A DNA stretch of 64,000 nt. It comes from an uncultured virus (IMG/VR IMGVR_UViG_3300027907_000553). Lineage: Duplodnaviria; Heunggongvirae; Uroviricota; Caudoviricetes. Shown here one piece after another: positions 1-64,000 of this stretch. Location: IMG/VR virus record IMGVR_UViG_3300027907_000553. One strand, written 5' to 3'. Both the position numbers and the translations under genes were made by a program. The notes under the pieces were generated by a model. The model was not told the origin of the DNA. It worked only from the letters and a program-made list of their open reading frames with translations, and ran no database searches. Positions within the stretch are counted from its first letter, which is position 1. Each line of letters opens with the position of its first letter.

Positions 1-56
1 CCGCCCCAGACGACGAGCCCGTCCCGGTCCAACCAGCGCCTGCGGGGGCGTAACAT

Positions 57-713
57 ATGCCCACCCAAGCCAGATCAGCATTCGGCATCGCCTTGCGTCT
101 TGGCGATGGTATTGCGGCCGTGTTGAACATTACCGCCGCCACCAACGCCACACCGATTGTCGTTACCACGAGTGCCGTGCACGGCATTGTCGATGTCTCC
201 AAAGTGACGGTCACGAACGTCGCCGGAAATACCGGGGCGAATGGCACCTGGATTGCCGAGGCTGTGACGCCCACGACTGCCCGGCTCCGGGGCTCAGTGG
301 GGAACGGCGCGTACACGTCGGGCGGCGTCTTCACCCTCGATAGTACCTATGCCACGATTGCGGAAGTGACGGACATCCAGGACGCGGGCATTATGGCCTC
401 GGTCATAGACGTAAGTGCGCACGACGGGATCGGTGGCTGGGGCTCGCAAATTCCTACCATGCTGTCCAACAACAGTATGCGGCTCGTTGTCAACCATGTT
501 CCCGAACATCCCACGCATGGCACAGTCACGGGCCTCATTCATCTGATGGAAACCCGCACGCGCCGTCCGTATCTTCTGGTACTGCCTAATGCTACTAAGA
601 CAACTTGGTGGTTCTCAGGGTACTGTGTTGGGTGGAGAGATCAGGCCCCCATGGCGGGGGCACTGACGGCGCAAGTGACTTTTGAATTCCCCGACGCGCC
701 TATTTTGGCGTAG
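57..713 (+). CDS. Tail tube protein with an inserted E1-FCCH-like beta domain
   Basis: IAEVTDIQ..IDVSAHD tail-tube motif; insert ITAATNATPIVVTT..HG..YTSGG; upstream of chaperone and tape measure genes. Confidence 0.7.
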   Translation: MPTQARSAFGIALRLGDGIAAVLNITAATNATPIVVTTSAVHGIVDVSKVTVTNVAGNTGANGTWIAEAVTPTTARLRGSVGNGAYTSGGVFTLDSTYATIAEVTDIQDAGIMASVIDVSAHDGIGGWGSQIPTMLSNNSMRLVVNHVPEHPTHGTVTGLIHLMETRTRRPYLLVLPNATKTTWWFSGYCVGWRDQAPMAGALTAQVTFEFPDAPILA

Positions 714-734
714 GGCTTTTGAAAGGGTACTAAA

Positions 735-1139
735 ATTCCTACTCAAGCAATTGCCGCAACAGGCATAGTCCTCAACATGGCGGGGACCCCTGTCCCCGAA
801 GTCACCAACCTGTCGGAAGTCGGTGCCCAGTTCAATGTGGTCGATGTCAGTGCGCATGATGGTGGGAATTGGGCGAGTAAGATTCCTACCCTGCTCGATG
901 GTGGCACGATCCGCGTGTCCGCGAACTTTGTGCCCGCCAATGCGCAACATGTGGCCCTGCGGACGGCGATGATTAACCGCGTTTCTACCGCGTTTACTGT
1001 CCGGTTCCCGAATGTCGGCGCCACGACCTGGAGTTTTAATGCGTTCGTGACGCGCTACCGCATTCCGTCCGCGCCGGTCAATGGCGCGCTGCCGCTCGAA
1101 TTTGAACTGACTGTAGATGGGGCTATTACTTTTGCATGA
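735..1139 (+). CDS. Second tail tube paralog, probable ATT start
   Basis: VPEVTNLS..VDVSAHDGGNWASKIPTL is paralogous to 57..713; in-frame extension from ATT at 735 gives IPTQAIAATGIVL, matching MPTQARSAFGIAL; SD-like AAGGG at 723-727. Confidence 0.7.
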   Translation: MPTQAIAATGIVLNMAGTPVPEVTNLSEVGAQFNVVDVSAHDGGNWASKIPTLLDGGTIRVSANFVPANAQHVALRTAMINRVSTAFTVRFPNVGATTWSFNAFVTRYRIPSAPVNGALPLEFELTVDGAITFA

Positions 1140-1582
1140 GCATGACCATTACGATTGAGACGATTCACATTGACCAGGTGGTCATGACGGCCCCGGCCGC
1201 GCCCAGTCTCCGCTGGCATGTCGGGCCGGTGCAGACCACCACAGGAGGCAGCATGCCGATTGAAGTGACCCTCACGACCGAAGAGAAATGCCGACTCGCC
1301 ATTGCGCCGCTGACGGCCGGGGGCGCTCCCGCGCAGGTGGACGGGGAGGCGCAGTGGAGCGTCGAGGGGACCTGTACGATCGAGCCCATTGATGCCACGA
1401 GTGCGTGGGTGGTCGCAGGCGCCATGGGCGATAGTACGGTGAGCGTCGGCGTGGATGCCGACCTCGGCGCCGGCGTCGTCCCCATTGGCGACACCGCGCT
1501 CATCCATGTGAACAACCCCGAGGCGGCCAGTGTGGGCCTTGCGGCCGATGCGCCAGTGCTCAAAACCGAGGAGCCGGTCTAA
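1136..1582 (+). CDS. Hypothetical virion protein, possibly Ig-like
   Basis: ATGA overlap with the previous gene; beta-rich acidic composition. Confidence 0.5.
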   Translation: MSMTITIETIHIDQVVMTAPAAPSLRWHVGPVQTTTGGSMPIEVTLTTEEKCRLAIAPLTAGGAPAQVDGEAQWSVEGTCTIEPIDATSAWVVAGAMGDSTVSVGVDADLGAGVVPIGDTALIHVNNPEAASVGLAADAPVLKTEEPV

Positions 1583-1613
1583 TGCCCTCCATTGTGGCCC
1601 TCGTGCCTGTTGA

Positions 1614-1678
1614 GCCGCAGCTCACCGGAGCAAGCCGCAGCCCGACTTGGCACAAGGGAATGTAGCCTGGCTTAGAGT
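1614..1678 (-). ncRNA. Pentamer-periodic array C, putative guide RNA
   Basis: + strand units gccgc agctc accgg agcaa gccgc agccc gactt ggcac aaggg aatgt agcct ggctt agagt, at and just after the Cas7-like stop codon. Confidence 0.55.
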
Positions 1679-2238
1679 TTATGCATCGTGAACCGCCCAT
1701 ATTCGGGCCGTTCTTCCAAGATGCCAATACTCGTCCCGGCAATGACAACCAACTCATCCACTTCGCCGGGATTCAACAGCTCGTCGTTAAAGGCGAGTTG
1801 GATTTGCGTACTCCAGGGAAAGAAGATCGGACGAGTACGCAGTACGCGTTGGCCGCGCATACTCTTCGTCGTGCGATAGATAAAGTCGGCATCTTGGTAC
1901 AGCGTCTGCGGATCAGAGGGACCATCGTAGAGAAGTGTGGCGTGTTCTTCAGCCACAAGGCCCGGTTTCACCTTGGGGCCTTTTTTGAGAGTCATCGCTG
2001 CACGCAGGAGTGTAGCTTTGATCGCTTCGCGCGGAATGCACGGTTGGCCATTGTGCAGATAAAGGCTGCCCAGCCATTCCAGGTGTCCGATTTCTTCGTG
2101 ATCGGCTTCCGTCTTCTTGCGTTTGTCCGTGATCTTTTTGATAGCTTTGGTCCATTGATTGAGCGGATCGGACAATTGCCCATTGTGCATCAAGAGTGGG
2201 GCCACGCCTTCGAGATGGTATTTCGCAGTCTGTTTCAC
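1672..2238 (-). CDS. Solo Cas7/RAMP-like RNA-binding protein (188 aa)
   Basis: N-terminal YHLEGVAPLLMHN, central IPREAIKATL, RTRPIF..W, C-terminal G-rich loop AGTSIGILEERPEYGRF; GTG start at 2238 with SD AGGAG. Confidence 0.7.
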   Translation of the reverse strand: MKQTAKYHLEGVAPLLMHNGQLSDPLNQWTKAIKKITDKRKKTEADHEEIGHLEWLGSLYLHNGQPCIPREAIKATLLRAAMTLKKGPKVKPGLVAEEHATLLYDGPSDPQTLYQDADFIYRTTKSMRGQRVLRTRPIFFPWSTQIQLAFNDELLNPGEVDELVVIAGTSIGILEERPEYGRFTMHKL

Positions 2239-2548
2239 AAGCAATCTCCTGATAGGAGGAGCCAAACATATGCACAACATGAGGCGGTGCCACCTCTTGC
2301 ACAGGTGGTAACTCCCTCGTTGTGTAGCGGAGACGACGTTGGTGATCCGTCACAAGGTCATGACAGGGGACACAGAGCGTTGTTAGGTCGTTTAGCTCCT
2401 CCTTTCCGAAGCGTTCATAGGTGCGGTGATGGGCTTGTAATGTCTCATCGCTATTACAGAGACGGCAGCGGTAATTATCACGGGCAAGGCACTGCGCACG
2501 AATAGTCCGCCAATAGGGGCTGGCATAGTGGGATTCATCATAGAGCAT
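1949..2548 (-). CDS. HNH endonuclease; the ORF tail overlaps the Cas7-like gene
   Basis: RDNYRCRLC..LQAHHRTY..DLTTLCVPCH. Confidence 0.8.
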   Translation of the reverse strand: MLYDESHYASPYWRTIRAQCLARDNYRCRLCNSDETLQAHHRTYERFGKEELNDLTTLCVPCHDLVTDHQRRLRYTTRELPPVQEVAPPHVVHMFGSSYQEIACETDCEIPSRRRGPTLDAQWAIVRSAQSMDQSYQKDHGQTQEDGSRSRRNRTPGMAGQPLSAQWPTVHSARSDQSYTPACSDDSQKRPQGETGPCG

Positions 2549-2550
2549 AA

Positions 2551-2780
2551 AATGTACCTAAACAAAGCAGAGCACGACTTAGTGAAGCCTAGCGTAGCGG
2601 GACCGAACGCATAAGGGCATAGCATAACCAAGCTCAGCATAACACAACGGAGCTGAACCAAGCTTTACACAACAGAGGCAACCGGAGCACAACGCAGCCA
2701 AGCTGAACGCATCACAGAGTAGCGCATCGAAGCCTAGCAGATCGCAGCGCAACGGAGCCTAACCTAACAGGGCAAAGCCT
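2551..2780 (-). ncRNA. Pentamer-periodic array B (46 units), putative guide RNA(s)
   Basis: Continuous 5-nt phase; + strand mostly A(G/A)C-NN, i.e. NN-GYT on the transcribed strand; a few degenerate units. Confidence 0.8.
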
Positions 2781-2809
2781 AAAATCTATAAGCTGGCGGC
2801 GACACAAGG

Positions 2810-2919
2810 AGCATAGCCTGGCCTAGCGAAACAAAACGAAACCTAACAGAGCAAAGCTTGTCAGAGCTTAACGTAGCAAAACATACCAGAGCGTACCCTG
2901 GCTTAGATAACCCAAGCGG
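2810..2919 (-). ncRNA. Pentamer-periodic array A (22 units), putative guide RNA
   Basis: agcat agcct ggcct agcga aacaa aacga aacct aacag agcaa agctt gtcag agctt aacgt agcaa aacat accag agcgt accct ggctt agata accca agcgg. Confidence 0.85.
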
Positions 2920-2928
2920 GGGTTGAGC

Positions 2929-3066
2929 CTACGCATCTTTATGCTGTTCTAAATAGGCATCTATGACCCTCCGCAACATCTCAGAAAAGGAAAGGCCGTG
3001 TCGTTTGGCCAGAGTCGTCAGTGCCTGAAATTGTGGAAGACTTAGCATGACGGTTATACGCTTCAT
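2929..3066 (-). CDS. Ribbon-helix-helix (CopG/Arc-like) regulator, 45 aa, absent from the ORF track
   Basis: Hand translation: MKRITVMLSLPQFQALTTLAKRHGLSFSEMLRRVIDAYLEQHKDA. Confidence 0.8.
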   Translation of the reverse strand: MKRITVMLSLPQFQALTTLAKRHGLSFSEMLRRVIDAYLEQHKDA

Positions 3067-3074
3067 AGGCATTT

Positions 3075-3103
3075 ATTATACTGACATCATATGTATGATG
3101 CAA
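3075..3103 (-). promoter_or_regulatory. sigma70 promoter with an overlapping palindromic operator
   Basis: TTGCAT-17 nt-TATAAT on the minus strand; inverted repeat CATCATA-tg-TATGATG at 3085-3100. Confidence 0.8.
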
Positions 3104-3119
3104 GCATAGAAAGTATTGT

Positions 3120-3590
3120 ATGCCTTCGATCATTCCGTTGGTAGATGTCACGCTCGATAAGCCCCGGCATCTACTCTTTACGAGGGCGGCGGTCAAGAAC
3201 ATTGAGTTGGCCCTCACACGGATCTGGGGCCGCGACTACACGTTTTTTGAGGCCGTGCGGCGGCTCAGTGAAATGTTGTTGGATAATGATCTAAGTAAAC
3301 TAAGTTATATTAATATTGCCGTCCTGCTCCACCAAGGCTGCCTGCATGAGGACCCCGCGTTGACGCTCACGCAAGTGGAAGAGTCCTTGCCCTATGCGGA
3401 CCCCACGGGACTCATCCCCTATGTCGGGCTCATCCTCCAAGCCTGGAGCCATGCGAGCCCGCAAGTGGTCGTGGAGGCCGTCACGGCTGAGGCGACAGAC
3501 AGCGACCCTTTGGCCGAATCGACTGGGGCAAGCTCTGGGCCTTTGAACGGACCTGCCTTGGTGTCAGCGACGGCGAGTTCTGGCGCATGA
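3120..3590 (+). CDS. Tail assembly chaperone (lambda gpG-like)
   Basis: Between tail tube and tape measure genes; slippery site near the 3' end. Confidence 0.75.
   Translation: MPSIIPLVDVTLDKPRHLLFTRAAVKNIELALTRIWGRDYTFFEAVRRLSEMLLDNDLSKLSYINIAVLLHQGCLHEDPALTLTQVEESLPYADPTGLIPYVGLILQAWSHASPQVVVEAVTAEATDSDPLAESTGASSGPLNGPALVSATASSGA
3506..3512 (+). other. -1 programmed ribosomal frameshift site C CCT TTG
   Basis: XXXYYYZ heptamer in the correct frame; the -1 frame is open (GRIDWGKLWAFERTCLGVSDGEFWRMT) into ORF 3587..3865. Confidence 0.8.
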
Positions 3591-3865
3591 CGTTTCTCGA
3601 AGGGCACCTGCTGGCCGAGGCGTACTGGCGGCAACAGCAGCGGCAGGTGCGACCGATGGCGATGCTCCTGCAAGCGTATTGGAACGTGCACCGGGATACG
3701 GATCAGCGCCGCGAGCCGTTTACGCTCGAGGACATGCTGGCGGTCTTAGGGTATCCCGAACCACCCGCGCCGCCTCCCCCGCCTCCTCGGTTGGAGGAGA
3801 TCGAGGAGCGGATCGGGATACTGCATAGCTTGTATACCGCGAATGGGGAGAGAAAGGCTGATTAG
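3512..3865 (+). CDS. gpT-like frameshift extension of the tail chaperone
   Basis: LGVSDGEFWRMT motif typical of G-T extensions. Confidence 0.7.
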   Translation, partial: GRIDWGKLWAFERTCLGVSDGEFWRMTFLEGHLLAEAYWRQQQRQVRPMAMLLQAYWNVHRDTDQRREPFTLEDMLAVLGYPEPPAPPPPPPRLEEIEERIGILHSLYTANGERKAD

Positions 3866-4803
3866 CCAGGAATCAGCAACAACGGTTGCACAGGTTTTAG
3901 TACGGTTCTGTTGCCCTTGGTCGAATTACAGGATTGGCAGGCCGGTACTATGTTGCTGGCGGTATGGTTGCCGCCTTTTGAAATTGGTGTGAGATGGTCC
4001 ATAGTCAAGCGTTTCATCTTGCGTCCGCAATACACACAGCGATGGCCATAATGCTGTTTCATAGCTTCCCATTGCGCACGGGTAAAGTCATTAATTGCGG
4101 TAGCAGCTTTGCGTACTCGATATCTTTCTTGATTTATCTGACGAACTTCAGGATGCGTTTGATTCCAGGCACGGTCATAGCCAGGATGGTTTTGTCGAAA
4201 ACGACGCTGGGTTTCCTTCGTCGTATCGGGATTCTCTGCGCGGTATTGACGTGCTCGTGCATTGATAGTGTCACGATGTTTCGCGTGATGGGCTCTCGCC
4301 TCTTGGCGCGCTTTTTCTGGGTCTTGCGCATAGCGAGCAGCGCTATAGGCACGTCCTTGGGCACGCAACTCTTCTCGATGCGTTTCTCGATACTTCGCTT
4401 TGATTGCCCGTATGTCGTCTGGATGTGTTTCCGCCCAGGCACGATTTGCCGCATCGCGTGCTTCTTTATGCTTTTGATACGACTGCCGATGTTGTTCCTG
4501 TATTTTTTCACGGTTGGCTTGATAAGCAGCATTGCGTTTCAAGCGGATTTCTTCACGATTGGCAGCCCACCACTCACGGTGCTTGGCGCTCCTTTCTTCC
4601 TTATGGGCATCTCGGTATTCCTTGGCTTGTGCAAGAAGGGCTTCTCGGTTGGCCGCATAGTAGCGTGCATCGTTTGCGCGGATCGTTTCCTTATGCGCGT
4701 CACGATAGGCTTTGCTCTGCGCCGCATGGTCACGTGCCCATTGGCGTTGATACTGTCGATGAGCTTCCAGTTGTTCAGGGGTCTTCGGACGTTTCGATGG
4801 CAT
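3862..4803 (-). CDS. HNH endonuclease with a long repetitive helical N-terminus
   Basis: CVYCG..LTMDHLTPISKGGNHTASNIVPACQSCNSTK; GGAGGT SD before ATG 4803. Confidence 0.9.
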   Translation of the reverse strand: MPSKRPKTPEQLEAHRQYQRQWARDHAAQSKAYRDAHKETIRANDARYYAANREALLAQAKEYRDAHKEERSAKHREWWAANREEIRLKRNAAYQANREKIQEQHRQSYQKHKEARDAANRAWAETHPDDIRAIKAKYRETHREELRAQGRAYSAARYAQDPEKARQEARAHHAKHRDTINARARQYRAENPDTTKETQRRFRQNHPGYDRAWNQTHPEVRQINQERYRVRKAATAINDFTRAQWEAMKQHYGHRCVYCGRKMKRLTMDHLTPISKGGNHTASNIVPACQSCNSTKGNRTVLKPVQPLLLIPG

Positions 4804-4932
4804 GAGACCAACCTCCGGTTGTTGGTTCCGGTGCGATGGATACGGCAACTCGCCGGAAACGAGCTTCTCGGGTTGCAATCCCTAGCCGTACCCCCTGAGT
4901 ATAGCAGAAAAGTGGGAAGGATAGCGATTTAA

Positions 4933-7900
4933 ATGGCAGAGCTATTAGTCGGTGATGTAGTAGCCCGATTAAGACTAGATGCCAGCGGCTTTGACCAGGC
5001 GCTGACGCAGGCTCAGCAGCGTCTCACGCAACTCGCGCAGACCATGGGCCAGGTGCGTCAGCAACAGGCGAGCAGCCAGCAAGCGACGCAGCAACACGTC
5101 CAGGCGCTCCAGCAACTCACGCAAGCCGTCCAGCAACAGGCCCAAGCGGTCCAACAACAGAGCCAGGCGTCATCGCAGGCGGGCCAAGCGACACGCCAGC
5201 AGGCGCAAGCCCTCCAGCAACTCACGCAAGCCGTCCAGCAACAGGCCCAGGCCGTTCGCCAACAAGCCCAAGCTTTCCAGCAGCAAGCGCAAGCCTTTAC
5301 GCAGGCCCAACAGGCGACCCAGCAACTGACGCAGCGCCAGGCCCAACTTGCCAGTCAGGTGCAGCAGACCACTACGGCCGCGCAGGCTTCTGGGAGTGCC
5401 TTGCAGACGGCCCTCAGTGTGGCCGGCGGCATCGGCATTGCCACGAGTTTGGGCGCGATCGTCAGCCAACTCAAAGAATTTGCCGTCAGTGCGATCGATG
5501 TCGCCACTCGCATGCAATCCCTGCGTGCCTCGCTTGCCGCCTTGGGTGGAGGCATTGGTGCGGGGCAACAACAATTTGCCCAACTCTTTCAAACGGCACA
5601 GGCCCTCGGCGTCGCCTTTGAACCACTCGCCCGCGGCTGGCGGCAACTGACGGCCGCCGCCACCCAGGCCAATTTGCCCCTGGAAGATCAACGGCGGTTA
5701 CTGACTGCCGTCTCGAACGAAGCGCGGCGCGTCGGCGCGAGCAATGACGAACTGGGCCGGATCATTACGGCGCTCGCTCAGACGGCCAGTAAGGGCGTCG
5801 TGTCGATGGAAGAGCTCCGCCAGCAACTCGGCGAAGCGCTGCCTACGGCTCTGGCAGCCCTGGCCCGAGGCATGGGCTATACGACGGAACAGGTGACCAA
5901 GCTGGTGGAAACGGGCACCCTGCGCTTTGTGCCCTTTGCCCTGGCCTTTACGCGCGGCTTAGAAGACATGCAGGCGGCGAGTGGCAAGATGGCCGATGGG
6001 GCGCAGCAAGCGTTTAATCGGCTCGGGAACGCACTCATTGCCTTTAAAGATGCTCTGGGGGCCAATGTCCTGCCCGAACTTGAACGCCTCGCCAAGATTG
6101 CTACCGGCATTCTCGATACGGCGACGGCGCTCCTTGCGCTGGCGGGCGGGCGCCGTGACACCCGCCTCGCTCCCAATATGGCACAAGAAATTGCCGGCAC
6201 GCCGGATCAAGAGCGTGAGGTGCAACGCCTGCGCGGCGTGATTGCGCGGTTAGAGCAGCAAGCGGCCACGGCGGTCCCCGGACCACTGCGTGAGCAGCGC
6301 GAGGGGATGGTTCAGCGGGCCAAGGAAGAGCTCGACACCCTCCTCGAAGTGATCCAAGGGACAAAGAACGAGACTGCTGAACAACAAAAACTCACCGAAG
6401 AGGCGAACCGGACTAAATCTGCCCGCGAGCAGGAGGCGGCGTTCCTTCAGACGATTACGCGGCAACTGGAAGAGGTTCGGAAGAAAGAGGCCGACCTTGC
6501 CGAATCTTCCCGAAAAGCCCCCAATGTCTTTGGGAGTCCGACTGGCACGCCGGAACAACAGGCCGAGTTTGCCAAGCGCCGTCAACAGTTGCTCGAACAG
6601 GAAACTGAGAAACTCACAGCGACGCTCAACCTCCGGCCCGCCAATGTCACACTGACCCCAGCTATTCAGGAACAACTAAAAAATCTGGGGCTCCTCGATC
6701 AGGCCTACGCCAAGGCCGCGCAGACGGTGGATCGCCTCAAGGAGGCGGAGCAAGCGCGTGCCCGTGCGGCGCGTGAACTGGAAGCGCAGCGGGAGCGCGT
6801 GCCCGCTCAGGTCAGTGCGCTGCAAGCCTTTGAAGAACGCCTCGGGGCCTTTGTGCGCCGGCCCACGGAGAACCTGGCGGAAGAGGCCGCCAGTCGGGTA
6901 CGTGTGGCGGGCGCCGCCATGCAAAAGGAACTCGATACCCAGATTCGCACCTTTGAAACTTCGAAGCCCCTGCAGGCGGCAGACCCTGCCGCCTTAGCGC
7001 GGTTGCGCGGTCAGCGCGACGCCCTTACCCAGGCGACCGATGTCCAAGCGCAGGAAGCCTATACCACCGCCCTGGCCAAGCAGATGAGTACGCTTAACGA
7101 TCTCGCCCGCTCGTATGGCTTTGTGACCAAGGAAGCCAGTGATCTCGCCCGTGCCGAAGAAGAAGCCGCTCGGTTTGCCGGGACGCCCCTCCAGGCACAG
7201 GCGGAGGAGCGGCTCCAGGTAGTTCGCGATGTGGCGACGATCGAAGCCCAGATCGTGGATTTAAAGCGGCAGGCCGCTGCCAGTGAACGGGCAGGACTGG
7301 AGGCCATGAAAGAGGCCAGAGCCAGTACGGCCTTTGACGTGACGCTGACCGAGCAACTGGAGCGGTTGCGTGCACCCCGTGAGGAACGCCCGGAACTGCG
7401 CTTGCGCGAACAAGCGCGGCGGCAAGGCGTAGAGGTGACCCCCGAGCGCGAAGCGCGCCTCCAAGCCATTACCGCGCAAGTGCGCTTTAACGAGATCATG
7501 CAAGCCACCGAGCGCATTGGCGATGCTGCCGCACAGACGCTCACCCAGGGCCTCCAAAGCATTATTGATGGCACACAACGCGTGAGCGATGCCTTCCGGC
7601 TCATGGCCAAGAGTATTCTCGATTCAGTCGCCCAGATTGCCCTCAACGAGGGCTTTCGCACGCTGATTCGGCTCGGCATTACGGCGATTGGCGCGGTCTT
7701 TGCCCCAGGGGTGACCGGCGGGGTCACGGGGGGGGCGACGACCGGGTCCATTGCGGCCGGTGTCGGGGGCAATTGGAGCGGCAGCGGATTGCAACACGGG
7801 GGCATCATTAATAAGCCCACGATGATCCTTGCGGGTGAAAATCCAGCGATGAATCCTGAATACGTCTTGAATCGGCCCCAGATGCAAGCGCTGATGAGTG

Positions 7901-8100
7901 GCACGATGCAGGCCGGTCCAACGGCCGGCGGCCAAGCTGCAGGCGTCACGGTCATTAACGTGCCCAACAGAGCTGTGGCCGAACAAGAGGCGGCGCGGGA
8001 ACGTGCCCTCGGAAGATCTGTCATTATCAACGAAGTTCTGAATGAAATAAGTCAAGGATCAGGTTCGCGCATTGCGCGGACGTTACAGGCCCTGCGCTAA
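4933..8100 (+). CDS. Tape measure protein
   Basis: 1055 aa, A/Q-rich helical; ASKGVVSMEELRQQLGEALP tape-measure motif; C-terminal HGGII..AGE..PEYV. Confidence 0.95.
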   Translation: MAELLVGDVVARLRLDASGFDQALTQAQQRLTQLAQTMGQVRQQQASSQQATQQHVQALQQLTQAVQQQAQAVQQQSQASSQAGQATRQQAQALQQLTQAVQQQAQAVRQQAQAFQQQAQAFTQAQQATQQLTQRQAQLASQVQQTTTAAQASGSALQTALSVAGGIGIATSLGAIVSQLKEFAVSAIDVATRMQSLRASLAALGGGIGAGQQQFAQLFQTAQALGVAFEPLARGWRQLTAAATQANLPLEDQRRLLTAVSNEARRVGASNDELGRIITALAQTASKGVVSMEELRQQLGEALPTALAALARGMGYTTEQVTKLVETGTLRFVPFALAFTRGLEDMQAASGKMADGAQQAFNRLGNALIAFKDALGANVLPELERLAKIATGILDTATALLALAGGRRDTRLAPNMAQEIAGTPDQEREVQRLRGVIARLEQQAATAVPGPLREQREGMVQRAKEELDTLLEVIQGTKNETAEQQKLTEEANRTKSAREQEAAFLQTITRQLEEVRKKEADLAESSRKAPNVFGSPTGTPEQQAEFAKRRQQLLEQETEKLTATLNLRPANVTLTPAIQEQLKNLGLLDQAYAKAAQTVDRLKEAEQARARAARELEAQRERVPAQVSALQAFEERLGAFVRRPTENLAEEAASRVRVAGAAMQKELDTQIRTFETSKPLQAADPAALARLRGQRDALTQATDVQAQEAYTTALAKQMSTLNDLARSYGFVTKEASDLARAEEEAARFAGTPLQAQAEERLQVVRDVATIEAQIVDLKRQAAASERAGLEAMKEARASTAFDVTLTEQLERLRAPREERPELRLREQARRQGVEVTPEREARLQAITAQVRFNEIMQATERIGDAAAQTLTQGLQSIIDGTQRVSDAFRLMAKSILDSVAQIALNEGFRTLIRLGITAIGAVFAPGVTGGVTGGATTGSIAAGVGGNWSGSGLQHGGIINKPTMILAGENPAMNPEYVLNRPQMQALMSGTMQAGPTAGGQAAGVTVINVPNRAVAEQEAARERALGRSVIINEVLNEISQGSGSRIARTLQALR
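5107..5249 (+). repeat. 38-bp direct repeat in the tape measure gene
   Basis: ctccagcaactcacgcaagccgtccagcaacaggccca at 5107-5144 and 5212-5249. Confidence 0.9.
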
Positions 8101-8108
8101 CGTCGAGG

Positions 8109-8702
8109 ATGAGGATGGCTGTCTATCCGATTGATCCCATACCGTCAAGCATATCGGTTGCCGCCGTGCAAGACCCGATGCACGAGTTTGAGTCAGACCA
8201 AGGCTATTCGATACGACGTCCTAAGCACAGTCGGTCCTTGCGCCAGTATCAGTTGGAATACCTAGGACTCACGACGCCGCAGATGCGCGTCCTGCGGGAC
8301 TTCCTCCTCCAGCAGCGTCTGGGTGTACTGTCCTTTGAGTGGCTGCACCGCACGGGCGGGGACCGCGTCAACTACTCGAACACGACGCCCGTGGTCTGTA
8401 CGCTCCAGCACAGCTACGTGACCAATCAGTGGCTCTGGTTGAACAGTGCGACGCATGCCGGGCTCAACGGGTTCTGGACGCTGACGCGCTTCGATTCCAC
8501 GAGCTTTGCGCTCAATGGCTCAGCAGCTCAGGGCGGGACGGGGAGTGCCATCGCGGTGCCCTATCTCCCCAATGCCACGGCGCGCTTTGCCCAGGATGTG
8601 ATGGAGCCCGCGGTCAAGCTCATTGGTCCCGAGGCGGCGGATGTCTTCACGCAAGGGCGCGGGCGTTTTAATCTCGTTGTGCTCATACAGGAACAATACT
8701 AA
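8109..8702 (+). CDS. Distal/minor tail protein (gpM-like) with FCCH-like insert
   Basis: Follows the tape measure gene; FESDQGYSIRR..SFEW. Confidence 0.65.
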   Translation: MRMAVYPIDPIPSSISVAAVQDPMHEFESDQGYSIRRPKHSRSLRQYQLEYLGLTTPQMRVLRDFLLQQRLGVLSFEWLHRTGGDRVNYSNTTPVVCTLQHSYVTNQWLWLNSATHAGLNGFWTLTRFDSTSFALNGSAAQGGTGSAIAVPYLPNATARFAQDVMEPAVKLIGPEAADVFTQGRGRFNLVVLIQEQY

Positions 8703-9209
8703 ATGCCCCGTATTCTCTCTGCGGCGCTGGTGCGGGAAAAGAACCAACTCCAATCAGACCACGTCATTACATGGCTCTTCGAGCTATTAATACCAGGGGC
8801 ACCGGTCCCGTATCGCTTGGTTAATTATGACCAGGATATTCAGTTTCATGGCATCTGGTACAACCGCTATAGCGTTGACGTTGACGCTCTGGAAGACGCC
8901 ACGAGTCAATCTTTAGTGCGGCTGCGGGCCACAGTGGGCAATGTGGATCAGGCCTTTATCTCGTTGTTGGAGCATTACTGGGGGCCGGATAGCCGCTGGG
9001 AGGTGACTATCTGGCCGATTGATACACAGCAGCCCGACGCGACGCCCTTTGGCACGGGCGAAGTCTTCCAGGTGGTGCAGGTGACGACGGATTTTCTCAG
9101 CGCCGTCGTGGATGTGCAAGCCGAGGGGATTACGCTCACGGCCACGATCCCGAAGCGACGGTTCACACAGTCCGGAGGTTTTCCTAATATTCCTAGAAGA
9201 CTTAGCTAG
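8703..9209 (+). CDS. Minor tail protein (gpL-like)
   Basis: Synteny; C-terminal GGFPNIP. Confidence 0.65.
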   Translation: MPRILSAALVREKNQLQSDHVITWLFELLIPGAPVPYRLVNYDQDIQFHGIWYNRYSVDVDALEDATSQSLVRLRATVGNVDQAFISLLEHYWGPDSRWEVTIWPIDTQQPDATPFGTGEVFQVVQVTTDFLSAVVDVQAEGITLTATIPKRRFTQSGGFPNIPRRLS

Positions 9210-9221
9210 AAAAGTTTTATT

Positions 9222-9605
9222 ATGAATAGCATTGTCGTTCCTGACATCTTCCCACTTGTGGATGCGATCCTCGGGCGCAGTTATGACGACTATAACTGTT
9301 GGAACCTCCTGCGGGATCTGTATGGCAAAGGCTGGGGCATTGATCTGGACGCCGATCCAGCAGCGGCGGCGGCGCAGGTCCAAGAGATTTGGTTTCAAGG
9401 GGATGCCCGTGATCCCCTCATGTTGGTACAAGTGTGGGATATTTTGATCTTCCGTCCCCATGGCATGGCGAGTAGTCATGTCGGTGTCGTGTGTGATGGC
9501 CGACAGTTTGTTCATACCAGAAAGAACCTTGGCACATGTATGGAGTTGACGAAGCGTTGGGCACCCCGCCTGATGCAAATTGCGCGGTTGCGGCGGCTCC
9601 TGTAG
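9222..9605 (+). CDS. NlpC/P60 tail assembly protein (gpK-like)
   Basis: YNCWNL..SHVGVV..QFVH. Confidence 0.8.
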   Translation: MNSIVVPDIFPLVDAILGRSYDDYNCWNLLRDLYGKGWGIDLDADPAAAAAQVQEIWFQGDARDPLMLVQVWDILIFRPHGMASSHVGVVCDGRQFVHTRKNLGTCMELTKRWAPRLMQIARLRRLL

Positions 9606-12600
9606 GCACCGTCACCTGCGTGCTGATCCTGTCGCCCCTGCGGGCGGCGGACGGCCAATTGCGCGTGCAGCGAGAGGTCTTCCCCGCGGGCGATCCGCTC
9701 GACGCCTATCTGCCCGAGGGGGAAACCTTCCACCACGTCACGGTCAACGGCGCGACGATCCTCCCGGAGCACTACGCCCGGTATGTGCCGCACGTCGGGG
9801 ATGAGATCTGGCTCTGGCCGGCGTGGGGCGGCCCGGAATTCTGGATTCCGGCCGTGGCCAGTCTGATTATCGGCCTCGCAGTTTCGGCGGCGTCCCATTT
9901 TCTCTTTCGCCCCAAGCCCCTCCTGCTCCCCCAGCAAAACCAGATGAGCGGGGAAGCCGAGCGTACTTTTAGCTTTGAGGGCATTCGTACCGCCGTGGGA
10001 CCGGGCGCCGTCGTCCCGGTCGTGTATGGTCGCCACCGGATTGGTGGGCAACTGCTCCTCGCCACCGTCGATCAGGCCTCCGTGGTCATCGACGATGGCA
10101 CGACGGCCCACACGGCTACCATTAGCAACGTGACGCACGGGGAGCCTTCCGATATTGTCTATGTGACCGCTCTCAATCACGGCTTTGTCACTGGCCAGAT
10201 TGTGTTGATCCAGGGGGTCCAAGGCAAAACCGAGGTGAATACCACCTGGGCGATTCACGTGGCCGATGCCGACACCTTTCTCCTCGATAGCTCGTGGGCC
10301 GTGGGCATCACGCATCCCTACCAGGGCGGTGGCACGGCCATGCTCTACAATCAAGGCTCGCGCAACTACCAGGCCATCACCAATCCGCCCACGTTGACCT
10401 TGATGATTGGGCTCTGTGAAGGTCCAATTGACGCCATCTTGACCGATACGATCCAGATTAATGGGCAACCCTTGGCGAACTTCCCCGGCGTGCAGGTCTA
10501 TACGGGCCTCGGCACGCCGAGCCAGCCGGCCTTTGCGGAGTTTGGGGGCGCACGCAACACGTTTGCGGATGGCCGCGACATCGGGGAGAGCCCCCTCACT
10601 TATACCTCCAACGCTGCCCTGCATGCGTTCGTGCTCAACCTGGCCTGGCCCGAGGGCCTCTACTTTCTCAACGACAAGGGCGAAAAGCACAGCAATAATG
10701 CCGTGCTCCAGTATCGCTATGCCCCGCGCGGCACGGCCAGTTGGTCCGCGTGGACGCCCTTTCAGGTGAATGCCGACCGCACGGCGGCGGTGCGTCTGGG
10801 GATCCGCCGCGAAGGGCTCACGTATCAGCCCTACGATATTCAAGTACAGTTCTTACGGGCAGGGAATACGGACGAACTCCGGGCGCGGTATAAGAGTGCG
10901 CTTGAGAGCGTGACCGAATACGTCCCTGACACCTATGCCTATCCCTATACGGCCTGGCTGGGCTTGCGGGCACTCGCCACCGATGCCTTGCGCGGGGCCT
11001 TGCCCAATATCACGGTTGAGGTGCGGGGGCGTCAGGTCCGTGTGGGCTCCCTCGCCGTCCCGGAAACGTGGTCGGACAATCCTGCCTGGTGCGTCCTGGA
11101 CGCCCTCACCAATCGGCGCTACGGGACGGGCGTGCCGGATAGCGAGGTAGACCTCACGGCCTTTGCCCTCTACGCTGCCTACTGTGACCAGCAAATGCAG
11201 GGTGAGCGGCGCCATACGCTCAACTACGTGCTCGACCGGGAAACCCGCGCGCAGCAATTTTTCTTGGAAACCATGGGCGGCTCGCGCGGCATTCTCCTCA
11301 AAACAGCGGGGTTGTGGACGCCGCGCCCGACGCGCGACGAAACACCGACGTGCCTCCTGTCCTGGACGTCCGTCAGTAATGTCCGCCTCACCTATATTCA
11401 GGACGTCGATGCCATTAACGTGGTGGAAGCGCGCTTTGCGAGTGAGGACCAGGACTTTGAGCAAGACGTCATTACCTGGCCCACCCTGGCCAACTGGCCG
11501 CCCGAGGTCCATAAGCACAGTTTTGATTTGCGCGGGGTGACCAAGCCGAGTCGGGTCATGCGCGCCCTTCAGTATGAACTCAATCGGCGGCGCTTTGAAA
11601 ATGTGCTCCTAGAGATGGACTGTTCGCTCGAAGCGCTCCCGTTGCAGATGCATGATCTCTTTCGCTTTGCCCATCCCTTGCCGGGCTGGGGCACGTCGGG
11701 GCGCATCCAGCAGGGCTCCGATGCCGCGATTCTCCAGGTCGATGAAGATTGCCTCTTTGAGCAGGACCTCACGTATGTGGTGTACGTGCGTCACGAAGAC
11801 GATACGCTCGAAGCCCGCGAGGTGCTCACCATTACCCTCGGCCCGACGCGTACGCTCTATCTGGCCGCCCAACTCAGTTTTTTCCCGGTCCCGCGCACCT
11901 CCACATTCATGTTTGGGACACTGGCAACCAATGCCAATACGCGCACGTTCCGCGTGACCAGTCTGCGGCGCAAAAATGATTTGACCGTGAGCCTCGAAGC
12001 ACTGATTCACAATCCAAGTATCTATGATGAGGCCGTGGCGTCGCCGCTGGGGGTCATTACCACCTTGTTTAACCCAGAAGGCCCGCCGCCGCCGCTCCTG
12101 AGCCTTGTGGCGACGGAAGTGACGCGGATTCAGACGAGCGGCGCCAGTCTGCGCGTCATTAATCTCTCGTGGGACGTGGCGCCCTTGAGTAGTGGCTATG
12201 CGCTCTATGGCGGGGCGATGATTTTGCGCCGCGTGCTCCTGGCCACGGGACAAATGGGGCAGGTGGAGGCTGGGACGATTGGTGCCGGAGCGATTAGTGA
12301 CCCCAATGACCCCAACTATAACTATACGCCGCTTACTCAGGTGCGGGGGCACGTGCTTGATTGGGATGACTATACGGCCATTAGTGGCTCCACGTATCAA
12401 TACCGCGTCGTCCCGATCTCGCACCTGGGGGTCCCCAATAATATCGGCGCGCGGGAAGTGGTCATTCATATTGCCGGCCCCACGACGCCAGGCTACTTTC
12501 CCGCCACGCCGCGGAACCTCCGCCTCCAGGGGCAAGCCGTGGGTGTCAGTCTCTGGGAAGGACGAGATCTGCATGTCGAGTGGGATGCTGTCGCGGATTC

Positions 12601-14833
12601 CCCCCTGTTTAGCGAGACGTTCTTTGTGGCCTTCTATGTAGTGCAAGTCTGGGCGCCGGGGCAACTCTACTTGCTGCGTGCCTATAATGCGGCACTGGCA
12701 CCCGCAGGCCAGAGCGTACAGTGGACGTATACCCATCAGCAAAACGAAGAAGACCAGATTCGCAGCGGCTACGCCGGGGCGCGGCGCGATCTCCAGGTGA
12801 TGGTGTGGGCGGTCACCAATACGGGGCTCTTGTCGCTTGATCCCGCCGTTATTGTGGTGACCAATCCGCCGCCCGACATGAGTAACATTTTGCCGGAAGC
12901 CCAGGCGCTCTTTGAGGCCGTGCGGATTGATTGGAAGCAATGGATCCGCCCTCGGGACTTTGATCATTTCCTGGTGTTGCTCGATGCCGGGAACCCGCCC
13001 ACCATTCCCAATCAGACGGTCGGCATTGATTTCCAGGTGCTGCTCATTCCTGATCTGCTCGCCGGCATTACCTATTATGTCCAGATTATTCCCTATGACT
13101 CGTTTGGCATTGGCATCCCGAGTGCCATTGCCTCCTTTACACCGGTGGCCCTCACGGCGGACAAACTGGACAATACGCCGCCAGCCGTGCCCACGGGCCT
13201 CCGCCTCACCACGGGGACGGATGCCAGTGCGGACGGGACCGTCATGACCTGGGTCATGGCCCATTGGGATCCCCAGGGTGAAGAGGATTTGAACGGCTTT
13301 CAACTGGTCTTTCGCGTGGCCTCGCCGAATGTCCCCACCGTGGTGCAGCCGGGACGGTTTGATAGTACCTACAAAATCTTTGTGCCGGGCAACGTGACGG
13401 TGTTTGCCAAGATTGCCGCGATTGATCGCCTGGCGAACCTCAGTGCGTTTACCGATCCCGAGGTGTCCATTACGACGGGCCGCGATGGGACGCCGCCGAG
13501 CGCCGCCGCGAACCTCTATGCCGTCGGCACCGTGCAAAAGATTGCGCTGCTCTGGACGCCGCCCGGTGATCTGGATTACGACTACTGTGAGGTCTGGACG
13601 TCGGGGCTCAACGATCGCAGCACGGCCGGGGTCATTGGCCAGGGCAGCTATAGCTTTGAACATACGGGTTTTGTCGCCAATCAGCGGGCCTATTATTGGA
13701 TTCGTCCGGTGGATACCTCAGGCAATGTGGGGCCGTTTCACCCGGCCTCGCCGACGGCGGGGGTGACGGCCGTCGCTGGGCAACTGGACGACACCTTCAT
13801 TAGCTCCCTCGTGGCGACGAAAATTCTCACCGGGAAGCTCACGGCGCTGGTCAGTATTGGCGTGGCGGATCGCGTCTATATTGATGGCACCAATAGTCTG
13901 ATGGTCATCCGGGATCAGTACCTGGGCAATAACCGCGTCCTCTTGGGCAAGCTCGGGCCGCTCTCCGATCAGTACGGCATTCAGATTTTTAATAGTATCG
14001 GCGGCCTCATGTTTGACGCGAATGAGAGCGGTGTCACGGCCGCTGGGATTAAAGCTGGCGTCATCAATGCGGGGCATCTACGTACCGATACGGCGGTCAT
14101 TACGGGCGTCGCCCAAATTCAAGACGCGCTGATCCGCAACGCCCATATTCTGGATCTGGCCGCCGATAAAATCATTGCGGGTACCATTAACGCACAGGTA
14201 TTCCTCGGGGGGCCAGTGGCCGGGTCGATTGCCCCGATTGTCCTGGACGGGGTGAATCGCCAGATTATTCTCCGCGATGATAACGGCACGATTCGCGTCT
14301 GGATTGGGCGGATTGCAGCGGGGCCGACCAATTATAGCATTCTCATTTACCGCGCGGATGGGTCCCTCATGTGGAGCCCGGAGACCGGGGCACAAACGCC
14401 CGGCATCGCCCCGTCGGCGGTGGTGACAGAGAAGATCTACGTCAACGCCGTCACCAACAGTGTGTCCTATACGGACATTGTGGGGCTCAGTGTGACGATC
14501 AGTGAAACGGCACTGGCGTCACTCGTCTTTGATCTCAACGACGGCGATCAAGTCTGGGTCACGCTCACCGCCACCGTGAGCGTCGCCACCGATGCGGACG
14601 CGTGTGAGCTGCGCATCCGGGAAAATACTGCGGCCTCGGGGTCGCCAGAACTCGCGTATGGCCAAACGACGGGGCCGGGGCGCAGCACGATGGTGTGCCA
14701 GGGCGTCTATACCGCCCCTGGGGGTTTTAGCGGGACCAAGGCCTTTGTGGGCACGTTTAAGAATGGGGGCACGGCCGCAAATTCCATCGGCGCCGATCAT
14801 ATCAAAATGGTCGGCTTTCGGAGGCAGCGCTAG
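9536..14833 (+). CDS. Tail tip/host-specificity protein (gpI+gpJ-like) with FN3-like repeats; start uncertain
   Basis: VPVVYGRHRIGG, LCEGPI, YPYTAWLGL, WSDNPAWCVLDALTNRRYG; FN3-like PPAVPTGL. Confidence 0.9.
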   Translation: MYGVDEALGTPPDANCAVAAAPVGTVTCVLILSPLRAADGQLRVQREVFPAGDPLDAYLPEGETFHHVTVNGATILPEHYARYVPHVGDEIWLWPAWGGPEFWIPAVASLIIGLAVSAASHFLFRPKPLLLPQQNQMSGEAERTFSFEGIRTAVGPGAVVPVVYGRHRIGGQLLLATVDQASVVIDDGTTAHTATISNVTHGEPSDIVYVTALNHGFVTGQIVLIQGVQGKTEVNTTWAIHVADADTFLLDSSWAVGITHPYQGGGTAMLYNQGSRNYQAITNPPTLTLMIGLCEGPIDAILTDTIQINGQPLANFPGVQVYTGLGTPSQPAFAEFGGARNTFADGRDIGESPLTYTSNAALHAFVLNLAWPEGLYFLNDKGEKHSNNAVLQYRYAPRGTASWSAWTPFQVNADRTAAVRLGIRREGLTYQPYDIQVQFLRAGNTDELRARYKSALESVTEYVPDTYAYPYTAWLGLRALATDALRGALPNITVEVRGRQVRVGSLAVPETWSDNPAWCVLDALTNRRYGTGVPDSEVDLTAFALYAAYCDQQMQGERRHTLNYVLDRETRAQQFFLETMGGSRGILLKTAGLWTPRPTRDETPTCLLSWTSVSNVRLTYIQDVDAINVVEARFASEDQDFEQDVITWPTLANWPPEVHKHSFDLRGVTKPSRVMRALQYELNRRRFENVLLEMDCSLEALPLQMHDLFRFAHPLPGWGTSGRIQQGSDAAILQVDEDCLFEQDLTYVVYVRHEDDTLEAREVLTITLGPTRTLYLAAQLSFFPVPRTSTFMFGTLATNANTRTFRVTSLRRKNDLTVSLEALIHNPSIYDEAVASPLGVITTLFNPEGPPPPLLSLVATEVTRIQTSGASLRVINLSWDVAPLSSGYALYGGAMILRRVLLATGQMGQVEAGTIGAGAISDPNDPNYNYTPLTQVRGHVLDWDDYTAISGSTYQYRVVPISHLGVPNNIGAREVVIHIAGPTTPGYFPATPRNLRLQGQAVGVSLWEGRDLHVEWDAVADSPLFSETFFVAFYVVQVWAPGQLYLLRAYNAALAPAGQSVQWTYTHQQNEEDQIRSGYAGARRDLQVMVWAVTNTGLLSLDPAVIVVTNPPPDMSNILPEAQALFEAVRIDWKQWIRPRDFDHFLVLLDAGNPPTIPNQTVGIDFQVLLIPDLLAGITYYVQIIPYDSFGIGIPSAIASFTPVALTADKLDNTPPAVPTGLRLTTGTDASADGTVMTWVMAHWDPQGEEDLNGFQLVFRVASPNVPTVVQPGRFDSTYKIFVPGNVTVFAKIAAIDRLANLSAFTDPEVSITTGRDGTPPSAAANLYAVGTVQKIALLWTPPGDLDYDYCEVWTSGLNDRSTAGVIGQGSYSFEHTGFVANQRAYYWIRPVDTSGNVGPFHPASPTAGVTAVAGQLDDTFISSLVATKILTGKLTALVSIGVADRVYIDGTNSLMVIRDQYLGNNRVLLGKLGPLSDQYGIQIFNSIGGLMFDANESGVTAAGIKAGVINAGHLRTDTAVITGVAQIQDALIRNAHILDLAADKIIAGTINAQVFLGGPVAGSIAPIVLDGVNRQIILRDDNGTIRVWIGRIAAGPTNYSILIYRADGSLMWSPETGAQTPGIAPSAVVTEKIYVNAVTNSVSYTDIVGLSVTISETALASLVFDLNDGDQVWVTLTATVSVATDADACELRIRENTAASGSPELAYGQTTGPGRSTMVCQGVYTAPGGFSGTKAFVGTFKNGGTAANSIGADHIKMVGFRRQR

Positions 14834-14836
14834 CGT

Positions 14837-15163
14837 ATGGCCTATCTGGTCAAATACCGCACGGATGATGGGACCATTGTCGGGCTCTGGGAAAGTAATG
14901 CGCGGGCCTTTCTGGAAGCCCAGCGCGGCGCGGACGAGCCCGGCTATGGGTATCTCATCCGCGACGAGGCGGCGCCTTCGCGCATGCAGGAGCAGTGGCG
15001 CGTACTGGGGGACCAGGTGGTCCAGGACGTCCGTCCGCGCACCCTGCAGCCGCAGGGACCCTCCCTAGCCGTTGCAGGCGTGACGCTAGCAACGCTGGCT
15101 GAACAGGTAGCAGCCCTCACGACGCGTGTGGATGCCCTCGAAGCCTTGAAAGTACAGGTCTAA
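14837..15163 (+). CDS. Hypothetical tail-associated protein
   Basis: Operon position; C-terminal coiled coil. Confidence 0.55.
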   Translation: MAYLVKYRTDDGTIVGLWESNARAFLEAQRGADEPGYGYLIRDEAAPSRMQEQWRVLGDQVVQDVRPRTLQPQGPSLAVAGVTLATLAEQVAALTTRVDALEALKVQV

Positions 15164-15164
15164 C

Positions 15165-16661
15165 ATGGCTCAGCTCGGCGCGGGAATCGGGACTGGCTAC
15201 CCTGGGGTCATTGATACGCGCCAGACGTTTATCAATGCGCCGCCGATGGCCCCCGATTCGGCATCGCGGTTGGATTCTGAAGTCATCAACGATGCCTTGT
15301 CGGCCATGGTGGCGGTCCAGACGGTCCTCGGCTCCAATCCACAAGGCACGTTTGGCTCGCTCGCCGCGCGGCTCCAGCAGTTTCTCCCTGGGGGTGGCGA
15401 GAGCCCGCTCTTTTTCACCTTCAATGCCACCACCAGCGTCACCATTGCCGGGACCACGCATCGCCTCGGCACGCCCGCGCCGCTCTTCCAGGCGTATAAT
15501 GCCGAAACGCCGCGCCAGGTCATTCAGCCCAATACCGTAGCCATTGATACGCTCACCTATGATGCCACCTTTACGTTTCTCACGCCGCAAACGGGGATCA
15601 TCAGTCTGGCGGCGCCGAGCCCCCAATATACGGTGTCGTTTACCAATCAGACGACCGTAAGTATTCCCGGCAGTACACACGCCCTGGGAACGGCGGACCT
15701 CCTGGTGCGCGTCTATACCGTCAGTGGCACGCAAAATATCCTGACGCAGGTGCCCGTCAGTATTGCCCCGGCGACGGCTGATGTCACGGTGACTTTTGTC
15801 ACGCCCGCGAGCGGTACGATCATTGTGAGCGCGGCCGGCCCGCGGTTTGTCGCGACCTTTGCCGGTGCCACGACGGTCAGTGTCCCCGGTGCCACGCATG
15901 GGCTCGGGACGGCGGCCCTCCTCTTTGCCGTGTATGACAATGCGAGCCCGCGCCAAAGCCTGCTGCCTAACAGCATTACGGTGGATCCGAACTCGCATGA
16001 CGTCGTCATGACGTTTGTCACCCCCACGAGTGGGCGCCTCATCATCGTCAAAGCCACCGCTATTACCGGGACCGACTTTGAAATCCGGGACGCGGGCGTG
16101 ACGAATGCCTCTGCCGTGCGCGTTTTGAGTGAGGACGGCGCCCTGCTCCTCCAGATGGGGAGCGGCGAGGCCGTGGAAACCCTGAACAAAACGGGCAGTG
16201 TGGTGCAGCGCGTTGATAACAGCGGCAACTTGATGATTACGGGCACCGCGACCAAACCGGGCGGCGGCAGTTGGCTCAGTCCCTCGGACGAACGGCTCAA
16301 AAAGGACATCGAGCCGTTTATGGAGGGGCTTGAGGTGCTCCTGGCGCTCGATCCGATCTGGTACCGCTATAACGGCCAGGGCGGCATCCCGATTACGCGC
16401 CAGCGGCACATCGGCCTGCGGGCGCAAGCCGTGCAGGCCGTGGCACCCTATATGGTGACGAGTCGCCGGGGCGTGCTCACGCCCAACAGCGAGGAGACGG
16501 ACCTCCTGGCCTTGGATACCGAGGCCTTGCCGTATCTGCTCCTCAATGCGCTCAAAACGGTGTATCAGCTCCTGGAGACGGTGCGCCAGGAAAAGGATGC
16601 GCTCGCAGAACGCGTGACGGCTTTGGAAGTCGCCCTAGCCGCGAAAGGAGGCAACGCATGA
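15165..16661 (+). CDS. Tail fibre with C-terminal peptidase S74 chaperone domain
   Basis: SDERLKKDI..HIGLRAQAVQAVAP; three internal F..TTVSxPGxTHxLGT repeats. Confidence 0.85.
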   Translation: MAQLGAGIGTGYPGVIDTRQTFINAPPMAPDSASRLDSEVINDALSAMVAVQTVLGSNPQGTFGSLAARLQQFLPGGGESPLFFTFNATTSVTIAGTTHRLGTPAPLFQAYNAETPRQVIQPNTVAIDTLTYDATFTFLTPQTGIISLAAPSPQYTVSFTNQTTVSIPGSTHALGTADLLVRVYTVSGTQNILTQVPVSIAPATADVTVTFVTPASGTIIVSAAGPRFVATFAGATTVSVPGATHGLGTAALLFAVYDNASPRQSLLPNSITVDPNSHDVVMTFVTPTSGRLIIVKATAITGTDFEIRDAGVTNASAVRVLSEDGALLLQMGSGEAVETLNKTGSVVQRVDNSGNLMITGTATKPGGGSWLSPSDERLKKDIEPFMEGLEVLLALDPIWYRYNGQGGIPITRQRHIGLRAQAVQAVAPYMVTSRRGVLTPNSEETDLLALDTEALPYLLLNALKTVYQLLETVRQEKDALAERVTALEVALAAKGGNA

Positions 16662-17131
16662 AGGTGCTCGGAGGCGTGCTGGTGCTACTCGGACTCTGGA
16701 GCGTGCCCGTCTGGGCACAAGGTCAGTTTTTTAACTCCAACCTGACCGTGGCGGGCACGATCAACGCCGGGACGGCGACCGGGAGCGGCAACGCCTATGT
16801 GCTGACGCTGAACCCACCCATTGCCGCCTATGTGGTCAATCAATGCTTTATGTTCCAGGCCAATCATACCGTGACAGGCGCGGCGTCCCTCAATATCAAT
16901 GCCCGGGGCGTGAAGGCGCTGCGAAAGTTTGTGTCGACGGTGTCGACGGACCTGGCCGCCAATGACATTGCGAATGGGCAGATTGTCACGGTCTGCTATG
17001 ACGGGACCAATATGCAACTGACGGGCGGCGGGCCGGGTGGCGGTGGTGGCGGTCCAGGGCCAGGCGGGGTCCCGGCCTTTGTGACTGCTACGACGGCCCT
17101 CAGTGCCCATGCTCATGCGGGAGGGCTCTAG
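16658..17131 (+). CDS. Signal-peptide-bearing fibre-like protein
   Basis: MKVLGGVLVLLGLWSVPVWA; ANHTVTGAASLNIN..YDGTN. Confidence 0.65.
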   Translation: MKVLGGVLVLLGLWSVPVWAQGQFFNSNLTVAGTINAGTATGSGNAYVLTLNPPIAAYVVNQCFMFQANHTVTGAASLNINARGVKALRKFVSTVSTDLAANDIANGQIVTVCYDGTNMQLTGGGPGGGGGGPGPGGVPAFVTATTALSAHAHAGGL

Positions 17132-17133
17132 GG

Positions 17134-17631
17134 ATGCGCGGACGACGAGTGATGGGCTTCCTGGCCCTGCTAGGGGCCTTCCTGGTGGGGTCGAGTTGGG
17201 CGGCGGTGACGCCCAATAGTCCGGTGTTCATGCAAACGCCGACGGTGGGCAAGGTGCAGTTTGTGCAGGGCACCGACTCGGCAGGCACCTATAAAACGCT
17301 CTACACGGCGGGGACCAACGGCGCGCGCTGTAATGCCATGTGGCTCACGACGGATGACGGGACGGCCACCCATCTGGTCACGGTCCAGGTGGTGAGCGGG
17401 GGCATCCGCTGGGGCGGGGTGGCGGCACTCACGCTCGTGAGCCAGGGCTTTGCGAGTGGCACGCCAGCGCTGAATCTCCTGGCGCCGACCCTCTGGCCGG
17501 GCTTGCCGCTCGATAGTGATGGCAATCCGTATATTCAACTGGCCACGGGCGACACGCTCCAGGCGACCTATACGACCGCGCTGACGGCGGCGACCCGGAT
17601 CAACGTTATAGTGTCCTGCGGTGAGTTCTGA
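17134..17631 (+). CDS. Signal-peptide-bearing hypothetical protein
   Basis: MRGRRVMGFLALLGAFLVGSSWA. Confidence 0.65.
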   Translation: MRGRRVMGFLALLGAFLVGSSWAAVTPNSPVFMQTPTVGKVQFVQGTDSAGTYKTLYTAGTNGARCNAMWLTTDDGTATHLVTVQVVSGGIRWGGVAALTLVSQGFASGTPALNLLAPTLWPGLPLDSDGNPYIQLATGDTLQATYTTALTAATRINVIVSCGEF

Positions 17632-17683
17632 GGTTGAAATGTACTATGAATACTGCTTTGAAAGCCTCACGGGAGGAAGGCTG

Positions 17684-18616
17684 ATGCGACGATTCCTTTT
17701 TTGGATGCTCCTCCTGCTCACCAGCGGGACGTTCGTTCTCAGCGAGGCCCAGCAACTGGGCGGTCGTATGCACCAGAGTAACATGCGCCTGAACAAGCTG
17801 CGGGCGGGCACGCTCACCAACTGCGGCAGCAACAACTTTGTGAGCGGGTGGCGCCCCGATGGCACAACGATCTGTACGGCATTCTCCCTGGATATCAGTA
17901 GCGTGGTGACGCTCACCGGCGCGCAAAAGGTCACCAATAAGCAGAACGTGCCCAGGACGGTGGTCTATACGCCAGCGGGGAGCCCCTTATCCATTACACC
18001 CAATCTGGACACGACCGACATCGTCTTGGTCGATGGCATTACCGGGGACCTCACGATCAACGCCCCCATCGGGACGGGCGGCAATCCCACCGAGGAGCAG
18101 GAGCTGGCGTTTCGGTTCAAGTCGACCACGCCTCGGGCGCTCACCTGGCACGTCATCTATACCACCGAAAACGGCATTCCGCTCCCGAGTGCCACCACCG
18201 GGGACGGCACCACGACAGATCGCGTGAAGGTCCTTTATAATGCCGTCTCCTCTAAGTATGGCGCGGTGGCTACCACGCGGGGCATCGGGCGAGGCATTAC
18301 CACGAGTACGGGCACCGCCACGACGCTCAACTGCAATGCCCAGATCGCCGCCCTGTGCCGCCATACCATGACCGGGGCGGCCGGGACGCTCACCATTACC
18401 ATGAGTGGCACCGTGACGGATGGCACGCTCACCCGGATTAGTTTGCGGTGCACGAATACGCAAGTCCTCTCGTTAAGCACCGCCGGTTTTATGCCGTCCC
18501 CCAATCTCTCACTGACGGTGTCTTGCCCCGCTACCGTAGCGGGCATGGGGTGGTTTGATCTGGGTTTCTCGTATTCGCAGGCAGACGGCAAACATCAATT
18601 GATAGCAACCAATTAG
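17684..18616 (+). CDS. Signal-peptide-bearing fibre-like protein
   Basis: MRRFLFWMLLLLTSGTFVLSEA; GGAGG SD; VTLTGAQKVTNK fibre motif. Confidence 0.65.
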   Translation: MRRFLFWMLLLLTSGTFVLSEAQQLGGRMHQSNMRLNKLRAGTLTNCGSNNFVSGWRPDGTTICTAFSLDISSVVTLTGAQKVTNKQNVPRTVVYTPAGSPLSITPNLDTTDIVLVDGITGDLTINAPIGTGGNPTEEQELAFRFKSTTPRALTWHVIYTTENGIPLPSATTGDGTTTDRVKVLYNAVSSKYGAVATTRGIGRGITTSTGTATTLNCNAQIAALCRHTMTGAAGTLTITMSGTVTDGTLTRISLRCTNTQVLSLSTAGFMPSPNLSLTVSCPATVAGMGWFDLGFSYSQADGKHQLIATN

Positions 18617-18629
18617 GAGTAAAAGAACT

Positions 18630-19241
18630 ATGCATAGTCGTGCGGCTCTGGCTGTCGGGCTGCTCCTTGCGTGGGCGAGTCTCGTCTGGGGCGGCGCGGC
18701 GACGACCCTCACCGAGGCGCAGTATCAGACGCTCAAGACCTATATTACGGTCACGGCGGTCAACGAGTTCGCGGCTGATGTCGCCGCGGGGAATGACCAA
18801 ATTATTGCCGACAAGATGAATCAACCCTTCACGCCGACCTTCCAGGTCTTTCGCACGTCCGTCCCCCGGCGCACCGTGCTCTTTGAGAAGTCGCCGGCCG
18901 ATACCAGCTTTATCTTTGTGGGGGATGGCTACATTACCCGCACCGTCCAGGAGTTGACTACGTTTCATGACCTGTTTGATGGTCCGAACTCTGCGATGGA
19001 CCCGAGTTTGCCGAACGTGCAGCAGGCCTTACTCGATATCTTCAGCGGGGCCGCCGGGACGAATGCCCAGAAAAATAGGGTGCATATCGGCAATATGAGC
19101 CGTCGGCCTGTCACGCGGGCTGAGAAACTCTATGTGACGCAGGGGAGTGGGAGCAATGCGGACCCTGGGTACCTTGTCTGGGAAGGGCTCTTAACGCTTC
19201 ATGATATTAGTCACGCCTTACGGGGGGTCCCTTTGCCATGA
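18630..19241 (+). CDS. Signal-peptide-bearing hypothetical protein
   Basis: MHSRAALAVGLLLAWASLVWG; AGGAG SD. Confidence 0.65.
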   Translation: MHSRAALAVGLLLAWASLVWGGAATTLTEAQYQTLKTYITVTAVNEFAADVAAGNDQIIADKMNQPFTPTFQVFRTSVPRRTVLFEKSPADTSFIFVGDGYITRTVQELTTFHDLFDGPNSAMDPSLPNVQQALLDIFSGAAGTNAQKNRVHIGNMSRRPVTRAEKLYVTQGSGSNADPGYLVWEGLLTLHDISHALRGVPLP

Positions 19242-19738
19242 TGAAACGTCTTGTGCCTCTCCTCCTCCTGAGCAGTATCCTCTGGGCGGCCCCGCTCTGG
19301 GCCGCTTCCCCCTTCGTTTGGCTCCGTGGTGCCATCGACACCTGGATTACGACCAGCACCGGGTTGGCGAGCGGCTCCAGCGTGCTCTCCGCCGCCATTA
19401 CGCTCAGCAGTGCCAACTATACGAGGGCAGACTGCGAACTGAATACCGGCGCCTGGAGCGGTGCGGTGGCGGCCAATACCGCCGTCGTCGTGTGGCTGAT
19501 TCGGCAGGCGGACGGAACCAATTATGAAGACGGGGCTACTGGGACGGATCCCGCCCGTCTCCCTGATTTTATCTTTCCCCTGCGCGCGGTCAGCACGGCC
19601 CAGCGGATTGTGATTCCGAGCATTGAACTCCCACGGGGGTTGTTCAAAGCCCTGCTCAAAAATGATGGCACGGGCGTGACCCTCCAGGGCGCCCCATGGA
19701 CGCTCAAATGCACTCCGTACGTGTTACAAGTGCCCTAG
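19238..19738 (+). CDS. Signal-peptide-bearing hypothetical protein
   Basis: MMKRLVPLLLLSSILWAAPLWA. Confidence 0.65.
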   Translation: MMKRLVPLLLLSSILWAAPLWAASPFVWLRGAIDTWITTSTGLASGSSVLSAAITLSSANYTRADCELNTGAWSGAVAANTAVVVWLIRQADGTNYEDGATGTDPARLPDFIFPLRAVSTAQRIVIPSIELPRGLFKALLKNDGTGVTLQGAPWTLKCTPYVLQVP

Positions 19739-20583
19739 CTCTTCTCCTGCTGCTCACGCTGCTGAGTGCGCCAGCGCTCGCGCAACCCCGGCTGGATCGG
19801 AATGCACCTACCGCCCAGGGGCTTTTGGGGTGGTGGCGGGCGGTAGCAGGTCTGACCGGGGGGCGTACCTGGTATGATCTCACCGGACGCTTTGCGGCGA
19901 CGCTTATCAACATAGACGCGGCGGGGAGTAGTGGCTGGGGCGCGACCACACGCCCCGGCGGACAGGGCGAAGTGCGCTTTGATGGCAGCAATGATTACGG
20001 CACACTGCCCGTGACCTCCCAGTTGTGGCCGCCCGCGGTGTCCATCCTCCTGTGGGTCAAACGTACGGCCACCGGGAACGACTATCAAGGGCTGTTTACT
20101 GGCGGGGATAATGGGGGATTTCGGGACATTACGCTGCGCTCGACTGGCGGCATGAACGTCTCGTTTGTCACGGCCCCTGGGACCTACCTACAACAAGACA
20201 ATGTGAATCCTGGGAGTGTCGCCATTGGCGTATGGACACACCTTGCGTATACCTACAGTAGTACCACGGGCTTACAAGGCTATGTCAATTGTGTGCCCAA
20301 TGGCGCCCCGAATAGCCCCGATGGAACGATGTATCCCATTACCACGCTGGGCACCATGTTTGGGGCCTCGCAAATATCGGGGATCACCTACTTCGCCGGT
20401 GCCATGGATGACATTAAACTCTACAAGCGGGCGTTACTTGCCAGGGAAGTCTGTCAGGTGATGCGGGACTCGCAACTTGGGGAGCCGCGCCTGCTTCCGC
20501 CAGCGCTCCTGGTCGGCGTGCTGCCGCCGCTGGTCGGCCCCGGCCCCACGAGCCGCTTTTTGCCCTTTTTCCAGACCCCCTGA
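19708..20583 (+). CDS. LamG/concanavalin A-like lectin with signal peptide
   Basis: FDGSNDY..WTHLAYTY..YFAGAMDDIKLYKRAL. Confidence 0.85.
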   Translation: MHSVRVTSALALLLLLTLLSAPALAQPRLDRNAPTAQGLLGWWRAVAGLTGGRTWYDLTGRFAATLINIDAAGSSGWGATTRPGGQGEVRFDGSNDYGTLPVTSQLWPPAVSILLWVKRTATGNDYQGLFTGGDNGGFRDITLRSTGGMNVSFVTAPGTYLQQDNVNPGSVAIGVWTHLAYTYSSTTGLQGYVNCVPNGAPNSPDGTMYPITTLGTMFGASQISGITYFAGAMDDIKLYKRALLAREVCQVMRDSQLGEPRLLPPALLVGVLPPLVGPGPTSRFLPFFQTP

Positions 20584-20593
20584 AAGGATTGTT

Positions 20594-23053
20594 ATGGTGT
20601 GGTTGGTCTTCGTCGTCAGTCTCATGTGGGTCATCCCTGCCTGGAGTGCCACCTACTACGTGTCTACCACAGGAGCCTCAGATGGGAATCCCTGTGTGAA
20701 CAACAATATTGGCGCGCCTAAAAGGAATATCGCTGGACCAAATGGTGGTATCTCCTGTTTGTTTCCCGGCGACACGCTGTTCATTCGTCAAGGCACGTAT
20801 AATGAGACCATCACGCCACCAGGGGGGTCCTGGATGCGCAATGGGACGGGGGATAACAGTCGGATCACCATTGCCGGCTACCCTGGAGAAACCGTCATTC
20901 TCCAACCGTTTAGTGGTGGCGCCGTGCTCTCCCTCCAGCAGACAGGCAATTTTAGTTGGATGACTTTCCAAGACCTTATCTTTGATGGAACCAATACTTC
21001 TGGTGTCGCGTCCATTGCGGGAGACACCCACCATTTGCGGTTTCTGCGGTGTGAACTCCGCAACGCGTCGCAGGGGGGCAACTCGGCGCATGGCTTTGGG
21101 GGGTCAGGCGGCGCCAATCATGAATTTCTCTACCTCTATATCCACCACAATACCGGCTATGGGGCCTATTTCTCCGGGGCTAATTCGGTCTGGGACCATG
21201 TGACTATTACTGATAATGGGGGGTATGGGCTGCACTTTTACGATAAATCCTCCCACATTGATAACACGGTCGTCAAAAATAGCATTATTGCGCGCAACGG
21301 GTTTAACAACTCCTCGGGCGGGGGCGGGATTGTGCTCTTCCACGGCGACAATCAGCAAGTCTATAACAATCTCATTTACGGCAATTTCGATGGCGTCGGC
21401 ATTCGCAGTAGCTGCGGCGACTGCAAAGTCTATAACAATACCATTCATGGTAATCAATTTCGGGCGATCCAGATTCTGGGTGAAAACTTTGATTATGAAT
21501 ATCCGCCGGGCAGTGGGCAATTCCGGCCGATTCGTGAGCCCGCGAACGTCGTCTTGCAAAATAATATTCTCTCCAATAATGGCAATACCATCGAGCATGA
21601 AAATGGCACCATCGCAGCCATGGACCACAATCTCTGCATAGGCACGTCGCAAAACCTCTGTGATATGGTCGGTAATCCTGCCTATGAAGATGCCGGGAGT
21701 GACAATTTTAAATTGACCGGGAACAGTCAGGCGCGCAATAGGGTGCCCACGAGTGCAGGCGCCTGTAAAATAGCGATTGACTTTGAAGGCACGGCCCGGC
21801 CCCAAACTCCGGTGGGCGGCTCGGCTACCCCGTGTGATATTGGGGCCTATGAGTACAATGAGGGCAACCCCACGACCCCACCCAACGGCAATCCCATCTA
21901 TGTGCGGGGGAGTGTCGGCAACGATGCCAATGATTGCTTTGCCGCGGAAAGTCCTGTTACCGCCAAGCAGCACTTGCTGGGGCCGCAGGGGGCACTCAGT
22001 TGCATGCAGACGCCGGGCAAGGTCTTGTACATCGAAGGCAATGGCCAGGTATATAGCGAGGAAATTGATATCGCCACCACCGGCCTCGTGGGGGGGGATG
22101 GCCCCTCGTTTACATCCGCGACGCGCCTGGAAGGCTATGGCTCTCCGCTACCCGTTCTCAAGGCCCCCGCCGGTGGCAATCTCAACCTGTATGTGCGTGG
22201 CAGCAATGCCAAGTATCTGATTTTTAAGAAGCTCATCATTGACGGTAATAATGATACCTACAACACTGTAGCGATTGCGACCCCCGCCCATCATATTCGC
22301 TTTGAAGAGGTGGAAGTGAAAAATACCCTGGGTCGAGGGTTTGAGGGCGTGCATATCTCGAATGTCACCAATATCGAGCTGGTAGATACCTTTATCCACG
22401 ATGTCCAGACCGAGGCGATTACCCTGGAAGGCAGCATTGATGGCATGCTGTGTCAGCGGTGTCATCTGTTTAGTGCCCAGGGCAAGGGCTTTTTGGTAGT
22501 GAATAATGGCACCAAAGCCAATGTCACCCTGCGGGAAACGGAAATCCGCAATAATAGCGACGAGGGAATTGATGTGGCCACCGGCACCGGCGTGCTCTTG
22601 CAAAACCTGCTGCTCCACTCCAACGGGGGCCGGGGCGTGTGGATTCAGAGTGGAGCCACGGGGACCAGCGTCTTGAACACGACGGTGTATGGCAATACGG
22701 GTGTGGGCGTGCAGTGTGATCCGCCCGCCGCCAACACTCAGATTGTGAACAATATCGTCTATGGCAATACGGGTGGGAACATCGTCAACAATTGCAGTGC
22801 CGCCGCCTCCTCCAACGTCACCATCAACCCGAACTTTCGCGGCCCACCGGGGGATTTGAAGCTCAACGAACCCTCGCCCGCGATTGACCAGGGGCAGACG
22901 CTCCCCAGTATCTTGACCGATTATGAAGGTCAGCCGCGTCAGCAAGGCCAGCAGGACGTGGGCGCCTATGAAACGATTGCGACGACAGGCACGCCTGGCG
23001 AGACGGTCACCGAGCAGCCGTGCAATCTGTTGGCCGCGAGCATGTACTTTTAG
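20594..23053 (+). CDS. Tandem right-handed beta-helix (pectate-lyase-like) protein with signal peptide
   Basis: WSATYYVST, PGDTLFIRQGTY, VYNNLIYGN/VYNNTIHGN repeats, DIGAYE and DVGAYE ends. Confidence 0.85.
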   Translation: MVWLVFVVSLMWVIPAWSATYYVSTTGASDGNPCVNNNIGAPKRNIAGPNGGISCLFPGDTLFIRQGTYNETITPPGGSWMRNGTGDNSRITIAGYPGETVILQPFSGGAVLSLQQTGNFSWMTFQDLIFDGTNTSGVASIAGDTHHLRFLRCELRNASQGGNSAHGFGGSGGANHEFLYLYIHHNTGYGAYFSGANSVWDHVTITDNGGYGLHFYDKSSHIDNTVVKNSIIARNGFNNSSGGGGIVLFHGDNQQVYNNLIYGNFDGVGIRSSCGDCKVYNNTIHGNQFRAIQILGENFDYEYPPGSGQFRPIREPANVVLQNNILSNNGNTIEHENGTIAAMDHNLCIGTSQNLCDMVGNPAYEDAGSDNFKLTGNSQARNRVPTSAGACKIAIDFEGTARPQTPVGGSATPCDIGAYEYNEGNPTTPPNGNPIYVRGSVGNDANDCFAAESPVTAKQHLLGPQGALSCMQTPGKVLYIEGNGQVYSEEIDIATTGLVGGDGPSFTSATRLEGYGSPLPVLKAPAGGNLNLYVRGSNAKYLIFKKLIIDGNNDTYNTVAIATPAHHIRFEEVEVKNTLGRGFEGVHISNVTNIELVDTFIHDVQTEAITLEGSIDGMLCQRCHLFSAQGKGFLVVNNGTKANVTLRETEIRNNSDEGIDVATGTGVLLQNLLLHSNGGRGVWIQSGATGTSVLNTTVYGNTGVGVQCDPPAANTQIVNNIVYGNTGGNIVNNCSAAASSNVTINPNFRGPPGDLKLNEPSPAIDQGQTLPSILTDYEGQPRQQGQQDVGAYETIATTGTPGETVTEQPCNLLAASMYF

Positions 23054-23063
23054 GGAGGGCGCG

Positions 23064-24941
23064 ATGCGTTGCTGGATCGTCCTCGTCATGCTCTGCTTCT
23101 GCCTGCCGCGCTTGGGGGCGGCGCATTGTGTCCCCCAGCCGCCCGCGACGCTCTTTCCCGTGGTCGTGAATCAGTTTGGGTATACACCCACGGCCCAGAA
23201 AGTGGCGGTGGTCCGCGATCCTCAGACGGGCTTTGATGCCGCCACCGACTATACCCCGCCGGCAAGTCTCCAGGTGCGCCGCCGTAGCGATACGGGCCTG
23301 GTCATGACCGTTACCCCCACGGCCTGGAACGGGGGGGCCACGCATGGACAGTCGGGTGACAAGGTGTGGTGGGTCGACATGTCCGCGCTCGGGCCTGGGG
23401 TGTATTACCTCTTCGATCCCTCCCGCAATGCCCGCAGCGATTTTTTTGCCGTGAGCGATACGGTGTATACCACGGTGCTCCGGCAAGTCCTCCGCATGTT
23501 CTATTATCAAAGGAGTGGTTTTGCCAAGGCGGCGCCCTACACGGATGCGAAGTGGGCCGACGCCGCCGCGTTTCTGGGCACCGGGCAAGATACGCAGGCG
23601 CGCAGTATCGCGGACAAGACCAATCCGGGGACGGCCAAAGACGTGCGGGGCGGCTGGTTTGATGCCGGGGACTACAATCGTTACACCGTCTGGGCCACGT
23701 GGACACTCGCCGATCTGCTGCTGGCTTATCTCCAGTATCCTGCCGTGTGGACGGATGATTTGAACATTCCAGAGTCAGGCAACGGCATTCCGGATCTCCT
23801 GGACGAAGTGAAGTGGGAGTTGGAGTGGCTGTTGAAGATGCAAGCGGCCACAGGAAACAACAGTGTCCTCAGTAAGGTCTCCACGGATACCTCGGTGGGG
23901 ACCAGCCCGCCCTCGGCCGATACGAACGCGCATTACTGGGGCGCCGCGTCAACGGCTTCGACCGCGTGCACGGCGGGCGTCTTTGCTCTGGGTGCGATCG
24001 CTTTTGCCCAGGCCGGGCAAACGACCTATGCCACCACTCTCACCACGGCGGCCACGAACGCCTGGACCTGGGCCCAGGGCAATCCCAGTGTCACCTACGA
24101 TAACGCGGGCTTTACCACCCCCTCGCCGGAGCCCGATACGTATGGCCGTAGCATGTGTATGTTACAAGCAGGTATATACCTGTATGCCAGGACAGGCACA
24201 GGGGCATACAAGACCTATGTGGAAGCCAATTATACGAATGCCCATGCCCTCAGCTTTCCCTACTGGTATGGCTCGAATCCCATGGATGTGGCGACGCAGC
24301 ACGCCCTGCTCTATTATGCGGCCCAACCTGGCGTGACAGCCGGGGTGAAGACGGCCATTCAAAACAGCAAGACGGCGAGCATGACAGCAGGAAGCAATGG
24401 TGATGAACTCTTAAACGCTGCGACCAATGCCACCGATGCGTACCGCAGTTACGTCAAAGACGCGGATTATGCGTGGGGGAGTAATCGTACTAAAGCGCAC
24501 ATCGGGGGGCTCTTCCTCGACCAATTGCGCTACAGCCTCGATGCCCCCAATGCCACCGCGTATAAAAATGGCGCTGCGGGCTACCTGCATTACCTCCTCG
24601 GGGTCAATCCCTTGGCCATCGTGTACCTGACCAACATGAATGCCTACGGGGCGACGCGCTCGGTCGATGAGATCTGGCACTATTGGTTTAACGATGGGAC
24701 TGATTGGGATAATGCGATCACCTCGCCCAAAGGGCCAGCGCCAGGCTATTTGGCTGGGGGACCGAATCCTAATCCCAGTGGCACAGGTTTACCGACGCCG
24801 CCTGCCGGGCAACCAATCCTTAAGAGTTTCGCCAGTTTTAATACGACAGAGCCTGTCCGGTCATGGGAGTTTACGGAACCTGGTATTTACTACCAAAGTG
24901 CACTAATTTATTTACTAGCACACTTCGTGGCGAATCCATGA
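23064..24941 (+). CDS. Glycoside hydrolase family 9 with N-terminal Ig-like domain and signal peptide
   Basis: VNQFGY..QKVAV; DVRGGWFDAGDY; SGNGIPDLLDEVKWELEWL; YLLGVNP; TEPGIYYQSAL. Confidence 0.93.
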   Translation: MRCWIVLVMLCFCLPRLGAAHCVPQPPATLFPVVVNQFGYTPTAQKVAVVRDPQTGFDAATDYTPPASLQVRRRSDTGLVMTVTPTAWNGGATHGQSGDKVWWVDMSALGPGVYYLFDPSRNARSDFFAVSDTVYTTVLRQVLRMFYYQRSGFAKAAPYTDAKWADAAAFLGTGQDTQARSIADKTNPGTAKDVRGGWFDAGDYNRYTVWATWTLADLLLAYLQYPAVWTDDLNIPESGNGIPDLLDEVKWELEWLLKMQAATGNNSVLSKVSTDTSVGTSPPSADTNAHYWGAASTASTACTAGVFALGAIAFAQAGQTTYATTLTTAATNAWTWAQGNPSVTYDNAGFTTPSPEPDTYGRSMCMLQAGIYLYARTGTGAYKTYVEANYTNAHALSFPYWYGSNPMDVATQHALLYYAAQPGVTAGVKTAIQNSKTASMTAGSNGDELLNAATNATDAYRSYVKDADYAWGSNRTKAHIGGLFLDQLRYSLDAPNATAYKNGAAGYLHYLLGVNPLAIVYLTNMNAYGATRSVDEIWHYWFNDGTDWDNAITSPKGPAPGYLAGGPNPNPSGTGLPTPPAGQPILKSFASFNTTEPVRSWEFTEPGIYYQSALIYLLAHFVANP

Positions 24942-24946
24942 TGGGC

Positions 24947-25540
24947 CTAGAGTCGAGTGGGATCATCACAGCGTTGCCCCCGAATAATTTTGCGAATAGT
25001 CTGTGGTGTTACTTGATAGTGCTCAGCAAGCACCCTAGGTGTTGTCCCGGCATAAAAGGCAGCTTTGATAGCTGCAAAATACTCAGGGGGTACTTTCATA
25101 ACGTTGTCACGTCGTCTCATAATGACAGCATCCTGCACGTTTTGTTGTTGTGTCCCCGCGTAAAGGTGACGGACACAATGCCGCAAGAGACACGGTGGGG
25201 TATGCAAGACACGCAATCCCTTGTCAGGGGGTCCATGCGTAACCGTATACGCAAAGACATGGGCGTAGAACCTCTTCTGGTCAACACTAAACATGCCATA
25301 TCTTGTGGCAACATTCCGTGTTCCCGTCCATGGCCAGCAGCGATTTTCCCAGTCATGGCACGTACAGGCAGTCTCTTTGTCTACGGAGCGCCAGAAACGC
25401 TCCAGCACGGTCATGCCTCTATGCAGAGCACAGGGATGGCACCAGCCTGTTTTTGTTTGGTTGGGATGTTTAGTCGTGACGAAGGCCTGCTGACATGCTG
25501 TACAAACACGGTGATATTGCCTACGCTTACTCGTAGCCAT
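24947..25540 (-). CDS. HNH homing-type endonuclease
   Basis: ERFWRSVD..CWPWTG..YAHVFAY..VLH..CVRHLYAGTQQQNVQD. Confidence 0.85.
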   Translation of the reverse strand: MATSKRRQYHRVCTACQQAFVTTKHPNQTKTGWCHPCALHRGMTVLERFWRSVDKETACTCHDWENRCWPWTGTRNVATRYGMFSVDQKRFYAHVFAYTVTHGPPDKGLRVLHTPPCLLRHCVRHLYAGTQQQNVQDAVIMRRRDNVMKVPPEYFAAIKAAFYAGTTPRVLAEHYQVTPQTIRKIIRGQRCDDPTRL

Positions 25541-25567
25541 GGCGTCGTGTCCTTTCCACATGACGAG

Positions 25568-25633
25568 GTGGTCAGAGCCCTGTTGGTGTCTCAAGCACTG
25601 GCAGGGCTTGTTTTTTGTCCCTCTAGTATAGCA
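25568..25633 (-). promoter_or_regulatory. Extended -10 element plus hairpin leader upstream of HNH, copy 1
   Basis: GTGGTCAGAGCCCT..GGTGT..AAGCACTG..AGGGCTTGTTTT..AGTATAGCA, shared with 27127-27190. Confidence 0.65.
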
Positions 25634-25663
25634 CAGCGCCGGGGCGCTCCCTAGAAGGAACGT

Positions 25664-26182
25664 GTGGTGGCGGACGAACTCCAGGTGCAGGGTCAGGGGC
25701 CGGGCGGGGGCAATGGCTTTAGTGTCGACTTGAAGCAGCGCAGCCTGGGGATCACGGGGCCGATCGTCATCCCAGTCATTTGCCTGTTACTCCTCGGCGT
25801 GTTGGGGTGGATGCGCTCCAAAGACTTGAACGAGCACTTGAAGGCGCTTGGAGCCAGGCAAGAACAGATTCGCACGGAACTCCGGGAACAAAATACGCTC
25901 GGGGCCGCCCAGACGGAAGCCGTGCGTGGGGAGTTACGCGAACAAAACGCCCTCCTGCACGCGCAAAGTGAGGAAATGCGGCAGGAGTTTCGGACGCAGA
26001 ATCGCACCATGGCTGACCAGGCTCAGGCCGTGCAGCAGACTTTCACGGCGCAGATACAAGGGTTGGCAGAGCGCCTCAGTATTCTGTCGTATAATCTCGG
26101 CCGTCCTCCTGAAGATCGCTTACCCCTTGATGTCTCGCCGGCACGGGTGCCCCAGCCCGAGCGTCCGCGCGAGCGCCAATAA
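25664..26182 (+). CDS. Membrane-anchored coiled-coil protein, possible i-spanin or holin
   Basis: One TM segment followed by three RxELREQN-like repeats. Confidence 0.5.
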   Translation: MVADELQVQGQGPGGGNGFSVDLKQRSLGITGPIVIPVICLLLLGVLGWMRSKDLNEHLKALGARQEQIRTELREQNTLGAAQTEAVRGELREQNALLHAQSEEMRQEFRTQNRTMADQAQAVQQTFTAQIQGLAERLSILSYNLGRPPEDRLPLDVSPARVPQPERPRERQ

Positions 26183-26192
26183 GGAGTATGCG

Positions 26193-26417
26193 ATGCGCAC
26201 ACGCTGGGGCCTGCTCGTGGCACTGTGTCTGCTATCGAGCGGGTGCTTCTGGCGTCTGCACGAGTTGACGACGGCCCTGGCGGAGCGCCACGTGCAATCG
26301 TGTATCGTGTCGCAAGGGTTCCCCTATCCGTTTATCTTTGTCCGCGTCATCACCGTGACGGGAGGGGCAGATATCTCGACGTGTCTTGAGCTCGAAAACA
26401 CACTAGGGTTCAAATGA
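26193..26417 (+). CDS. Small lipoprotein, possible o-spanin
   Basis: Lipobox LSSGC; AAGGAG SD. Confidence 0.5.
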   Translation: MRTRWGLLVALCLLSSGCFWRLHELTTALAERHVQSCIVSQGFPYPFIFVRVITVTGGADISTCLELENTLGFK

Positions 26418-27098
26418 CGGCGTTGCTGGGATCACTGGAAGATGTTTCCAGGTCACGCCATGTAAAATGCGTTGAATAGTTGATTTGTCGACGTGATATT
26501 TTCGGGCAAGAGCACGGCCAGATATACCACGTTGAGAGGCGTCTCGTATGGCAATAACCTTTCGTCTCGTCAACTTAGCGAGCGGGTTTCGTTCCCCACG
26601 CGGGCTGTTGATATATCCATGACGGATGCAGGCATGATCTTTTCCGTAGTACACAGCCCCTTGACGATCACGCTGCATAAGCTTTGTATCACGAACGTTG
26701 TCTTTTTGGCTACCCGCATAGAGATGGCGTACACACGCACGTACGATGCAGGGCGGTTGATGCAGGACATAGACTTGTGTTGGAAGGTCTCCATGGGTTG
26801 CTTGATAAATAAACCTATGAGCAAACAGTACTTTTCCCTTGAGGCCAAATTTTCCGTAGCCTGATTGTGGATCACAATACGCTGTCCATGGCCAGCACCG
26901 ATCTTCCCATGTATGACACGAACACGCTCGATGCCTATCCACGTGACGCCAAAATCGCTCAAGTGTTGGGAGATGTTCTGGATGCTCACGCCAACAGGCT
27001 CGACACAATCCTGTTGCACAGTTGCGTCGCTGAGGACGAAGTCTCTTGCCACATTGTATACAACGGTGAGGATACGACGTACAATAAGAGGTAGCCAT
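26403..27098 (-). CDS. HNH homing-type endonuclease, paralog of 24947..25540
   Basis: ERFWRHVD..CWPWTA..FAHRFIY..CVRHLYAGSQKDNVRD; RGERNPLAKLT. Confidence 0.88.
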   Translation of the reverse strand: MATSYCTSYPHRCIQCGKRLRPQRRNCATGLCRACWREHPEHLPTLERFWRHVDRHRACSCHTWEDRCWPWTAYCDPQSGYGKFGLKGKVLFAHRFIYQATHGDLPTQVYVLHQPPCIVRACVRHLYAGSQKDNVRDTKLMQRDRQGAVYYGKDHACIRHGYINSPRGERNPLAKLTRRKVIAIRDASQRGISGRALARKYHVDKSTIQRILHGVTWKHLPVIPATPSFEP

Positions 27099-27126
27099 GA
27101 TGTCTATGTCCTTTACACATAGCAGC

Positions 27127-27190
27127 GTGGTCAGAGCCCTTGCGGTGTTAGAAGCACTGTAAGGGCTTGTTTTATCCCATAAGTATAGCA
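27127..27190 (-). promoter_or_regulatory. Extended -10 element plus hairpin leader upstream of HNH, copy 2
   Basis: Same motif as 25568-25633. Confidence 0.65.
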
Positions 27191-27240
27191 GAATCCTCGG
27201 TCGTTTCCTTGTGGTTTTCTTCAGACCCTAGGAGGGAACC

Positions 27241-27399
27241 GTGTATCTCGTCCTCATTATTGTGGTCGTCCTGCTGCTGCTTGGGGTATTTCCCGGCGCG
27301 CCCTGGAGTGGATGGCATGGGTACGGGTATTATCCTAGTAGCATACTCGGCATTGTACTCATAGTGCTCGTCATTCTTCTGCTCACGGGCCGCCTCTAG
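27241..27399 (+). CDS. Small two-TM membrane protein (DUF3309-like), 52 aa
   Basis: Hand translation: MYLVLIIVVVLLLLGVFPGAPWSGWHGYGYYPSSILGIVLIVLVILLLTGRL; GGAGG SD. Confidence 0.8.
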   Translation: MYLVLIIVVVLLLLGVFPGAPWSGWHGYGYYPSSILGIVLIVLVILLLTGRL

Positions 27400-27598
27400 C
27401 CCCGCCTACCCCAGGAGCCACCAGAGCACGGCCCCAAGCACCGCACCGAGGACCGTCAGCACCAGGCCGAGGAGACACCCGGCGCCACTGGGGCCAAGGT
27501 TGTGCGGATCAAGGCGTGGGTCGTGGGGCAATCGTGTATGCTCCGTGTCTGGCAGGAGAGGGGGGAAGGCGCGCACCCTCCCACCTCGGTATCTCGGC

Positions 27599-27751
27599 CT
27601 AGGAGCAGGACGAGCTGGCGCTGTTCGTTTGGGACAGCGTGATCGTCTGCGAGAGGCTGCCCGGTCCGCTCAGGCTTTGGGAATACGACACGGACGTGGA
27701 CTGGGAATAGGATACCACGGCACCGGCCTTCACGTTGGTCTGCACTTTCAT
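27599..27751 (-). CDS. 50-aa Ser-rich peptide
   Basis: Hand translation: MKVQTNVKAGAVVSYSQSTSVSYSQSLSGPGSLSQTITLSQTNSASSSCS; GGAGGT SD. Confidence 0.7.
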   Translation of the reverse strand: MKVQTNVKAGAVVSYSQSTSVSYSQSLSGPGSLSQTITLSQTNSASSSCS

Positions 27752-28030
27752 AGAACCTCCTGGCGCGGCCCTTCAAGCCGCACAGCGCTCGTGAGAAGTA
27801 TGGTCCACCGTGTCAGGACGCCCCTGACACGGGCTGTTCCAAGTGTAGCAGATAGGTGCCGTATTTTCCTATACGTAAATAAATCTTTTCCTTTTGTACA
27901 ATTTTGCTGCACATATTTTTCTTTTGTAGAAATCACGCAAAAGGTGTATGCTTGCCACGAACCGCGGGGAACGCTCGTCTGTACCCTTTTCCCCGGCGCT
28001 GTGCCCCTACCCCTGAGAGATACGAGGACG

Positions 28031-28429
28031 ATGGCCGATCCAGAGGCAGGAGACGTGCCCGATGCCATTGCACGGCGCCTCGATGCCATGCGTGAGGAGA
28101 AAGGCTGGTCGCTCTCCGAGTTGGCCCACCGTTCGGGCGTCAAGCTCGGCGTCCTGTCCGCGCTCCACCGAGGGCGGCGCAAGGGCAGCCATATGAAGCT
28201 CGGGGTGGCTGAGCAACTCTGTCACGCGCTTGGGAAACAGGTCGGGCGCGATCTCCTTTTGGAAGAGCAGATCCCCTGGCCACTGCCAGACGGGGTGGAC
28301 CTCGGGCAGATGTCGCAGCGGGAAAAAGAAGATCTCATTATTCAGTTAGCGGCAGAGTTCTTGCGCCGGGGCTTCCAAATTCCCCCCGTGCAAACACCAA
28401 GGAGCAACGATGGCCGAGAAATCCCCTGA
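28031..28429 (+). CDS. XRE-family HTH regulator
   Basis: RLDAMREEKGWSLSELAHRSGVKLGVLSALHRG. Confidence 0.85.
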   Translation: MADPEAGDVPDAIARRLDAMREEKGWSLSELAHRSGVKLGVLSALHRGRRKGSHMKLGVAEQLCHALGKQVGRDLLLEEQIPWPLPDGVDLGQMSQREKEDLIIQLAAEFLRRGFQIPPVQTPRSNDGREIP

Positions 28430-28649
28430 GAATCGCTGGCTGCGCGACTCCCTGCCGGTGCCCGACGAGGCCGTGGCGTGGGAGGAGGAGGTCGAGGCGA
28501 TGACCGAAGAGGAATTTTTTAAATACCTGGACGAGCACGAGGGTGGCCTCGCCTTTGGGGCCTAACACTCGGTAGCGTTCGCCGCGTGGGATGCCCTCGA
28601 TAAGCTGCCCACGCGGCACGTAGCACACAGCCTCGGAGAAAGGTGTGTT

Positions 28650-29471
28650 GTGGTAAGCATACCAGATCTATCCTCTACGCATGCAACTCCTGTGACAACG
28701 CCCCGCGCTGTTGAACCCACCGTGCTCCAGCCCGAGGCGCGTTCGGCGCATCCCGACCTGATGCTGCTGCTGGCTATGGAGCATCTGCAACAGGAGCAGC
28801 AACGCCTCGAAACCGAGGTGCAACAGCTTGTCCCGCTTCTTGAGCAAATCATTACCCTGCTCACGCCACGCCAAGAGCCTCCGCCGCCGCCCATCGCCTC
28901 CTATGCACGTTTGTATGCTGACGAGGACCTGCCTGACGTGGTCCCCCAGGTTGCCGCCGCCCCGCCGCCGCCGCCACGAAGGATCTGGCGCCGCGTCGTC
29001 GCCTCGCGCAGTAGCCGGGTCTTCGCTGCCCTCGCGGTGCTCGCCGTGGGCGCGCTTCCCTGGGTGCGGGTGAATGTCACGTCCAGTGCGCCTCGTGGCC
29101 TCTGGCGCCTGCTGGCTGTACCGGCAGTGGTGGAGAAAGGTATGTGGGTGACTATGCCCGCGCCCGCGAGTGTGAAAACCTGGGCGCCGCACTGGTCACC
29201 CCTGCTCAAGCCGGTAGCCGCGGTGGCTGGGGAACAGGTCTGTGTCGCCAAGGACACGCTCTTGATTCGGGGAGAGTCCTATGGCCGTGTCTTCACGCAG
29301 GATGCCGAGGGACAGCCGCTCCCACGGCTGCGGGAGGGCTGTATGGTGGTGCAGCCTGGCACAGTGTTCCTGGCCAGTGCTGGACATCAGAGTCTCGATA
29401 GTCGGTATTTTGGGAGTGTGCCGGTGGCGGCGCTGTCGTCGCGGGCGCTCCCGCTTCTCACGTGGAGGTAA
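28650..29471 (+). CDS. traF: TraF-like S26 pilin-processing peptidase with N-terminal extension
   Basis: NVTSSAPRGLW, LLKPVAAVAGEQVC, SLDSRYFG. Confidence 0.85.
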   Translation: MVSIPDLSSTHATPVTTPRAVEPTVLQPEARSAHPDLMLLLAMEHLQQEQQRLETEVQQLVPLLEQIITLLTPRQEPPPPPIASYARLYADEDLPDVVPQVAAAPPPPPRRIWRRVVASRSSRVFAALAVLAVGALPWVRVNVTSSAPRGLWRLLAVPAVVEKGMWVTMPAPASVKTWAPHWSPLLKPVAAVAGEQVCVAKDTLLIRGESYGRVFTQDAEGQPLPRLREGCMVVQPGTVFLASAGHQSLDSRYFGSVPVAALSSRALPLLTWR

Positions 29472-29682
29472 GGCACGGGTGAGACAGTTCTTGTACGACT
29501 GCCTCGATAAGCCGCTGGGGTGGTCCTTCTATGTGATAGAGCTCCTCGGTTTTCTCCTCGTCACGCTCTATTTCTATGGCGTGAATCCCTCGCACATGGT
29601 GGCGGAGATGGTGCGGGGGCTCTTGGTGTTTGGAGTGGTGTGTACTGGTCGTCGCCTGCTCGTCGGGCACTGGAGGTAACTC

Positions 29683-30033
29683 ATGGATACGTTGCAGCAG
29701 CTTCGGGATCGTCTTGCCAACTTGTATCGCACCGCCCTCGGCCGGGATCCTGTGCCGGGGCAACGCCAGGAATCGTCCTTGGTGAACGGGGTCCTGCGGC
29801 AAACGCTGGATCCTGACCAGGGACTGGCACAGCAGCGCCTGACGGCGCCTGAGAGGACAGGCCAGCAGTCCTCGCTCTCACGGCAGGCGTTTGACCAGTT
29901 GGGGCAGCGGAGTACGCCCGCTCCGTCGGCCCAGAAGTTTCTGGACCAGATTGATGCGCTCCAACAACGCCTGGCTGCCGCCCGGCAGGCGGATCAGGCG
30001 CAGCAGCGCCAGGGGTGGGAGCGTGGACGTTAG
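29683..30033 (+). CDS. Hypothetical Gln-rich protein
   Basis: GGAGGT SD; C-terminal QQRQGWER. Confidence 0.55.
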   Translation: MDTLQQLRDRLANLYRTALGRDPVPGQRQESSLVNGVLRQTLDPDQGLAQQRLTAPERTGQQSSLSRQAFDQLGQRSTPAPSAQKFLDQIDALQQRLAAARQADQAQQRQGWERGR

Positions 30034-30055
30034 GGACGATCGGTAGGGATCTCCA

Positions 30056-31570
30056 ATGACTGCTGTTGAAATGATCTTCCAACTGGGTCTGTGGACCAAG
30101 ACGCATCCCCAGCTGCTTTTTGGGGGGATGGGGAGCATGCTGGCCCTGATGGCCGGCGCCGGGATGTTGGGGCGTGCCAAACGGCACAAACAGATTACCC
30201 AGGGCAGCGCCAGGTGGGCCACGTTTCGAGAGATACGGGACGCAGGGTTGCTCGCGCCCCAGGGCGTGGTGGTTGGGCGCTTAGGGCGACGGCTCCTCTG
30301 TGACGATAGTGAGACGCACGACTTACTGCTGGCGCCGACGCGCAGCTGGAAAGGCATTGGCCCCATTCTCTGCACGCTCCTCGGCGGATGGCTCTCCTCA
30401 GTCCTGGTGTACGATCCTGCCGATGGGGAGAATGCCAACGCCTCGGCACGGTGGCGAGCCTCGTTAGGCCATCGGGTTGAACAATTTACGCCGAAGCGCT
30501 CGCCCCAGGCCTGCATCAATGTGTGTGACCTCATTCGCGTGGGAACGCCGCACGAGTTTGATGATGCCTGGGCGATTGCGGAGAGCCTCCAGCCGCAGGA
30601 CCAGCAGGTGCGCCACAGTGACACCGGCGTCCATTTTCGGGACCTGGTGTTGATGCTCCTCACCGCCGCGCAACTGCACATGGCCTACGCGGAACCGCCG
30701 GGCTCACTCGGCAAACTGCTGTGGCTCCTCATGCAGAAGTACCGCACGCTCCCGGCCTTTGTGCAGGAGATGACGCGCCACAACCACACGGGTATCGGCG
30801 TCCACCAGGCCATTCATATGCTGGCGACGGGGATTCAGAACATTACCAACGAGCGCGAGCTCTCGGGCGTGTGGACGACCGCGATCCGTCCCTTACTCCC
30901 CTATATGGATTACACGATTCAGCGCAGCACGGATCGCTCGACCATCGCCCTGCGCGATTTGCAGCATGGTCCCGCGCCGCTCTCGCTCTACCTGGTCGCC
31001 CCCAGCACCACGGATTTGACGCGCCTGGCCCCGGTCTACCGCGTCATTTCCGATATGGCCATGCGGGAGTTGGAGCAGATGCCGCCGCGGAGCGCTCGGC
31101 ATCGCCTGCTGGTCATTGCGGATGAGGCCCCGGCCTATGGCTATAGCCGCTTTCTCGATAAAGGGAGTGCTGAGGTGGCCAAGTTTCGCATCAAGCTCCT
31201 TCTTGTGGCGCAAGATATCCCGCAGTTGGATGCCACGTTTGGGCGGGACAATAGCGTCTGGGGGAACACCTCCACCAAGATTTTCTTTGCTCCGGATAGT
31301 GATGTGACGGCCAAGCGCCTCAGTGAGCATTTTCTCGGCAAAGAGACCGTGGAGCAACCCGTCCTTTCGAAGCAGCCGGGTCTCGTCCAGCGGCCCTCGG
31401 TGTCGTATCAGCAAGTCGGGCGCGCGCTCATGACGCCCGATGAATTGCGGGCCATGCACCCGCGCGCTGCGATTGTCTACCGGACGGGGCTGCGGCCCAT
31501 TCTGTGTGGCAAGGTGAATTGTTTGACCGATCCAGACTATGCCGGCAGGCATACGGCGCCAGTCCCGTAG
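30056..31570 (+). CDS. virD4: Type IV coupling protein VirD4/TraG with variant Walker A
   Basis: GSARWAT..AGLL, APTRSWKGIG, LLVIADEAP, LVAQDIPQL, RALMTPDEL. Confidence 0.9.
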   Translation: MTAVEMIFQLGLWTKTHPQLLFGGMGSMLALMAGAGMLGRAKRHKQITQGSARWATFREIRDAGLLAPQGVVVGRLGRRLLCDDSETHDLLLAPTRSWKGIGPILCTLLGGWLSSVLVYDPADGENANASARWRASLGHRVEQFTPKRSPQACINVCDLIRVGTPHEFDDAWAIAESLQPQDQQVRHSDTGVHFRDLVLMLLTAAQLHMAYAEPPGSLGKLLWLLMQKYRTLPAFVQEMTRHNHTGIGVHQAIHMLATGIQNITNERELSGVWTTAIRPLLPYMDYTIQRSTDRSTIALRDLQHGPAPLSLYLVAPSTTDLTRLAPVYRVISDMAMRELEQMPPRSARHRLLVIADEAPAYGYSRFLDKGSAEVAKFRIKLLLVAQDIPQLDATFGRDNSVWGNTSTKIFFAPDSDVTAKRLSEHFLGKETVEQPVLSKQPGLVQRPSVSYQQVGRALMTPDELRAMHPRAAIVYRTGLRPILCGKVNCLTDPDYAGRHTAPVP

Positions 31571-31600
31571 GCTGGAGTGGAAGCAGGAAGGAGACGCACC

Positions 31601-31927
31601 GTGGTGAGCAAGACTGAGCGGAACACGACGGTTGGGGTGGTGGTGATGATAGGCGGACTCCTGGTGGTCCGCCAGGCCGCAGCCTTTTCCCTGGGGATTG
31701 CCCTCGATGGGTTTCTCGGGGATCTCGAAACGGCGCTGGTGTCCCTGGGCCTCATCGCCTTTTTGGCGGGCGGGATTGGCACGATTGTGGCGATGACCGA
31801 GAATGCCTACGCGCAATTCTTGAGTGGGTATCTCTCGCTCTTCGTCAAGGGCGGTATTTTAGGGGGGCTCTCCACGATTGGCGGGGCGTTGGGCCTCGTG
31901 AGTGGCGCCATCCTGCTAGGAGTGTAG
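31601..31927 (+). CDS. Pilin, VirB2/TrbC-like
   Basis: Small hydrophobic protein directly before VirB3 and VirB4. Confidence 0.6.
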   Translation: MVSKTERNTTVGVVVMIGGLLVVRQAAAFSLGIALDGFLGDLETALVSLGLIAFLAGGIGTIVAMTENAYAQFLSGYLSLFVKGGILGGLSTIGGALGLVSGAILLGV

Positions 31928-31928
31928 C

Positions 31929-32225
31929 ATGGCCGAACGGTGGGGGACGCTGGGCTATGAAGCCCCGATTCGCCTAGGCACCTGGCAGCGCCTGCTGAGT
32001 CTCGGGGCGCCACGCATGTACTCCTACACCTGGCTCATTGCCTGTATCTGGGTGGGCCTGGTCACCTGGATGAAGCTGGGCATGCGCTGGGCGGCGGCGA
32101 TCGGGGTGGTCTGGCTCAGCGTCCAACTCCTCTTGATTGGCCTCACGTACTGGAATGTGAATTGGGATAGTGCGTTGCTGGCCCGCTGGCGCCGTAAATA
32201 TCAACCGTACTATAGGGCAGGATAA
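31929..32225 (+). CDS. VirB3/TrbD-like protein
   Basis: GYEAPI..LSLGAPR, two TM segments, precedes VirB4. Confidence 0.7.
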   Translation: MAERWGTLGYEAPIRLGTWQRLLSLGAPRMYSYTWLIACIWVGLVTWMKLGMRWAAAIGVVWLSVQLLLIGLTYWNVNWDSALLARWRRKYQPYYRAG

Positions 32226-32227
32226 GC

Positions 32228-34855
32228 ATGGCGGTTTATACCGAATACCACCCGCAGCCCCGCAAAAAACCTGCCGTGGTCAGTGATATGCTGCCCTGGC
32301 GCGCGATGGTGGCCCCCAACGTGGTGCTCCAGAAAGACAAGGGCCTCCAACGCTCCTATGCCGTGCGAGGCACCGATGTGACGGGCCTTACCCCCGAAGA
32401 ACTGGGCACACAAGCCCTGCGGGCCAATGATGTCCTCAAAAAGTTTGGCGGGCAGTGGATGATCCATAGTGAAGCCCAGCGCCGACGCGTGACCGCCATC
32501 CCCCAGGCAGATTGGCAGGGCTATGCGGTGGCCGCGTGGATGGATGCCTGTCGCCGCCACCAACTCCTCGAAGATCCCGGTAGCTACGAAACGCAGTATT
32601 TTATGACGCCGACCTATCGCCCGCCGCCCGAAGCCGCCGTACAGGGTCTGCGCTGGTTCCTCTATGGCCCCGGTGCCCAACGCCAGACGGCAGAGGAGGC
32701 GCGGCAGCGCACCGAACAGGAGTTTGTGACGCAAGTCGATTACTTTATGGGGCTCCTTAGTGGCATGCTGGCCGAGTGTCGCGTGCTGACGCCAGCGGAG
32801 ACATTTACCTATCTCCATTCCACGATTTCGGATCAGTGGCACCCAGTGGGCACGCTGGCCTACTGGAACGGCATTGATAGCCAGCTCGGCACCTCGCCCT
32901 GGTACGGGGAGCATTACCCAAGCCTGGGAGGGCGGCCGGACGATCCGCAGTCCTGGAAAGTGCGGCTCTGCTCCATTATGGGCTATCCGCACAGCTCGGT
33001 CGTAGGGGTCATGCAGGCGCTCGACGTGGCGCAAGTGGAGTATCGCTGGGTGGTGCGCTGGCTGGGGATGCATCGCCAGTTGCAAGAAGGGATTTTGCGC
33101 CGGCGTCACCATGCCTGGGTGGGTCAGGAAAAAACGATGGCGCAGCGGGCGGCGGAACAGCTTGGCGGGGATGCGGCCCGCGTGACGGATAGCTCGGCCT
33201 TAAACAAAGCCGCCGAACTCGATGCGGCCCGGCAAGAAACCGGGCATGACCTGGTGGCCTACGGCGATTTTACCACGGTCATTATGGTCTGGGACCGCGA
33301 TCCTGCGGAAGCCGATATGAAGCTGCAAATCGTGCGCCAGGCCCTGCAAGATCGCGGCTTTACCACGGCGGTCGAAACCGATGAGAGTACGCCGGCCTGG
33401 TTTGCCACCCATCCGGGGAACCGTCTCGATCATGTCGCCCGCACGCCGCAATCCTCGCTCACGCTCGAACACCTCTGTCCGGGCCTCAATGCCGCCTGGC
33501 GTGGCCCAGAGCGTGACGCGTATCTGGACGGCTTGCCGTGGCTCTATGCCGTCAGTCGGGGGAATACGCTCATTAGGATCGTCAATCATATTCGTGACCT
33601 GGGACACTTCTTGGTGCTGGGCGCTACCCGTGCTGGTAAGTCGACGCTCCTCAACCTGTTACGCGCGGCCTGGATGCAGTACCGCCACGCGCAGGCCGTG
33701 CTCTTCGATCTGGATGGGCACGGCCGGCTGCTCACCCATCTCTTGGGCGGCGCGTGGCATGATCTGGGGGCGCCTGGCGTGCAGTATGCGCCGTTTCAGG
33801 GCCTGGAGGACCCGGAGCACCTGGGCCTGGTGCAAGAGTGGCTCCTGGACCTCTTGCTCGATTACGGCATTGAGCGCGATGCCATGGTGGTGAGTCATCT
33901 GGGGCGCGGCCTGGCCGCCTTGCGAGAGCAGCCGGCGGCACAACGCACCATGAGTACGCTCCTGAGTCTCCTGGTGGCGGCGGGGGAATCTGCCACGCAG
34001 CGGGCGAGGACAGGCAGTCGGGATATTCACGGCATTGCGCACCCGGATCAAACGCTCATGACCCTGGTCAATACCCGGCATGCCATCCACCGCACGCTCG
34101 AACAATTTACGCACCGTGGTGTGTATCAAGGGCTGTTTGATGCGGCGACGGACGACCTGACGGGCCATCCAGTCCAGACCTTTGAGATGGCGCAGCTGCT
34201 TCATCGTCCCTCGATCCTGGCCCCGGTCCTGCGCTACATCCTCAATCTCCATGTGGAGCCGCAGATGAGTACGGCGGCACCTATGTTCCTGGCGATGGAC
34301 GATGCGGCGGTCTCGTGGATGGCCGACTCGATGACGCAGGAAGTAACGGGCATGGCGGGAGTCCGGCGCGAAGAAAAAGTCCAGACCTACCTCCAAACCA
34401 AGGCCAAAAAAGCCGTGAGCCTGGGCTTTTCCACCCACAGCCTCATTAAAGTGTTTGGCGGGCCGCTGGGGACGCTCCTTCAGGAAGCGTGTCCGAGTCG
34501 ATTCATGCTGCCGAACGGGGCGGCACTGGAGCCGGACATCTATGCCGTCTATCAGCGTCTTGGGCTGACGGATCCGGCGATTCAGTTAGTCGCCCGCGCG
34601 CAACCCCAACGGGATGTCTTTTTTGTCCAGCGCGAGCTCGGGCAGCAGCTCGTGAGCATTCCGCTGCCGAAGCCGGTACTGGATTGTGTCGCAAGGAATA
34701 GCGCGGCGGACCATGCGCTGATCGATCGTCTCCTCGCTACGGAAGGTCCAGAGGGTTTTCCTCACGCGTGGTTTCGCGCCTGCGGGCAGCACGAGGCGGC
34801 AACGTTTGTCGAAAGGTATCACGATGACGCGAAGCGCATGGCTCCAATTACCTGA
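32228..34855 (+). CDS. virB4: VirB4/TrbE ATPase
   Basis: DMLPWRAMVAPNVVLQKDKGLQR; LGHFLVLGATRAGKSTLL; CPSRFMLPN. Confidence 0.93.
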   Translation: MAVYTEYHPQPRKKPAVVSDMLPWRAMVAPNVVLQKDKGLQRSYAVRGTDVTGLTPEELGTQALRANDVLKKFGGQWMIHSEAQRRRVTAIPQADWQGYAVAAWMDACRRHQLLEDPGSYETQYFMTPTYRPPPEAAVQGLRWFLYGPGAQRQTAEEARQRTEQEFVTQVDYFMGLLSGMLAECRVLTPAETFTYLHSTISDQWHPVGTLAYWNGIDSQLGTSPWYGEHYPSLGGRPDDPQSWKVRLCSIMGYPHSSVVGVMQALDVAQVEYRWVVRWLGMHRQLQEGILRRRHHAWVGQEKTMAQRAAEQLGGDAARVTDSSALNKAAELDAARQETGHDLVAYGDFTTVIMVWDRDPAEADMKLQIVRQALQDRGFTTAVETDESTPAWFATHPGNRLDHVARTPQSSLTLEHLCPGLNAAWRGPERDAYLDGLPWLYAVSRGNTLIRIVNHIRDLGHFLVLGATRAGKSTLLNLLRAAWMQYRHAQAVLFDLDGHGRLLTHLLGGAWHDLGAPGVQYAPFQGLEDPEHLGLVQEWLLDLLLDYGIERDAMVVSHLGRGLAALREQPAAQRTMSTLLSLLVAAGESATQRARTGSRDIHGIAHPDQTLMTLVNTRHAIHRTLEQFTHRGVYQGLFDAATDDLTGHPVQTFEMAQLLHRPSILAPVLRYILNLHVEPQMSTAAPMFLAMDDAAVSWMADSMTQEVTGMAGVRREEKVQTYLQTKAKKAVSLGFSTHSLIKVFGGPLGTLLQEACPSRFMLPNGAALEPDIYAVYQRLGLTDPAIQLVARAQPQRDVFFVQRELGQQLVSIPLPKPVLDCVARNSAADHALIDRLLATEGPEGFPHAWFRACGQHEAATFVERYHDDAKRMAPIT

Positions 34856-35077
34856 GCGTGAGCGGGCGGCGATCCGGCAGGCGAGTGCCGAGGCCAGCTT
34901 GCGCGATTTTGCCCCACGCCATGCGCGCCGCCGCAGTGAGTGGGAGCGCACCATGAGTATCTGGGAAGCTCGGGATGCCTACCGCGTCCAGAATGGTGTG
35001 CTCGGCGTCGGACTCGCGGCGCTGCTCGGTTTCGTGCTGATATGCGCGGGGATCTTTCTCCGCTAGAAAGGTGCCAT

Positions 35078-35284
35078 ATGAATCGCCATGTGCTGATGGG
35101 AAGTTTCTGGGTTGCGGGCACGCTCCTCCTCATGCTGGTAGGGGTGGTACTCCTCGCGTTCACGCTGAGCGGCTGTACGGACTTTGGCTACCGGATGAAC
35201 GAACTCCATGGTTTGAATTGCCGACCCGAGGCGCTCAAGGACGGGAAATGTGTGAGCACCAGTAGCAAGGAGGTCAAACAATGA
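35078..35284 (+). CDS. Small lipoprotein, possible entry-exclusion or VirB7-like
   Basis: Lipobox LSGC, next to trbJ. Confidence 0.45.
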   Translation: MNRHVLMGSFWVAGTLLLMLVGVVLLAFTLSGCTDFGYRMNELHGLNCRPEALKDGKCVSTSSKEVKQ

Positions 35285-35979
35285 ACCGGCTTCGTCTCCT
35301 CCTGGCGCCTGTGATCCTCATGGCCCTGGCTCTGCCTGGTCACGCGCAAATCCTAGGGACCGGGGTAATGCCGGTGGTCGAGGTAGGGGCCAATTTGACC
35401 CAGTCCACAATAACCGCTATTCAGAGCGTTATTACGGCAGCTCAGACTACTTTAATTCAAGCCAACCAGATCCTAGATCTAACCCCGGTGAAGTCTCTGA
35501 CCGCTGCCGGAGGTATCGTCGAGGACATCGAACTCATGTGTAACATCCTCCAGGAGGCCGAGGCCATTCAAGCCGACGTGCAGAGCCTGGAGCACCAGAT
35601 TGCCGTCCTCCTGGACCTGGAGCAAGCGCCACGCACACGCGCGGAGCTCGATGCCCGTCTGGCGGAACTCAAGAAGATGAAGCAGCAAGCCATGACCTTC
35701 GCGTTTCGGAGCCAGACTCTCATTCGCACCCTTATTCGCACGGGCGATCACATGAAAGCCTTGTTTGCCGATGTCGAGCAACTCTTGGGCAACCTGTCGG
35801 GGCAACAACGGCTCGCGGAAGTGCAGCAAGTCCAGAATAAGACGTTGGCGGTACTGGCCGCACAAACGGCGGCCTGGCAACGGGCGGACGTGGTCGACCG
35901 CGCCACCGCGGATATGGTGCGAGAGAGCATGAGTCGCATTGGCGATCAACGCCTGGCCGATTGGCCCCGTTGGGAGTAA
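35281..35979 (+). CDS. VirB5/TrbJ-like protein
   Basis: Signal peptide, helical Gln-rich; ANLTQSTITA. Confidence 0.7.
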   Translation: MNRLRLLLAPVILMALALPGHAQILGTGVMPVVEVGANLTQSTITAIQSVITAAQTTLIQANQILDLTPVKSLTAAGGIVEDIELMCNILQEAEAIQADVQSLEHQIAVLLDLEQAPRTRAELDARLAELKKMKQQAMTFAFRSQTLIRTLIRTGDHMKALFADVEQLLGNLSGQQRLAEVQQVQNKTLAVLAAQTAAWQRADVVDRATADMVRESMSRIGDQRLADWPRWE

Positions 35980-35982
35980 CGC

Positions 35983-36915
35983 ATGGAAGCCCTGATCAAT
36001 CTCCTGGCGGGCGCTTATCTCAGCGCGCTCGAAGCAGGTGCGCGTGCGCTGGCACAGTACGCCATTCCTATTCTCAGCGTCGCCGCCCTGATCCAACTCT
36101 ACCGGGAATGGTGGCCCGTCATGCTGAGCGGCGGCAGCCAGTTGGGCGACGCCCTCGGGCATCTGCTCTTTCTGGCGGTGACCACGGGCTTTTATATGTG
36201 GGTGCTGGTGCACCTCTGGGACATGGGACAGGCGGCCTTTGACACGTTTGCCACCTGGGGCATGCTCGGGGGCGGCAATGGGCTCAGTAGTGAGCAACTC
36301 CGCAACCCCGGCTTTATTCTGGACATCGGGTTGCGCGTCGCCTTTCCCCTCGCTGAGCAAGCCACCTGGTATCAAAAAATCTGGCAGGGCTTGAGCCTGG
36401 CCTTTGCGCCCAGCGAATGGTTGCAGGTCCTAGCGATTACCCTCGCCTTTGCGGCCATTGCGGTCCATCACCTCTTTATGCTCGTGGAGTTTTACCTGGC
36501 CCTCATGTGCGGCCAGGTCCTCATTGGCTGGGGCATCTGGCGCACCACCACCCATTTTGCCGAGTTTAGCCTGGGGTGGATTACCGGGGCCCTCATTCGG
36601 GCGCTCGTGAGTTGTACGATGCTTGGCTTGTCCATCCCCCTCTTTGAGCAACTCCGCCTCCCTCCACCCGCGACGGGAGGGGTCTTCGATGTGATGACCT
36701 ATATCCAGACCGCCACCCCCGTGATCGGGAGCCTCATTTTTGCGGTCCTGGCCTGGGTGCTCCCCGCCAAGGCGGCGCGGCTGGCTGGAGGGGCTTCGCT
36801 GGGGCTCACAGGCTCGACGATTGCCTCGGCGGCCATGACGACCACCCGCTTTGTCCAGATGTCGACCGGGGTGGCTCGGGGCACCTCGGCCATGCTACGG
36901 CGCGTGGGCGCGTAA
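35983..36915 (+). CDS. VirB6/TrbL-like protein
   Basis: Multi-TM; LRNPGFILDIG, LVEFYL, WRTTTHFAE. Confidence 0.85.
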   Translation: MEALINLLAGAYLSALEAGARALAQYAIPILSVAALIQLYREWWPVMLSGGSQLGDALGHLLFLAVTTGFYMWVLVHLWDMGQAAFDTFATWGMLGGGNGLSSEQLRNPGFILDIGLRVAFPLAEQATWYQKIWQGLSLAFAPSEWLQVLAITLAFAAIAVHHLFMLVEFYLALMCGQVLIGWGIWRTTTHFAEFSLGWITGALIRALVSCTMLGLSIPLFEQLRLPPPATGGVFDVMTYIQTATPVIGSLIFAVLAWVLPAKAARLAGGASLGLTGSTIASAAMTTTRFVQMSTGVARGTSAMLRRVGA

Positions 36916-36925
36916 GGAGACGAGA

Positions 36926-37681
36926 ATGGCGACACGCACGGCGACAGACGTGGCCCCCACCATCGGCAGCAGCAACGGCCATGGCCTGCCAACCTTGCCG
37001 CCAGAGCTCGAAGCGTTTCCCGCCATGATCGAGGCGGTCATCAAGCAGACGAAAGCCGACCTCGATGCCCGCGATGCCTCGGCCGAACAGCACGCCTGGC
37101 TCTGGCATCGCTTTGCCCTCTGGCTGGGGGGGCTCCTCTGTGGGGCGCTCCTCATCGTCGCCTGGCTCGTCTATGAGCGGCGCGACGTGCAGGCCTTCGT
37201 CCAGGTGGTGCAGATGGACGAAGGCCGTCTCGTGCAGATTGGGGTTCCACAGAAGTTGCTCGACTATACCCCGCCTGATGCCCCGTACATGGACATGCTG
37301 GCCGAATGGCTGCGGCGGGTGTACTGGCGCGGCGACGACGTGGCCAAGGCGGAGTTGCATGATTGGCGCTGGGTGGAACTCCACACCTGCCCCAGTGCGC
37401 GCCCCTTTCTGGCGGGGCTCAAAACGAAGCAGAAGCCGGGCAAAAAGGTGACCACGCGGGTGCAGGTCAACATCACGAGCATCACGAAAACTCCAACACC
37501 CAAGAGTTATCAAGTGCTCTGGGAACAAGTGACCACAGGCACAGATGCCAAAGGCAAATCCGCACAATTTACCACCACCTTTACCGTGGGCCGCCTGGCC
37601 TTAAAGACACTGGCGGATGCCGAAGATAACCGTCTCGGGATTTGTGTTTCGTCGTTTGACACGGCGGAAAATGCGACGTAA
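36926..37681 (+). CDS. VirB8/TrbF-like protein
   Basis: TM segment then SYQVLWEQ..NRLGICV. Confidence 0.8.
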   Translation: MATRTATDVAPTIGSSNGHGLPTLPPELEAFPAMIEAVIKQTKADLDARDASAEQHAWLWHRFALWLGGLLCGALLIVAWLVYERRDVQAFVQVVQMDEGRLVQIGVPQKLLDYTPPDAPYMDMLAEWLRRVYWRGDDVAKAELHDWRWVELHTCPSARPFLAGLKTKQKPGKKVTTRVQVNITSITKTPTPKSYQVLWEQVTTGTDAKGKSAQFTTTFTVGRLALKTLADAEDNRLGICVSSFDTAENAT

Positions 37682-37694
37682 GGAGAGTGCTGGT

Positions 37695-38639
37695 ATGCGT
37701 GTCCTTGGTGTGCTTGTGCTGTGCCTGCTAGCGGGATGTGCCGAACCCCCGCCGCCACCCCTGGTGCCTCCGCCGCCCGAGGACCTCTCGACGTGGTCTG
37801 TTCCTGAAGTGGTAAGCCCGGCACCGGTCTCCGCCGCTGCTGAGGTGCCCCCAGCCAAAGAGGCGCCCCCAACTCTCGCCGAGAAAGTCTATGCCTACAC
37901 GCGTGGTGGCACGTATCTGGCACCTGTCAGCCTCGGCTTTCCACTCGATATTGTCTTTGGCCCCGGCGAGGAAGTCCATACGCTCACCGATGGGGACCGG
38001 ACGCCCCAGGAGGAGGGCAAGGTCCGCAAGTGGCAGGTGCTCCAGGGCAAAGAAGGGAGTGGCGCGGCCACGACGCGCCATCATGTGTTCGTCACCGCGA
38101 GTGAGGTGGGGTTACGCAATGGCATCATCGTCACGACCACGAAGCAGACGTATTACATTACCCTGGAGAGTGTCGCCAAGTCGCCAATCCGCGTGCTGCG
38201 GTGGAAAGAGGAGGGCGATCCGCCCAAGCCTGCCCCCGCCCAGGCGCCACTCTTGCCGGCCCCAGAGAGCCCCACGCGCTACCACGTCGGCTACACCGTC
38301 GAGTCCGTGCACCAGCCGCCCCCGTCCTGGGTGCCACGCGTGTATGACGACGGCAAAAAAATGTACATCGTGTATCCCGAGGTGACGCTCTTTGAAACGG
38401 TTCCCCTGGTCCGCAAGGTCGGGCCTCAGGGGCCACAACTCATCAATGCCCGGCAGTATTTGAACGTCGTCATCCTCGACGAACTCGCGGGCCGTTTGGA
38501 GCTCCGGGTAGGGATTGGCGAGCAGGCGGAAGTCGTGACGGTGACACGCGCACGGTTACGCACCATCCAGTGCCCCGACGATGCCGAGTGCCCCCGCTGG
38601 CCCGCGGCGGCGCAGCACTTAGTAGGGAGGCGACCATGA
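37695..38639 (+). CDS. VirB9/TrbG-like protein with lipobox
   Basis: LLAGC; DIVFGPGE; WVPRVYDDGKKMYI. Confidence 0.85.
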   Translation: MRVLGVLVLCLLAGCAEPPPPPLVPPPPEDLSTWSVPEVVSPAPVSAAAEVPPAKEAPPTLAEKVYAYTRGGTYLAPVSLGFPLDIVFGPGEEVHTLTDGDRTPQEEGKVRKWQVLQGKEGSGAATTRHHVFVTASEVGLRNGIIVTTTKQTYYITLESVAKSPIRVLRWKEEGDPPKPAPAQAPLLPAPESPTRYHVGYTVESVHQPPPSWVPRVYDDGKKMYIVYPEVTLFETVPLVRKVGPQGPQLINARQYLNVVILDELAGRLELRVGIGEQAEVVTVTRARLRTIQCPDDAECPRWPAAAQHLVGRRP

Positions 38640-39766
38640 GAGGCGCCGTCTATACCAATCCCATGGCCTCACCCCCCGTCACCGGACGCTCCTTTGGGCG
38701 CCTCATGCTTGCCTTCGTCGCCATCGTGGTGCTTGCCCTGGTCGTGGTGGGCGGGATCTTGTACCTGCGCCGGACGTCGGCCACGACCGCCGCGCCCGCG
38801 GAAAAGCCGGTGCGTACCTGGAAGAGCCAGAGCATCTATCCGACGCAGGACAAAGACCCCATCGTCCGCGACCTGACCGTCCAGGCACTCCCCACCGTCC
38901 CCGCGCCAGCGCCCGATACAGTCGGGCCACGGCTGGACGCGCTGGAGCGTCAATCGAAGAACATCTTGCACGCGCTCGAAACCCTCCAGCATCCCCTGCC
39001 CGCCAATCGCGGTCCGCTCCAGGCTCCTCCTCGGCAGGCCCCCAGGAAGGAGCCCCCGAAGCCGCCATCGCCCGCACTCCTCATTACCAACAAGGTGGAG
39101 CCCTCGCCCCCGCCAGAGACGACTCCCCTGTACACGCTCGCCCCTGGTGCTACCAAGGTGCCGTTTGTTCTTGAGACCAAGATTATCTCTGATGTCGAAG
39201 GGAAACTTACCGGGCGCGTCACCACGAACGTCTATGACACGGCGACGGGGCGCCATCTCCTCATTCCCCAGGGTTCGACCATCCTCGGCGATACGCAGAG
39301 TAGCAAGCTCCTCTACGGCAATGAACGCCTCGACACTGTGACGCTCAAACTGGCCTTTCCCGATGGCCGTAGCGTGGACCTGGGCCAGGCGCCCATTACG
39401 GATCAGGATGGTGTGTCCGGGATGGGAGGTGATGTAAACCAACACTATGGCAGATTGTTAGCGGCCGTCCTCATTCAGGGCGTCCTCAAGGGTGGAACGA
39501 CTTCGATTACCGTCGCTGCGAACGAAGCTGCCGGCGTGGGGCACATCGCGTCGAGTGTCGCAGGTATTGGGGCACAGGCGGGAACCCGCATTACGGGACC
39601 ACTCCTGAGTACGAAACCCACCATTACCGTGGAGGCGGGCCAGCTCGGTAACGTCATCTTACTACAACCGCTCAAGCTTCCGGCTATGTGGCAGGACGGG
39701 GAACCGCGGGAGGTCCCGAAGCCTACGCATGCAACGACACCCAAATCGACCCCACTCAGGAGATGA
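38636..39766 (+). CDS. VirB10/TrbI-like protein
   Basis: NVYDTATGRHLLIPQGS, FPDGRSVDL, DVNQHYGRL, PTITVEAG. Confidence 0.92.
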   Translation: MRGAVYTNPMASPPVTGRSFGRLMLAFVAIVVLALVVVGGILYLRRTSATTAAPAEKPVRTWKSQSIYPTQDKDPIVRDLTVQALPTVPAPAPDTVGPRLDALERQSKNILHALETLQHPLPANRGPLQAPPRQAPRKEPPKPPSPALLITNKVEPSPPPETTPLYTLAPGATKVPFVLETKIISDVEGKLTGRVTTNVYDTATGRHLLIPQGSTILGDTQSSKLLYGNERLDTVTLKLAFPDGRSVDLGQAPITDQDGVSGMGGDVNQHYGRLLAAVLIQGVLKGGTTSITVAANEAAGVGHIASSVAGIGAQAGTRITGPLLSTKPTITVEAGQLGNVILLQPLKLPAMWQDGEPREVPKPTHATTPKSTPLRR

Positions 39767-39770
39767 TCCG

Positions 39771-40496
39771 ATGACCAGAGTAGAACGTGCTGCCGAGAAA
39801 CTACGCAAGGAGAGAGCCAGGATCGTAGAACTGGAGCGTGAATTTAAAGCGCGACGGATGGAGCAGCGTACGAAAACACGCCAGGCAGAAGCCGTCGTGC
39901 GGGAGCAGGCCCGTCACCACGAAAATAAATGGCGTTTCCAAGTCGGCTCCCTGGCTTCCCAGGCAGGCTTGCGCGATTGGCCCACTGCTGATCTCATCCT
40001 CATTTTCCGGGCGCTGGCGAGTTTGCGCGACGTGACTCAGGCTCTCGCCGTGCTGGAAGCGGGCCTTGGGGTCCTCACACAGGGCGACTTCCAGGGATTG
40101 AGCGATCGTGTGACTGATCTCTCTGATGCCTGGGATATTCCTTATCAGAACCAAGACCTCTCCCTTCATCCCATCAAGGCGAGCGGCTCAGGCATTGTCT
40201 ATATCCTCCAAACAGAAGAATCACCTTTGCTCAAAATTGGCTGGACGGCCAATATGCGCCTCCGTGTCAAAGAATTGCAGACAGGGTGCCCTGCCCCATT
40301 GCGGGTGCTCCGAACATATTATTGCTATGACGCCGAACTGATCGAGGCGGAAGTCCATCGGCATCTTGCGGAGGTGCGCCGCCACGGCGAGTGGTTTGAA
40401 ACAGATCTGGAGACCGTGGATGAGCTGGTGATGAAGCTGTGTACCCCGGTTTTGGAACTCACACGCTATCTTGAGCCCGCGTCGGGGCATGGCTGA
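39771..40496 (+). CDS. Mobilisation-accessory-like coiled coil fused to a GIY-YIG/T5orf172 domain
   Basis: FQVGSLASQAGL in the N-part; VYILQ..LKIGWT..RVKELQTGCP..HGEWF in the C-part. Confidence 0.75.
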   Translation: MTRVERAAEKLRKERARIVELEREFKARRMEQRTKTRQAEAVVREQARHHENKWRFQVGSLASQAGLRDWPTADLILIFRALASLRDVTQALAVLEAGLGVLTQGDFQGLSDRVTDLSDAWDIPYQNQDLSLHPIKASGSGIVYILQTEESPLLKIGWTANMRLRVKELQTGCPAPLRVLRTYYCYDAELIEAEVHRHLAEVRRHGEWFETDLETVDELVMKLCTPVLELTRYLEPASGHG

Positions 40497-40507
40497 AGTG
40501 TTTCCTC

Positions 40508-40549
40508 GCAGATCGCAAATATCATTTGCGATCTGCCTAACAGCGCTTT
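40508..40549 (+). other. Putative MOBQ-type oriT
   Basis: Perfect 13-bp IR GCAGATCGCAAAT-atc-ATTTGCGATCTGC followed by TAACAGCGC (cf. RSF1010 TAAGTGCGC), upstream of the relaxase. Confidence 0.75.
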
Positions 40550-40690
40550 CCGGGTTTCTCTCCCCATTCTGCACCGTCGAGGGGGAAAAATCCCTGGCCC
40601 TGTCCTAGAGACTTCTGAGGAGTCTGACCGTAGGGAAGCGACGAGGAAGGGGCCAAGCGGCAGCGAAAGTTTACACCCCAAGGCAGGGAT

Positions 40691-41788
40691 ATGGCGCATC
40701 TGGGATTTACGCGGACGGTGTATAAGAGTGGCAGCGCAGACAAGGCGGCAGCGCGGATCGAATACATCACGGGGCACACGATCATGCCGCTGGATCAGAC
40801 CACCCGTGAACTCCGGTACCTTACCGAAGGCCGGGAAGATTTGGTCAAGGAAGGCACCCGCAACCTGCCGACCTGGGCCGCGTCTGCCCATGCCTACTTT
40901 GCGGCTGCCGAGCGCTATGAAGGTGGGGGCGAACACCGACAGTATAATGCATTTGAGGAGTGGAAGATTCTCCTGCCCTACGAACTGAGCCGCGCCCAGA
41001 ACGAAGCGTTGGTCGAGGACCTCCTAGATACGATAGTCGGCACGGCCCTGCCGTGCACCTATGCCTTTCATGAGCCCCGGACGCTCAGTGGGTCACGGCC
41101 ACAGCCCCACATCCATCTACTCCTGTCTGCCCGGCGCAATGACGAACACGTCCGCACGGTCGAGACGCACTTTAAACGCCATAACCGCACGCATCCTGAG
41201 CGCGGGGGCGCGCAGAAAGACGAGACGTTTCGCGCCTTGGGGGCGGTGAAGGCTCATCGCCTCATGATTTCCGACATCGTGAACCTGCATCTGGAGCTGC
41301 ATGGGCAGGGTGCCAGGGTGCATCCTGACTCGCTCCAAGCGCGTGGTATCGACCGCACACCGGAACCCAAACTGTTGCCGAGTGAAAGCCAGAAATATCG
41401 AGAGAAGGGAATCAAAACTGAACGGGTCCAGGACGTATTAGCGATCCGCCAGGCCCGCGCTACCCAACCTCCCCGCGAACAGAACAATGCCCGGCAGTAT
41501 TGGGAGCAACGCAAAGCGTTCTTGGGCATTACGCGGGACATGCCGCACGCGCAGAAGCTCGCGCACATTTTGCTGAAGCGCCATGGCAGACCAGATCGCG
41601 TGCCGGTGCGTTACCGGACGCTGCTGCAGCAGCCGCCATCCCGTACGCAGGAGCCCAGGCGAGAGCGGGGTGGACAGGTGCAGCGGCTCGCACGGGTCCT
41701 CGTGGCGCAGCTGGAAGATACCCGTGCGCAGGGCACGCTGCGCGTGCGACTGCATGAGCCAGAGCAGGGTCAGGGGATGGGGATATGA
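40691..41788 (+). CDS. MobA/MobL (MOBQ) relaxase
   Basis: AAARIEYIT, NLPTWA, LPYELS, AFHEP..QPHIHLLLSAR. Confidence 0.92.
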   Translation: MAHLGFTRTVYKSGSADKAAARIEYITGHTIMPLDQTTRELRYLTEGREDLVKEGTRNLPTWAASAHAYFAAAERYEGGGEHRQYNAFEEWKILLPYELSRAQNEALVEDLLDTIVGTALPCTYAFHEPRTLSGSRPQPHIHLLLSARRNDEHVRTVETHFKRHNRTHPERGGAQKDETFRALGAVKAHRLMISDIVNLHLELHGQGARVHPDSLQARGIDRTPEPKLLPSESQKYREKGIKTERVQDVLAIRQARATQPPREQNNARQYWEQRKAFLGITRDMPHAQKLAHILLKRHGRPDRVPVRYRTLLQQPPSRTQEPRRERGGQVQRLARVLVAQLEDTRAQGTLRVRLHEPEQGQGMGI

Positions 41789-41814
41789 GCACACCTGTTA
41801 GAGGGAGACACGTC

Positions 41815-42837
41815 ATGAGGAGACGCGGAGGCGCCGGGCTCTGGCTTGGCCTGCTATTGTGGGGAGCAACCGCCTGGGGTGCCACGTATTACGTGAGTCC
41901 GTCAGGCAGCGATGGCAACGCCGGAAGTGAGGGGCAACCCTTTCGCACGGTGGCCCGCGGCCTCCAGTCCCTGGCCTCGGGCGATACCCTCTACTTGCGT
42001 GGGGGCAATTATGGCGAAGAGATCAATCCGACCGTGGGCGGCATTCCCAACGGTGGGGGGAGCTGGGCGACGGCCACCACGATTGCCGGGTATCCAGGGG
42101 AAACGGCGCAGATTGGCCGGATTAATCTGGGTGACGGCGGCGGGTTTGCGTGGATGCGCTTTACCAACCTGACCCTCCCCTCGGTGTTTCTGGCCGGCGA
42201 TACGCATCACATCCGTGTCGATGGGTCCGACATTGCCTACAGTCCCAATCACGGCATTGCGGGCGGCGGCGGCTTCCACGAGTTTGTGAGTAATAAGATT
42301 CACGATGCCTATTACTACGGCACGTATTGGGCCGGGCATGACACCCTCTTTGAAAATAATGACTTCTACAACAACGGCGGCTATGCCGTCCATCTCTATA
42401 ATACCGGGGCAACCAATGTGAGTGAGAATGTGATCCGCAACAACCGGATTACGGGCAATGGCTTGCGCCATAACGACCAGCATTCCGGTGGGGTTATCCT
42501 CTCCCACGGCACCAACAACCAGGCCTATAACAATCTCATTGATGGCAACTTTGCCGGGGTGCAGGTGGATTATGATTGCGTCGAGTGCCAGGTGCATGAC
42601 AATACGATTAGCAACAACCTGACCTATAGTATCCAGGTGGGGCGCGCGGTCAACACGCACATCTGGGGTAACACCATTACCGGGAATGGCAACGACGGGA
42701 TTGCGGACACGGGGAGCGGGACCACGACGGAGCCAGGGGCGCCACCGCGGCCGGGGACACCCGAGTCCCCAGGGGGAGGACCTGCGCCCCGGCTTCCGCC
42801 CCGGACCACCACCACGCTTGCCGCAGGGAATCCCTGA
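41815..42837 (+). CDS. Secreted right-handed beta-helix protein, paralog of 20594..23053
   Basis: WGATYYVSPSGSD, TIAGYPGET, AGDTHH, YNNLIDGNF. Confidence 0.85.
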   Translation: MRRRGGAGLWLGLLLWGATAWGATYYVSPSGSDGNAGSEGQPFRTVARGLQSLASGDTLYLRGGNYGEEINPTVGGIPNGGGSWATATTIAGYPGETAQIGRINLGDGGGFAWMRFTNLTLPSVFLAGDTHHIRVDGSDIAYSPNHGIAGGGGFHEFVSNKIHDAYYYGTYWAGHDTLFENNDFYNNGGYAVHLYNTGATNVSENVIRNNRITGNGLRHNDQHSGGVILSHGTNNQAYNNLIDGNFAGVQVDYDCVECQVHDNTISNNLTYSIQVGRAVNTHIWGNTITGNGNDGIADTGSGTTTEPGAPPRPGTPESPGGGPAPRLPPRTTTTLAAGNP

Positions 42838-42881
42838 CGCCGCTAAGGCCGATGGCGGCGCCATCGGAGGCAAGTACGGGA

Positions 42882-43988
42882 CTACTGCGGCTGCACGGTG
42901 CAGCCGGTGGGATCGCCCACCAGTGTGCGTCCTTGGACCTGGATCGTGCCAAAACAATCGGGGCCAATGGGGGCGGCATTGTCCGCCAGGACCGAGTTGC
43001 GCAGGATGACCGTGCCTGCGAAGTTGTTGATGCCCCCGCCCGTGCCCTGGAGGATCAAGCGGTTGTGGGTAATGGTGGAGCGCCGTACCTCGACCGTGCC
43101 GGCTTCCACAAAGATGCCGCCGCCAAAGTTGACCGCCTCGTTCCCAACCATGGCGACATCGCGCAGCGTCACCTGCCCCCCCTGGAGGTTGAGCGCCCCG
43201 CCGCGCACGCCTGCGCCATTATCCAAGAACACCGTGTTACGGACGTCGAGTTCGCCCACGCCATCGGCGCCGCCGCCGTGGTTGAGAAAGGCGATATTGC
43301 CAGCAATGATGGAGTTGCGGATGATGACCCGGCCCGCCGCGGGATCGAAGCCTATGCCCCCGCCCGACTCGGCGAGGTTGTCGGCAATGAGGCACCCGTC
43401 AATGAAGGTCGGCCCCAGGATGGCGACCCCCCCGGAGACGAAGTCGGCCGTGTTGCCGGTAATGGCACAGCGCAGGAGCCGCAGCGTGCCCCCAAAGCCA
43501 TTGTGAATCCCGCCCCCGATCCAGGCTTCATTCTCGACGGTTTCCACATCTTGTACGAGGAGATCACCCTGGTTAAAGACCGCGCCGCCTCTGTTGAAGA
43601 AGACCGGCGAGACGGCGCCGCCACGGATGGTCAGGCCTTCGAGCGTCACCCGCCCCGAGGGGCCAATATGCAGGAGGCGAAAGAGTGGCGTATCGAGGGC
43701 GTCATCCCGCGCCAGGGTGGTCTGGGAGACACCGGCGCCCCGGATGGTGAGGTTGCCGAGGATAATGGGCGTGGCGGTGAAGCCGTTGACGTCATCCCCA
43801 TTATCCTGCCGCGTGAAGGTAAAGGTTGAGGCGTCGAGCTCGATCACGTCGTCGCGTGCAGGTTGCAGGTTACTGCGGGCGATCGCCGTTTTGATGCACT
43901 CGGCATCCCCGGCCGTGCAGGGAAAGACGCGGGCCATAGCCGGGGGAACCACGATGAGAATGAAGAGCAGGGAGAGTAGGGAACGCAT
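42882..43988 (-). CDS. Secreted beta-helix protein with Pmp-like GG(A/G) repeats
   Basis: Signal peptide; repeated GNxA..GGG. Confidence 0.75.
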   Translation of the reverse strand: MRSLLSLLFILIVVPPAMARVFPCTAGDAECIKTAIARSNLQPARDDVIELDASTFTFTRQDNGDDVNGFTATPIILGNLTIRGAGVSQTTLARDDALDTPLFRLLHIGPSGRVTLEGLTIRGGAVSPVFFNRGGAVFNQGDLLVQDVETVENEAWIGGGIHNGFGGTLRLLRCAITGNTADFVSGGVAILGPTFIDGCLIADNLAESGGGIGFDPAAGRVIIRNSIIAGNIAFLNHGGGADGVGELDVRNTVFLDNGAGVRGGALNLQGGQVTLRDVAMVGNEAVNFGGGIFVEAGTVEVRRSTITHNRLILQGTGGGINNFAGTVILRNSVLADNAAPIGPDCFGTIQVQGRTLVGDPTGCTVQPQ

Positions 43989-44701
43989 AGGAGACCTCCA
44001 CAGTGAGAAGAGAAGAAAGAAGCGGACCAGCATGGTCTGCTACGTGCCACCTATCATACGCTTCTTGCGTGGTGGTGTCCGCTCAGATGGGTTGCCGATA
44101 ATAGCCATCGTGCCGCACGCCGCCATCGTCGTCGCCGCCGTGCTGCTCGCGGCGGCGGAGCTCGGTCTCCCAGACGCTGACGGCCTCGCGGTAGCACGTG
44201 CCACAGTTGCCACAGCACAGATAGATCCACCAGCCGTCCCGGCTCGGGGTGGCGTAGCGGGCGTCGGCCAGGTTATGGGCGTGCGGCTCGGGGTGTAGGG
44301 CGGGACAGGAGAATGTCACCTTTTCTCTCCGCACGGCAAAGCGTGGGTGACTGAGCGCCACGCTTTGCCGTGAATAATAGCGTGGACGATACGGGGGGAC
44401 ACCTGGAACTGCCGGGCAAGCGCGGTTTGAATGCCCCACTCCTTCTGGCGGGCCTGCCAGAGGCGCAGAATGTCCTGCGCGATGGCATTGGTGATGGTGG
44501 CCTGGGGGTGCTGCTCCCCCCGCACGTACCGCACGCTGTCGTCATGGGGATACATGGGCGGTCTCCTTCCCAAGTGGTTGCGGCAGAGGGTTCCTCGACC
44601 GTTTGGGTTGTAGAGAGGGTTGTGTCGAGTATTCTCGTACTAATGTCCTACTAAAATCCTCACATTTAGTATGTCCATCAAGCGCGCGTGTGTCGTACGG
44701 C

Positions 44702-44977
44702 TCAGGAATTCGCCAGGCACAGCAAGGTATCCGCATGGCAGAGGTCCCCCTCACGACACCAACACGCCAGGTCGCGGCCTTTGAGCCCCGCAACGTGCGC
44801 CGCCTGGAGGGCGGGTGCGAGATTCGTCAGGCTTGCCTCGTGCAACCGGACGGCCTCCGCGCGGCCATAGTCCTGGACGCGGTAGGGATTGCCCCAGCGG
44901 GTCGGCCGGCCGACGTAGACCGCCCCCGCTGGCATGCGCCAGCCCTTCGTACGCTTTACTTGGATACGGCGTGGCAT
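44702..44977 (-). CDS. DUF4326-like protein
   Basis: VYVGRPTRWGNPY..LKGRDLACWC..CHADTL. Confidence 0.85.
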   Translation of the reverse strand: MPRRIQVKRTKGWRMPAGAVYVGRPTRWGNPYRVQDYGRAEAVRLHEASLTNLAPALQAAHVAGLKGRDLACWCREGDLCHADTLLCLANS

Positions 44978-45005
44978 CGGTGCCTCCTCTCCTCCTGCGT
45001 GTGGG

Positions 45006-46115
45006 CTACTCAGAAAAGAAGTCGATGTCCTCGTCGGGCTGCTTCTCGAACTCAGGACGGCGCTCCTCGCGTGCCACGTCCCCTTGGCCCTCCTGCGGGC
45101 TCTTCGTCGCTCCTGCGGGCTGCTGGGGGCCTTCCTGGGCATTGTCGTGCACCGTCCCTTTTTTCTTTTGCAGGTCCTCATAGAGCATCGCCAGGGTGGT
45201 CGGTTCCTCCAGGTCGGGATAGCTGGCCGCGGTCCGCTCCCACCAGTCCGCGCGGGCCTCATAATCGAGACCGTTGGCGATCAGTACCTCTTCGATACGG
45301 CCCATGAGCGGGTTGGTGGGTTCTAAGGGCTTGGGGGTGGCTGCCGGAACGTAGGCGGTCGGGTCGACGCCCTCGCCATAGAGCGAGACGATGTTCTCCC
45401 GCTGGCGCTCTATGGGAATGTCCTGGCGCTCGCGCTCCTCCTCGTCGGCGAGCATGTCCCGGAACTCTGGCGTGAGGTGGACGTACTTCGCCACCCGTTT
45501 GAGCGCACTCTTGCGACACATCATGACGCGGTCTGTCACCCATGGACCGCCCTCGTGGGCGGGGCTGCGCCGGCGAATCGCATCGAGATCCTCCAGCGTC
45601 ACGACTTCAAACGCGCAGTCGCCCGACTTAAACATGATCGCCCCGTAGTAAAAGAGTTCGCGGCCGGCCTCTTTGCCGAGCGTCACCGCCGGCCGGTGGA
45701 TCGGGCGGTCCCCAAATAAATCGAACTCCCACTGGTCGCCCTCGTATACCGGATGCGCGAAGGCGCGGCGCACCTTGCCACTCCGCTCAAGGGCCAGGAT
45801 GATGCCAAAATAGTTGGCGACATACGTCGCTTCCTTCTGGCCGCCTTTGCGCCGGGAGCCAAACGGCAGCAAGTGGGCGTCCCGGCCTGGCAGCATCCCA
45901 TATGTGGCGCACTTAATGACCGCGTTGCGCAGGCTCTCGGTGGTGCACTCGCCGAGGGCGGGGCGGGAGGACAATTCCAGGTAGAGGGCGGCACGGAACT
46001 GCTCCGGGCTGATGTCGCGCGGGAGCAGCGACGGAACATGGGGCATGAGGCCCTGCATGGTCTGCACCAGCGGGGCGGCCAGGGCGGGGCGTTTACTCAC
46101 GGCGGTGTCGGCCAT
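45006..46115 (-). CDS. recT: RecT-family single-strand annealing protein
   Basis: LGECTTESL, AHLLPF, VYEGDQW, MCRKSALKR; acidic C-terminal tail. Confidence 0.9.
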   Translation of the reverse strand: MADTAVSKRPALAAPLVQTMQGLMPHVPSLLPRDISPEQFRAALYLELSSRPALGECTTESLRNAVIKCATYGMLPGRDAHLLPFGSRRKGGQKEATYVANYFGIILALERSGKVRRAFAHPVYEGDQWEFDLFGDRPIHRPAVTLGKEAGRELFYYGAIMFKSGDCAFEVVTLEDLDAIRRRSPAHEGGPWVTDRVMMCRKSALKRVAKYVHLTPEFRDMLADEEERERQDIPIERQRENIVSLYGEGVDPTAYVPAATPKPLEPTNPLMGRIEEVLIANGLDYEARADWWERTAASYPDLEEPTTLAMLYEDLQKKKGTVHDNAQEGPQQPAGATKSPQEGQGDVAREERRPEFEKQPDEDIDFFSE

Positions 46116-46350
46116 CGGCGTCGTCTCCTTGAGAGGTGTAGGGGGAGGGCTCGATCCAGTGCCCCTGCTGTTGTTCCATGCGGGCAAAGAGATGCACCGC
46201 CTCTTCCAGCATGGCGGTGCGGGTCAATCCACGCCGCTGGGCATAGGTGTCCAAGATGCCCAGCGTGTACGCAGAGAGTCGGAAATGCGTCGGGTATTTC
46301 TTTGATCGTTCCATGGCTATAGTATATGTCTTGTGGCTACATCGTGTCAA
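46093..46350 (-). CDS. RHH-like regulator
   Basis: PTHFRLSAYTLGILDTYAQRRGLTRTAMLEEAV. Confidence 0.6.
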   Translation of the reverse strand: MTRCSHKTYTIAMERSKKYPTHFRLSAYTLGILDTYAQRRGLTRTAMLEEAVHLFARMEQQQGHWIEPSPYTSQGDDADGRHRRE

Positions 46351-47211
46351 GGATGCTCAAACTGTTTGTTGACGACCTCCAGGCATCGCGGCATCCGTGC
46401 CCCGACCCAGGTGAGGATGGGCGCCTTGAGCCGGGTGCGTTCGCCCTCAGTAAACGGCGTGGTGCGCTGCTGGAGCGCTTTGACCCAGGCGCGCTGGTCG
46501 GGCGTGAGCGCGCTCGTAGGGTCGAGCGCCATACCTACGAGGCACAGCCGCAGCACGCAGTCGCGCACGGCAGTGTTGGGGACGTCGGGGACCTCGCCTT
46601 TCCTGAGTTCTTTGTAGACTCTATCCACGGGGGGTCTCCCTTACGCGCTTCAGGGCTGCACGGAGCGCAGCATTATAGGCTTGGGCGGCTGCCTGGGTGC
46701 CGTGGACATCCCCGCTGAAGGCGCATTGGCTGAGCCGCTCGTAGGTCTCTTCCACCTGCGCATCGTCACTCACGGCCCGGCACTCGTCGGTCGTCGCGTC
46801 CGCCATGGTGTGGTTGCAGATGTGGGCACAGGCGATATAGACGGCGCGTTGCGCCGGTGTGAGCCAGGTGGGGCAGGGGGTCGCTTCGGTGGTCATCGGT
46901 GTCTCCTCAAAACAGGGTGAGTTGGTCGCCTGGTGGTGGCCTTGTGGACGCCAGCCACGCCAGTGTCATATCAAGCACCCGCTCGCGCAGGGGGCCGGAG
47001 AAACACAGCGTGGCGCCGGTCGCATCCGTGCGGCTCAGGTGGTCTTCAAGGGTGTCCCACACGGGGAAGGGCATGCGTGGCGTCCCACGCAACACCATCG
47101 CCGTAAGAAAGCGGCGAAAGGTGTCTTCAAGTGGTGACGGCATAGTGTTCCCCTTTAAAGTAAAAAGCCTGATTTGTCACGCACAAGAGCCGAAAAAATA
47201 CGGTTTTTTGC

Positions 47212-47427
47212 TTGACGAAGTGCCGATGTTTTTGACGAAGTGCCGATGGTGAGCATCGGCACTTTATTTCCGCGTCGTTACTAGACAAAACCACTAAAAA
47301 CCCCCCAAGTGCCGATGTGCCGATGTTTGTGGGGGGATGTCGGCGCCTCACACACTTTTACACAAGTGCCGATGATTTACACTTCGTTCGGCACTTCGGC
47401 ACATCGGCATCATCGGCACTTCGTCAA
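47212..47427. repeat. Iteron-like repeat cluster, putative replication origin
   Basis: About 10 (AAG)TGCCGATG copies in both orientations; 17-mer TTGACGAAGTGCCGATG at 47212 and 47232, inverted at 47411-47427. Confidence 0.8.
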
Positions 47428-49673
47428 GTAAATTCCTTCTCCCCTTCCTGAAAAATGAGGTACAAAATACGCTTGCCGTCTTTGGCAGTCGTAAGGCTGC
47501 CAATATCCGCCATGCTCCTCAAGATGCTCTGGAGTTCATCGCTCGTCACTCCAGACAGATGTTTCTGGAGTTCGCGGGCGCTCATCGTCCCATGCACGCC
47601 CAGGAGATGTTCGACCCGTCTTTCAAGTTTGAGCCTGCGTCTTGTCTGGCGCGTCGGTGGCCCATCGCTTGCGAGGGTCCCGACCAACTCATGCAGGTTC
47701 GTGCGCCAGTCTTCGACTAAACACTGCGCCTCTTGCCAGTAGGGCAGGGTGATGGTGTCGTGGCCCTCGATGGAGGCCAGCAGCATTGCCACCCGGAGCG
47801 CCTTCTCATGGGCGCGACTGTACCAGGGCGACAAGTCGGGCGGCACGTCCCCGGCTTGCGTCACGTCCATGAGCGCATCGTTATACGTCTCATAGGCGTC
47901 GTAGGTCGCGGTATCAAGGAGCATGGTATGCTGGGGAAAGTTGCTGATAGAGCCTTTCCATTCGCCGGTGCGCTTGCCGCTCTCCTCTTTGATTTCCTCG
48001 ATGGAGACCGTGGGACTGCCCAGTCTGGCATGCCAGGCAGACAATGGCAGCACTAAATCGCCAGGCAATGTGTAGGCTTCGCGGGGGCGTGGTGTCCGCA
48101 CAGGCTGGACTCCAGCCGGAGGGGTCACACAGACAAAGCGAGGCCAAAAGCCATCATGCCACCACGCATCCCCCTCGCCCATGAAGGGCAGCAGATCATG
48201 CGGCGTGGCATTGCCCAGCAAGGCGAGATACGGGTTGTTGATACGCTCCAGGCCGCGCGCAATCGTGCCGGTTTCAAAGGTGGGGGCGCCGCCTTCGAGG
48301 ACAATCAACAGCTTGTTGAGTTCTGCCTGGGGGCTATCAATGCGGCGCATCTGGTGTAGCATGCCTCCCCATTCTTCGTAAAACCATCCACGCTGCGCAC
48401 TAAACCCGTAGGCCTTGCGCATCTCTTCTTGTTCATCCAGGTCCTTTTTGGCGTACTCTTGCGGGACAACGCCCGCCATGAGTTTGAGGAGAAACTGCGG
48501 CGTGGTACGGTCGGGACTGAGCAAATGGCCGCACCCAGCCCGCCGCACCAAGCGGACACCAATAGCTGCAGCGGTCGTCTTCGTCCAGTGGGTACTCTCA
48601 GATACGAGTGCCAGAAAGAGCGTGGGAAAGAGATCGGTACTCCCCATGTGCAGGACAATGCGCCGGGCCGCAATGGTCGAAAGCACCCACAAGCCCACCG
48701 CGATATGGAATCCTGGTGCGGCGCGTGGTGCCCAGTAGGTACTGTGCGCGACGTACGCACCCAGCCACGTAGACAGGTGCGGGGCCTTACAGGCTGCTCG
48801 TGCTGGGAGGGGCGGGGGGCGTGGCGCATCGCCAGCGACCACGGCCGGGGCGCCTGCCTGGCCGGATATGTAGCAGGGAGCCGAGGCGGTAATCGCCTCG
48901 AACTCTTCGAGCGTGCCCCCGCTGGCAAACCAATCCGTGATGTCACTGCCTGGAATGTTGGTATGGAAGTCCGCAATAATTTTCGTGGACGCGGCGATGT
49001 CTTTCAGGGCCTCAGCGACGAATGCGGCATGCGCCATGCCTGGCACGTCAAAATCTGGCAAGAGGACGACCTGTGCTCCCCGTAACGTCTCGCTGTAGTT
49101 CTTGCGCCACTTCTTCGCGCCCATCGGGTTGCAGGTGGCGTTGAGGCCCCTGGCCTGCAGGGTGTCAGCGTCCTTCTCGCCCTCGACTACATAGATGATT
49201 TTATCGAGCGCCACGGCTTCGAGGATTTCTGGCAGGTGATACAGCACGGTCTCGATGCCGTCGAGATTCCAGAGATACTCGCCATGGTGAGCAGCGTCTG
49301 GGCGTCGCTGAAGAAAAAATTTGGGTTCATAGCGGACGGTCTGATGCAGGACATGCCCATGCATATCGACATAATCATAGATTTTGACAATCCGCCGTTT
49401 CTCACGCAGAGGCCGGGGGGTGGCCACAAATAAGTCCGCCATTGTGAGACCAAGGGCGCGTACAATCTCCACGGACTCACAGCCGCCAAAGCACTTCAGT
49501 AAAATGCGGTCGTCCGTCGGCGTAATCGAGAGCGACGTGTCGGTCTTGCCTTGATGAGCCGGGCACTTGGCCCGCCAGCCATCTTTCTCCGGGCTCGGGT
49601 TGGGACAGAGCTGCGCCACGGCTTCCGCAAGACTGTAGGCATCCTCACAGCCAGCCAACGAGGGAAGGGTCAT
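47424..49673 (-). CDS. Primase (Zn finger plus TOPRIM) fused to a DUF3987/YfjI-like helicase domain
   Basis: CPAH..KCFGGC; VVEGEKDADTL; LPDFDVPG; DITDW; DGFWPRF. Confidence 0.85.
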   Translation of the reverse strand: MTLPSLAGCEDAYSLAEAVAQLCPNPSPEKDGWRAKCPAHQGKTDTSLSITPTDDRILLKCFGGCESVEIVRALGLTMADLFVATPRPLREKRRIVKIYDYVDMHGHVLHQTVRYEPKFFLQRRPDAAHHGEYLWNLDGIETVLYHLPEILEAVALDKIIYVVEGEKDADTLQARGLNATCNPMGAKKWRKNYSETLRGAQVVLLPDFDVPGMAHAAFVAEALKDIAASTKIIADFHTNIPGSDITDWFASGGTLEEFEAITASAPCYISGQAGAPAVVAGDAPRPPPLPARAACKAPHLSTWLGAYVAHSTYWAPRAAPGFHIAVGLWVLSTIAARRIVLHMGSTDLFPTLFLALVSESTHWTKTTAAAIGVRLVRRAGCGHLLSPDRTTPQFLLKLMAGVVPQEYAKKDLDEQEEMRKAYGFSAQRGWFYEEWGGMLHQMRRIDSPQAELNKLLIVLEGGAPTFETGTIARGLERINNPYLALLGNATPHDLLPFMGEGDAWWHDGFWPRFVCVTPPAGVQPVRTPRPREAYTLPGDLVLPLSAWHARLGSPTVSIEEIKEESGKRTGEWKGSISNFPQHTMLLDTATYDAYETYNDALMDVTQAGDVPPDLSPWYSRAHEKALRVAMLLASIEGHDTITLPYWQEAQCLVEDWRTNLHELVGTLASDGPPTRQTRRRLKLERRVEHLLGVHGTMSARELQKHLSGVTSDELQSILRSMADIGSLTTAKDGKRILYLIFQEGEKEFT

Positions 49674-49733
49674 AGGTGTCTCCTCTTGGCGGCGTGTGTG
49701 GCTCCCACCCCTAGCTTGCGAGAGGGTAAATAA

Positions 49734-49937
49734 TTGGCTAATGTATATCCCACGGATAGACCTCCTTCTGAGCGTGTGCACAAAAAGCGCGGGCCGGTGA
49801 AGCAGGCCGGTATGGTCGATACCCATATCCACCTGCCCGCCGAGTTACTGGAGTGGGCCAAGCATCAGCCCGAGCGGCTCTCTCCTATGATCCGGCGCTT
49901 GCTCACCGAGGAGCGCCGCAAAACACAAACATCCTAG
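49734..49937 (+). CDS. Small DNA-binding-like protein
   Basis: THIHLPAELLEWAK..IRRLL; start uncertain. Confidence 0.45.
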   Translation: MANVYPTDRPPSERVHKKRGPVKQAGMVDTHIHLPAELLEWAKHQPERLSPMIRRLLTEERRKTQTS

Positions 49938-50009
49938 CATGGCAGACTATTTTGTGTCATACTTATAGCAATGTTAATGCACAATGAAGTCCGTTAGCAA
50001 GGAGAAAAT

Positions 50010-50213
50010 ATGCTCAAGAGAGTCACCACGACGGTGCGGCTCTCGGCCAGTGCCAAGGAACTCCTGGAACTCTTAAGCGAGCTGCACTGTTTAAGTCATT
50101 CGGCCGTGATGGAAATTGCCTTGCGGGAGAAAGCGAAGCGGGACAAGGTCATGCCCGAGCGCGTCTTGTTCCCCCAACTCGTCGCGCCCGGCGACAGCGA
50201 CGGGGCTCTCTAG
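50010..50213 (+). CDS. RHH regulator
   Basis: TTTVRLSASAKELLELLSELHCLSHSAVMEIALRE; AAGGAG SD. Confidence 0.7.
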   Translation: MLKRVTTTVRLSASAKELLELLSELHCLSHSAVMEIALREKAKRDKVMPERVLFPQLVAPGDSDGAL

Positions 50214-50738
50214 CCACGTTTCGTGTTAGCGCGACAGCGGGAGCAGCGGCTCCGCCTGTACCTGTTTGTGGATCCACGAGGGCTCTGGTGCCCCGGTACA
50301 CATGACGTGATCCGACACGAGCCGTCGCACCGGATCGCGCCACGTCTGGAAGGCGTAGCTTTCGCCTGCGGGCATCATGAGCGTGAGCGTGGTCGTCTGC
50401 CAAGGCAACCAGAGGTGGCGGCGATGCGCGCCGGGAAGCGCCTGGTGCTGCATGGGACTCATCAACCATCCTTTCTCTTGTAGGGGTTCCGATGCCTGAC
50501 TATCCGCGCCTGGAGGCGCATAGCCTGGTCCATCTCCTGCCCTCGGGGGACTGGCCTACGGCGCTGGCCGACGCCCTCGACGGCGCCCTGGACGGTGACA
50601 CGATCGTGGTCCACGACCCGGCCATGCAAACCCTGGCGGAGGCGACAACGGCCCGGCTCTATCCCCACAAACGCCTGCTGTTCTGCCTGGGCGTGCCGAC
50701 CGATGCTTGGCCCTGGCAGCAAGCGGGACGGTAGTCGG

Positions 50739-51122
50739 TCAGCGCCGCTTCTTCTGCGTGGCGTGGCAGTCCACACAGAGCGTCACGAGGGCCTGGGGTG
50801 GCACGTCCCAGGGCAGGACCCCTGCCACGTACCACTTGTGGTGCACCTGGAGCTCTTTCGTCGTCGCCCCACACGCTTGGCACGTCCAGGAATCGCGGGC
50901 GAAGATGCGCAGGCGCGTCTGCTGCCAGCGCGGATCGCGCAGCAGTTGCCGATAGGCGCGGCGCCGGGCGGTGGTGGTGCGACGCAGCGGAGGCTCCTTG
51001 CTAGGGCGTGTGGCCCTCGGGGAGGTTGCCAAGGTTGCCGGGCGTGACGCCATAGCCTTCGGCCTTCGCCTGGGTGTGACGGCCAGGGCGGTTGCCCGTG
51101 AGCTTCGTCTGGTCGATGCCAT
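50739..51122 (-). CDS. HNH endonuclease; true start probably near 50990
   Basis: DPRWQQTRLRIFARDSWTCQACG..LQVHH..LVTLCVDCH. Confidence 0.8.
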   Translation of the reverse strand: MASTRRSSRATALAVTPRRRPKAMASRPATLATSPRATRPSKEPPLRRTTTARRRAYRQLLRDPRWQQTRLRIFARDSWTCQACGATTKELQVHHKWYVAGVLPWDVPPQALVTLCVDCHATQKKRR

Positions 51123-52767
51123 TCCCGTCGTGGACGCTGTGCACGTAGGGGGGCGAGCTCACCACGCATGAGAGCGTCCCAGCGGGCATCGCGCCCAGTT
51201 GCCCCTCGGTGTGGCCGTAGGGATGCATTGCCCGGCCTGGCGTCAGGGATTTCCCGCCATCCGTCGCCTTGCTCCAGTCAATCCCGTTCCCATCGTGCAC
51301 CCTATCCGCATACGGCGGCGAGCTGAGGCACAGGTCCAGGCTGCCGGGGGGCATCGCCCCGAGTTGGCCCTCGCTCTGGCCGTAGTTTGCCTCCATCTGT
51401 CTGGTGTGCCGCTGGTGCACGCTCTTGTCGAGGTCGATGCGGGACCAGCCCGCCGCATAATTCTGGTCACTGGCCGCATACGGCGGTGACGAGCAACACA
51501 CATCAACGCTGCCTGGCGCTGTGTCGAGTGGCTTCTGCATACACAGGACCACCTCATAGTCGATCGCCAGATCGGGGCGCTTCTTCTCGTGCAGGCGCCG
51601 GAAGAAGCTCTTGTGCTCGGTGCGATGCGTGGTGTCCGTGCCAAACAGCCCGCCCTGCGTGCCGTGGTCCTCGACCAGGAGCGCGTGGTGCTCGTGCAGG
51701 GTGACCAGGCCAAGGGATTCGCACAGGGTGCGCCACTGGCCGGGGAAGTCTACGATGGCCCCGTCGCGGCAATAGGCTTTCACCACGAATACGGCAACCC
51801 CATTTGGCTTTAATAGGGCTACAACCTGTTCAAGTATCTGCTTACTGGCCTCCCAAAACGTCGTGCCGTGCTCGGTGCCAAGCTGGCCGGGGGATTCGTC
51901 GCCGTAGTTGCGTCCGACTCCCATCAAGCCGCCATGTCCTTTACCATCCTGCACTATCTTGGCTTTGAGCGCCTCATAGTTGGCAGGCGTATCATGGTTA
52001 ACAAGTTGATCTTCCCATGGCGGGCTCGACACGACCGCCTCCACCGTCCCCGCCGGCAGGTTGCCCAGTTGCGCCGGGGAGGTGCCGTAGGGTGTTGGTC
52101 CATTCATCGCCTGGGCATCATGCGCCGTCCTGGAGAATCGCTGATTATCATTTACCGGCAATGCGGCGTAGGGCGGACTACTGAGGCACGCATCGAGCGA
52201 GCCGGGGGGGAGAGCGCCGAGCTGACCGGGCGAGGTGCCGTAGTCCGTATTCATGCTCTGACCAGCTTTCCCGCCATGGTGATTGGTGTGTGTCTTTGGT
52301 CTCTCGGTAAACCAGTCGTGCTTGTCGGCGACACCTTCGCCACCGCTGAGGCTTGCTGCCCATGGTGGGCTACTTACGCAAGCGCTAACCTGCTCCCGCA
52401 GCACGGTTGCGAGCACGCGCGAATCGCCTTGGAGCAGCGTCGGCGCCACCCACTGCGGCAGGTGCGAGTATCGCCTGTTCCACAACTCCAGGTTGCCGGT
52501 GACGTGGTGCGGGTCGTGGTCGTTCTGCTGACTACACGCCTCATGTTTCGCACTACTGCCGCCACAGTCAAAGCCGTGGGCAATTGCACAAAAGCGGCTC
52601 TCTAGTTCTATGCCGATCCAATGTATCCCTGCGAGTGCTGCATCCATGCCGCCAAGTCCGACGCCTCCGAAGGGGTCAACGCAGGTATCTCCTGGCGCCA
52701 GCCATCCCTCAGCGATGCAGTGCTGGTAGATGCGTTGAATCAAGCTACGGGAAAATTTGGCAAGCAC
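51001..52767 (-). CDS. N4/N6 DNA methyltransferase-like protein with six SSPP(Y/W) repeats
   Basis: VDPFGGVG..GIELE motif I; six motif-IV copies; LLKPNGVAVFVVK. Confidence 0.85.
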   Translation of the reverse strand: MLAKFSRSLIQRIYQHCIAEGWLAPGDTCVDPFGGVGLGGMDAALAGIHWIGIELESRFCAIAHGFDCGGSSAKHEACSQQNDHDPHHVTGNLELWNRRYSHLPQWVAPTLLQGDSRVLATVLREQVSACVSSPPWAASLSGGEGVADKHDWFTERPKTHTNHHGGKAGQSMNTDYGTSPGQLGALPPGSLDACLSSPPYAALPVNDNQRFSRTAHDAQAMNGPTPYGTSPAQLGNLPAGTVEAVVSSPPWEDQLVNHDTPANYEALKAKIVQDGKGHGGLMGVGRNYGDESPGQLGTEHGTTFWEASKQILEQVVALLKPNGVAVFVVKAYCRDGAIVDFPGQWRTLCESLGLVTLHEHHALLVEDHGTQGGLFGTDTTHRTEHKSFFRRLHEKKRPDLAIDYEVVLCMQKPLDTAPGSVDVCCSSPPYAASDQNYAAGWSRIDLDKSVHQRHTRQMEANYGQSEGQLGAMPPGSLDLCLSSPPYADRVHDGNGIDWSKATDGGKSLTPGRAMHPYGHTEGQLGAMPAGTLSCVVSSPPYVHSVHDGNGIDQTKLTGNRPGRHTQAKAEGYGVTPGNLGNLPEGHTP

Positions 52768-52890
52768 TCAGGGATGGGCGAAGGCTTCCGGCACAATGAG
52801 CTGTTGCCAGGAGCCAGCGTACGCCCCTCGCCACTCATCGACCGTTGGTCCTTCGCCCATCCCTTTGTTCTCCTGGATGGTATTTTTCAT
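52768..52890 (-). CDS. N-terminal fragment of the methyltransferase, ending FAHP*
   Basis: In frame with 51001..52767, separated by a single TGA. Confidence 0.6.
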   Translation of the reverse strand: MKNTIQENKGMGEGPTVDEWRGAYAGSWQQLIVPEAFAHP

Positions 52891-53107
52891 GTCGCCCCTC
52901 AGAACAGCGCCGGTTGCGCGTCCGTGGTGGGTTGTGGCGTTGGCGTCAGTGGCAGGGCGGCCAGGAAGGCCGTACAGCCCACCACGGCTAGTGCATGGGG
53001 ATGGCCGTAGCCGTGGACCGCCACGGCAAAGCCACACGTACAACAGGTCTCGTGCAGCTGGCGCGTCATCGTGCCCGGAGGCGTGCTACACAGCCAGCAA
53101 TCGTCGG

Positions 53108-53527
53108 TCATGCCTGTCTCCTGGTGAGGAGGGCCTGGATCGTGGCCCAGTCCTCAGGGCGATAGACGCCTGTCTCGATATGGGTCACCTGGGCGAGGGC
53201 GTCGAGCCAGCGCCGTTGTGCGGGGCTTACCTGGCCCGCCGCACTTTTATATTCCCACAGATAGAGCGGCCCGCCGTCTGGATGCACCAGCACGTCATCC
53301 GGGAAGCCTGGGGCACTGCGGCGACTGCCCTTCCCCTGTGTGTGGTAGCGGAGCCACCCCGTCGCCGCCGCAACCACCTGCACGCGGCTTTCCAGCGCCG
53401 CCTCAGAGCTCCTGGGGTCCATGCCGCTTGCCGGCGGGCGCACGGTCAGCGCGGGGTCGAGGGCTAACCCGTGACGCTGTGCGTGGTCAATGGCGTCGGC
53501 TTCCGTCCAGCGATCACGCTGACGCAT
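53108..53527 (-). CDS. VRR-NUC-like PD-(D/E)xK nuclease
   Basis: GFPDDVLV..WEYKSAAGQVSPAQRRWLDAL. Confidence 0.8.
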   Translation of the reverse strand: MRQRDRWTEADAIDHAQRHGLALDPALTVRPPASGMDPRSSEAALESRVQVVAAATGWLRYHTQGKGSRRSAPGFPDDVLVHPDGGPLYLWEYKSAAGQVSPAQRRWLDALAQVTHIETGVYRPEDWATIQALLTRRQA

Positions 53528-54560
53528 GGGGCTCTCCTTGTTTCTCCACCGTGCTGTTCAAGATGTGCCACGCCAAGACGGCGGTTTGTGGACACCATCC
53601 ATTGCCTAACGCACGCAGACGGGACACACGGTCGGCGACACCTGACGCCACACGCGGTACGTCTGCAGGTTCAGTGGTCCACCAACTGTCCATCCCAGGG
53701 GCCAATTCATCAGCCATTCTACCCACGTCGGATTTAACTGCCCGCCTATCTGCTCGCTCAAGGGGCGACTGTTCCGGTCGTGGGTCGCGGGGCTGGCCTT
53801 GACGGAGCGCCAGTCGCGGGAGGTCTGGGTCGCCAGCCGTACCGCCTGCTCCAGCACCAATTGCACCTTCTTGCCCTTGTGGTAAAAGCTGTTTCCCTCC
53901 TGCTCGGCATGCCAGGTGGTGCGGCCCCCGTTCGGGACATTGGGCGTCGGCCACAGCTCCTGCCGCGCCATCGTCTCTAGGGACGGACGGATCTTGCCGA
54001 CTCTCCCCGCCGCTCCGCCCTGATTCGTTCCGTAGCTGATCGCGGCTGGGGTCGGTAGCCAGTATCCAGAGCCGTTTGCGGAGATGGGGCGCTCCGACGT
54101 CATCAGCCCCCAGACAGCACCAGCGTGCATCCATCCCCAGCGCGGCAAGGTCACTAAGCACGCGGTCGAGGCCTCGAACAACAAGCCCTGGAACGTTCTC
54201 AATAAAGACGTAGCGGGGTCGTATCTCCCCAATAAGACGGGCGAACTCTGTCCATAAACCTGAGCGTGCGCCCGTAATGCCGGCTCGCTTCCCGGCGGTG
54301 GAGATGTCCTGGCAGGGGAACCCCCCACTGACGACATCGACACGTCCCCGCCAGGGTTTCCCGTCAAAGGTGGTAACGTCATCCCAGACGGGAAACCAGG
54401 GGAGGAGACCGTCTGTCTGTCGCTGGATGAGGACGCGCTGGCAGTAGGGGTCGATCTCGACGGCACAGACGGGTCTGTGTCCGAGAATGAGGTCGGTAAG
54501 GAGGCTTCCGCCAGCGCCTGCAAATAGATGGAGAGTTCTAAGGGGGTGCAATTGATCCAT
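53514..54560 (-). CDS. C5 cytosine methyltransferase
   Basis: LFAGAGG, GGFPCQDIS, ENVPGL, HLRKRLW, RLRALGNG. Confidence 0.93.
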   Translation of the reverse strand: MDQLHPLRTLHLFAGAGGSLLTDLILGHRPVCAVEIDPYCQRVLIQRQTDGLLPWFPVWDDVTTFDGKPWRGRVDVVSGGFPCQDISTAGKRAGITGARSGLWTEFARLIGEIRPRYVFIENVPGLVVRGLDRVLSDLAALGMDARWCCLGADDVGAPHLRKRLWILATDPSRDQLRNESGRSGGESRQDPSVPRDDGAAGAVADAQCPERGPHHLACRAGGKQLLPQGQEGAIGAGAGGTAGDPDLPRLALRQGQPRDPRPEQSPLERADRRAVKSDVGRMADELAPGMDSWWTTEPADVPRVASGVADRVSRLRALGNGWCPQTAVLAWHILNSTVEKQGEPHASA

Positions 54561-54586
54561 GTCACGTCGCAACCTTTCTCTCTCAC
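53606..54586 (-). CDS. Overlapping alternative-frame ORF supplying TRD/motif IX of the C5 MTase
   Basis: WLPTP, LWPTP, LNPTWVEWLMNWPLGWT. Confidence 0.65.
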   Translation of the reverse strand: MREKGCDVTWINCTPLELSIYLQALAEASLPTSFSDTDPSVPSRSTPTASASSSSDRQTVSSPGFPSGMTLPPLTGNPGGDVSMSSVGGSPARTSPPPGSEPALRAHAQVYGQSSPVLLGRYDPATSLLRTFQGLLFEASTACLVTLPRWGWMHAGAVWGLMTSERPISANGSGYWLPTPAAISYGTNQGGAAGRVGKIRPSLETMARQELWPTPNVPNGGRTTWHAEQEGNSFYHKGKKVQLVLEQAVRLATQTSRDWRSVKASPATHDRNSRPLSEQIGGQLNPTWVEWLMNWPLGWTVGGPLNLQTYRVWRQVSPTVCPVCVR

Positions 54587-55367
54587 AGTAAGGGGAATGC
54601 TCGGGGCGGGCTAGGCACGGGGACATCCTAGCCCGCGGGGTTCTGGGAGACAAGCCCAAACACGGGCGTCAGTCTGTTGTCCTTATGTGCGCGCTGTCAA
54701 AGCTGCCTCGGTTGCCGTTGCGCAATTCGCAGTCCCAGGCCTCTAAGGTGTCCTGGGTCGCATATTGGATCAGCCAGAGCGCCCTCGCCTTATACCAACG
54801 CTTGCGTGCGGTGTCATATACTTCAATCTCGTCTCCTGCCTTGTAGGCGGTCTGGGTTTCCATCTGCTCCCTTTCCTGCGTGGTGCAACTCGTGTTGTCC
54901 ATCGTCGTTTCTCCTGCGTGGTAACGTGCGTAGCGCAGGCTCGCCCCTTACAGGAAGCGCCCGCAGCAGAGAATCGCTAACAGCGCGGCGCCGCCTGCCA
55001 GGGCTACCCCGCCCATGCCATAGTGTCTATGCTGAAAATCCATGAGTGCGCTCGCCCAGAATCCACAGGCGGTGACCACCATCACGAACGTAAAAATGAC
55101 GCGTTGTCCCTCGGTCACAGCGGGGCCTCCTGCGATGCGGTGCATGAGGACCGCCTCGCGCGGGCGCGAATGGCGGCAATCAGGTGTGTATACGCCTCGG
55201 CCAGGTCTGCCGTGGGCGGCAGAGGCAGACGCGTCACGAGGCCGTCCGATGCGACATGCGCCACCCGGTACAGGCCCTGGTCCTGGAGGAGGCACAACCG
55301 GCTGCCATCGGGCGCAGCGGTAGTTGTGAGGACGTGCAGGGTGAGGGGCATAGGAAGTCTCTCCTTG

Positions 55368-55565
55368 TCAAGCGTGGTGTACGGGCTGGATGGCCGTGCA
55401 CGCCCACACCAGGGCGCCGATCCAGCCGAGGCCCGTCCAGCCGAGCAACAGGGTGAGGATGCCAATCGCCAGGGTCTGGGGATGGTCCCGGCCCGCGGCC
55501 ACGACCAGGGGGAAAAAGTAGCCAAGCGCCAGGGCGGCAAGGACCAACAGATCAAGCGGGTTCAT
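55368..55565 (-). CDS. Superinfection immunity protein (T4 Imm-like)
   Basis: YFFPLVVAAGRDH..LLLGWTGLGWIGALVWA. Confidence 0.85.
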   Translation of the reverse strand: MNPLDLLVLAALALGYFFPLVVAAGRDHPQTLAIGILTLLLGWTGLGWIGALVWACTAIQPVHHA

Positions 55566-55617
55566 CGTTCGTCTCCTTGGGATGAGGGGCTGCGTGGCGG
55601 CAGCCCGTGGGTGGTGC

Positions 55618-56151
55618 TTAGCAGGCGAGCCCGCCGGGGGCACGTTGCCCCAGCGCGATGGCCTGCAAGGTGGCGTTTGCCAGATCGGCTACGGCTGCTT
55701 CTGCCGCGACGTCGACCCTTCCGTGGAGTTGAAGATGCGGTCTATCGCCATCATAGAGCCGGGTCATGGTGTCGTCGTCGCCGTGGAACCAGACTTGTCC
55801 GTACTGATCCCGGATGGCTTGCCCATGGGCACCCTTGTAGGTTGCGTGATAGGCAATCCGTGTGCGGCGTGGTAATGCCTTTTTGACTAAGGCTGCACTC
55901 CAGCGGTGTTTGCATTTTCCGTCTGGGGCGCGGGCAAAGTCCTGGCAGTCACAGTGCCCATGGCGGACCTGGTAGACCACCTCGGCATCCTTGCCGCTCC
56001 TCACCGTCGCCGTGCCATCGGGCAGCAGCTCCACGTGGCCGTTCAGCGCAAGGAGGAGCCCCCGCTCAATGCGGGCGTGCTCGCCAGGGTACCGGGTCGT
56101 GGCCTTCTCAGCCAGGGCGCGGAGGTCGGTGTCAAACTGGGTAATGGTCAT
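55618..56151 (-). CDS. SWIM zinc-finger protein
   Basis: YQV..CDCQDF..CKHRW. Confidence 0.75.
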   Translation of the reverse strand: MTITQFDTDLRALAEKATTRYPGEHARIERGLLLALNGHVELLPDGTATVRSGKDAEVVYQVRHGHCDCQDFARAPDGKCKHRWSAALVKKALPRRTRIAYHATYKGAHGQAIRDQYGQVWFHGDDDTMTRLYDGDRPHLQLHGRVDVAAEAAVADLANATLQAIALGQRAPGGLAC

Positions 56152-56629
56152 GGTCGGGTCTCCTTGGTGGTGCGGTTAGGGGAGAATGGTAATGGAGGTC
56201 GTCGCCCAGGCTTTGGCTTGGGCGATCGCGTCCCGCAAGGGCATGCGGAGATAGCGCGGGGTCGGATCGTCATCGATCTGGATAGCCCATAAGGCCGTCG
56301 GTGCACCGCGGGGTTGCCGGGGCGTGTGGCCGTGGGAAACTTCGTACTGGCGCGTGTCGACGTGAATCATGGTGTGTCTCCTTGGTGTCATCTGAGGTTT
56401 ATGCTGCCTGTGAACAGCTACGCGGGATGCGCAGGCTCATTACACCGGTTGTCTGTCGTAGACCTCTTCGCGCTCTATGCTACCGTCTACGGGGCATTTC
56501 TTTTCAGTCGGCGTCGCGGGGAGTGTACCGCTTCGTGCCCTGCCGCTGTCTTTCCCTCCCCGGTTTCTAAAGTGCCGGCACTCATGAGGTACTTAACTCT
56601 TCGTTTGTCACTCGCTTCATCTGTTTATA

Positions 56630-56704
56630 ATAGTAAAGAACATTCTTATTCTTGGCAAGGGTAAATATGCACTGATTGACATTTTTTTTCTTATAGGATA
56701 CTAT
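56630..56704. promoter_or_regulatory. Back-to-back sigma70 promoters
   Basis: Rightward TTGACA(56676)-17-TACTAT(56699); leftward TTGCCA(56658)-17-TACTAT(56635). Confidence 0.75.
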
Positions 56705-56720
56705 TTTATCTCTCAAGGAG

Positions 56721-56936
56721 GTGAATATGCGGAACCTTGGCCGGGAAATCAAAAAGGCACGTGCCGACAAAGGCTGGAAACAACAGGACTTACAAGCGGC
56801 AACCAAGCTCAGCCAAACCTATTTGAGCCAGATAGAGTTGGGCAAAGTCGATCCGCGTTTTTCTATCGTGCAACGCATTGCTCGTGCGCTTGATGTGAGC
56901 CTTGATCAGCTTGGAAAGCCTGACGAGCATGACTAA
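56721..56936 (+). CDS. XRE/Cro-like HTH regulator
   Basis: IKKARADKGWKQQDL..SQTYLSQIELGKVDPR. Confidence 0.92.
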   Translation: MNMRNLGREIKKARADKGWKQQDLQAATKLSQTYLSQIELGKVDPRFSIVQRIARALDVSLDQLGKPDEHD

Positions 56937-57560
56937 GTCTGGACCATAAGAGCTCTCTTCTGCTCTGCCCTCCGCCTTTTTCGCTTGACATCCCACCGCC
57001 GTTTCCAGGACACTTACAGCGCGTATTTGATTCTGTTCTGTGGTAGTTGCTTTGACCGTTGGTCTTGCATTTGGCTTGGGCGCCACAGTGGCGGGAGGGC
57101 CTCAACCGCCCCCCTGGCTCGCGCACGTCGAGCACGCCCATCTCACCCCATCCCTACTCTCTCTCCTAGAGAGAAGAGTCTTGACCTTCGTGCGTCTATT
57201 CCCCGAGGAGGCGGTCGATGGCGGAAAAGCCCCCGTGTCCGCACACCAACATTGAAGCCCAGGTGCAGGCCCGGCCTGCTGGGATGGTGCCCCAGGGCCA
57301 GCGCTATCAGGTCCTCGTGCGCCTGCGCTGTGCCGCCTGTACCGTGCCGCTCACGTTTGAGCTCCCGCCCGGCTTTGTGGGCGATACGATGCACGCCGCC
57401 ACGATGTCGAGCGATGCCTATGAGGCACGCCTGGGTGCCACCCTGAAGACGGCCGTGCCGACGCAGGACGTCGGTCCCTGGCTGGCGGTGACGGTGCTGC
57501 CGCAAGACGCCACGTCGGCGCCCACGAGCCCGCTGCCGGTCCCGGCTCCGGTGTAGTGCC

Positions 57561-57992
57561 ATGGCGTTTGCCCACCGGCCTCCTCCAAAAACTGCATATG
57601 CGCAGCGTGCCACCCCGCCGCCTTTACCGTATTGGGAAAAATGTATTCTTGCCGCGTATCTTCGGATGATGGGCGCCACTCAACTCGATGCAGCGCGTGC
57701 AGTGGGGCGGTCCTTACGCACGATTGCCACCTGGGAATCGCGTAAAGACCACTGGGCCTTGGCGCTTGCTGAAGCCCGCAAGCGCTGGCTTGTCGACCTC
57801 GAACACGCCTCCCGTGCGGCACTCCTGCGGACCATTAAAGAGGGCAATGGGCTGTTGGCGCTCCAAGTCCTCGAACGCATCGACCCCGAGCTGGCTCCCG
57901 CGAAGCAACGCCTTGATGTCGAACTGAGTGACGGGCTGGCCAGCCTCCTGGCTCAAGCGCGAAAGGCTCCCAATGGCGACACTCCTCACTGA
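57561..57992 (+). CDS. Terminase small subunit (HTH)
   Basis: HTH TQLDAARAVGRSLRTIATWE; overlaps the terL start. Confidence 0.7.
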   Translation: MAFAHRPPPKTAYAQRATPPPLPYWEKCILAAYLRMMGATQLDAARAVGRSLRTIATWESRKDHWALALAEARKRWLVDLEHASRAALLRTIKEGNGLLALQVLERIDPELAPAKQRLDVELSDGLASLLAQARKAPNGDTPH

Positions 57993-59430
57993 TTTCGTGG
58001 AGCCTGCGTCGGCCTTTGAGCAGTATCTCGAACTGCGCGACCGCTGGCGCGAGAACCCCGTCCTCTATGTCCGCCAACGCTTTGGTATGGAGCCCACGCT
58101 GCAGCAGTCCCAGATTCTGGAGGCCATCCTCCCTCCCGGCGCGAAAGTTTCGGTGCGCTCTGGGCACGGCATTGGCAAAAGTTCGAGTGCGGCCTGGGCG
58201 GTGAGTTGGATGCTCGAAACCCACGACTATGCCAAAGTCCCCTGTTCGGCTCCCTCCTCGCACCAGCTCCGCGACATTTTGTGGGGCGAACTCAGTAAGT
58301 GGCGCCGCCATGCGGATGCCCTCAGCGCCGCCCGTGGCGACCCGCCGCGCTTCTGGCTCTCGCGGCTTTTTAAACTCCTCACGGATAGTCTCGTAGACCC
58401 CAGCGCGAAAGAATGGGGCGCGTTTGCGCGCACGGCCCGCAAGGAAAATCCCGAGGCTCTCCAGGGCTTTCATGCGACGCATCTGCTCTTCGTCCTTGAT
58501 GAAGCCAGCGGCATGCCCGAAGAAGTCTTTGAGGCAGCAGAAGGGGCGCTCTCGACGCCCGAGGCCCGTGTCCTCATGCTGGGCAATCCCACCCGTACCA
58601 ATGGCACGTTCTATGCCTCGCATCATAAGGACCGGGGCAGCTATACCACGCTGCACTTTCGTTCGCAGGATTCTCCGCTCGTTGATGCGTCCTATCGGCC
58701 ACGCCTTGTGCAAAAGTGGGGCGAAGGGTCGAACGTGGTGCGTGTGCGTGCGGATGGCGAATTCCCGCGCCAGGCCGACGACGTGTTGATCTCCCTGGAG
58801 CTCACCGAGCCGTGTACGCAGCGCGATCCCCGGCAGGGCGATGGCCCGCGACGCCTCGGCGTGGACGTGGCTCGCATGGGGGCGGATCGTACGACCTTTG
58901 TCCTGCGCCAGGGCAGTACAGTACTGCATATTAAAATTATGTCCAAACAGGATACAATGGATACCGTTGGGCAGCTCATGACGCTGCTCGGTCCCTGGCA
59001 GGTGGATGAAATTGACGTGGACGTGATTGGCCTGGGTGCGGGTGTGTATGATCGCCTGGCCGAACTGAAGCGGCACGGCGGCATTGCGGCTACTCTTGTG
59101 CCCGTCAATGTGGCCGAGAAACCGCCGTCCGTCTTTCATCCCCACGAGGCCCGACCGCGCTTGCTGCGTGATCATCTCTGGCTCGAATGCGCGCAGTGGT
59201 TACGTGACGCCCAGCCCGTCTTTCAGGCACCGGACCGCAACGCCTGTGAGGATCTGGCGGGGGAGTTGGCGAGCGTGGGCTACCGCATTGATAGCCAGGG
59301 CTGTCTCGTCGTAGAAGACAAGGACAGCATGCGCAAGCGGTTAGGGCAGTCTCCAGATCTGGCCGACGCTCTGTGTTGCACATTTTGTTCCCCTCCACGC
59401 AGGAGTTTCGCCATGGAGATGCACATATGA
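57973..59430 (+). CDS. terL: Terminase large subunit
   Basis: RSGHGIGKS, LFVLDEASG, LGNPTR, LGVDVAR, SPDLADAL. Confidence 0.95.
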   Translation: MATLLTDFVEPASAFEQYLELRDRWRENPVLYVRQRFGMEPTLQQSQILEAILPPGAKVSVRSGHGIGKSSSAAWAVSWMLETHDYAKVPCSAPSSHQLRDILWGELSKWRRHADALSAARGDPPRFWLSRLFKLLTDSLVDPSAKEWGAFARTARKENPEALQGFHATHLLFVLDEASGMPEEVFEAAEGALSTPEARVLMLGNPTRTNGTFYASHHKDRGSYTTLHFRSQDSPLVDASYRPRLVQKWGEGSNVVRVRADGEFPRQADDVLISLELTEPCTQRDPRQGDGPRRLGVDVARMGADRTTFVLRQGSTVLHIKIMSKQDTMDTVGQLMTLLGPWQVDEIDVDVIGLGAGVYDRLAELKRHGGIAATLVPVNVAEKPPSVFHPHEARPRLLRDHLWLECAQWLRDAQPVFQAPDRNACEDLAGELASVGYRIDSQGCLVVEDKDSMRKRLGQSPDLADALCCTFCSPPRRSFAMEMHI

Positions 59431-60977
59431 GCGTCACTCTGCCTCACCCGGCCTATGCGGCCATGCTGCCCCTCTACCAGGACCTTCGTGCGGCGTACCT
59501 GGGCGAGGCGGCCGTGAAGTCTGCCCGGCCCTGGGGACTGTCCCAGCGAGCCGGGCGCAGTGTCCTCGATGGCACCCGTCACCTCCCTCGCCCTGCGGGC
59601 ATGCGCCGTGATGAGGCTTATATAGCGTACAGGGATAGACCAGCCTGGACAGCTGCTACGGAACATGCCGTGCACGGGATTACCGGCTCGGTATTCCGCC
59701 ACGAGCCGCAACTCGTAGGGCCTGCTGCCTTAGAGCCGCAACTGGCCGACATCACGCAGACCGGCATTTCGCTGCGCATGTTCTGTGAGCAGGCGGTGCG
59801 CGAAACCTTGCTCATGGGGCGCTTCGGGATCCTGGTGGACTTCCCTACGGGTGACGTCACGCCCGACGGCCAGCTGCTCCCCCCGCCGCCGCAGAGTCGG
59901 CCGTACTGGGTGGCGTATCAGGCCGAAGAGATTATTAACTGGCGGACCATGCAGCGCGGCGGCGATACGATCCTCTCGCTCGTGGTGCTGCGGGAATGTG
60001 TGCAGGTGCCTCAAGGCGTGTGGGGCACCCCCGACTTCTTTGTGGTCAAAGACCAGATTCAGTACCGCGTGTTGCGCTTGAATGAGGTAGGCCTGTACGA
60101 GGTGAGCCTGTGGCTGGAAGATCCAATTGGTCAGCGGACCAACGCCCAGGCGGCGACGCTCCAGCGCATGTGGATGCCGACGCGCCAGGGGCAACCGCTC
60201 GACTTTCTCCCGTTCTGCTTTATGGCGCCGTTCTCGCTCGAACCGACGCCCGAGAAGTCCCTGCTGGAGGGCCTCGTCCAGCGCAATTTCCTTAACTGGC
60301 GCCACAGTGCCGACTATGAGCATGCGCTCCACCTGACCGCCATGCCGCAGTTCTACATTGCCGCCAACATGGAAGCGCCTCCGGAGCTTTACGTAGGCGC
60401 CAGCTCGGCCCTCTTCCTCCCCGATAATCAAGCCAAGGTGGGGATCGTCGAGTTTCACGGCCAGGGCCTCCAGCCGCACGAGAACGCCCTCAAGGCCGAC
60501 TTGCAGATGATGGCGGCGATGGGCGCGCGGCTCCTCGAAGGCCCGCCTGAAACGCAGGAAACCGCCACGGGCGTGCAGTGGCGCATGGCGGGGAGCGATA
60601 GTCCCGTACAAAGTCTCGTGAGTAGCGTCAGTCAGGGGTTAACGTGGGCCTTGCAGGTCCATAACTGGTGGTCTGGGTTCAGTGAGGACGTCGATGACCC
60701 CATGGTCCATGTAAGCCTCAACAAAGATCTCATCTCGAATACCATGCAGCCGCAGCTTTTAACCGCGTTGATGGCTGCGCTGTTGAATGGCACGATTAGT
60801 TATGAGACATTTTATCATAATCTCCAAAAGGGTGAGATTGCGCGCCCCCTGGTACCCGTCGAGGAAGAGCAGGCCTTGATTGAAGACGAGCAAGCCCAAC
60901 GACCGCTCGTGATGCTGCCCCCAGGGCCAGGGTCTGTGCCACCGGGGCGCAATGGGGCGACGCGGCAGGTGGCCTAG
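59427..60977 (+). CDS. Portal protein (DUF4055-like)
   Basis: Follows terL; GRFGILVDFP, AEEIINW, WRHSADYEHALH. Confidence 0.88.
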   Translation: MSVTLPHPAYAAMLPLYQDLRAAYLGEAAVKSARPWGLSQRAGRSVLDGTRHLPRPAGMRRDEAYIAYRDRPAWTAATEHAVHGITGSVFRHEPQLVGPAALEPQLADITQTGISLRMFCEQAVRETLLMGRFGILVDFPTGDVTPDGQLLPPPPQSRPYWVAYQAEEIINWRTMQRGGDTILSLVVLRECVQVPQGVWGTPDFFVVKDQIQYRVLRLNEVGLYEVSLWLEDPIGQRTNAQAATLQRMWMPTRQGQPLDFLPFCFMAPFSLEPTPEKSLLEGLVQRNFLNWRHSADYEHALHLTAMPQFYIAANMEAPPELYVGASSALFLPDNQAKVGIVEFHGQGLQPHENALKADLQMMAAMGARLLEGPPETQETATGVQWRMAGSDSPVQSLVSSVSQGLTWALQVHNWWSGFSEDVDDPMVHVSLNKDLISNTMQPQLLTALMAALLNGTISYETFYHNLQKGEIARPLVPVEEEQALIEDEQAQRPLVMLPPGPGSVPPGRNGATRQVA

Positions 60978-60980
60978 GAG

Positions 60981-61178
60981 GTGTCTATGGCCAAGAAGAA
61001 GGTATCCTTTAAGACGGGGACCAAGGCCCGTGCCGCACGGGGAAAAGTTGCCGAACAACTCAAGCGTCGCGGCCTGCGCAAAGGCTCCGCGTTTGCCCTG
61101 GCGACGTATATCGCCAAGCGGGCCTCAGCGTCCGGGCGCAAACGCCTTGCTCGGCGTGGGTTACGCAAGAGGAAATAA
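60981..61178 (+). CDS. Small highly basic protein
   Basis: K/R-rich; AGGAGGT SD. Confidence 0.6.
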   Translation: MSMAKKKVSFKTGTKARAARGKVAEQLKRRGLRKGSAFALATYIAKRASASGRKRLARRGLRKRK

Positions 61179-62111
61179 GACGATGGCCTTGACCAGTATC
61201 GGACCCCAGGAGCGGCGCATTGACGTCGGGGGCGCTGCGGTCTTTCTGCATCCGCAGCTTACCGAGACGGGCGGGCTGCTCTTCCAGACGACGACGTGCA
61301 AGACGCAATGGCCCGCGCTGACCTGTACCTGCGGGTGGTATACGCTCGTGTGGCCGCCGCCGCCGCGCAATGGCGGAGAGCCCGGAGGGGCATCGTGGCT
61401 TGAGCAATTACGAGAGGAGGATCCCGATGGCAACGACGAACTTTGAGACCCTCCAAGAAGAAATACGCCTCCGCATGGCCCAGGAAGACCGCGCCTATGC
61501 GTTGCAGCGGCTGCTCATCACGTTTCGCCCCAGGGCAGATGCGCCCCAGTCCTATCGCCAACTCCTGGTGGACGTCCAGACGTGTGTCACCGAAGAACTT
61601 CAACAGCTAGGAGAGCCGTAGTGGAACCGTACGATCCAACGATGGAAGCCTTAATTGATGCGATGATCGAGGCGCTCGACCACGACGCGGACATGGCGCA
61701 GGGCTACGTCGACAAGCTGCGCCAGCTCGTGGTGACGCTCCAGCATATCCTGGCCGATCCCGAGAGCCACGAGGCGACGCCCGACCTGGAGCAGGCCATG
61801 CGCCAAGCACTTGGCCATCTCGATGCCAAGGCGGGCGATGCGGAGCTGGAATATCTCCAGGTGCTCCAGCGGCTCCAAGCGGCCATCGAGAAAGAGTTGT
61901 TTAAGTGGGCCTCGTCGATTGTCCAGCCAGCCGGATTTAGTGGCGAGATCCAAATCCCGGTGGGTGGCGGCGAATGGGAGCGGCATGACGAAGCCCTGCC
62001 GGAGACGAGTCGGTTGCGGCTGACGGTCTAGTGGTGGTACGGTTGCCTCGCGCCGATCCTCTGCGCGCGAGGCTGCTACCGCTCCGCGTGTGAAAGACTG
62101 AGAGGGAAGCG

Positions 62112-62324
62112 ATGCCGCATGACCGTGCCCAACAGCGCCGCGTCTTCGAAGAAACGATTGCCCGCGTGATGGCGGAGTACGCGCCTGCCGAGGATGTCAT
62201 GGTGGAGGCCAAGGCCCTGGACGAGACCGGGCAGTCGATCGTGGTGGCCCGCTATAAGCTGCACACCGATGGGCAGGTCGAGTGTTTCGAAGTGCTCGAT
62301 GAGGTCCTATGGCCGAGCCTGTAG
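62112..62324 (+). CDS. Hypothetical protein
   Basis: SD-like GAGGG upstream; co-oriented with head genes. Confidence 0.45.
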   Translation: MPHDRAQQRRVFEETIARVMAEYAPAEDVMVEAKALDETGQSIVVARYKLHTDGQVECFEVLDEVLWPSL

Positions 62325-62372
62325 CCAGGGCGGGCGGTAAAGGTGTCACTACCCTGGAAGGGATTGCAATCT

Positions 62373-63413
62373 ATGGCCGAGTCTTTGAATGCCCAGATCG
62401 CCGATGCCTTCACCGCCCGCTTGCTCCAGGTGGGCCGGGCCGAGACCCGCCAGCGCCAGGAGGCCTGGGCAGCCCTACTCTTGCTGGAGCAGGATCTGTT
62501 GCATGCCCTCCGCGAGGCCGATCCGGCACAGTTTAGCTTTCTCGTGGCGCGGCGGCGGGCCGTGCAATTCCTGATGCGCGATGAGGTGGACCCGCTCGTG
62601 ACCACGCGGTACGCGCAGATCGCTCGTGACGTGGACGCGTTTCTCATCGCCCTGGCCGAGCAAGAGGCTAGCGTCACTCGGCGTATCGTCAATACCGAGA
62701 CCGAGAGCCGGACGATCGACGACATGCCCAGCGAAGCGGCCTTGCGCCGTGCGGTGCGGCAGACGCTCATTCCCAGCCCGGCGACGCCGACCGACCTGAG
62801 TACCACGGGGGACGACTGGTGGGGCCGTGCGGCGGCCGGGGTGGTCACCCGCGTGGGCGATTCGCTGATGGTGGGGGTCAGCTTGGAGGAGCCGCTTCCG
62901 ACGCTCGTCGCACGGGTGCAGGGGACGGCGGCCAACGGCTTTCAGGACGGGATTATGGCCAAGGCCAAGGAAGACGCGGCGCGGCTCTTGCGCACGCAGA
63001 CGACCAATGCCGTCAGTGAGGCGCGCGTCAAGGTGGCAGATAGCAATGCTGGCACAGTACTGATTGAACATAGTGCGGTGCTTGATAGTAGAACTAGCAC
63101 TATATGCTTAGGGCGTCATGGCTTGCGCTATACCGTACCAGAGCACGAGCCTGTCAATCATAGCGTACCGTATCTGAATGGACCACCATACCACTATGGT
63201 TGTAGAAGTACCATGATACCAGTGGTTCCTGGAGGCGGACGTGTGCCGCAGGAGAGCGTGAGTACATGGCTTAGTCGACGGGACACGGCGTTTCAGGATG
63301 CGGTCTTAGGGCCAACACGGGCACGCATGTGGCGGGCAGGCACGCTTGCTCCACGTGCGCTGATCGACAGTCTCACGGGCAAGCCGTTGACGCTCGAGGA
63401 GTTAGGTGGATGA
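62373..63413 (+). CDS. Head morphogenesis protein (SPP1 gp7/Mu gpF-like)
   Basis: LLRTQTT, AVLDSRTSTIC, PPYHYGCRS, LTLEEL. Confidence 0.9.
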   Translation: MAESLNAQIADAFTARLLQVGRAETRQRQEAWAALLLLEQDLLHALREADPAQFSFLVARRRAVQFLMRDEVDPLVTTRYAQIARDVDAFLIALAEQEASVTRRIVNTETESRTIDDMPSEAALRRAVRQTLIPSPATPTDLSTTGDDWWGRAAAGVVTRVGDSLMVGVSLEEPLPTLVARVQGTAANGFQDGIMAKAKEDAARLLRTQTTNAVSEARVKVADSNAGTVLIEHSAVLDSRTSTICLGRHGLRYTVPEHEPVNHSVPYLNGPPYHYGCRSTMIPVVPGGGRVPQESVSTWLSRRDTAFQDAVLGPTRARMWRAGTLAPRALIDSLTGKPLTLEELGG

Positions 63414-64000
63414 CCACGCCTGCGGATTTTCGCCCGCGCTGTCGTCAGTTTCTGGCCGACCTGGAGGCGCTCTGTGCCCGCTATGCGGTCTATATCACCC
63501 CGTCAGGTTACGATATGCTGCAAATCTGGAATGCCTCCGTCGAGGATGCCGGGGGTTTTGATCTCGGAGCCATTGAAGATTGTACCGAGGAGGAACCGGA
63601 CGATGCCTCTGCTTAAGCCCTCGCTCCACGGGCAACCCGCTGACCTTAGAGGAATTAGGAGCATGAATGCGTCCACGCTCCTCGCACGCAATGAGATCAT
63701 GACGACGCGCGTCTTACAGGGCGAGACCTGTCGCCGGGTAGCCCAGGACTATGGACTGTCCGTTACGCGCGTGCAGCAGATTGTGCGGCAGACGCTCCAT
63801 CACGTCTGCTGCACCCAGGCAGTCAGCGAAGTCCCCCTCCTCCCCCTCGACATGCTGCGAGCGTATTATGCCCGCGAGAAAAGTTTGCGGGGGATGGCGA
63901 TGGTGACCGTGCCGCCGAGGCGCCCGCCCATGTTATTAGAGGAGTTAGGCGCGTGATCACCGACGCGTACCGCTTCCTCACCCTCCAGGGGGAACCGGCG

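Follow-up and report, generated by a model that had tools for sequence, protein, structure and literature searches.

The locus lies in a 64,000-nucleotide stretch of an uncultured virus (IMG/VR record IMGVR_UViG_3300027907_000553), hereafter called the window. Its first 15 kb form the plus-strand tail module of a siphovirus-like phage, with two tail-tube-like genes, a chaperone pair, a tape measure gene and a J-like fibre gene; the terminase, portal and head genes are found at 58–64 kb. The tail module holds a small cassette in which a gene for an HNH nuclease overlaps the gene of a guide-RNA-binding protein. The features of the region, in positions of the window, are the following.

1582..1615, plus strand: remains of the chaperone gene's original 5' end, 34 nt outside the cassette, from alignment
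about 1602..1671, minus strand: array C, a degenerate pentamer tract abutting the vipr stop codon downstream
1616..3151, no strand: whole cassette, a 1,536-bp insertion relative to related phages
1672..2238, minus strand: vipr gene (RAMP/Cas7-like guide-RNA-binding protein), 188 aa, GTG start
1949..2548, minus strand: HNH nuclease gene (vipr-accessory gene), 199 aa, ATG start at 2548
about 2297-2533, minus strand: part coding for the HNH domain, about aa 6-84
2554..2778, minus strand: vrRNA array B, 45 pentamer units G-Y-T-N-N, just upstream of the HNH start
2808..2922, minus strand: vrRNA array A, a guide of 23 pentamer units directed at the tail assembly chaperone gene
2929..3072, minus strand: ribbon-helix-helix (CopG/Arc-like) gene, 47 aa, Pfam RHH_1 E 3.7e-05
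3077..3108, no strand: inverted repeat between the ribbon-helix-helix and chaperone genes, candidate operator
3120..3590, plus strand: tail assembly chaperone-like gene, its first 32 nt (3120-3151) a recoded copy within the cassette
3270..3337, minus strand: guide A target site under the one-base-skip rule, within the chaperone gene, the skipped base being codon position 3
3862-4878, strand not given: second HNH gene, free-standing, 338 aa, a separate indel among relatives
24947-25594, strand not given: third HNH gene, free-standing

The limits of the cassette were defined by comparison with related phages. Positions 1615 and 3152 are adjacent in seven cassette-free loci (L206, L207 and L209–L213), and the flanks share ~82–86% nucleotide identity with related phages. 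The insertion breaks the chaperone gene at about codon 12. To the left of the cassette is a 148-aa gene ending at 1582, and downstream of the chaperone gene an ORF at 3587–3865 has a weak match to Phage_tail_T. What is present or absent at this one site is the whole cassette and not the HNH gene alone; 12 cassette-free loci were compared for the guide analysis described below. The left flank is 85.7% identical to L206 and 74.2% to L212, the right flank 81.9% and 86.6%, respectively. Since the two flanks are closest to different relatives, the pattern fits recombination at the insertion spot. Rhizosphere metagenome runs have contigs that carry the cassette. In run X9 a contig connects 1613 directly with 3152 (shorter side 28 nt, aligned at 80% similarity), a weak sign that cassette-bearing and cassette-free forms occur together. 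The nearest record, G001, is without this region. The ribbon-helix-helix gene is the third cassette gene in this subclade; of the 13 subclade loci that could be evaluated 10 have it upstream, and no locus outside the subclade has it. The inverted repeat beside it may serve as an operator.

The gene overlapped by the HNH ORF had been called Cas7-like in an earlier note made from the sequence alone. Its most likely start is GTG at 2238, which is preceded by AGGAG. A profile of 58 relatives matched PDB 36pp_D, "SUSP1 Vipr protein", with an E-value of 2.1e-46, and the 188-aa protein by itself matched the same entry over residues 9–185 (E 5.1e-21); PHROG 4652 matched the protein with E 4e-41. The AF2 model has a pLDDT of 96.9, and Csm3/Cas7 chains were its best Foldseek matches. 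The label Cas7-like is correct at the level of the fold, but the proper name is Vipr: judged by sequence and profile similarity, the product is Vipr, a minimal RAMP, and the system is VIPR. A CRISPR-Cas identity was considered and rejected, as the locus has no spacer-type repeats and the Vipr gene matched no Cas family in PADLOC or NCBIfam; searches for long direct repeats and for cas genes were negative. An IscB/OMEGA identity was also rejected, the NCBIfam IscB model covering the HNH part alone (34.9 bits against a cut-off of 175). Rfam, searched at E-values up to 1, matched no family.

VIPR systems were first described in preprints of 2026 (PMC13142463 = bioRxiv 10.64898/2026.04.26.720920), so the system is already known. 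According to the accessible text of the VIPR preprints, Vipr protomers line up along a guide RNA made of GGY-NN pentamers, in which the GGY bases are shielded by Vipr and the NN bases pair with DNA, so that the pairing passes over every third base of the target; vipr has an accessory gene (vap) next to it. Seven types are distinguished, some with predicted nucleases or helicases, and an HNH domain is named among the Vap proteins of types II, III and VII (PMC13142463, legend of Fig. S21). In the same accessible text, published VIPR activity to date is silencing, target destruction is predicted for the nuclease-bearing types (PMC13142463), and the preprints themselves pose the role of nuclease-type accessory genes as a question.

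The two genes are flanked by pentamer tracts. The autocorrelation of the pentamer tract is 0.47 at lag 5 versus about 0.22 at other lags. The periodicity behind what the earlier note called arrays is real, but these are repeats of VIPR guide RNA (vrRNA) rather than CRISPR arrays. The ATG of the HNH gene, placed by that note 3 nt from the end of array B, is indeed close to it, with a gap of 5 nt (the last G.T unit ends at 2554). In relatives, arrays begin at the same point after vipr as array C. Tandem Repeats Finder returned nothing between 1500 and 3200 because the pentamer units are too degenerate. A terminator scan found one stem only, inside array A, and a sigma-70 promoter scan found no sites. 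Hairpin tails after the arrays are plain in the GGY relatives L021 and L024; by eye, neither a hairpin nor a pseudoknot tail was seen after the arrays of the window.

The repeat unit departs from the canonical one. The cluster of the window has 62 G-Y-T-N-N units on the vipr strand and none on the opposite strand, with no canonical GGYNN unit. In all other clusters the arrays are made of GGY-NN units, which occur on the vipr strand and not once on the opposite one; pentamer arrays were on the vipr strand in every array-bearing locus bar one inverted upstream array (L123). The G-Y-T-N-N unit is also carried by metagenome relatives at 48–99% identity, and all nine distinct subclade Viprs with scored arrays are GYT. 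The accessible text of the preprints permits "a related consensus" beside GGY and reports the non-canonical units NNNGG, YNNNG and NNNNG (PMC13142463) and the fixed trinucleotides GAC, CAC, WGT and TGH (10.64898/2026.10.21.760802). As words, GYT, GCT and GTT are missing from the accessible text of the latter, whose figures may list them.

A change in Vipr accompanies the change in the unit. According to the accessible text of the cryo-EM preprint (10.64898/2026.04.26.720927), SUSP1 Vipr reads the first G with H17 and D177, reads the second G with R138 and by stacking on W178, and holds the pyrimidine in a pocket that includes R179. These residues (H17, D177, R138, W178, R179) align with H18, E175, R136, E176 and R177 of the window's Vipr, in which H18, R136 and R177 are thus retained, D177 is replaced by E175 and W178 by E176. 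The lost tryptophan is the one that stacks on the base changed from G to pyrimidine, and from this alignment the substitution is consistent with the change at the second base. Where the G-loop could be read, distinct Viprs with an aromatic residue at this place had GGY arrays in 102 cases and GYT arrays in none, and those without one had GYT arrays in nine cases and a GGY array in one; the 30 other Viprs had no array or a mixed one. All nine GYT Viprs fall in one clade (SH-aLRT 98) and therefore count as one evolutionary event, not nine.

The HNH ORF runs from its ATG at 2548 to 1949, as the earlier note had it. The N-terminal HNH domain that the note placed in about the first 75 aa was borne out at aa 6–84 by PHROG and by our own HMM. 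PHROG 589 matched the protein with E 3e-12 and the HMM, built from relatives, with E 1.1e-27; the Pfam HNH match (E 0.0064, 17.1 bits) is under the cut-off of 21.4. In an alignment of 45 diverse relatives, C28, H40, H41, Y44, C59, C62 and H63 are invariant and C31 is kept in at least 90%. The catalytic core is intact, as it would also be in a free-standing homing endonuclease. The closest solved HNH domains are those of IscB, the Cas5-HNH type I-E Cascade and phage GVE2. An AlphaFold model built on the 45 relatives is confident at aa 1–88; aa 90–199 have a pLDDT of about 50–60 and no secondary structure, and this tail is predicted to be disordered. Pfam, NCBIfam and PADLOC detected no second domain in the 199-aa protein, and neither the domain searches nor the AlphaFold model revealed a DNA-recognition module of its own. 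A folded core of ~88 aa that has no DNA-binding module is consistent with a nuclease to which a partner supplies the address.

To see how regularly the two genes occur together, a check that the earlier note had proposed, we gathered 202 loci encoding relatives of the window's Vipr via peptide patterns from Vipr's own family, and scored every frame of these loci with an HNH profile made from the first matches. Grouped at 90% identity, the first 122 loci yielded 74 clusters, 72 of them with upstream sequence long enough to be evaluated. HNH lies immediately upstream of vipr on the same strand in 60 of these 72 clusters, a fraction that describes this clade and not all VIPR systems, since the loci were gathered by own-family peptide patterns. 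Of 112 non-redundant Viprs placed in a quick maximum-likelihood tree, 95 have HNH directly upstream, and all 95 are inside one clade of 100 rows, with weak support (SH-aLRT 81). SUSP2, MakoManhole, LittleE and Medea1, the four inspected among 130 Vipr-matching phage records, belong to a different Vipr clade (SH-aLRT 97) and have a downstream vap1-like gene and no HNH, in contrast to the upstream, overlapping HNH gene found here. HNH keeps its adjacency to vipr, its strand, its frame relation and its overlap even where Vipr identity falls to 32–48%, and does so in unrelated genomic contexts. We conclude that HNH is a regular partner of VIPR in this clade. The rare linkage in homologues that the earlier note named in its refuting condition is not what these loci show.

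The overlap is itself a conserved feature. The last 290 nt of the HNH ORF overlap vipr in another frame because vipr most likely begins at GTG 2238, in agreement with the roughly 290 nt of out-of-frame overlap noted earlier. Of 130 distinct HNH ORFs, 125 extend into vipr; the overlap has a median length of 127 nt (289–290 nt in the window and its 73–74% relatives), and the frame relation is +2 in all HNH-bearing loci compared except L081. In the HNH frame, a T-ending vipr codon followed by a codon that begins with GA, AA or AG produces a stop. At sites of this kind T was present in 22 of 523 cases within vipr codons 1–35 and in 474 of 1846 in the remainder of the gene (Fisher p 4e-33). Stop-creating codons are thus depleted in the overlap, and the open HNH frame is kept by selection. 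A programmed frameshift fusing HNH to Vipr was considered as the cause of the overlap and rejected, because vipr has its own ribosome-binding site and start inside the HNH ORF; the vipr frame is also closed 1–10 codons upstream of the start in many loci.

We then searched for the targets of the guides. Array A was read as NNx, with two variable bases per unit and one target base skipped, which gives 46 informative bases. In this reading its target is at 3270–3337, 119–186 bp beyond the end of the cassette at 3151. The match some 170 bp outside the cassette to which the earlier note referred is therefore real, in the one-base-skip reading only: with a skip of 0 or 2 the score is 25/46, and a skip of 3 finds only the array itself. 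The six cassette-bearing copies (the window and five others) score 36/46, and the maximum over 500 shuffles of unit order, scored against four phage genomes, was 31/46. The match is far beyond chance, and since the array has a period of 5 nt and the target one of 3 nt, ordinary sequence similarity cannot explain it. It is also independent of which strand is transcribed.

The comparison with cassette-free relatives, also suggested in the earlier note, revealed that most of them match guide A better than the phage itself does. The score was 40/46 in six of the 12 cassette-free loci, 39/46 in three and 35/46 in three, that is, better than the self match in 9 of 12 and slightly worse in 3 of 12. 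The resident allele matches at 78%, just below the 80% threshold of the discovery preprint; with the resident allele still matched to this extent, self-immunity is not evident.

For arrays B and C no convincing target was found in the window or in the records of three relatives, the best scores over 12-unit windows (20/24 and 18/24) being at or just over the shuffle maxima. When 158 guides from 83 loci were tested against their own flanks, only the window's cluster and a second subclade lineage, L134/L135, stood out. In the latter, the guide matches a gene flanking the cassette at 28/38, with a null maximum of 25. Own-flank matches of L026, L096 and L059 were rejected, as they failed at full length. 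L242 has a relative of the L135 flank gene at 57% identity, too distant for the guide test. With two flank-directed lineages among 158 guides, this is not a general trait of the sampled HNH-type VIPR loci.

We propose that an HNH-type VIPR system resides on the 1.5-kb cassette of a siphovirus-like rhizosphere phage and that HNH serves it as a dedicated accessory nuclease. A Vipr filament assembled on guide A would be directed to the chaperone allele of a cassette-free sibling and, at the guide A site, would recruit or activate HNH, which would cut the DNA of the co-infecting sibling. Either the sibling would then be excluded, or repair on the cassette-bearing genome would copy the cassette into it. 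Cutting followed by repair copying is the logic of homing endonuclease genes, and a cut made less than 200 bp from the insertion point and repaired on a cassette-bearing genome would indeed copy the cassette. We consider the first element of this proposal, that HNH is a dedicated VIPR accessory nuclease, to be likely. For guide-dependent cutting by HNH our confidence is modest, and we lean towards it. The further step, that the cassette is an RNA-guided homing element in which the guide directs a cut and repair copies the cassette together with its resistant chaperone allele, is one that we put forward tentatively.

The earlier note had left the choice between a recruited effector and an independent passenger. 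Phage structural modules often contain HNH homing genes, and this phage has two more free-standing HNH genes, at 3862–4878 (an indel among relatives; a related copy sits elsewhere in some relatives) and at 24947–25594, so that a homing endonuclease that merely sits beside vipr could be imagined here. Both genes, however, are larger than the HNH gene of the cassette and belong to other PHROG families, and the cassette protein lacks the DNA-recognition domain that would give it an address, according to domain searches and the AlphaFold model. Above all, a passenger is at odds with an adjacency, strand, frame and overlap kept to 32–48% Vipr identity in unrelated contexts. With HNH linked to vipr in 60 of 72 clusters and 95 of 112 Viprs, we reject the passenger reading, which we regard as highly improbable; the linkage supports a dedicated VIPR partner, for which cutting, recruitment and homing would be the activities that we infer. 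Such a partner could also act without cutting its target, as a silencing helper like SUSP1 Vap1, or could act on the guide RNA or on the DNA of the phage itself. The accessible text of the preprints lends this some credit: SUSP1 Vap1 is needed for protection and is a predicted DNA-binding protein (10.64898/2026.10.15.759431; PMC13142463), and the VIPR activity published so far is silencing, not cutting. We nevertheless find a non-cutting role unlikely, given that in 45 diverse relatives the residues for metal binding and catalysis vary hardly or not at all and that, in its accessible text, the discovery preprint predicts target destruction for nuclease-bearing types (PMC13142463). Were the sibling's chaperone silenced, moreover, the chaperone of the cassette-bearing phage would stand in for it in trans, so that silencing would bring no selective edge, whereas cutting the sibling's DNA would bring a gain.

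If HNH does cut under guide control, the cassette could still be an RNA-guided weapon against sibling phages only, with the closeness of target and insertion site a by-product and no homing. This is a serious possibility, though short of probable. Published VIPR guides are mostly aimed at competing phages and satellites (PMC13142463, accessible text). Flank-directed guides were found in two lineages only, and arrays B and C point elsewhere. The position of the target, less than 200 bp from the insertion, and the presence in the cassette of a recoded start of the target gene speak for homing instead, as a target near the insertion and a recoded copy of the target gene are hallmarks of homing elements such as the seg and mob genes of T-even phages. 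The left and right flanks of the cassette, nearest to different relatives, also fit recombination.

Among the closest described systems is the VIPR of SUSP1 and Pseudomonas fulva (type II, PMC13142463). In its accessible description it shares with the present system a homologous Vipr, arrays flanking vipr on both sides, two-base reading with a one-base skip, carriage by phages and guides against competing elements. It differs from ours in its GGY-NN unit, here G-Y-U-N-N, in the clade of its Vipr and in the hairpin or pseudoknot tail, which was not seen by eye after the window's arrays. The nuclease-bearing types III and V (PMC13142463) likewise combine Vipr with a predicted nuclease as accessory, but are described in the accessible text as belonging to cell defence islands and host immunity, whereas the present system lies in a phage tail module and its relatives are mostly on viral contigs. 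The non-canonical motifs of 10.64898/2026.10.21.760802 resemble ours, as far as its accessible text goes, in that they are linked to Vipr, have a 5-nt period and fix a trinucleotide that is not GGY.

Outside VIPR, the Cas5-HNH type I-E Cascade (PDB 8yha, 8yb6) is the best fold match of the window's HNH and among its best profile matches. It too is a RAMP-based RNA-guided complex, in which HNH replaces Cas3. There, however, HNH is fused to Cas5 and works with a CRISPR RNA and contiguous pairing; here a separate small HNH occurs without cas genes or CRISPR repeats. A further parallel concerns the cassette as a mobile unit. Phages carry free-standing homing endonuclease genes, and IscB and TnpB provide RNA-guided transposon retention. 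The cassette resembles these in its presence or absence at a fixed site, in a target within ~200 bp and in a resident allele that differs; it departs from them in that specificity would come from a separate RNA-protein filament and that there is no transposase.

The VIPR system and the existence of HNH-type accessory proteins are already in print. In the accessible text of three VIPR preprints (PMC13142463, 10.64898/2026.10.15.759431 and 10.64898/2026.04.26.720927) the terms "homing" and "gene drive" are absent, and no text combining "vrRNA" and "homing" was found in the literature searched. Neither a flank-directed guide with a homing reading nor a 1,536-bp cassette insertion absent from close relatives was found in the accessible preprint texts. 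The same is true of the conserved HNH–vipr overlap and of the GYU unit with its G-loop change, on both of which supplementary data and figures may bear, as they may on the assignment of this system to a type.

The paired change of GGY to GYU and of D-W to E-E offers a lead on how the grip of Vipr on the fixed bases may be re-specified. The locus as a whole is a natural test case, combining a small HNH without a targeting domain, a guide with an identified target, both sensitive and resident alleles of that target, and cassette-bearing and cassette-free phages that may share the same rhizosphere data sets. Should HNH cut under the control of the guide, target destruction by a VIPR system would be shown, and the pair would form a very small programmable nuclease, made of a protein of about 190 aa and a folded core of about 90 aa. 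If the homing reading is also true, an RNA-guided route would be added to the ways in which phage cassettes spread. The guide array would then be both the weapon and the address label of a selfish cassette, for which new insertion sites would be reachable by altering two bases per repeat unit.

Beyond the HNH gene of the VIPR cassette, the window carries two more.

3862-4878, minus strand: second HNH gene, encoding 338 aa (Pfam HNH, E 2.3e-13)
24947-25594, minus strand: third HNH gene, for an endonuclease of PHROG 826 (E 1.3e-16)
57-713 and 777-1139, plus strand: two neighbouring tail-tube-like genes

The 338-aa gene is an indel separate from the cassette: L206, a cassette-free relative, joins window position 3846 directly to 4934, and one contig from the public sequencing run X7 connects position 3857 to 4934. 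In the cassette-free relatives L209-L213, an insert of about 860 bp that holds an HNH copy lies between the tail-tube genes, and this copy is related to the 338-aa gene (about 70% over 171 nt). The third HNH gene is encoded on the strand opposite to its adjoining genes. Array B matches it at 19 of 24 positions inside the gene, which is not beyond the shuffle range.

Under the one-base-skip rule, units 9-20 of the same array also match a site directly after a methyltransferase gene.

53514-54659: C5 cytosine methyltransferase gene
54708-54743, plus strand: array B match (20/24)

Since this score exceeds the shuffle maximum of 19 by a single position, we claim no target there.

Among the three arrays, a 15-nt motif, GTAGCCTGGCTTAGA, or a variant of it, is repeated at array starts or ends; it may mark vrRNA boundaries, replacing the hairpin tails of GGY-type relatives.

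1662-1676, 2813-2827 and 2893-2907, plus strand: 15-nt motif and variants

As for array orientation, in L123, a 73% relative, the array upstream of the HNH gene (about 480-340 nt before vipr) is on the opposite strand and appears as NNARC when read along the strand of vipr, which also carries the downstream array.

A further candidate element, a possible operator of the RHH protein, lies between two divergent genes.

3077-3108: near-perfect inverted repeat, TATACTGACATCATA / TATGATGCAAGCATA, with the RHH gene on one side and the chaperone gene on the other

Three relatives forming a small clade (L041, L060 and L085) lack the HNH gene and have another conserved gene next to vipr, whose products have a '...LTDAEAS...' stretch in common. 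This gene lies upstream in the first two and downstream in L085; it may represent a different accessory family. Array units also vary: three metagenome loci (L168, L144 and L154) have GAC-NN or G[AG]C-NN units, in agreement with the naming of GAC as a non-canonical unit in 10.64898/2026.10.21.760802, and the Viprs beside these arrays retain the D-W-R G-loop.

Follow-up and report, generated by a model that had tools for sequence, protein, structure and literature searches.

The window, by which the whole stretch of 64,000 nucleotides analysed here from the uncultured virus IMGVR_UViG_3300027907_000553 (IMG/VR) is meant, is a siphophage-like genome with genes encoding tail tube, tail assembly chaperone-like, tape measure and portal proteins. 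A full T4SS/relaxase module (28650-41788) lies between the tail-fibre genes and the genes of recombination, replication and packaging and includes, in addition to the genes listed below, those encoding an S26 TraF-like peptidase and a T5orf172 protein. The tail-fibre region (22923-24941 and 19696-23053) encodes a GH9 glycoside hydrolase (Pfam 1e-55), beta-helix proteins and a laminin-G-like protein, which are presumably host-surface polysaccharide depolymerases. The ORF encoding VirD4 matches the Pfam family T4SS-DNA_transf (4e-54), and a 93% identical VirD4 is carried by metagenome contigs of 56 kb and 70 kb.

Between the tail tube and tape measure genes there is a cassette of which all parts lie on the minus strand, in the order ribbon-helix-helix (RHH) gene, arrays, HNH gene, vipr and a short degenerate array. 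The features of the cassette and of its surroundings are as follows, guide assignments being predictions:

57-1139: tail tube genes
1583..1615, plus strand: orphaned 5' end of the chaperone gene, 11 codons (MPSIVALVPVE), at the left edge of the insertion
1616..1671, minus strand: array A, a short degenerate pentamer array of about 12 units, downstream of vipr
1672..2280, minus strand: vipr, encoding the RAMP/Cas7-like Vipr protein P0002, assigned by homology, AF2 model and Foldseek
2281..2548, minus strand: HNH endonuclease domain gene, candidate vap accessory gene (PHROG HNH families, E to 2.5e-13)
2556..2665, minus strand: putative vrRNA guide B1a, units 0-21, period-5 A-R-C-N-N on the plus strand
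2666..2780, minus strand: putative vrRNA guide B1b, units 22-44, VirD4/TraG-like, containing the stretch 2676-2765 singled out in the initial annotation
2781..2809, minus strand: non-periodic spacer between guides, with a U-run at its end on the minus strand
2810..2919, minus strand: putative vrRNA guide B2, 22 units, with codons 52-73 in the tail assembly chaperone gene as predicted target
2929..3066, minus strand: RHH (RelB/CopG-like) gene encoding P0001, 45 aa (NCBIfam RelB-like, 1.6e-4, below cut-off)
3120-3152, plus strand: new, diverged chaperone start (MPSIIPLVDVT) on the right side, restoring the gene
3120..3590, plus strand: tail assembly chaperone-like gene, between tail tube and tape measure genes, with the new 5' end
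3273-3338: resident counterpart of the B2 target, inside the chaperone-like gene
4933-8100: tape measure gene
30056-31570, plus strand: VirD4 gene
30194..30253, plus strand: resident virD4 stretch ITQGSARWATFREIRDAGLL, a partial match to B1b (28/40 variable bases for units 22-41)
32228-39766: genes for VirB4, B6, B8, B9 and B10
40691-41788: gene for the MobA relaxase
59373-60977: portal gene

The HNH gene at 2281-2548 has a weak match to Pfam HNH (1.8e-3). Its ORF (2548-1949) extends about 110 codons beyond the domain and overlaps the start of vipr (2280-1672) in another frame, and the same overlap is present in the related locus L014 (1448-1020 versus 1120-554); the true start of vipr is probably near residue 15. 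Locus L014 carries a related cassette (RHH gene, array, HNH gene, P0002 homologue, array) elsewhere, upstream of the tail tube gene, with the same RHH gene, an HNH homologue that is 50% identical, and an array 1 in the same position as array A.

Form of the arrays and identity of the system

The plus strand at 2556-2780 (45 units) and 2810-2919 (22 units) is composed of 5-nt units of the form A-R-C-N-N. For the five phases within 2556-2775, A was found in 39/44 units, R (A or G) in 38/44 and C in 40/44, followed by two variable positions, and lag-5 autocorrelation above 0.5 was confined to the array within the 64-kb window. In the register 2556+5k, the units of 2676-2765 read AGGCA ACCGG AGCAC AACGC AGCCA AGCTG AACGC ATCAC AGAGT in the first half and AGCGC ATCGA AGCCT AGCAG ATCGC AGCGC AACGG AGCCT AACCT in the second; the dinucleotides listed for this stretch in the initial annotation are exactly the last two bases of each unit. 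The array was not reported by Tandem Repeats Finder, and searches for Rfam families and for tRNAs with ARAGORN gave no match. A protein-coding or pentapeptide repeat was rejected, with stops in all frames and a periodicity of 5 rather than 15 nt, and a TRAP/Hfq-type protein-binding RNA, an anticodon-loop mimic, a DGR template and a packaging site were dropped once homology to Vipr had been found.

Regarding this homology, P0002 has no Pfam match, belongs to phrog_4652 (E 4e-41) and aligns over nearly its full length (residues 23-199) with the PDB chain 36pp_D, 'SUSP1 Vipr protein' (phmmer E 6.4e-21). A 127-member profile matches one solved structure, 36pp (E 9.8e-59), and a search of a library of 1.8 billion proteins gave 2237 cluster representatives as homologues of P0002 (E ≤ 1e-3). 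The AF2 model (pLDDT 96.7) leads in Foldseek to Csm3-type/Cas7 RAMPs (E 2e-5). Of 13 further viral loci with ARCNN arrays that were examined, 11 had a Vipr homologue next to the array, and none was detected in the remaining two, L036 and L091.

The VIPR (Viral Interference Programmable Repeat) system, a phage system of RNA-guided DNA silencing described in 2026, consists of Vipr, a small RAMP homologue of about 20 kDa, and of vrRNAs built from GGY/NN pentamers, which read DNA through their NN pairs by a '1-nt skip rule', the skipped base usually being the codon wobble position (10.64898/2026.04.26.720920). According to the same preprint its natural targets are competing phages and satellites, mostly the coding DNA of rival mobile elements, targets are called at ≥80% NN match, seven types exist, HNH domains are found among the accessory proteins, and in some arrays, called 'staggered', one vrRNA follows another without a spacer. 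Cryo-EM places one Vipr protomer on each repeat, with an R-loop triplex being formed (10.64898/2026.04.26.720927), and competition between phages and satellites through VIPR has been described using an identity of ≥0.8 and shuffled-guide nulls (10.64898/2026.10.15.759431).

The system of the window shares with type II VIPR (Escherichia phage SUSP1 and a P. fulva prophage) the Vipr RAMP protein, at E 6e-21 to that of SUSP1, pentamers of three constant and two variable bases that flank vipr on its strand, a 1-nt skip at the wobble position, and targets in genes of competing phages. It differs from type II in guides of 20-23 rather than 9-16 units, and in accessory genes encoding HNH and RHH proteins where type II has the DNA-binding vap1. 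Types III and V are nuclease-associated and an HNH-domain Vap is named in the legend of fig. S21 (10.64898/2026.04.26.720920), as here an HNH gene adjoins vipr; those types, however, are described as enriched in the defence islands of cells and as aimed at viruses, whereas the present cassette lies in a phage tail-gene module and would be aimed at alleles of the flanking phage genes. The RAMP fold is shared with the Cas7/Csm3 backbone filaments of Class 1 CRISPR systems (Foldseek, Csm3 chains), as are, from the literature, one protomer per guide repeat and thumb-induced base flipping; VIPR nevertheless has a 5-nt guide period with two paired bases per three target bases instead of a 6-nt period with five paired, and unlike Class 1 CRISPR the window system has neither CRISPR repeats nor adaptation genes.

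An unbiased period-5 array caller, run on 80 vipr loci from IMG/VR, detected an array in 73/80, always on the strand of vipr, so that the vrRNAs of the window would be read from the minus strand as 5'-G-Y-U-N-N-3'. From homology and repeat form, the region 2556-2919 is identified as an array of VIPR guide RNAs (vrRNAs), the system being a new representative of a published kind, and the 45-unit array is taken to contain at least two guides. This agrees with the initial annotation in treating the array as a set of guides whose specificity resides solely in the two variable bases of each pentamer. The spacer at 2781-2809 may represent the 3' tail belonging to the vrRNA of 2810-2919. VIPR has a conserved structured 3' tail, but no significant fold was found 3' of the two arrays in the window (z 0.98 and 1.18); array 1 of L014 is followed by a strong hairpin and a U-run (z -3.4) and is the only one with such a 3' structure among the arrays folded. 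Within 1500-3250 no promoter-like sites were found, and none of the four terminator-like sites clearly bounds a vrRNA.

By analogy with the published systems, transcription of the array on the minus strand would yield tandem 5'-G-Y-U-N-N-3' pentamers, each bound by one Vipr protomer with its constant triplet buried. The presented NN pairs would then pair with the first two bases of one target triplet after another, the third base being flipped out, and binding of the target would silence its transcription; the adjacent HNH protein may add cleavage. The initial annotation had presented the wobble-skipping code as new. A skip code does operate in this phage, but with the clear Vipr homologue and an array that is read by the skip rule it is the VIPR code, in print since April 2026 (bioRxiv 10.64898/2026.04.26.720920), and only the GYU triplet and the gene context differ; a previously unknown code peculiar to this cassette is therefore very hard to credit.

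Guide B2 and the skip rule in this phage family

A scan of array dinucleotides against codon-spaced positions of the whole window gave six windows of at least 10/18, five of which stack at 3273-3285 (11-12/18), the sixth being that at 30200 (10/18). The 22 units of B2 can be aligned over their full length with codons 52-73 of the adjacent plus-strand gene at 3120-3590 (MLLDNDLSKLSYINIAVLLHQG), with 14/22 dinucleotides matched, and shuffles of B2 reached the self score in 0/100 and 0/500 cases. Across the 17 IMG/VR loci compared for the chaperone gene, the NN match in frame with the codons was 39/44 (89%) in L010-L015 and 38/44 (86%) in L007-L009, against 35/44 (80%) in the resident allele and 34/44 in L004-L006; the chaperone allele of cassette-free relatives (…SFVNISVLLWQG) fits B2 better than the phage's own. 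As for the resident counterpart at 3273-3338, it is unusually AT-rich at wobble positions (GAT AAT GAT CTA AGT AAA CTA AGT TAT ATT AAT ATT) compared with L007-L015. VIPR pairing is indifferent to wobble changes there, and a similar allele is found in L004-L006, which have no cassette.

Independently of B2, array 1 of L014 specifies the N-terminus of the tail tube protein (ITAATNATPIVVTT…), with 12-13/16 dinucleotides compared with a shuffle maximum of 9/16, and the NN identity of its array 1 to the tail-tube gene is 28/32 in L005 and L006 and 27/32 (84%) in L014 itself. Pairing of the variable bases with codon positions 1 and 2, the wobble base being skipped, had been assumed in the initial annotation, with the VirD4 match as independent support, and it is borne out by B2 (39/44) and L014 (28/32) and by the published 1-nt skip rule. 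The wobble-skipping code thus operates in this phage family, and its support from B2 is much stronger than that from the VirD4 guide.

Several guides have no assigned target. For B1a (units 0-21) the best match in the window is 24/44, a value reached by 401/500 shuffles, over the 1.2 Mb of further DNA compared no match exceeds 26/44 (59%), and a 9-unit pattern had no matches in IMG/VR contigs. No target was found for array A (1616-1671), with a best NN match anywhere searched of 17/24; array 2 of L014 reaches 68% at best, and the arrays of L087, L021 and L091 gave matches at chance level in the DNA searched (66-75% for 16-unit sub-guides, 13/16 for a single 8-unit guide). Arrays of the GYU type (ARCNN on the opposite strand) of 13-69 units occur beside Vipr homologues in many other IMG/VR phages, among them L021 (2798-3245), L087 (2961-4366), L091 (2961-3305, reverse strand) and L050 (2344-3045), those of L021 and L087 adjoining the large terminase gene; the repeat-pattern scan of IMG/VR yielded at least 124 stretches.

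Guide B1b and the coupling-protein motif

Read by the skip rule, units 22-41 (2666-2765) specify T-x-HGTA-x-WATVAEL-x-AAGLL, a VirD4/TraG-like signature. The initial annotation had compared 2676-2765 with codon positions 1 and 2 of the resident virD4 at 30200-30253 (QGSARWATFREIRDAGLL), and its score of 10/18 dinucleotides and 26/36 nt, ungapped, was reproduced. When all 18-unit windows of the 45-unit array were compared with both strands of the window, 30200 alone reached 10/18, as did 3/100 shuffled arrays over all windows (p about 0.03). For the fixed 18-unit window 2676-2765, 26/36 nt was reached by 2/500 shuffles; for units 22-41 the resident score of 28/40 (70%) was reached by 0/500, and for units 22-44 that of 29/46 by 9/500, window length and boundaries having been chosen post hoc for the VirD4 match. 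The match to the resident virD4 is beyond usual chance, but modest.

The N-terminal motif itself, given as HGSARWA..E...AGLL in the initial annotation, is a genuine T4CP signature: in 18 homologues G50, R53, W54 and G64 are invariant and T48, S51, A52 and A55 nearly so. For 80 metagenomic T4CP loci, obtained with an alignment of close VirD4 relatives, the best window of the array fell on the same motif in the same register in 78/80, the exceptions, L166 and L179, both being without the N-terminus. The dinucleotide score was 13/18 in L201, which encodes a 31% identical protein, and 12/18 in L163, L167, L221 and L222, a level on the T4CP loci that 0/60 shuffled arrays reached. The refutation envisaged in the initial annotation did not occur, as better-matching VirD4 homologues than the resident copy (10/18) exist and the score also lies above those of shuffles. 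The resident-type L160-L162 score 10/18 and L163, also a close relative of the resident VirD4, 12/18; with close relatives at 10-12/18, a near rival allele like that of B2 was not found. Over units 22-41 L201 is the best of the 80 loci with 32/40 nt (80%), while over units 22-44 the best of the 80 reaches 33/46 (72%), and these scores are not independent, since once the resident motif is matched the homologues scatter around that score. All local alignments to T4CP loci begin at or near unit 22, the midpoint of the 45-unit array, the neighbouring B2 being 22 units long. The whole 45-unit array as a single VirD4 N-terminus was rejected, as gapped alignment never goes upstream of unit 20-22.

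Of the residues of the resident VirD4, 12/18 are compatible with the guide, as are 13/18 of those of P0004 and P0005, the best residue-level compatibility being 14/20, in 2/137 T4CP proteins. The guide has CA where 18/18 aligned homologues have Arg, so that the invariant Arg is unspecified; His at this 'invariant' position was found in one MAG (L242, HGSAHWAT). Among 185,579 GTDB species genomes, a 16-unit pattern had no matches and a 12-unit skeleton pattern matched in eight places, all of them T4CP motifs, with 13/20 units and 30/40 nt (75%) at best; an 11-unit skeleton had no matches in IMG/VR. No T4CP gene in the loci and genomes searched reached the target-calling criterion applied (at least 80% NN match) over the full guide, units 22-44. 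Relatives of VirD4 in IMG/VR were not found by single-protein patterns, and four distant ones (26-33% identity) were found by alignment; the five related phage records searched are all without VirD4, and the nearest virus record is without the array region.

The reading favoured here, with a probability of roughly 0.65, is that B1b is aimed at a coupling-protein gene, the exact allele of which is absent from the databases searched and is not the resident copy: units 22-41 would be a guide against virD4/traG of a competing conjugative element or phage-plasmid, and the resident virD4 would be a diverged, sub-threshold relative of the target. It is unlikely, though by no means negligible, that the resemblance arose by chance, units 22-44 being a guide to an unsampled gene unconnected with conjugation whose GC/GG/CT-rich units happen to meet a GC-rich conserved motif. 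Such an origin would agree with the shuffles that equal the match (3/100 over all windows, 9/500 for the 23-unit guide), with a window length chosen after the fact, with the lack of a target of ≥80% over the full guide, and with the 72-75% that unrelated 16-unit sub-guides of other phages reach by chance in 1.5 Mb. It fits poorly with 0/500 shuffles at 28/40 for units 22-41, with a match that rises to 80% in some homologues, starts at the midpoint of the array and places the skipped base on the wobble position, and with the 55-59% attained by the sister guide B1a, for which the searches gave no target.

The guide might instead act on the phage's own virD4 (30194-30253), for instance in shutting off the T4SS during lytic growth. 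The resident gene is the best match for the guide in the window, and guides of this family match genes of their own phage at 80% (B2) and 84% (array 1 of L014), so that self-contact is not clearly avoided; at 28/40 (70%), though, it is well under the ≥80% level and hence not a called target, T4CP homologues match better than the resident copy, and in the VIPR preprint perturbed NN pairing abolished silencing and no self match above 80% is reported (10.64898/2026.04.26.720920). Self-regulation is accordingly regarded as quite improbable. Regarding the guide against a rival coupling protein proposed in the initial annotation, scores above shuffles and 80% over 20 units (L201) speak for it, whereas the 72% over the full guide and the mismatched Arg do not; its link between the cassette and the conjugation module holds as homology, but the resident virD4, at 70%, stays below the published target-calling level.

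Insertion of the cassette and variation of the constant triplet

The cassette interrupts the chaperone gene behind its codon 11. The orphaned start, MPSIVALVPVE, matches that of the relatives (MPSIVALVPV...), and a 33-bp diverged duplicate of the chaperone start flanks the 1.5-kb cassette on both sides. By blastn, 739-1615 is collinear with 3158-4034 of L010 and 3152-3846 with 4033-4733 of L010, while L006, L007 and L010 lack 1616-3151 and run on without a break at the junction. At the chaperone site the cassette is missing from L004-L013 and L015, and five of the five IMG/VR contigs that have it are 100% identical to the window across 1500-3200. The B2 site is 120-185 bp inside the interrupted chaperone gene.

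A second free-standing HNH gene (3862-4878, minus strand, 338 aa, Pfam HNH 2e-13) is present between the chaperone and tape measure genes, and its homologue sits between tail tube genes in L006, L007 and L014. The occurrence of HNH genes at different sites in the relatives indicates that HNH cassettes move around the tail module. Cassettes of free-standing HNH homing endonucleases are known from phages, where they spread by intronless homing, as with the seg and mob genes of T4. The present cassette shares with these its presence or absence among close relatives, its position in or next to conserved structural genes, the restoration of the interrupted gene, and a recognised site that, in the cassette-free allele, is about 120-185 bp away from the point of insertion; homing endonucleases use a DNA-binding domain of their own, whereas here the choice of target would be RNA-guided via Vipr.

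With a guide site in the interrupted gene, an adjoining HNH gene and an L014 cassette aiming at its own neighbour, the cassette looks like a homing element; its manner of insertion is that of such elements and suggests RNA-guided homing. From the preference of the guide for cassette-free alleles (86-89%) over self (80%) we infer that the cassette-free allele would be cleaved and the cassette copied into it.

Regarding the constant triplet, it is GYU here ('GYTnn' by the array caller in all five copies of this phage) and not the published GGY, the VIPR preprint allowing for 'a related consensus' and naming the variants NNNGG, YNNNG and NNNNG (10.64898/2026.04.26.720920). In the cryo-EM structure the contacts are H17 and D177 for the reading of G1, R138 and W178 for the holding of G2, and a pyrimidine pocket for Y3 (10.64898/2026.04.26.720927). 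The G-loop of P0002 (residues 186-197; window about 1690-1725, minus strand), which was compared over loci L249-L328, has EERP in place of the DWRP of SUSP1 (D177-W178-R179) and most relatives. GG occupies the first two constant positions in 50/52 DWRP loci (26 GGYnn, 18 GGCnn, 5 GGnnn and 1 GGAnn), and the EERP loci have GYTnn in 5/5, all five being copies of this phage. Ten other Vipr proteins beside ARCNN/GYU arrays are also without the Asp-Trp pair, their G-loops being LESRP, GGFRP (two), CELRP, GELRP, GCGRP, LTFRV, LRFRP, GDNRQ and GAGRP. Since non-DW loops occur with GYU repeats, loss of Trp stacking on G2 appears to go with the change of G2 to Y, a correlation read against the published structure, which fits the contacts seen by cryo-EM.

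Taken together, a conjugation target class, a homing-like HNH cassette and a GYU/G-loop specificity switch may be advances over the VIPR preprints; two of the 2026 preprints have no instance of the string 'conjugati' in their main text. That the elements RHH-vrRNA-HNH-vipr form in one an RNA-guided homing element, with an anti-T4CP guide against rivals and a GYU/non-DW specificity class of its own, is a tentative proposal and on balance a doubtful one.

The noncontiguous code of VIPR was recovered in the initial annotation from the raw sequence alone, and it proves valid in a phage lineage of soil/rhizosphere origin, remote from the systems of E. coli and Pseudomonas to which work has so far been devoted. 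If the homing reading is true, Vipr filaments would find the cassette-free allele in a co-infecting relative, the HNH protein would cut it, and the cassette with its restored gene start would be copied in. If the switch from GGY to GYU with loss of the G-loop Asp-Trp pair is likewise what it seems, it would define a separate Vipr specificity class, and as a natural specificity switch it could guide the engineering of orthogonal VIPR scaffolds. The anti-T4CP guide, if real, would point to a possible new class of target, in that a phage with a T4SS of its own would turn VIPR against the conjugative elements with which it competes; the conflicts known for VIPR, between phage and satellite and between phages, would then be joined by those between phage and plasmid.

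Follow-up and report, generated by a model that had tools for sequence, protein, structure and literature searches.

A probable VIPR system among the tail genes of a rhizosphere phage, with a guide array directed at rival alleles of the neighbouring chaperone gene

Beside a presumed tail chaperone gene of an uncultured caudoviricete (IMG/VR IMGVR_UViG_3300027907_000553; the window, below, is the whole stretch of 64,000 nucleotides analysed) lies a run of five-base units whose variable dinucleotides resemble the first two bases of consecutive codons of that same gene, without matching them throughout. What are these units, and at which sequence are they aimed? The code itself is not new, since VIPR systems, which use one of this kind, were already described in preprints in 2026 (10.64898/2026.04.26.720920, 10.64898/2026.04.26.720927, 10.64898/2026.10.15.759431). 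As set out there, Vipr, a ~20-kDa RAMP protein, polymerises on a guide RNA of GGY/NN pentanucleotides with one protomer per repeat, each protomer burying GGY and pairing NN with double-stranded DNA (10.64898/2026.04.26.720920, 10.64898/2026.04.26.720927). Of each three target bases one, as a rule that at the wobble position, is passed over (the “1 nt skip rule”), targets are found on either DNA strand, and disturbed NN pairing abolished silencing (10.64898/2026.04.26.720920). The same preprint describes VIPR as found mostly in phages and directed against competing mobile elements, with vap accessory genes, some of them HNH.

Direct reading of the window reveals a 5-base periodicity at positions 2549-2925, in two blocks. 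Array A (2810..2919, minus strand) comprises 22 units of 5 nt, each a GYU handle with NN, which on the plus strand appear as ARC+NN units. Array B (2556..2780, minus strand) holds ~45 units of the same GYU+NN form, and the linker between the two arrays (2781..2809, minus strand) brings a one-base phase shift, again by direct reading. Across the 22 + 45 units, which lie beside the vipr gene, three handle columns are conserved and the NN columns are mixed. Tandem Repeats Finder did not call the array region; the arrays were detected with a purpose-written detector of column-conservation periodicity, which flags 2614-2906 only in the 64-kb window. The stretch downstream of vipr (1617..1671, minus strand) is weakly array-like and possibly a decayed third array; read as a guide it found no target, its best score of 20/30 being background.

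Parsing of 2810-2919 returned the 22 dinucleotides of array A exactly as a preliminary description of the locus had listed them, and the hand count given there against the codons at 3273-3338, with 35/44 bases and 14/22 whole dinucleotides identical in a collinear, ungapped alignment, was reproduced. The next-best site on both strands of the 64-kb window scores 24/44, and the shuffle test proposed alongside that count, carried out with 300 shuffles of dinucleotide order, gave a window-wide best of 24.1 on average (sd 0.97, maximum 28), which places the observed match at z ~11. The score depends on the target period, being 35 for a period of 3 and 23, 24 and 24 for periods of 2, 4 and 6, respectively. 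It depends equally on the register within the unit: in a control over 21 units, columns 4-5 score 33/42 in the window and 37/42 in the relative G003, and the other four column pairs score 24-27. By all three controls (next-best site and shuffles, period, register), the match of array A is therefore not due to chance. The match also keeps the frame of the ORF at 3120-3590, which puts the skipped base at the wobble position, and the code as originally proposed, two bases read and the wobble base skipped, is borne out by the period and register controls.

A candidate Vipr protein is encoded close by. The vipr gene (1672..2238, minus strand) specifies a 188-aa RAMP protein (Cas7/Csm3-like), the length being set by the start used in the family, and one protomer would be expected per repeat unit. 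Its homologs (n=200) are mostly 188 aa long; the protein has no Pfam domain and belongs to phrog_4652, a family with no known function, and PADLOC has no Vipr model. An AF2 model of the protein (pLDDT 95.4) returned 60 PDB matches at E<=1e-3 in Foldseek, headed by Csm3/Cas7 (E 1.7e-5). A tblastn search recovered 130 GenBank phage records, mostly Felixounavirus and Suspvirus, in which the gene product is a “hypothetical protein”. In phage SUSP2 the homolog (E 4e-13, 30.5% identity across 95% of Vipr) is encoded by a gene with GGT-NN arrays on both sides and, at the numbering of the structure paper (10.64898/2026.04.26.720927), has H17 and D177-W178-R179, its G-loop reading GDWRPRFGRF. Among 80 IMG/VR loci with a Vipr homolog, our periodicity detector found 5-nt arrays at 74. 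The searches and the predicted structure thus show a small RAMP protein, of the kind built from an RRM core, a G-loop and a thumb, that is homologous to published Vipr.

The handle of the window arrays departs from that of the published systems. Counted over 67 units, its three positions are G in 62/67, Y in 57/67 and U in 59/67; the second base is G in just 5/67 units, so that the arrays do not follow the GGY consensus. The preprint defines the handle through YNNGG units or a “related consensus” of NNNGG, YNNNG or NNNNG (10.64898/2026.04.26.720920), and a handle that keeps the first G and loses the second is not among the forms named in its main text. In the structure paper, a Trp of the Vipr G-loop stacks on the second handle G, and the first handle G is contacted by a conserved His together with an acidic G-loop residue (10.64898/2026.04.26.720927). 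The corresponding G-loop motif is D-W-R in most GGY-type relatives, E-E-R in the window and E-S-R in L007, the closest distinct relative; a further locus, L046, combines E-L-R with a degenerate second handle base. Covariation has its exceptions in L050, with D-W-R and GTT/GGT upstream arrays, and L035, with E-M-R and mostly GGT. From these sequences, the change to a GYU handle appears to go with a change in the G-loop, with exceptions.

In the 14 relatives inspected, the vipr-sense strand carries the arrays with G first, as GGY-NN, and the L007 arrays read GCT/GTT-NN on the vipr-sense strand. It is this pattern of strand and leading G by which we read the window arrays on the minus strand, as G-Y-U+NN. 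The preliminary description had the array transcript complementary to the sense strand or mRNA. Complementarity to the sense (plus) strand is upheld indirectly, by the position of arrays on the vipr-sense strand and by a terminator on the same strand in L007; as to what is bound, double-stranded DNA rather than mRNA would be the target by analogy with VIPR. Folding of the array RNA is no more stable than that of shuffled sequences (z -0.27), as would be expected of a guide coated with protein, and no Rfam family, the hammerhead included, matches it. Among public RNA runs, none containing the locus was found. Neither a 3' tail common to the window arrays nor a pseudoknot is evident; the L007 arrays and array B end in GCUUUG, and a hairpin follows only the downstream array of L007.

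The remaining parts of the cassette are of a regulatory and nuclease type. First in its operon is a gene for an RHH (CopG-like) protein (2929..3072, minus strand; Pfam RHH_1, E 3.7e-5), whose likely start is the second ATG (3066); a homolog with 75% identity occupies the same place in L007, and homologs are present in 6/80 loci. Upstream of it an AT-rich control region (3066..3119) presumably holds divergent promoters and an RHH operator, by direct reading: on the minus strand, TTGCAT is followed after 17 nt by TATAAT, with the overlapping palindrome CATCATATGTATGATG. A promoter scanner reported no sigma-70 site in 1500-3300, the putative minus-strand promoter being missed because its first hexamer matches just 3/6. 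The HNH nuclease gene (vap; 1949..2548, minus strand) has its domain in the first ~90 codons (2548 to ~2280), with a PHROG HNH match at E 2.1e-13 and a Pfam HNH match at E 0.0064, below the cut-off. A homolog lies immediately upstream of vipr in 74/80 loci, and the zinc and catalytic residues D24, C28, C31, H40, H41, Y44, C59 and H63 are invariant in 40 sequences. The HNH ORF continues over vipr in another frame, and conservation of the C-terminal extension is most simply a by-product of vipr conservation in that other frame. Other free-standing HNH genes move from place to place in this tail module.

Alignment to G002 and G003, two relatives without the cassette, delimits it to ~1617-3119. 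The cassette is lower in GC (0.45-0.53) than its flanks (0.60-0.69) and lies 11 codons inside the chaperone gene, with the array A site 153-219 nt from the junction. The chaperone ORF spans 3120-3590 and is overlapped by a -1-frame ORF at 3587-3865; the name “tail chaperone” rests on position, with tail-tube genes on one side and the tape-measure gene on the other, the protein having no match in Pfam or PHROGs. At the left cassette edge, after the stop of p148, a remnant of the original chaperone start (codons 1-11; 1583..1616, plus strand) is nearly identical to the G003 chaperone start; homology to G003 stops after 1615/1616 and restarts at 3152. The working gene now begins with recoded codons 1-11 on the cassette side (3120..3152, plus strand), which have 19/34 bases in common with the remnant, blastn homology to relatives being found only from 3152. 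In G002 and G003 the site is empty, p148 and the chaperone gene abutting, and among the chaperone loci surveyed the cassette is present in 5/17 and absent from 12/17; in the nearest virus record, G001, the locus is absent.

These 17 loci, all those in our IMG/VR allele survey that encode the chaperone, were scored with array A and fall into three groups. Nine of the 17, whose proteins have 82-88% identity to the resident one and which encode MLLDNDLSKLSFVNISVLLWQG, match the guide at 38-39/44 (86-89%); the allele of G003 scores 39/44. Five carry the cassette, match at 35/44 and are all identical to the window, and hence represent one lineage. The remaining three, of the G002 type, have a third allele without the cassette, at 34/44. 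The preliminary description had placed the true target in the ortholog of a related phage, and indeed 9/17 loci match the guide better than the resident copy does; the protein segment it had predicted from the guide alone, ...SFVNISVLLYQG, is right in 21/22 residues when compared with the rival allele. At 38-39/44 the rival alleles also exceed the 80% NN match used as the natural-target threshold in the preprint, which reports no self matches of at least 80% (10.64898/2026.04.26.720920). The regular-expression search proposed in the same description did not succeed in exact form: all 22 units of array A gave 0 matches in IMG/VR, as did a scan of IMG/VR with a 10-unit core, and the best target found, at 39/44, is not a perfect one.

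The resident near-target (3273..3338, plus strand) covers codons 52-73 of the chaperone gene. Of its dinucleotides 8/22 are mismatched, and the differences are for the most part either Leu CTN/TTR swaps or replacements of a conservative kind. Relative to the sensitive allele, the substitutions of the resident gene at codon positions 1-2 are concentrated in two places, the target and the gene start (within the first 11 codons, at codons 5-11). The claim that the resident copy has diverged to avoid self-targeting holds in so far as the divergence is clustered in the target; avoidance as its cause is consistent with this and unproven. In resident codons 55-66 every wobble base is A or T, where the rest of the gene mostly has G or C; a donor of lower GC may have left this run, or it may be the result of selection of some obscure kind. 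The self match of 35/44 (79.5%) is just below the 80% threshold of the preprint, and only four bases under the rival alleles.

A comparable arrangement is found in L007, whose Vipr, HNH and RHH proteins are 62%, 62% and 75% identical to those of the window. As in the window, one array separates the RHH gene from the HNH gene; the other comes after vipr, where it ends in a hairpin and T-run, an intrinsic terminator on the vipr-sense strand. The G004/L007 cassette sits ~6 codons inside the major tail-tube gene, flanked by what is left of the original start and, opposite it, by a synonymously recoded new start that has 14/18 bases as in the remnant, every difference falling at a wobble base. Its 15-unit downstream guide matches codons 24-38 of the tail-tube gene, in frame, at 28/30 in the window and G002, 27/30 in its own record and 26/30 in G003, and the guide site lies 69-114 nt from the junction in G004. 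The self match of 27/30 amounts to 90% and conflicts with the absence of self matches of at least 80% reported in the preprint (10.64898/2026.04.26.720920). A resident chaperone close to 80% and this guide at 27/30 on its own genome sit uneasily with discrimination between self and non-self. In a survey of 233 family arrays against their flanking 3 kb, 10 had a near-self match with z>=5, of which just those of the window type and L007 are convincing and in frame; the eight others were set aside, all being at most 72%, and 4/8 containing stop codons.

No such clear target emerged for the other arrays. The best match of array B in the window, 48/92, exceeds 200 shuffles (mean 42.7, maximum 47) and falls in a type IV coupling protein segment (30128..30265, plus strand); it is weak, in frame with the coupling protein gene (Pfam T4SS-DNA_transf, E 4.4e-54) and concentrated on the N-terminal QGSARWAT..AGLL motif (28/40). 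Relatives of this coupling protein were found neither in IMG/VR nor in five related phage records; nine metagenome coupling-protein loci score 37-49/92, the close orthologs 47-49/92. Exact-pattern scans of IMG/VR with 18 and with 10 units of array B gave 0 matches each, and two matches to the 10 units in genome_contigs were rejected as chance, scoring 43 and 37/92 and not lying in coupling-protein genes. Sliding 15-unit pieces of array B gave background scores (18-21/30) against the window and three related phage records. Our reading, at about even odds, is that array B would target the coupling-protein gene carried by some other conjugative element. Against four genomes the upstream L007 array scored 21-22/34, with no target, and the extra GGC/GAC-NN arrays of G003 and G002 found no site of at least 21/24 in four genomes.

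Our answer is that a rhizosphere phage very probably carries a VIPR system here, on a low-GC cassette within its tail module, and that array A of this system is a guide against rival alleles of the chaperone gene. From the AT-rich promoter, minus-strand transcription would run through the RHH gene, array A, array B, the HNH gene and vipr. Along the array RNA Vipr would polymerise with one protomer per 5-nt unit, as published structures suggest, each protomer burying the three handle bases and presenting the two variable ones. The dinucleotides of array A would then pair with codon positions 1-2 on the chaperone sense strand, skipping the wobble base. The ribonucleoprotein would bind the rival allele as double-stranded DNA during co-infection, and the bound allele may be silenced, as shown for type II VIPR, or handed to the HNH nuclease, the resident chaperone copy being spared.

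The controls on array A bear directly on the plainest alternative, that the resemblance is a chance one in a cryptic coding or simple-repeat region without guide function. Short ORFs do cross the region and Tandem Repeats Finder is silent on it, yet a z of ~11, the restriction to one period and one register, orthologous alleles that beat the resident one, and the same arrays beside the same protein family at 74/80 loci refute this reading, to which we attach practically no probability. It is also very unlikely that the plus strand is transcribed, giving an ARC+NN guide that would pair with the chaperone template strand. ARC shares with GGY the order purine-purine-pyrimidine, and VIPR is reported to have targets on either strand (10.64898/2026.04.26.720920), but the flanking cassette genes are all on the minus strand, homologous arrays are vipr-sense with an almost invariant 5' G, as is the L007 terminator in its strand, and the first handle base would be A instead of the G contacted in the published structure. 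Alternatively, the guide could be meant for the resident allele, throttling the chaperone/tape-measure operon, for example in a plasmid or prophage state. The near-target lies 200 bp from the cassette across a common control region, its 12 consecutive A/T wobble bases would ease strand opening, and the L007 guide matches its own gene at 90%; since array A matches relatives better than self (39 against 35), since 8/22 dinucleotides are mismatched on the resident copy and since disturbance of NN pairing abolished silencing in the published system (10.64898/2026.04.26.720920), we hold such self-regulation to be improbable.

The layout at a second tail gene in a relative suggests a further reading, RNA-guided homing, which elaborates the account of a VIPR guide against rival alleles and does not exclude it. 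The cassette would be a homing and marker-exclusion unit: the guide would direct the HNH nuclease to the sensitive allele in a co-infecting relative, beside the insertion site, and repair from the cassette-bearing genome would copy the cassette together with its recoded, resistant flank. Two independent insertions, in the chaperone and tail-tube genes, have one architecture, in which each guide reads the gene that its cassette interrupts, ~70-220 nt from the junction, and each insertion has a remnant start, a recoded new start and a recoded resident site. Empty sites exist in close relatives (12/17 chaperone loci are without the cassette), all 40 HNH sequences keep the zinc and catalytic residues, and other free-standing HNH genes are mobile within the same tail module. 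Set against this, just two insertion events are known, cleavage, co-conversion and transfer are conjectural, neither array B nor the upstream L007 array has a target close to the cassette, and the self match of the L007 guide (27/30) is no worse than its match to G003 (26/30). Nor would classical homing leave part of the gene start behind on the other side of the cassette, and the wider family, with 233 arrays, shows no such near-self pattern. We therefore treat homing as a tentative possibility, on balance doubtful.

The basic code having been published already, that both the wobble-skip rule and 21/22 residues of the rival allele could be inferred from sequence alone mainly validates reading of this kind. 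Taken with the altered G-loop, the naturally occurring GYU handle indicates which residues determine handle specificity, and engineering could draw on it for orthogonal VIPR pairs. An HNH-linked VIPR in a phage, aimed at alleles of its own structural or conjugation genes, would suggest competition with near kin, and with self and non-self a few bases apart, the mismatch tolerance of VIPR becomes a concrete, measurable question. Since two cassette insertions lie in genes that their guides read, RNA-guided homing is directly testable; were it true, VIPR would serve both as a weapon of inter-phage silencing and as a programmable drive by which a selfish cassette spreads, and would represent a natural homing endonuclease with RNA-written specificity tuned to coding sequence.

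Among known systems the closest is type II VIPR, as in Escherichia phage SUSP1 and a Pseudomonas fulva prophage, which has a homologous small RAMP protein and pentanucleotide arrays, pairs through NN with a wobble skip, is phage-borne and has its targets in competing mobile elements. The window differs in its handle, G-Y-U for G-G-Y, with the Trp that stacks on the second G replaced (E-E-R for D-W-R), and in array length, with 22 and ~45 units against 9-16 in type II guides as described. Type II has a conserved tail/pseudoknot, whereas the window has no recognisable one; the window arrays, unlike those of type II, are inside the operon, between the RHH and HNH genes; and the accessory gene encodes an HNH nuclease in place of a winged-helix or HTH protein. 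Unlike type II, too, the resident genome has a near-target, at 79.5%, within 200 bp of the cassette. In the main text of the VIPR preprint we found neither the GYU handle, arrays of 22 and ~45 units or a cassette inside its own target, nor an HNH-linked phage VIPR aimed at near-kin alleles, and the word “homing” is absent from the main text of 10.64898/2026.04.26.720920 and 10.64898/2026.10.15.759431. The nuclease-associated types III-V likewise combine Vipr with a predicted nuclease, HNH being named among the vap proteins in the legend of Fig. S21, and are described as enriched in cellular defence islands and acting against viruses (10.64898/2026.04.26.720920); unlike these, the window system is in a phage tail module and aimed at alleles of its own genes.

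More distant parallels are found outside VIPR. The Cas7/Csm3 filaments of Class 1 CRISPR have the same fold as Vipr by Foldseek, and a thumb that periodically flips bases of the duplex, with 5 paired and 1 flipped guide base per subunit as against 2 paired and 3 flipped in VIPR; unlike CRISPR guides, those of VIPR are hard-wired and not acquired, and the window has no CRISPR-like repeats, nor its scanned ORFs any cas1/cas2. The omega-RNA-guided nucleases TnpB and IscB of IS200/605 elements have a role in transposon retention. The parallel with the window cassette is that a mobile element itself supplies guide RNA and nuclease and has the allele without the element as its target; the differences are that the proteins are unrelated, the guide is contiguous, and the target is set by the transposon end and not by a neighbouring coding sequence. 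Free-standing phage HNH homing endonucleases are known for intronless homing and marker exclusion. Like them, the window locus is a low-GC HNH cassette that is inserted in a conserved structural module and that some close relatives have and others lack, with a recognition site, here that of guide binding, in the neighbouring gene of genomes without the cassette, an altered resident allele and tolerance of wobble variation; the difference is that recognition would fall to a putative RNA-protein filament and not to the DNA-binding domains of the nuclease itself.

In the resident chaperone gene, the wobble base is A or T in 12 codons in a row, 55–66 (window 3282–3317), and this run falls exactly within the near-target of array A. 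In G004, the relative with a homologous cassette, the recoded target region of the tail-tube gene shows the same A/T wobble bias.

On the other strand, the reading frame of the HNH nuclease gene vap extends over vipr, the RAMP gene, with its first stop codon only at 1949 (window 1949–2290, minus strand), and covers, in another frame, the first ~95 codons of vipr. The HNH vap frames of the relatives likewise extend beyond the vipr start, and the apparent conservation of the HNH vap tail is probably a by-product of the conservation of vipr. The 55 nt past the vipr stop codon (1617–1671, minus strand) are partly readable as G-Y-N plus NN units and look like a decayed downstream array; the homologous cassette of G004 (L007) has an intact array in the place of this stretch. 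The related phages G003 and G002 are without this vipr family, yet long GGC/GAC-NN pentanucleotide arrays are present elsewhere in their genomes (G003 44560–46760, interrupted by CGCAGGC, and G002 39620–39760). Solo or staggered vrRNA arrays are a possible reading of them; a search of four genomes found no targets.

Between the chaperone and tape-measure genes there is a second HNH endonuclease ORF of 338 aa (3862–4878, minus strand; Pfam HNH E 2.3e-13; GC ~0.5), unrelated to HNH vap. Since its homologs in G002, G003 and G004 are placed between the two tail-tube genes, it also appears to be mobile inside the tail module.

In the tail-fibre region (19696–24941), genes for a laminin-G/concanavalin-like protein and a beta-helix protein accompany one for a family 9 glycoside hydrolase that has a CelD domain at its N-terminus, a combination that suggests depolymerase-type receptor-binding proteins. 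A complete conjugation module (28650–41788) is flanked by tail-fibre genes on one side and replication and methylase genes on the other. It comprises an S26 peptidase, the VirD4/TraG coupling protein, VirB4, VirB6/TrbL, VirB8, VirB9/CagX, VirB10/TrbI and a MobA/MobL relaxase. Between its VirB10-like and relaxase genes, an ORF with T5orf172/MUG113 domains (39729–40496) may be a further mobile nuclease-like gene. Portal and Mu-F-like head genes occupy 59–63 kb. The element has the look of a tailed phage with genes for a type IV secretion system as well; it may be a conjugative phage-plasmid.

Follow-up and report, generated by a model that had tools for sequence, protein, structure and literature searches.

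A siphovirus-like phage lineage of rhizosphere soil carries a Trb/P-type conjugation module that is probably a long-inherited part of its genome and that would transfer the whole genome by mating, in addition to its spread as virions. If so, one and the same DNA could move between cells in virions as well as through mating contacts. The window analyzed here is the IMG/VR record IMGVR_UViG_3300027907_000553 (64,000 nt), the major part of a genome of about 82-88 kb from an uncultured phage, and the conjugation block occupies positions 28031-41788. Tail genes, the T4SS, the replication module and the large terminase and portal genes are all on this single contig. No isolate or host genome was found for the lineage. 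Dual transmission through virions and conjugation is a reasonable proposal because the gene set is intact and under selection, encodes both a relaxase and a coupling protein, and is accompanied by a non-coding element that is conserved.

Gene content of the conjugation block

The block, a nearly complete mating gene set, encodes an XRE regulator, TraF, TraG/VirD4, TrbE/VirB4, TrbL, TrbF, TrbG, TrbI and a MOBQ relaxase, and its gene order is that of Trb systems. The genes upstream of the relaxase are as follows (Pfam scores are given with their gathering scores).

28031..28429, plus strand: XRE/Cro-C1-type HTH regulator, first gene of the block (Pfam HTH_31/HTH_3/HTH_26; conserved in L023 and L026)
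28650..29471, plus strand: TraF-like pilin-processing signal peptidase, S26 (Pfam PF10502 Peptidase_S26, E 1.4e-13, 51.6 bits vs 22.9)
30056..31570, plus strand: type IV coupling protein TraG/VirD4 (Pfam PF02534 T4SS-DNA_transf, E 4.4e-54, 184.5 bits vs 20.1; PF12696, PF10412)
31577..31927, plus strand: candidate TrbC/VirB2 pilin, hydrophobic, 116 aa (position and hydrophobic sequence only)
31929..32225, plus strand: candidate TrbD/VirB3, two membrane spans, 98 aa (position only)
32228..34855, plus strand: TrbE/VirB4 ATPase (Pfam PF03135 CagE_TrbE_VirB, 31 bits vs 21; NCBIfam TrbE, E 6.6e-163)
34940..35284, plus strand: small lipoprotein with lipobox, possible TrbK-like entry-exclusion or VirB7-like protein (sequence; weak TrbK_RP4 match, E 0.004)
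35281..35979, plus strand: candidate TrbJ/VirB5 with signal peptide (position; AF2 model all-helical, pLDDT 64)
35983..36915, plus strand: TrbL/VirB6 (Pfam PF04610, E 4.2e-9, 36.9 bits vs 25.9; NCBIfam TrbL_P)
36851..37681, plus strand: TrbF/VirB8 (Pfam PF04335, E 4.9e-14, 53.1 bits vs 23.2)
37617..38639, plus strand: TrbG/VirB9 (Pfam PF03524 CagX, E 3.8e-26, 92.6 bits vs 34.2)
38570..39766, plus strand: TrbI/VirB10 (Pfam PF03743, E 3e-34, 119 bits vs 35)
39729..40496, plus strand: T5orf172/MUG113-domain gene, lineage-specific insert between trbI and the relaxase gene (Pfam)

A conserved AT-rich stretch precedes the regulator gene. Pfam matches to VirD4, VirB4, VirB6, VirB8, VirB9, VirB10, TraF and the relaxase all exceed gathering scores. 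NCBIfam labels the block genes Trb/IncP-like, with all matches far under the curated (equivalog) cut-offs, including TraF (TraF models, E 2e-20), TrbE (543.6 vs a cut-off of 1020) and the relaxase (MobQ model, 46.3 vs 200). A preliminary description of this DNA had listed traF, virD4, virB2-6, virB8-10 and a relaxase. The Pfam matches bear out this list except for virB2, virB3 and virB5, whose candidates had no HMM (Pfam, NCBIfam) or PDB match, although their size, position and membrane or signal features all fit. A fold search with the AF2 model of the TrbJ/VirB5 candidate gave no informative match. The VirB3 candidate shows 98% amino acid identity across lineages (dN/dS 0.04-0.06) and 40% identity to the copy in the distant record G006; dN/dS is 0.14 for the VirB2 candidate and 0.09 for TraG/VirD4.

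No VirB11/TrbB match was found in the 86 ORFs of the window (Pfam), in the ORFs of L023 and L025, or in G006, no unassigned ORF of VirB11 size lies within 28-42 kb of the window, and TrbH was not found in the block. Known Trb systems need TrbB. The block has what marks a P-type/MPF-T (Trb-like) system, namely a VirB4 ATPase, a coupling protein, a relaxase on the same element and a VirB6/8/9/10 core, but VirB11/TrbB is missing. Its families and order (trbC-D-E-(K)-J-L-F-G-I), TraF peptidase and TraG coupling protein resemble the IncP/Ti-type Trb system, from which it differs by the lack of TrbB/VirB11 and TrbH, by a TrbE at most 32% identical to plasmid copies and by being embedded in a virus.

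It had also been suggested that a phage cassette guides against virD4. This found no support: the window contained no Rfam family and no tRNA, none of six tandem-repeat rows was array-like, and virD4 had no exact word of more than 14 nt in common with the remainder of the window, the single match of that length being in line with shuffled sequence (0-3 in 20 shuffles).

Relaxase, candidate oriT and proposed transfer

The last part of the block holds the relaxase gene and two non-coding candidates.

40508..40536, no strand: perfect 13-bp inverted repeat with a 3-nt loop, oriT-type hairpin candidate
40609..40670, no strand: non-coding element of about 60 nt, nic/oriT candidate (conserved in all four T4SS-bearing lineages)
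40691..41788, plus strand: MOBQ-type relaxase (Pfam PF03389 MobA_MobL, E 4.9e-14, 53.1 bits vs 26.7; PDB 2NS6 MobA, E 6.5e-14)

The relaxase has a MobA-like histidine motif, which lines up with that of the MOBQ relaxase MobA of RSF1010 (PDB 2NS6). Two N-terminal tyrosines, candidates for the catalytic residue but both outside the MobA alignment, are kept in the window, L023, L025 and G006. The 60-nt element adjoins the relaxase gene in the window, L023 and L025; it is inverted in G006, where it is conserved even though the T4SS proteins are only 36-55% identical to those of the window. It was not found in G003, G004, G007 and G008. The oriT named in the preliminary description may correspond to the hairpin or to this element, both of which stand as candidates.

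We propose that the lineage has long held a Trb/P-type module instead of an integrase. This module would comprise its own XRE regulator, TraF, the coupling protein, a VirB3-4-6-8-9-10 channel, the MOBQ relaxase and the adjacent oriT-like element, together with a putative pilin, TrbJ and the lipoprotein. The operon would build a mating channel in a carrier or infected cell, the relaxase would nick the conserved element beside its own gene, and TraG/VirD4 would pass the relaxase-DNA complex on to the channel. The entire phage genome would then enter a neighboring cell without requiring the virion receptor, and in the recipient the phage primase-helicase, RecT and methyltransferases would re-establish it. 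The terminase would package the same genome into tailed particles for long-range spread. From the gene evidence we infer that the module is expressed, that it assembles despite lacking VirB11, that the candidate site is nicked and that transfer takes place.

The T4SS might be functional but serve the phage in another way, such as protein or DNA delivery to neighbors, contact pili or adhesins, or a receptor for its own virions, with the secreted beta-helix and GH9 enzymes clearing matrix. Purifying selection on the module would fit this, as would the absence of VirB11 and of plasmid maintenance genes and the beta-helix genes that always flank the block and also the unrelated T4SS region of G007. 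However, the relaxase, the coupling protein and the non-coding element beside the relaxase gene are kept in all four lineages, and they would be superfluous for a pure protein-secretion or pilus system. We consider such a use unlikely.

Phage genes around the block

The block is bordered on its left by tail/depolymerase genes and on its right by a RecT/primase-helicase module on the minus strand.

4933..14833, plus strand: tape measure, distal tail proteins and gpJ-like central fibre (Pfam TMP_3; phrog_31, E 1.4e-86)
20477..24941, plus strand: beta-helix protein 1 and GH9 glycoside hydrolase, left flank (Pfam)
41785..42837, plus strand: secreted beta-helix protein 2, last plus-strand gene of the block (Pfam Beta_helix, E 2.3e-19)
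42882..44033, minus strand: beta-helix protein 3, convergent, first gene of the recombination/replication module (codon-position GC; Pfam Beta_helix)
45006..46187, minus strand: RecT recombinase (Pfam PF03837, E 4.9e-26)
47424..49832, minus strand: primase-helicase (DUF3987; 68% identical to its G006 counterpart)
57928..60977, plus strand: large terminase and portal (phrog_2 and phrog_5902; phrog_145, E 1.2e-104)

The tail and replication flanks agree with the preliminary description; the lysis genes that it placed beside the tail genes were not identified, and no endolysin or holin was recognized. Its beta-helix paralogs on both sides were confirmed, as the product of 41785-42837 shares 37% identity with that of 20477-23053 across 295 aa (E 8e-45), and a third such gene lies on the minus strand. 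Record G001 is 100% identical to the window from position 31712 on and extends it by genes for the scaffold and the major capsid protein. The Caudoviricetes hallmarks phrog_2, phrog_145, phrog_212 (on the G001 extension), TMP_3 and phrog_158 are present, and the tailed-phage set includes large terminase, portal, HK97-type capsid protein, tape measure and tail tube. Genes for the tube, gpJ, fibres and MuF are on the window contig. The lysogeny apparatus consists of one XRE regulator only.

In line with the preliminary description, no integrase or transposase family was found among the 86 ORFs of the window by Pfam scanning, and the best direct repeat flanking the block was 33 nt at 73%. The overlapping records were free of integrase and partition genes, of att-like repeats and of host DNA. 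Scans of the window, the G001 extension and the G004 gap region turned up neither a plasmid replication initiator nor a partition system.

One could regard the element as a conjugative plasmid or excised ICE with a prophage or a domesticated (GTA- or tailocin-like) particle, the phage half being no longer autonomous. In G006 (67 kb, with no head genes on the record) the T4SS accompanies the primase-helicase, methylase and RecT half, while G007 and G008 share the structural half only; the unrecognized endolysin and holin and the trimming or splitting of records by IMG/VR also leave room for this idea. Against it stand a full set of terS-like, terL, portal, MuF, scaffold, capsid, connector, terminator, tube, TMP, gpJ and fibre genes with dN/dS of 0.04-0.16, and, in and beside the block, HNH and T5orf172 genes of the free-standing kind that phage genomes typically have. 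A structural relative also has a terminal repeat like real virion genomes, and there is no separate plasmid backbone (rep/par). This explanation appears quite improbable to us.

Selection and inheritance of the block

Besides the window, the block was found in the L023/L024 lineage (VirB4 96% identical in amino acid sequence) and the L025/L026 lineage (94-95%), with TrbE/VirB4 identities of 94-96% across L023-L026. All four of these large loci are collinear with the window. The three block-bearing lineages are about 85% identical at the DNA level, and the position and flanks of the block are the same in all of them. Relatives that combine phage genes with VirB4 exist, with the same flanks.

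None of the eight model-supported block genes has a frameshift or stop in the three lineages, and dN/dS of the T4SS genes is 0.04-0.25. Their dS is 0.35-0.68, except for the TrbJ candidate and the relaxase, which have 1.26-1.55; between the same two lineages the phage core genes show a dS of 0.28-1.0. Inheritance of a remnant that is now functionless and in decay could account for the missing VirB11 and for an operon interrupted by the T5orf172 gene in the window (39816-40949 did not align to L023/L024) and by an inserted low-GC3 ORF in L023, but the intact reading frames and the low dN/dS, over a dS of about 0.35-1.3, make it very improbable.

Both junctions are crossed by independent contigs and by four rhizosphere sequencing runs that are not flagged as the source, as the preliminary description would lead one to expect. 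In these runs, positions 24501-44500 were covered in 28-30 of 30 bins at even depth, a coverage that does not rule on minority genomes without the T4SS since Logan contigs omit rare variants. Pieces from the four runs bridge 28429/28650 and 41788, and L029 matches positions 22228-32484 at 99.97% identity. The circularity of the genome was supported in a relative lineage: L024 overlaps the end of phage record G004 (99.8% over 636 nt), the 70,484-bp contig of L023 carries a portal that matches the G004 portal at 100% identity, and the three together close a circle of about 88 kb that contains phage and T4SS genes only.

That the block is an artefact of chimeric assembly, or a plasmid or ICE segment that one phage acquired recently and independently, is hardly credible and is refuted as far as the present data reach: IMG/VR records do break at or in the block (G001 at 31712, G003, which stops at the left junction, near 28190, and G004 at 43845) and GC is 0.60-0.64 in the block vs 0.55-0.60 at 20-28 kb, but the flanks are identical in three diverged lineages, block divergence equals core-gene divergence, both junctions are crossed, integrase, transposase and att-like repeats are lacking, and GC from 42 kb on is 0.60-0.65, as in the block. 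The shared position and flanks, core-like synonymous divergence, absence of host DNA and covered junctions strongly support the view, already put forward in the preliminary description, that the block is a resident part of this phage lineage.

Comparison with known elements

Known phage-plasmids (P1, N15 and SSU5 groups) are defined by plasmid replication and partition genes, and their intercellular movement is as virions (Pfeifer et al. 2021, PMC7969092; Pfeifer & Rocha 2024, PMC10879196). T4SS domains are called "sporadic" among them in a 2025 preprint (10.1101/2025.11.07.687105). Like these elements, the present lineage has virion genes and plasmid-typical functions on one replicon and an integrase-free, closed, extrachromosomal circular map; unlike them, it conserves a whole mating apparatus with a relaxase. 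Strictly taken, the label "phage-plasmid" used in the preliminary description does not apply, since neither plasmid replication genes nor partition genes turned up in the lineage. The E. coli conjugative phage-plasmid p1002-1 likewise has phage and conjugation genes on one replicon (SegMantX preprint, 10.1101/2025.03.14.643293). In contrast to p1002-1, the module here is interleaved with phage genes, has co-diverged with the phage and has a TrbE at most 32% identical to that of any plasmid.

As described by Huang et al. (2026, PMC13651849), phage-ICE tandems consist of two adjacent chromosomal integrative elements that both bring their own integrase and att sites, "rather than a hybrid element". 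As in these tandems, phage DNA would be able to travel through a conjugation machine. Unlike them, the lineage lacks an integrase, att sites and flanking host DNA, and its T4SS is set among the phage genes. The features of an ICE or phage-ICE (integrase, att repeats, chromosomal flanks) were not found, and phage genes flank the block in all lineages.

The "conjugative prophage" Phi1207.3 is not known to have a T4SS of its own. In Phi1207.3 (PMC4260502) and in prophage-carrying conjugative megaplasmids (PMC12934698), prophage spread is tied to conjugation, a feature that the present lineage would share. Such megaplasmids exceed 300 kb and their prophages are separable (PMC12934698).

Relatives and rarity

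A VirB4 match was found in 3 of 50,697 phage records, and the nearest plasmid TrbE is 32% identical (1553 matching among 72,556 sequenced plasmids). T4SS residency is not universal in the wider group. VirB4 of the window type was not found in G005 or G007-G011, and the complete relative G008 (66 kb, with a terminal repeat of 123 bp) encodes an integrase but lacks a T4SS. G007 carries a different, TraC/TraU-type T4SS and is the only record with ParA. Packaging capacity would be no obstacle to the module, because G007, with a 93% identical capsid protein, has a size of at least 98.9 kb (about 99 kb).

Genome organization

The window (GC content of about 0.60) spans a tailed-phage genome nearly end to end and contains a block of Trb-type type IV secretion system (T4SS) genes at 28031-41788. 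The best-supported reading is that the phage lineage maintains a conjugation module of its own, which would let it spread by a second route that depends on cell contact.

Main features of the window (coordinates, strand, feature)
57-1139, +, tail tube proteins
4933-8100, +, tape measure protein
9536-14833, +, gpJ-like central fibre
after the gpJ-like fibre, +, fibres with S74 chaperone
downstream of the fibres, +, LamG protein, then 858-aa beta-helix protein, then GH9 hydrolase
between GH9 hydrolase and block, a pair of HNH paralogues together with genes for small membrane proteins
28031-28429, +, XRE regulator, opening the block
28650-29471, +, TraF
30056-31570, +, TraG (VirD4 coupling protein)
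between TraG and TrbE, +, two small membrane proteins
32228-34855, +, TrbE (VirB4 ATPase)
after TrbE, +, in sequence: lipoprotein, secreted helical protein, TrbL, TrbF, TrbG, TrbI, T5orf172 gene
40691-41788, +, MOBQ relaxase, closing the block
minus-strand module, -, third beta-helix protein, DUF4326, RecT, primase-helicase, HNH, two methyltransferases, VRR-NUC
right of the minus-strand module, +, terS-like gene, terL, portal, MuF

Past the second beta-helix gene (41785-42837), GC content by codon position indicated the minus strand as the coding strand, and the strand switches back at the terS-like gene. The related IMG/VR phage record G001 is 100% identical to the window from 31712 to its end and extends 8.7 kb further, adding scaffold and major capsid proteins. 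In another record, G004 (IMGVR_UViG_3300050499_000294), the approximately 9 kb absent from the window were structural (tail terminator, connector, Gp80-like fibre, and LamG giant protein). The block is bracketed by three beta-helix proteins and the GH9 hydrolase (20477-24941 and 41785-44033), and at least the first and second beta-helix proteins have signal-peptide-like N-termini. Family-profile scans recognised no lysis genes among the window genes. A superinfection-immunity gene (Imm_superinfect) is located at 55368-55643 (-).

Conjugation machinery and candidate DNA-processing site

Eight block genes exceeded the Pfam gathering score, and every NCBIfam match of the block was below the curated cut-off. 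The relaxase aligned to MobA (2NS6), including the histidine motif, and its catalytic tyrosine is a candidate residue only. The interval separating the T5orf172 and relaxase genes holds a 13-bp perfect inverted repeat (40508-40536; fold z -2.5). At 70 nt beyond it, a 60-nt element (40609-40670) was conserved in the window and in two JGI metagenome loci (L023 and L025), and was inverted in the IMG/VR record G006; it was not found in G003 (IMGVR_UViG_3300050498_000431), G004, G007 or G008, four other related records. Because this element is far better conserved than the genes around it, it would fit a nic region. One rival explanation is that the T4SS is put to another use than conjugation; the absence of VirB11 from every copy examined (window, L023/L025, and G006) speaks for it, and the relaxase and the candidate nic region speak against it.

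The VirB2, VirB3 and VirB5 assignments are positional guesses, for which PDB sequence searches returned nothing relevant. An AF2 model (pLDDT 64) of the TrbJ candidate (putative VirB5; 35281-35979) resembled generic helical bundles only, with no matches at E <= 0.001. A sigma-70 consensus scan was uninformative, since it gave 8 sites against 5.9 expected. The preliminary description had also proposed a phage cassette guiding against virD4; a search gave nothing, leaving this idea without basis.

No integrase, transposase, ParA/B, plasmid Rep, att-like repeat or host gene was found in the window, the G001 extension or the G004 gap region. The lack of plasmid Rep and ParA/B genes speaks against the second rival, a plasmid with a domesticated particle.

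Integrity of the assembly

A chimera or a recent insertion is the rival on which the junctions bear. Coverage of both held up on checking: G001 carries the right junction independently, and the left is carried by the metagenome contig L029, which is 99.97% identical to window 22228-32484. Among the matches listed, window 23001-33000 was partly present in 13 of 15 rhizosphere runs, 11 of which contained at least half of the sampled words; two runs were flagged as possible sources. Contigs of four runs without this flag covered 28-30 of 30 bins of window 24501-44500, and within these runs the block was about as deep as its flanks, coverage being read from assembled contigs, from which minority variants may escape. 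Among the matches listed, rhizosphere contig pieces bridged 28429/28650 (X6, 27883-28742) and 41788 (X4, 41035-43607; X6, 41477-42923; X5, 41736-42864).

A back-joint, 44243 to 36201, was seen in all four runs at a depth of 17-98, joining window 36201-36218 to 44224-44243 with four letters between. Each matching side spans only about 18-20 nt, and in three of these four runs the joint is far deeper than the phage; its probable source is an abundant contig of other origin that matches at two short stretches. G004, labelled 'provirus' by IMG/VR, stops within phage genes on either side of the T4SS-containing stretch, and the start of G001 falls inside the T4SS. Virus calling or assembly seems to cut T4SS-bearing genomes at the plasmid-like block, a practical artefact by which such genomes stand in IMG/VR cut at the T4SS.

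Residency of the T4SS in the phage lineage

A VirB4 scan of JGI metagenome contigs gave seven relatives among 18 pattern matches. Four large loci were collinear with the window over both junctions (74-87% DNA identity). Since L023 and L024 are 99.99% identical and L025 and L026 match at 100% where they overlap, these loci and the window's own lineage represent three lineages. The end of G004 (terL 87% and portal 89% identical to the window's) is overlapped by L024 at 99.8%. G004 runs from the equivalent of window 43845 through replication, head and tail genes to 20583. Its portal is 100% identical to a portal cluster whose longest contig has 70,484 bp, the same bp as that of L023; the portal-T4SS linkage on this contig rests on this equality and the portal match only. 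Joined together, G004, L024 and the 70,484-bp contig give a closed circular map of about 88 kb.

Between the window and the L024/G004 lineage, most T4SS genes showed dS of 0.35-0.68 and dN/dS of 0.04-0.25, with higher dS (1.26-1.55) for the TrbJ candidate and the relaxase; core phage genes showed dS of 0.28-1.0 and dN/dS of 0.04-0.16. Because its dS resembles that of core genes and its dN/dS is low, the block has diverged together with the phage and is under purifying selection. The claim that the module is a resident part of the phage lineage is therefore strongly supported, the flanks being collinear in three lineages and the block having co-diverged with core genes. A decaying remnant, the last rival, would have the missing VirB11 on its side and this purifying selection against it.

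Distribution of the T4SS beyond the lineage

G006 (67 kb) carries the same T4SS at 36-55% amino acid identity (relaxase, 51%), and is 68% identical in the primase-helicase and 31-40% in four proteins of the fibre region; no head genes are present on this record, whose end falls in the tail module. VirB4 homologs with 41-81% identity were found on 50-105 kb contigs. Two of them match 72%-identity portal homologs in contig bp and source (105,655 bp, JGI; 50,619 bp, Logan), and equal bp suggests that VirB4 and portal share a contig in both cases. Another homolog, P0038 (1221 aa; 54% identity over 53% of the query; 100,012-bp contig), bears Hom_end/LAGLIDADG intein domains.

The nearest TrbE among 72,556 sequenced plasmids was 32% identical. 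Only three of 50,697 phage records had any VirB4 match, all three faecal fragments. IMG/VR scans for the VirB4 clade found G001 and G006 only (1 of 1 matching stretch, then 2 of 55). The window-type VirB4 was not found in G007-G011 (0 of 5), nor in G002-G004, where the site is not covered, and G005 (together 0 of 4). G005 was rejected as a general relative, its kinship being confined to terL. G008 is a complete genome of 66,424 bp with a 123-bp terminal repeat and a 78% identical capsid protein; it encodes a tyrosine integrase and lacks a T4SS. The evidence on the breadth of the Trb-type T4SS in the wider group thus points both ways.

A different machine was found in G007 (IMGVR_UViG_3300036826_000567; 98,897 bp), a record with a 93% identical capsid protein and a 71% identical portal. 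At 67000-81500 it encodes an F/TraC-type VirB4, TraU, a TrbI-like protein, a weak TraL match and a coupling protein; ParA, an integrase-like gene, a resolvase and two TnpB genes are also present, and no relaxase was recognised in the record. A DUF1565/Pel9A-type beta-helix gene directly follows this T4SS (30% identity over 80 aa to the window's). None of 17 homologs of this TraC was on a contig equal in bp to a portal-homolog contig, and G007 is its sole IMG/VR record, so that the arrangement rests on one record.

Host search

A search of 185,579 species genomes gave 199 pattern matches, none of them a VirB4 relative. Portal relatives (4 of 84) were in an Acidobacteriota MAG, Herbaspirillum, Skermanella and another MAG, which at 31-39% identity are too distant to name a host. 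The protein atlas gave generic Pseudomonadota TrbE clusters only, and PLSDB portal matches were at most 27% identical.

A possible second route of transmission

Autonomous gene transfer is held to follow two distinct routes, phages and conjugative elements. In the available parts of reviews and surveys (PMC7969092, PMC10879196, and others), phage-plasmids are described as lacking conjugation, rare recent cointegrates excepted. The parts available of other sources describe phage-ICE tandems (Huang et al. 2026, PMC13651849) and sporadic T4SS domains in phage-plasmids (10.1101/2025.11.07.687105), and two preprints use the term 'conjugative phage-plasmid', as did the preliminary description. The accessible portions of the phage-plasmid, soil-plasmidome and phage-ICE literature compared (Pfeifer 2021, Pfeifer & Rocha 2024, Ares-Arroyo 2022, a 2025 NAR review, the two preprints just mentioned, and the papers on the soil plasmidome and on phage-ICE tandems) contained no description of a co-diverging T4SS-bearing tailed-phage lineage; supplementary lists may hold cases, and that of phages with CONJscan matches in Pfeifer 2021 may include comparable elements.

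A lineage keeping its own conjugation module could belong to a fairly large, long-established group of siphoviruses in soil, 'conjugative phages', a joint reading that we offer tentatively, as a possibility short of probable. Such phages would be integrase-less, with their own T4SS, relaxase and oriT, and would move the whole genome by mating and in virions. They would have acquired unrelated machines at least twice (Trb-type here, TraC/TraU-type in G007), the Trb-type T4SS would form a virus-associated clade on 50-105 kb contigs, far from sequenced plasmids, and trimming or splitting by virus/plasmid classifiers would keep these elements from view. If true, a virus lineage with a selected, complete-looking, long-kept mating module would represent a third kind of strategy, combining receptor-independent contact spread in structured soil with long-range particle spread, and would change the reading of host range, 'provirus' boundaries and plasmid/virus classification in metagenomes.

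Selfish-looking inserts and small cassettes

The two paralogous free-standing HNH endonuclease genes (24947-25594, -; 26403-27098, -) are each followed by the same strong hairpin-plus-T run (25575-25609 and 27134-27168; repeats D1/D2, 71-79% identical). L023/L024 and G003 align to neither gene, which suggests recent insertion of homing endonucleases, as judged from sequence. Two selfish-looking inserts lie within the T4SS operon: the lineage-specific T5orf172/MUG113 gene (39729-40496) between trbI and the relaxase gene, and, specific to the L023 lineage, a low-GC3 ORF of 196 aa (L023 9408-9998) between the VirB3 candidate and VirB4.

A small cassette (about 27380-27760, -) encoding a 50-aa Ser/Thr-rich peptide and a short membrane peptide was conserved in the window, L023 and G003 (406-640). 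In L025 (12349-12578) it is inverted and on the opposite side of the T4SS block. G003 (1-640) breaks off about 275 nt into a Pro-rich C-terminus; a hairpin and then the small cassette come next. Because this arrangement resembles L025 12036-12571, the T4SS block in G003, if present, may lie in inverted orientation with respect to the tail genes.
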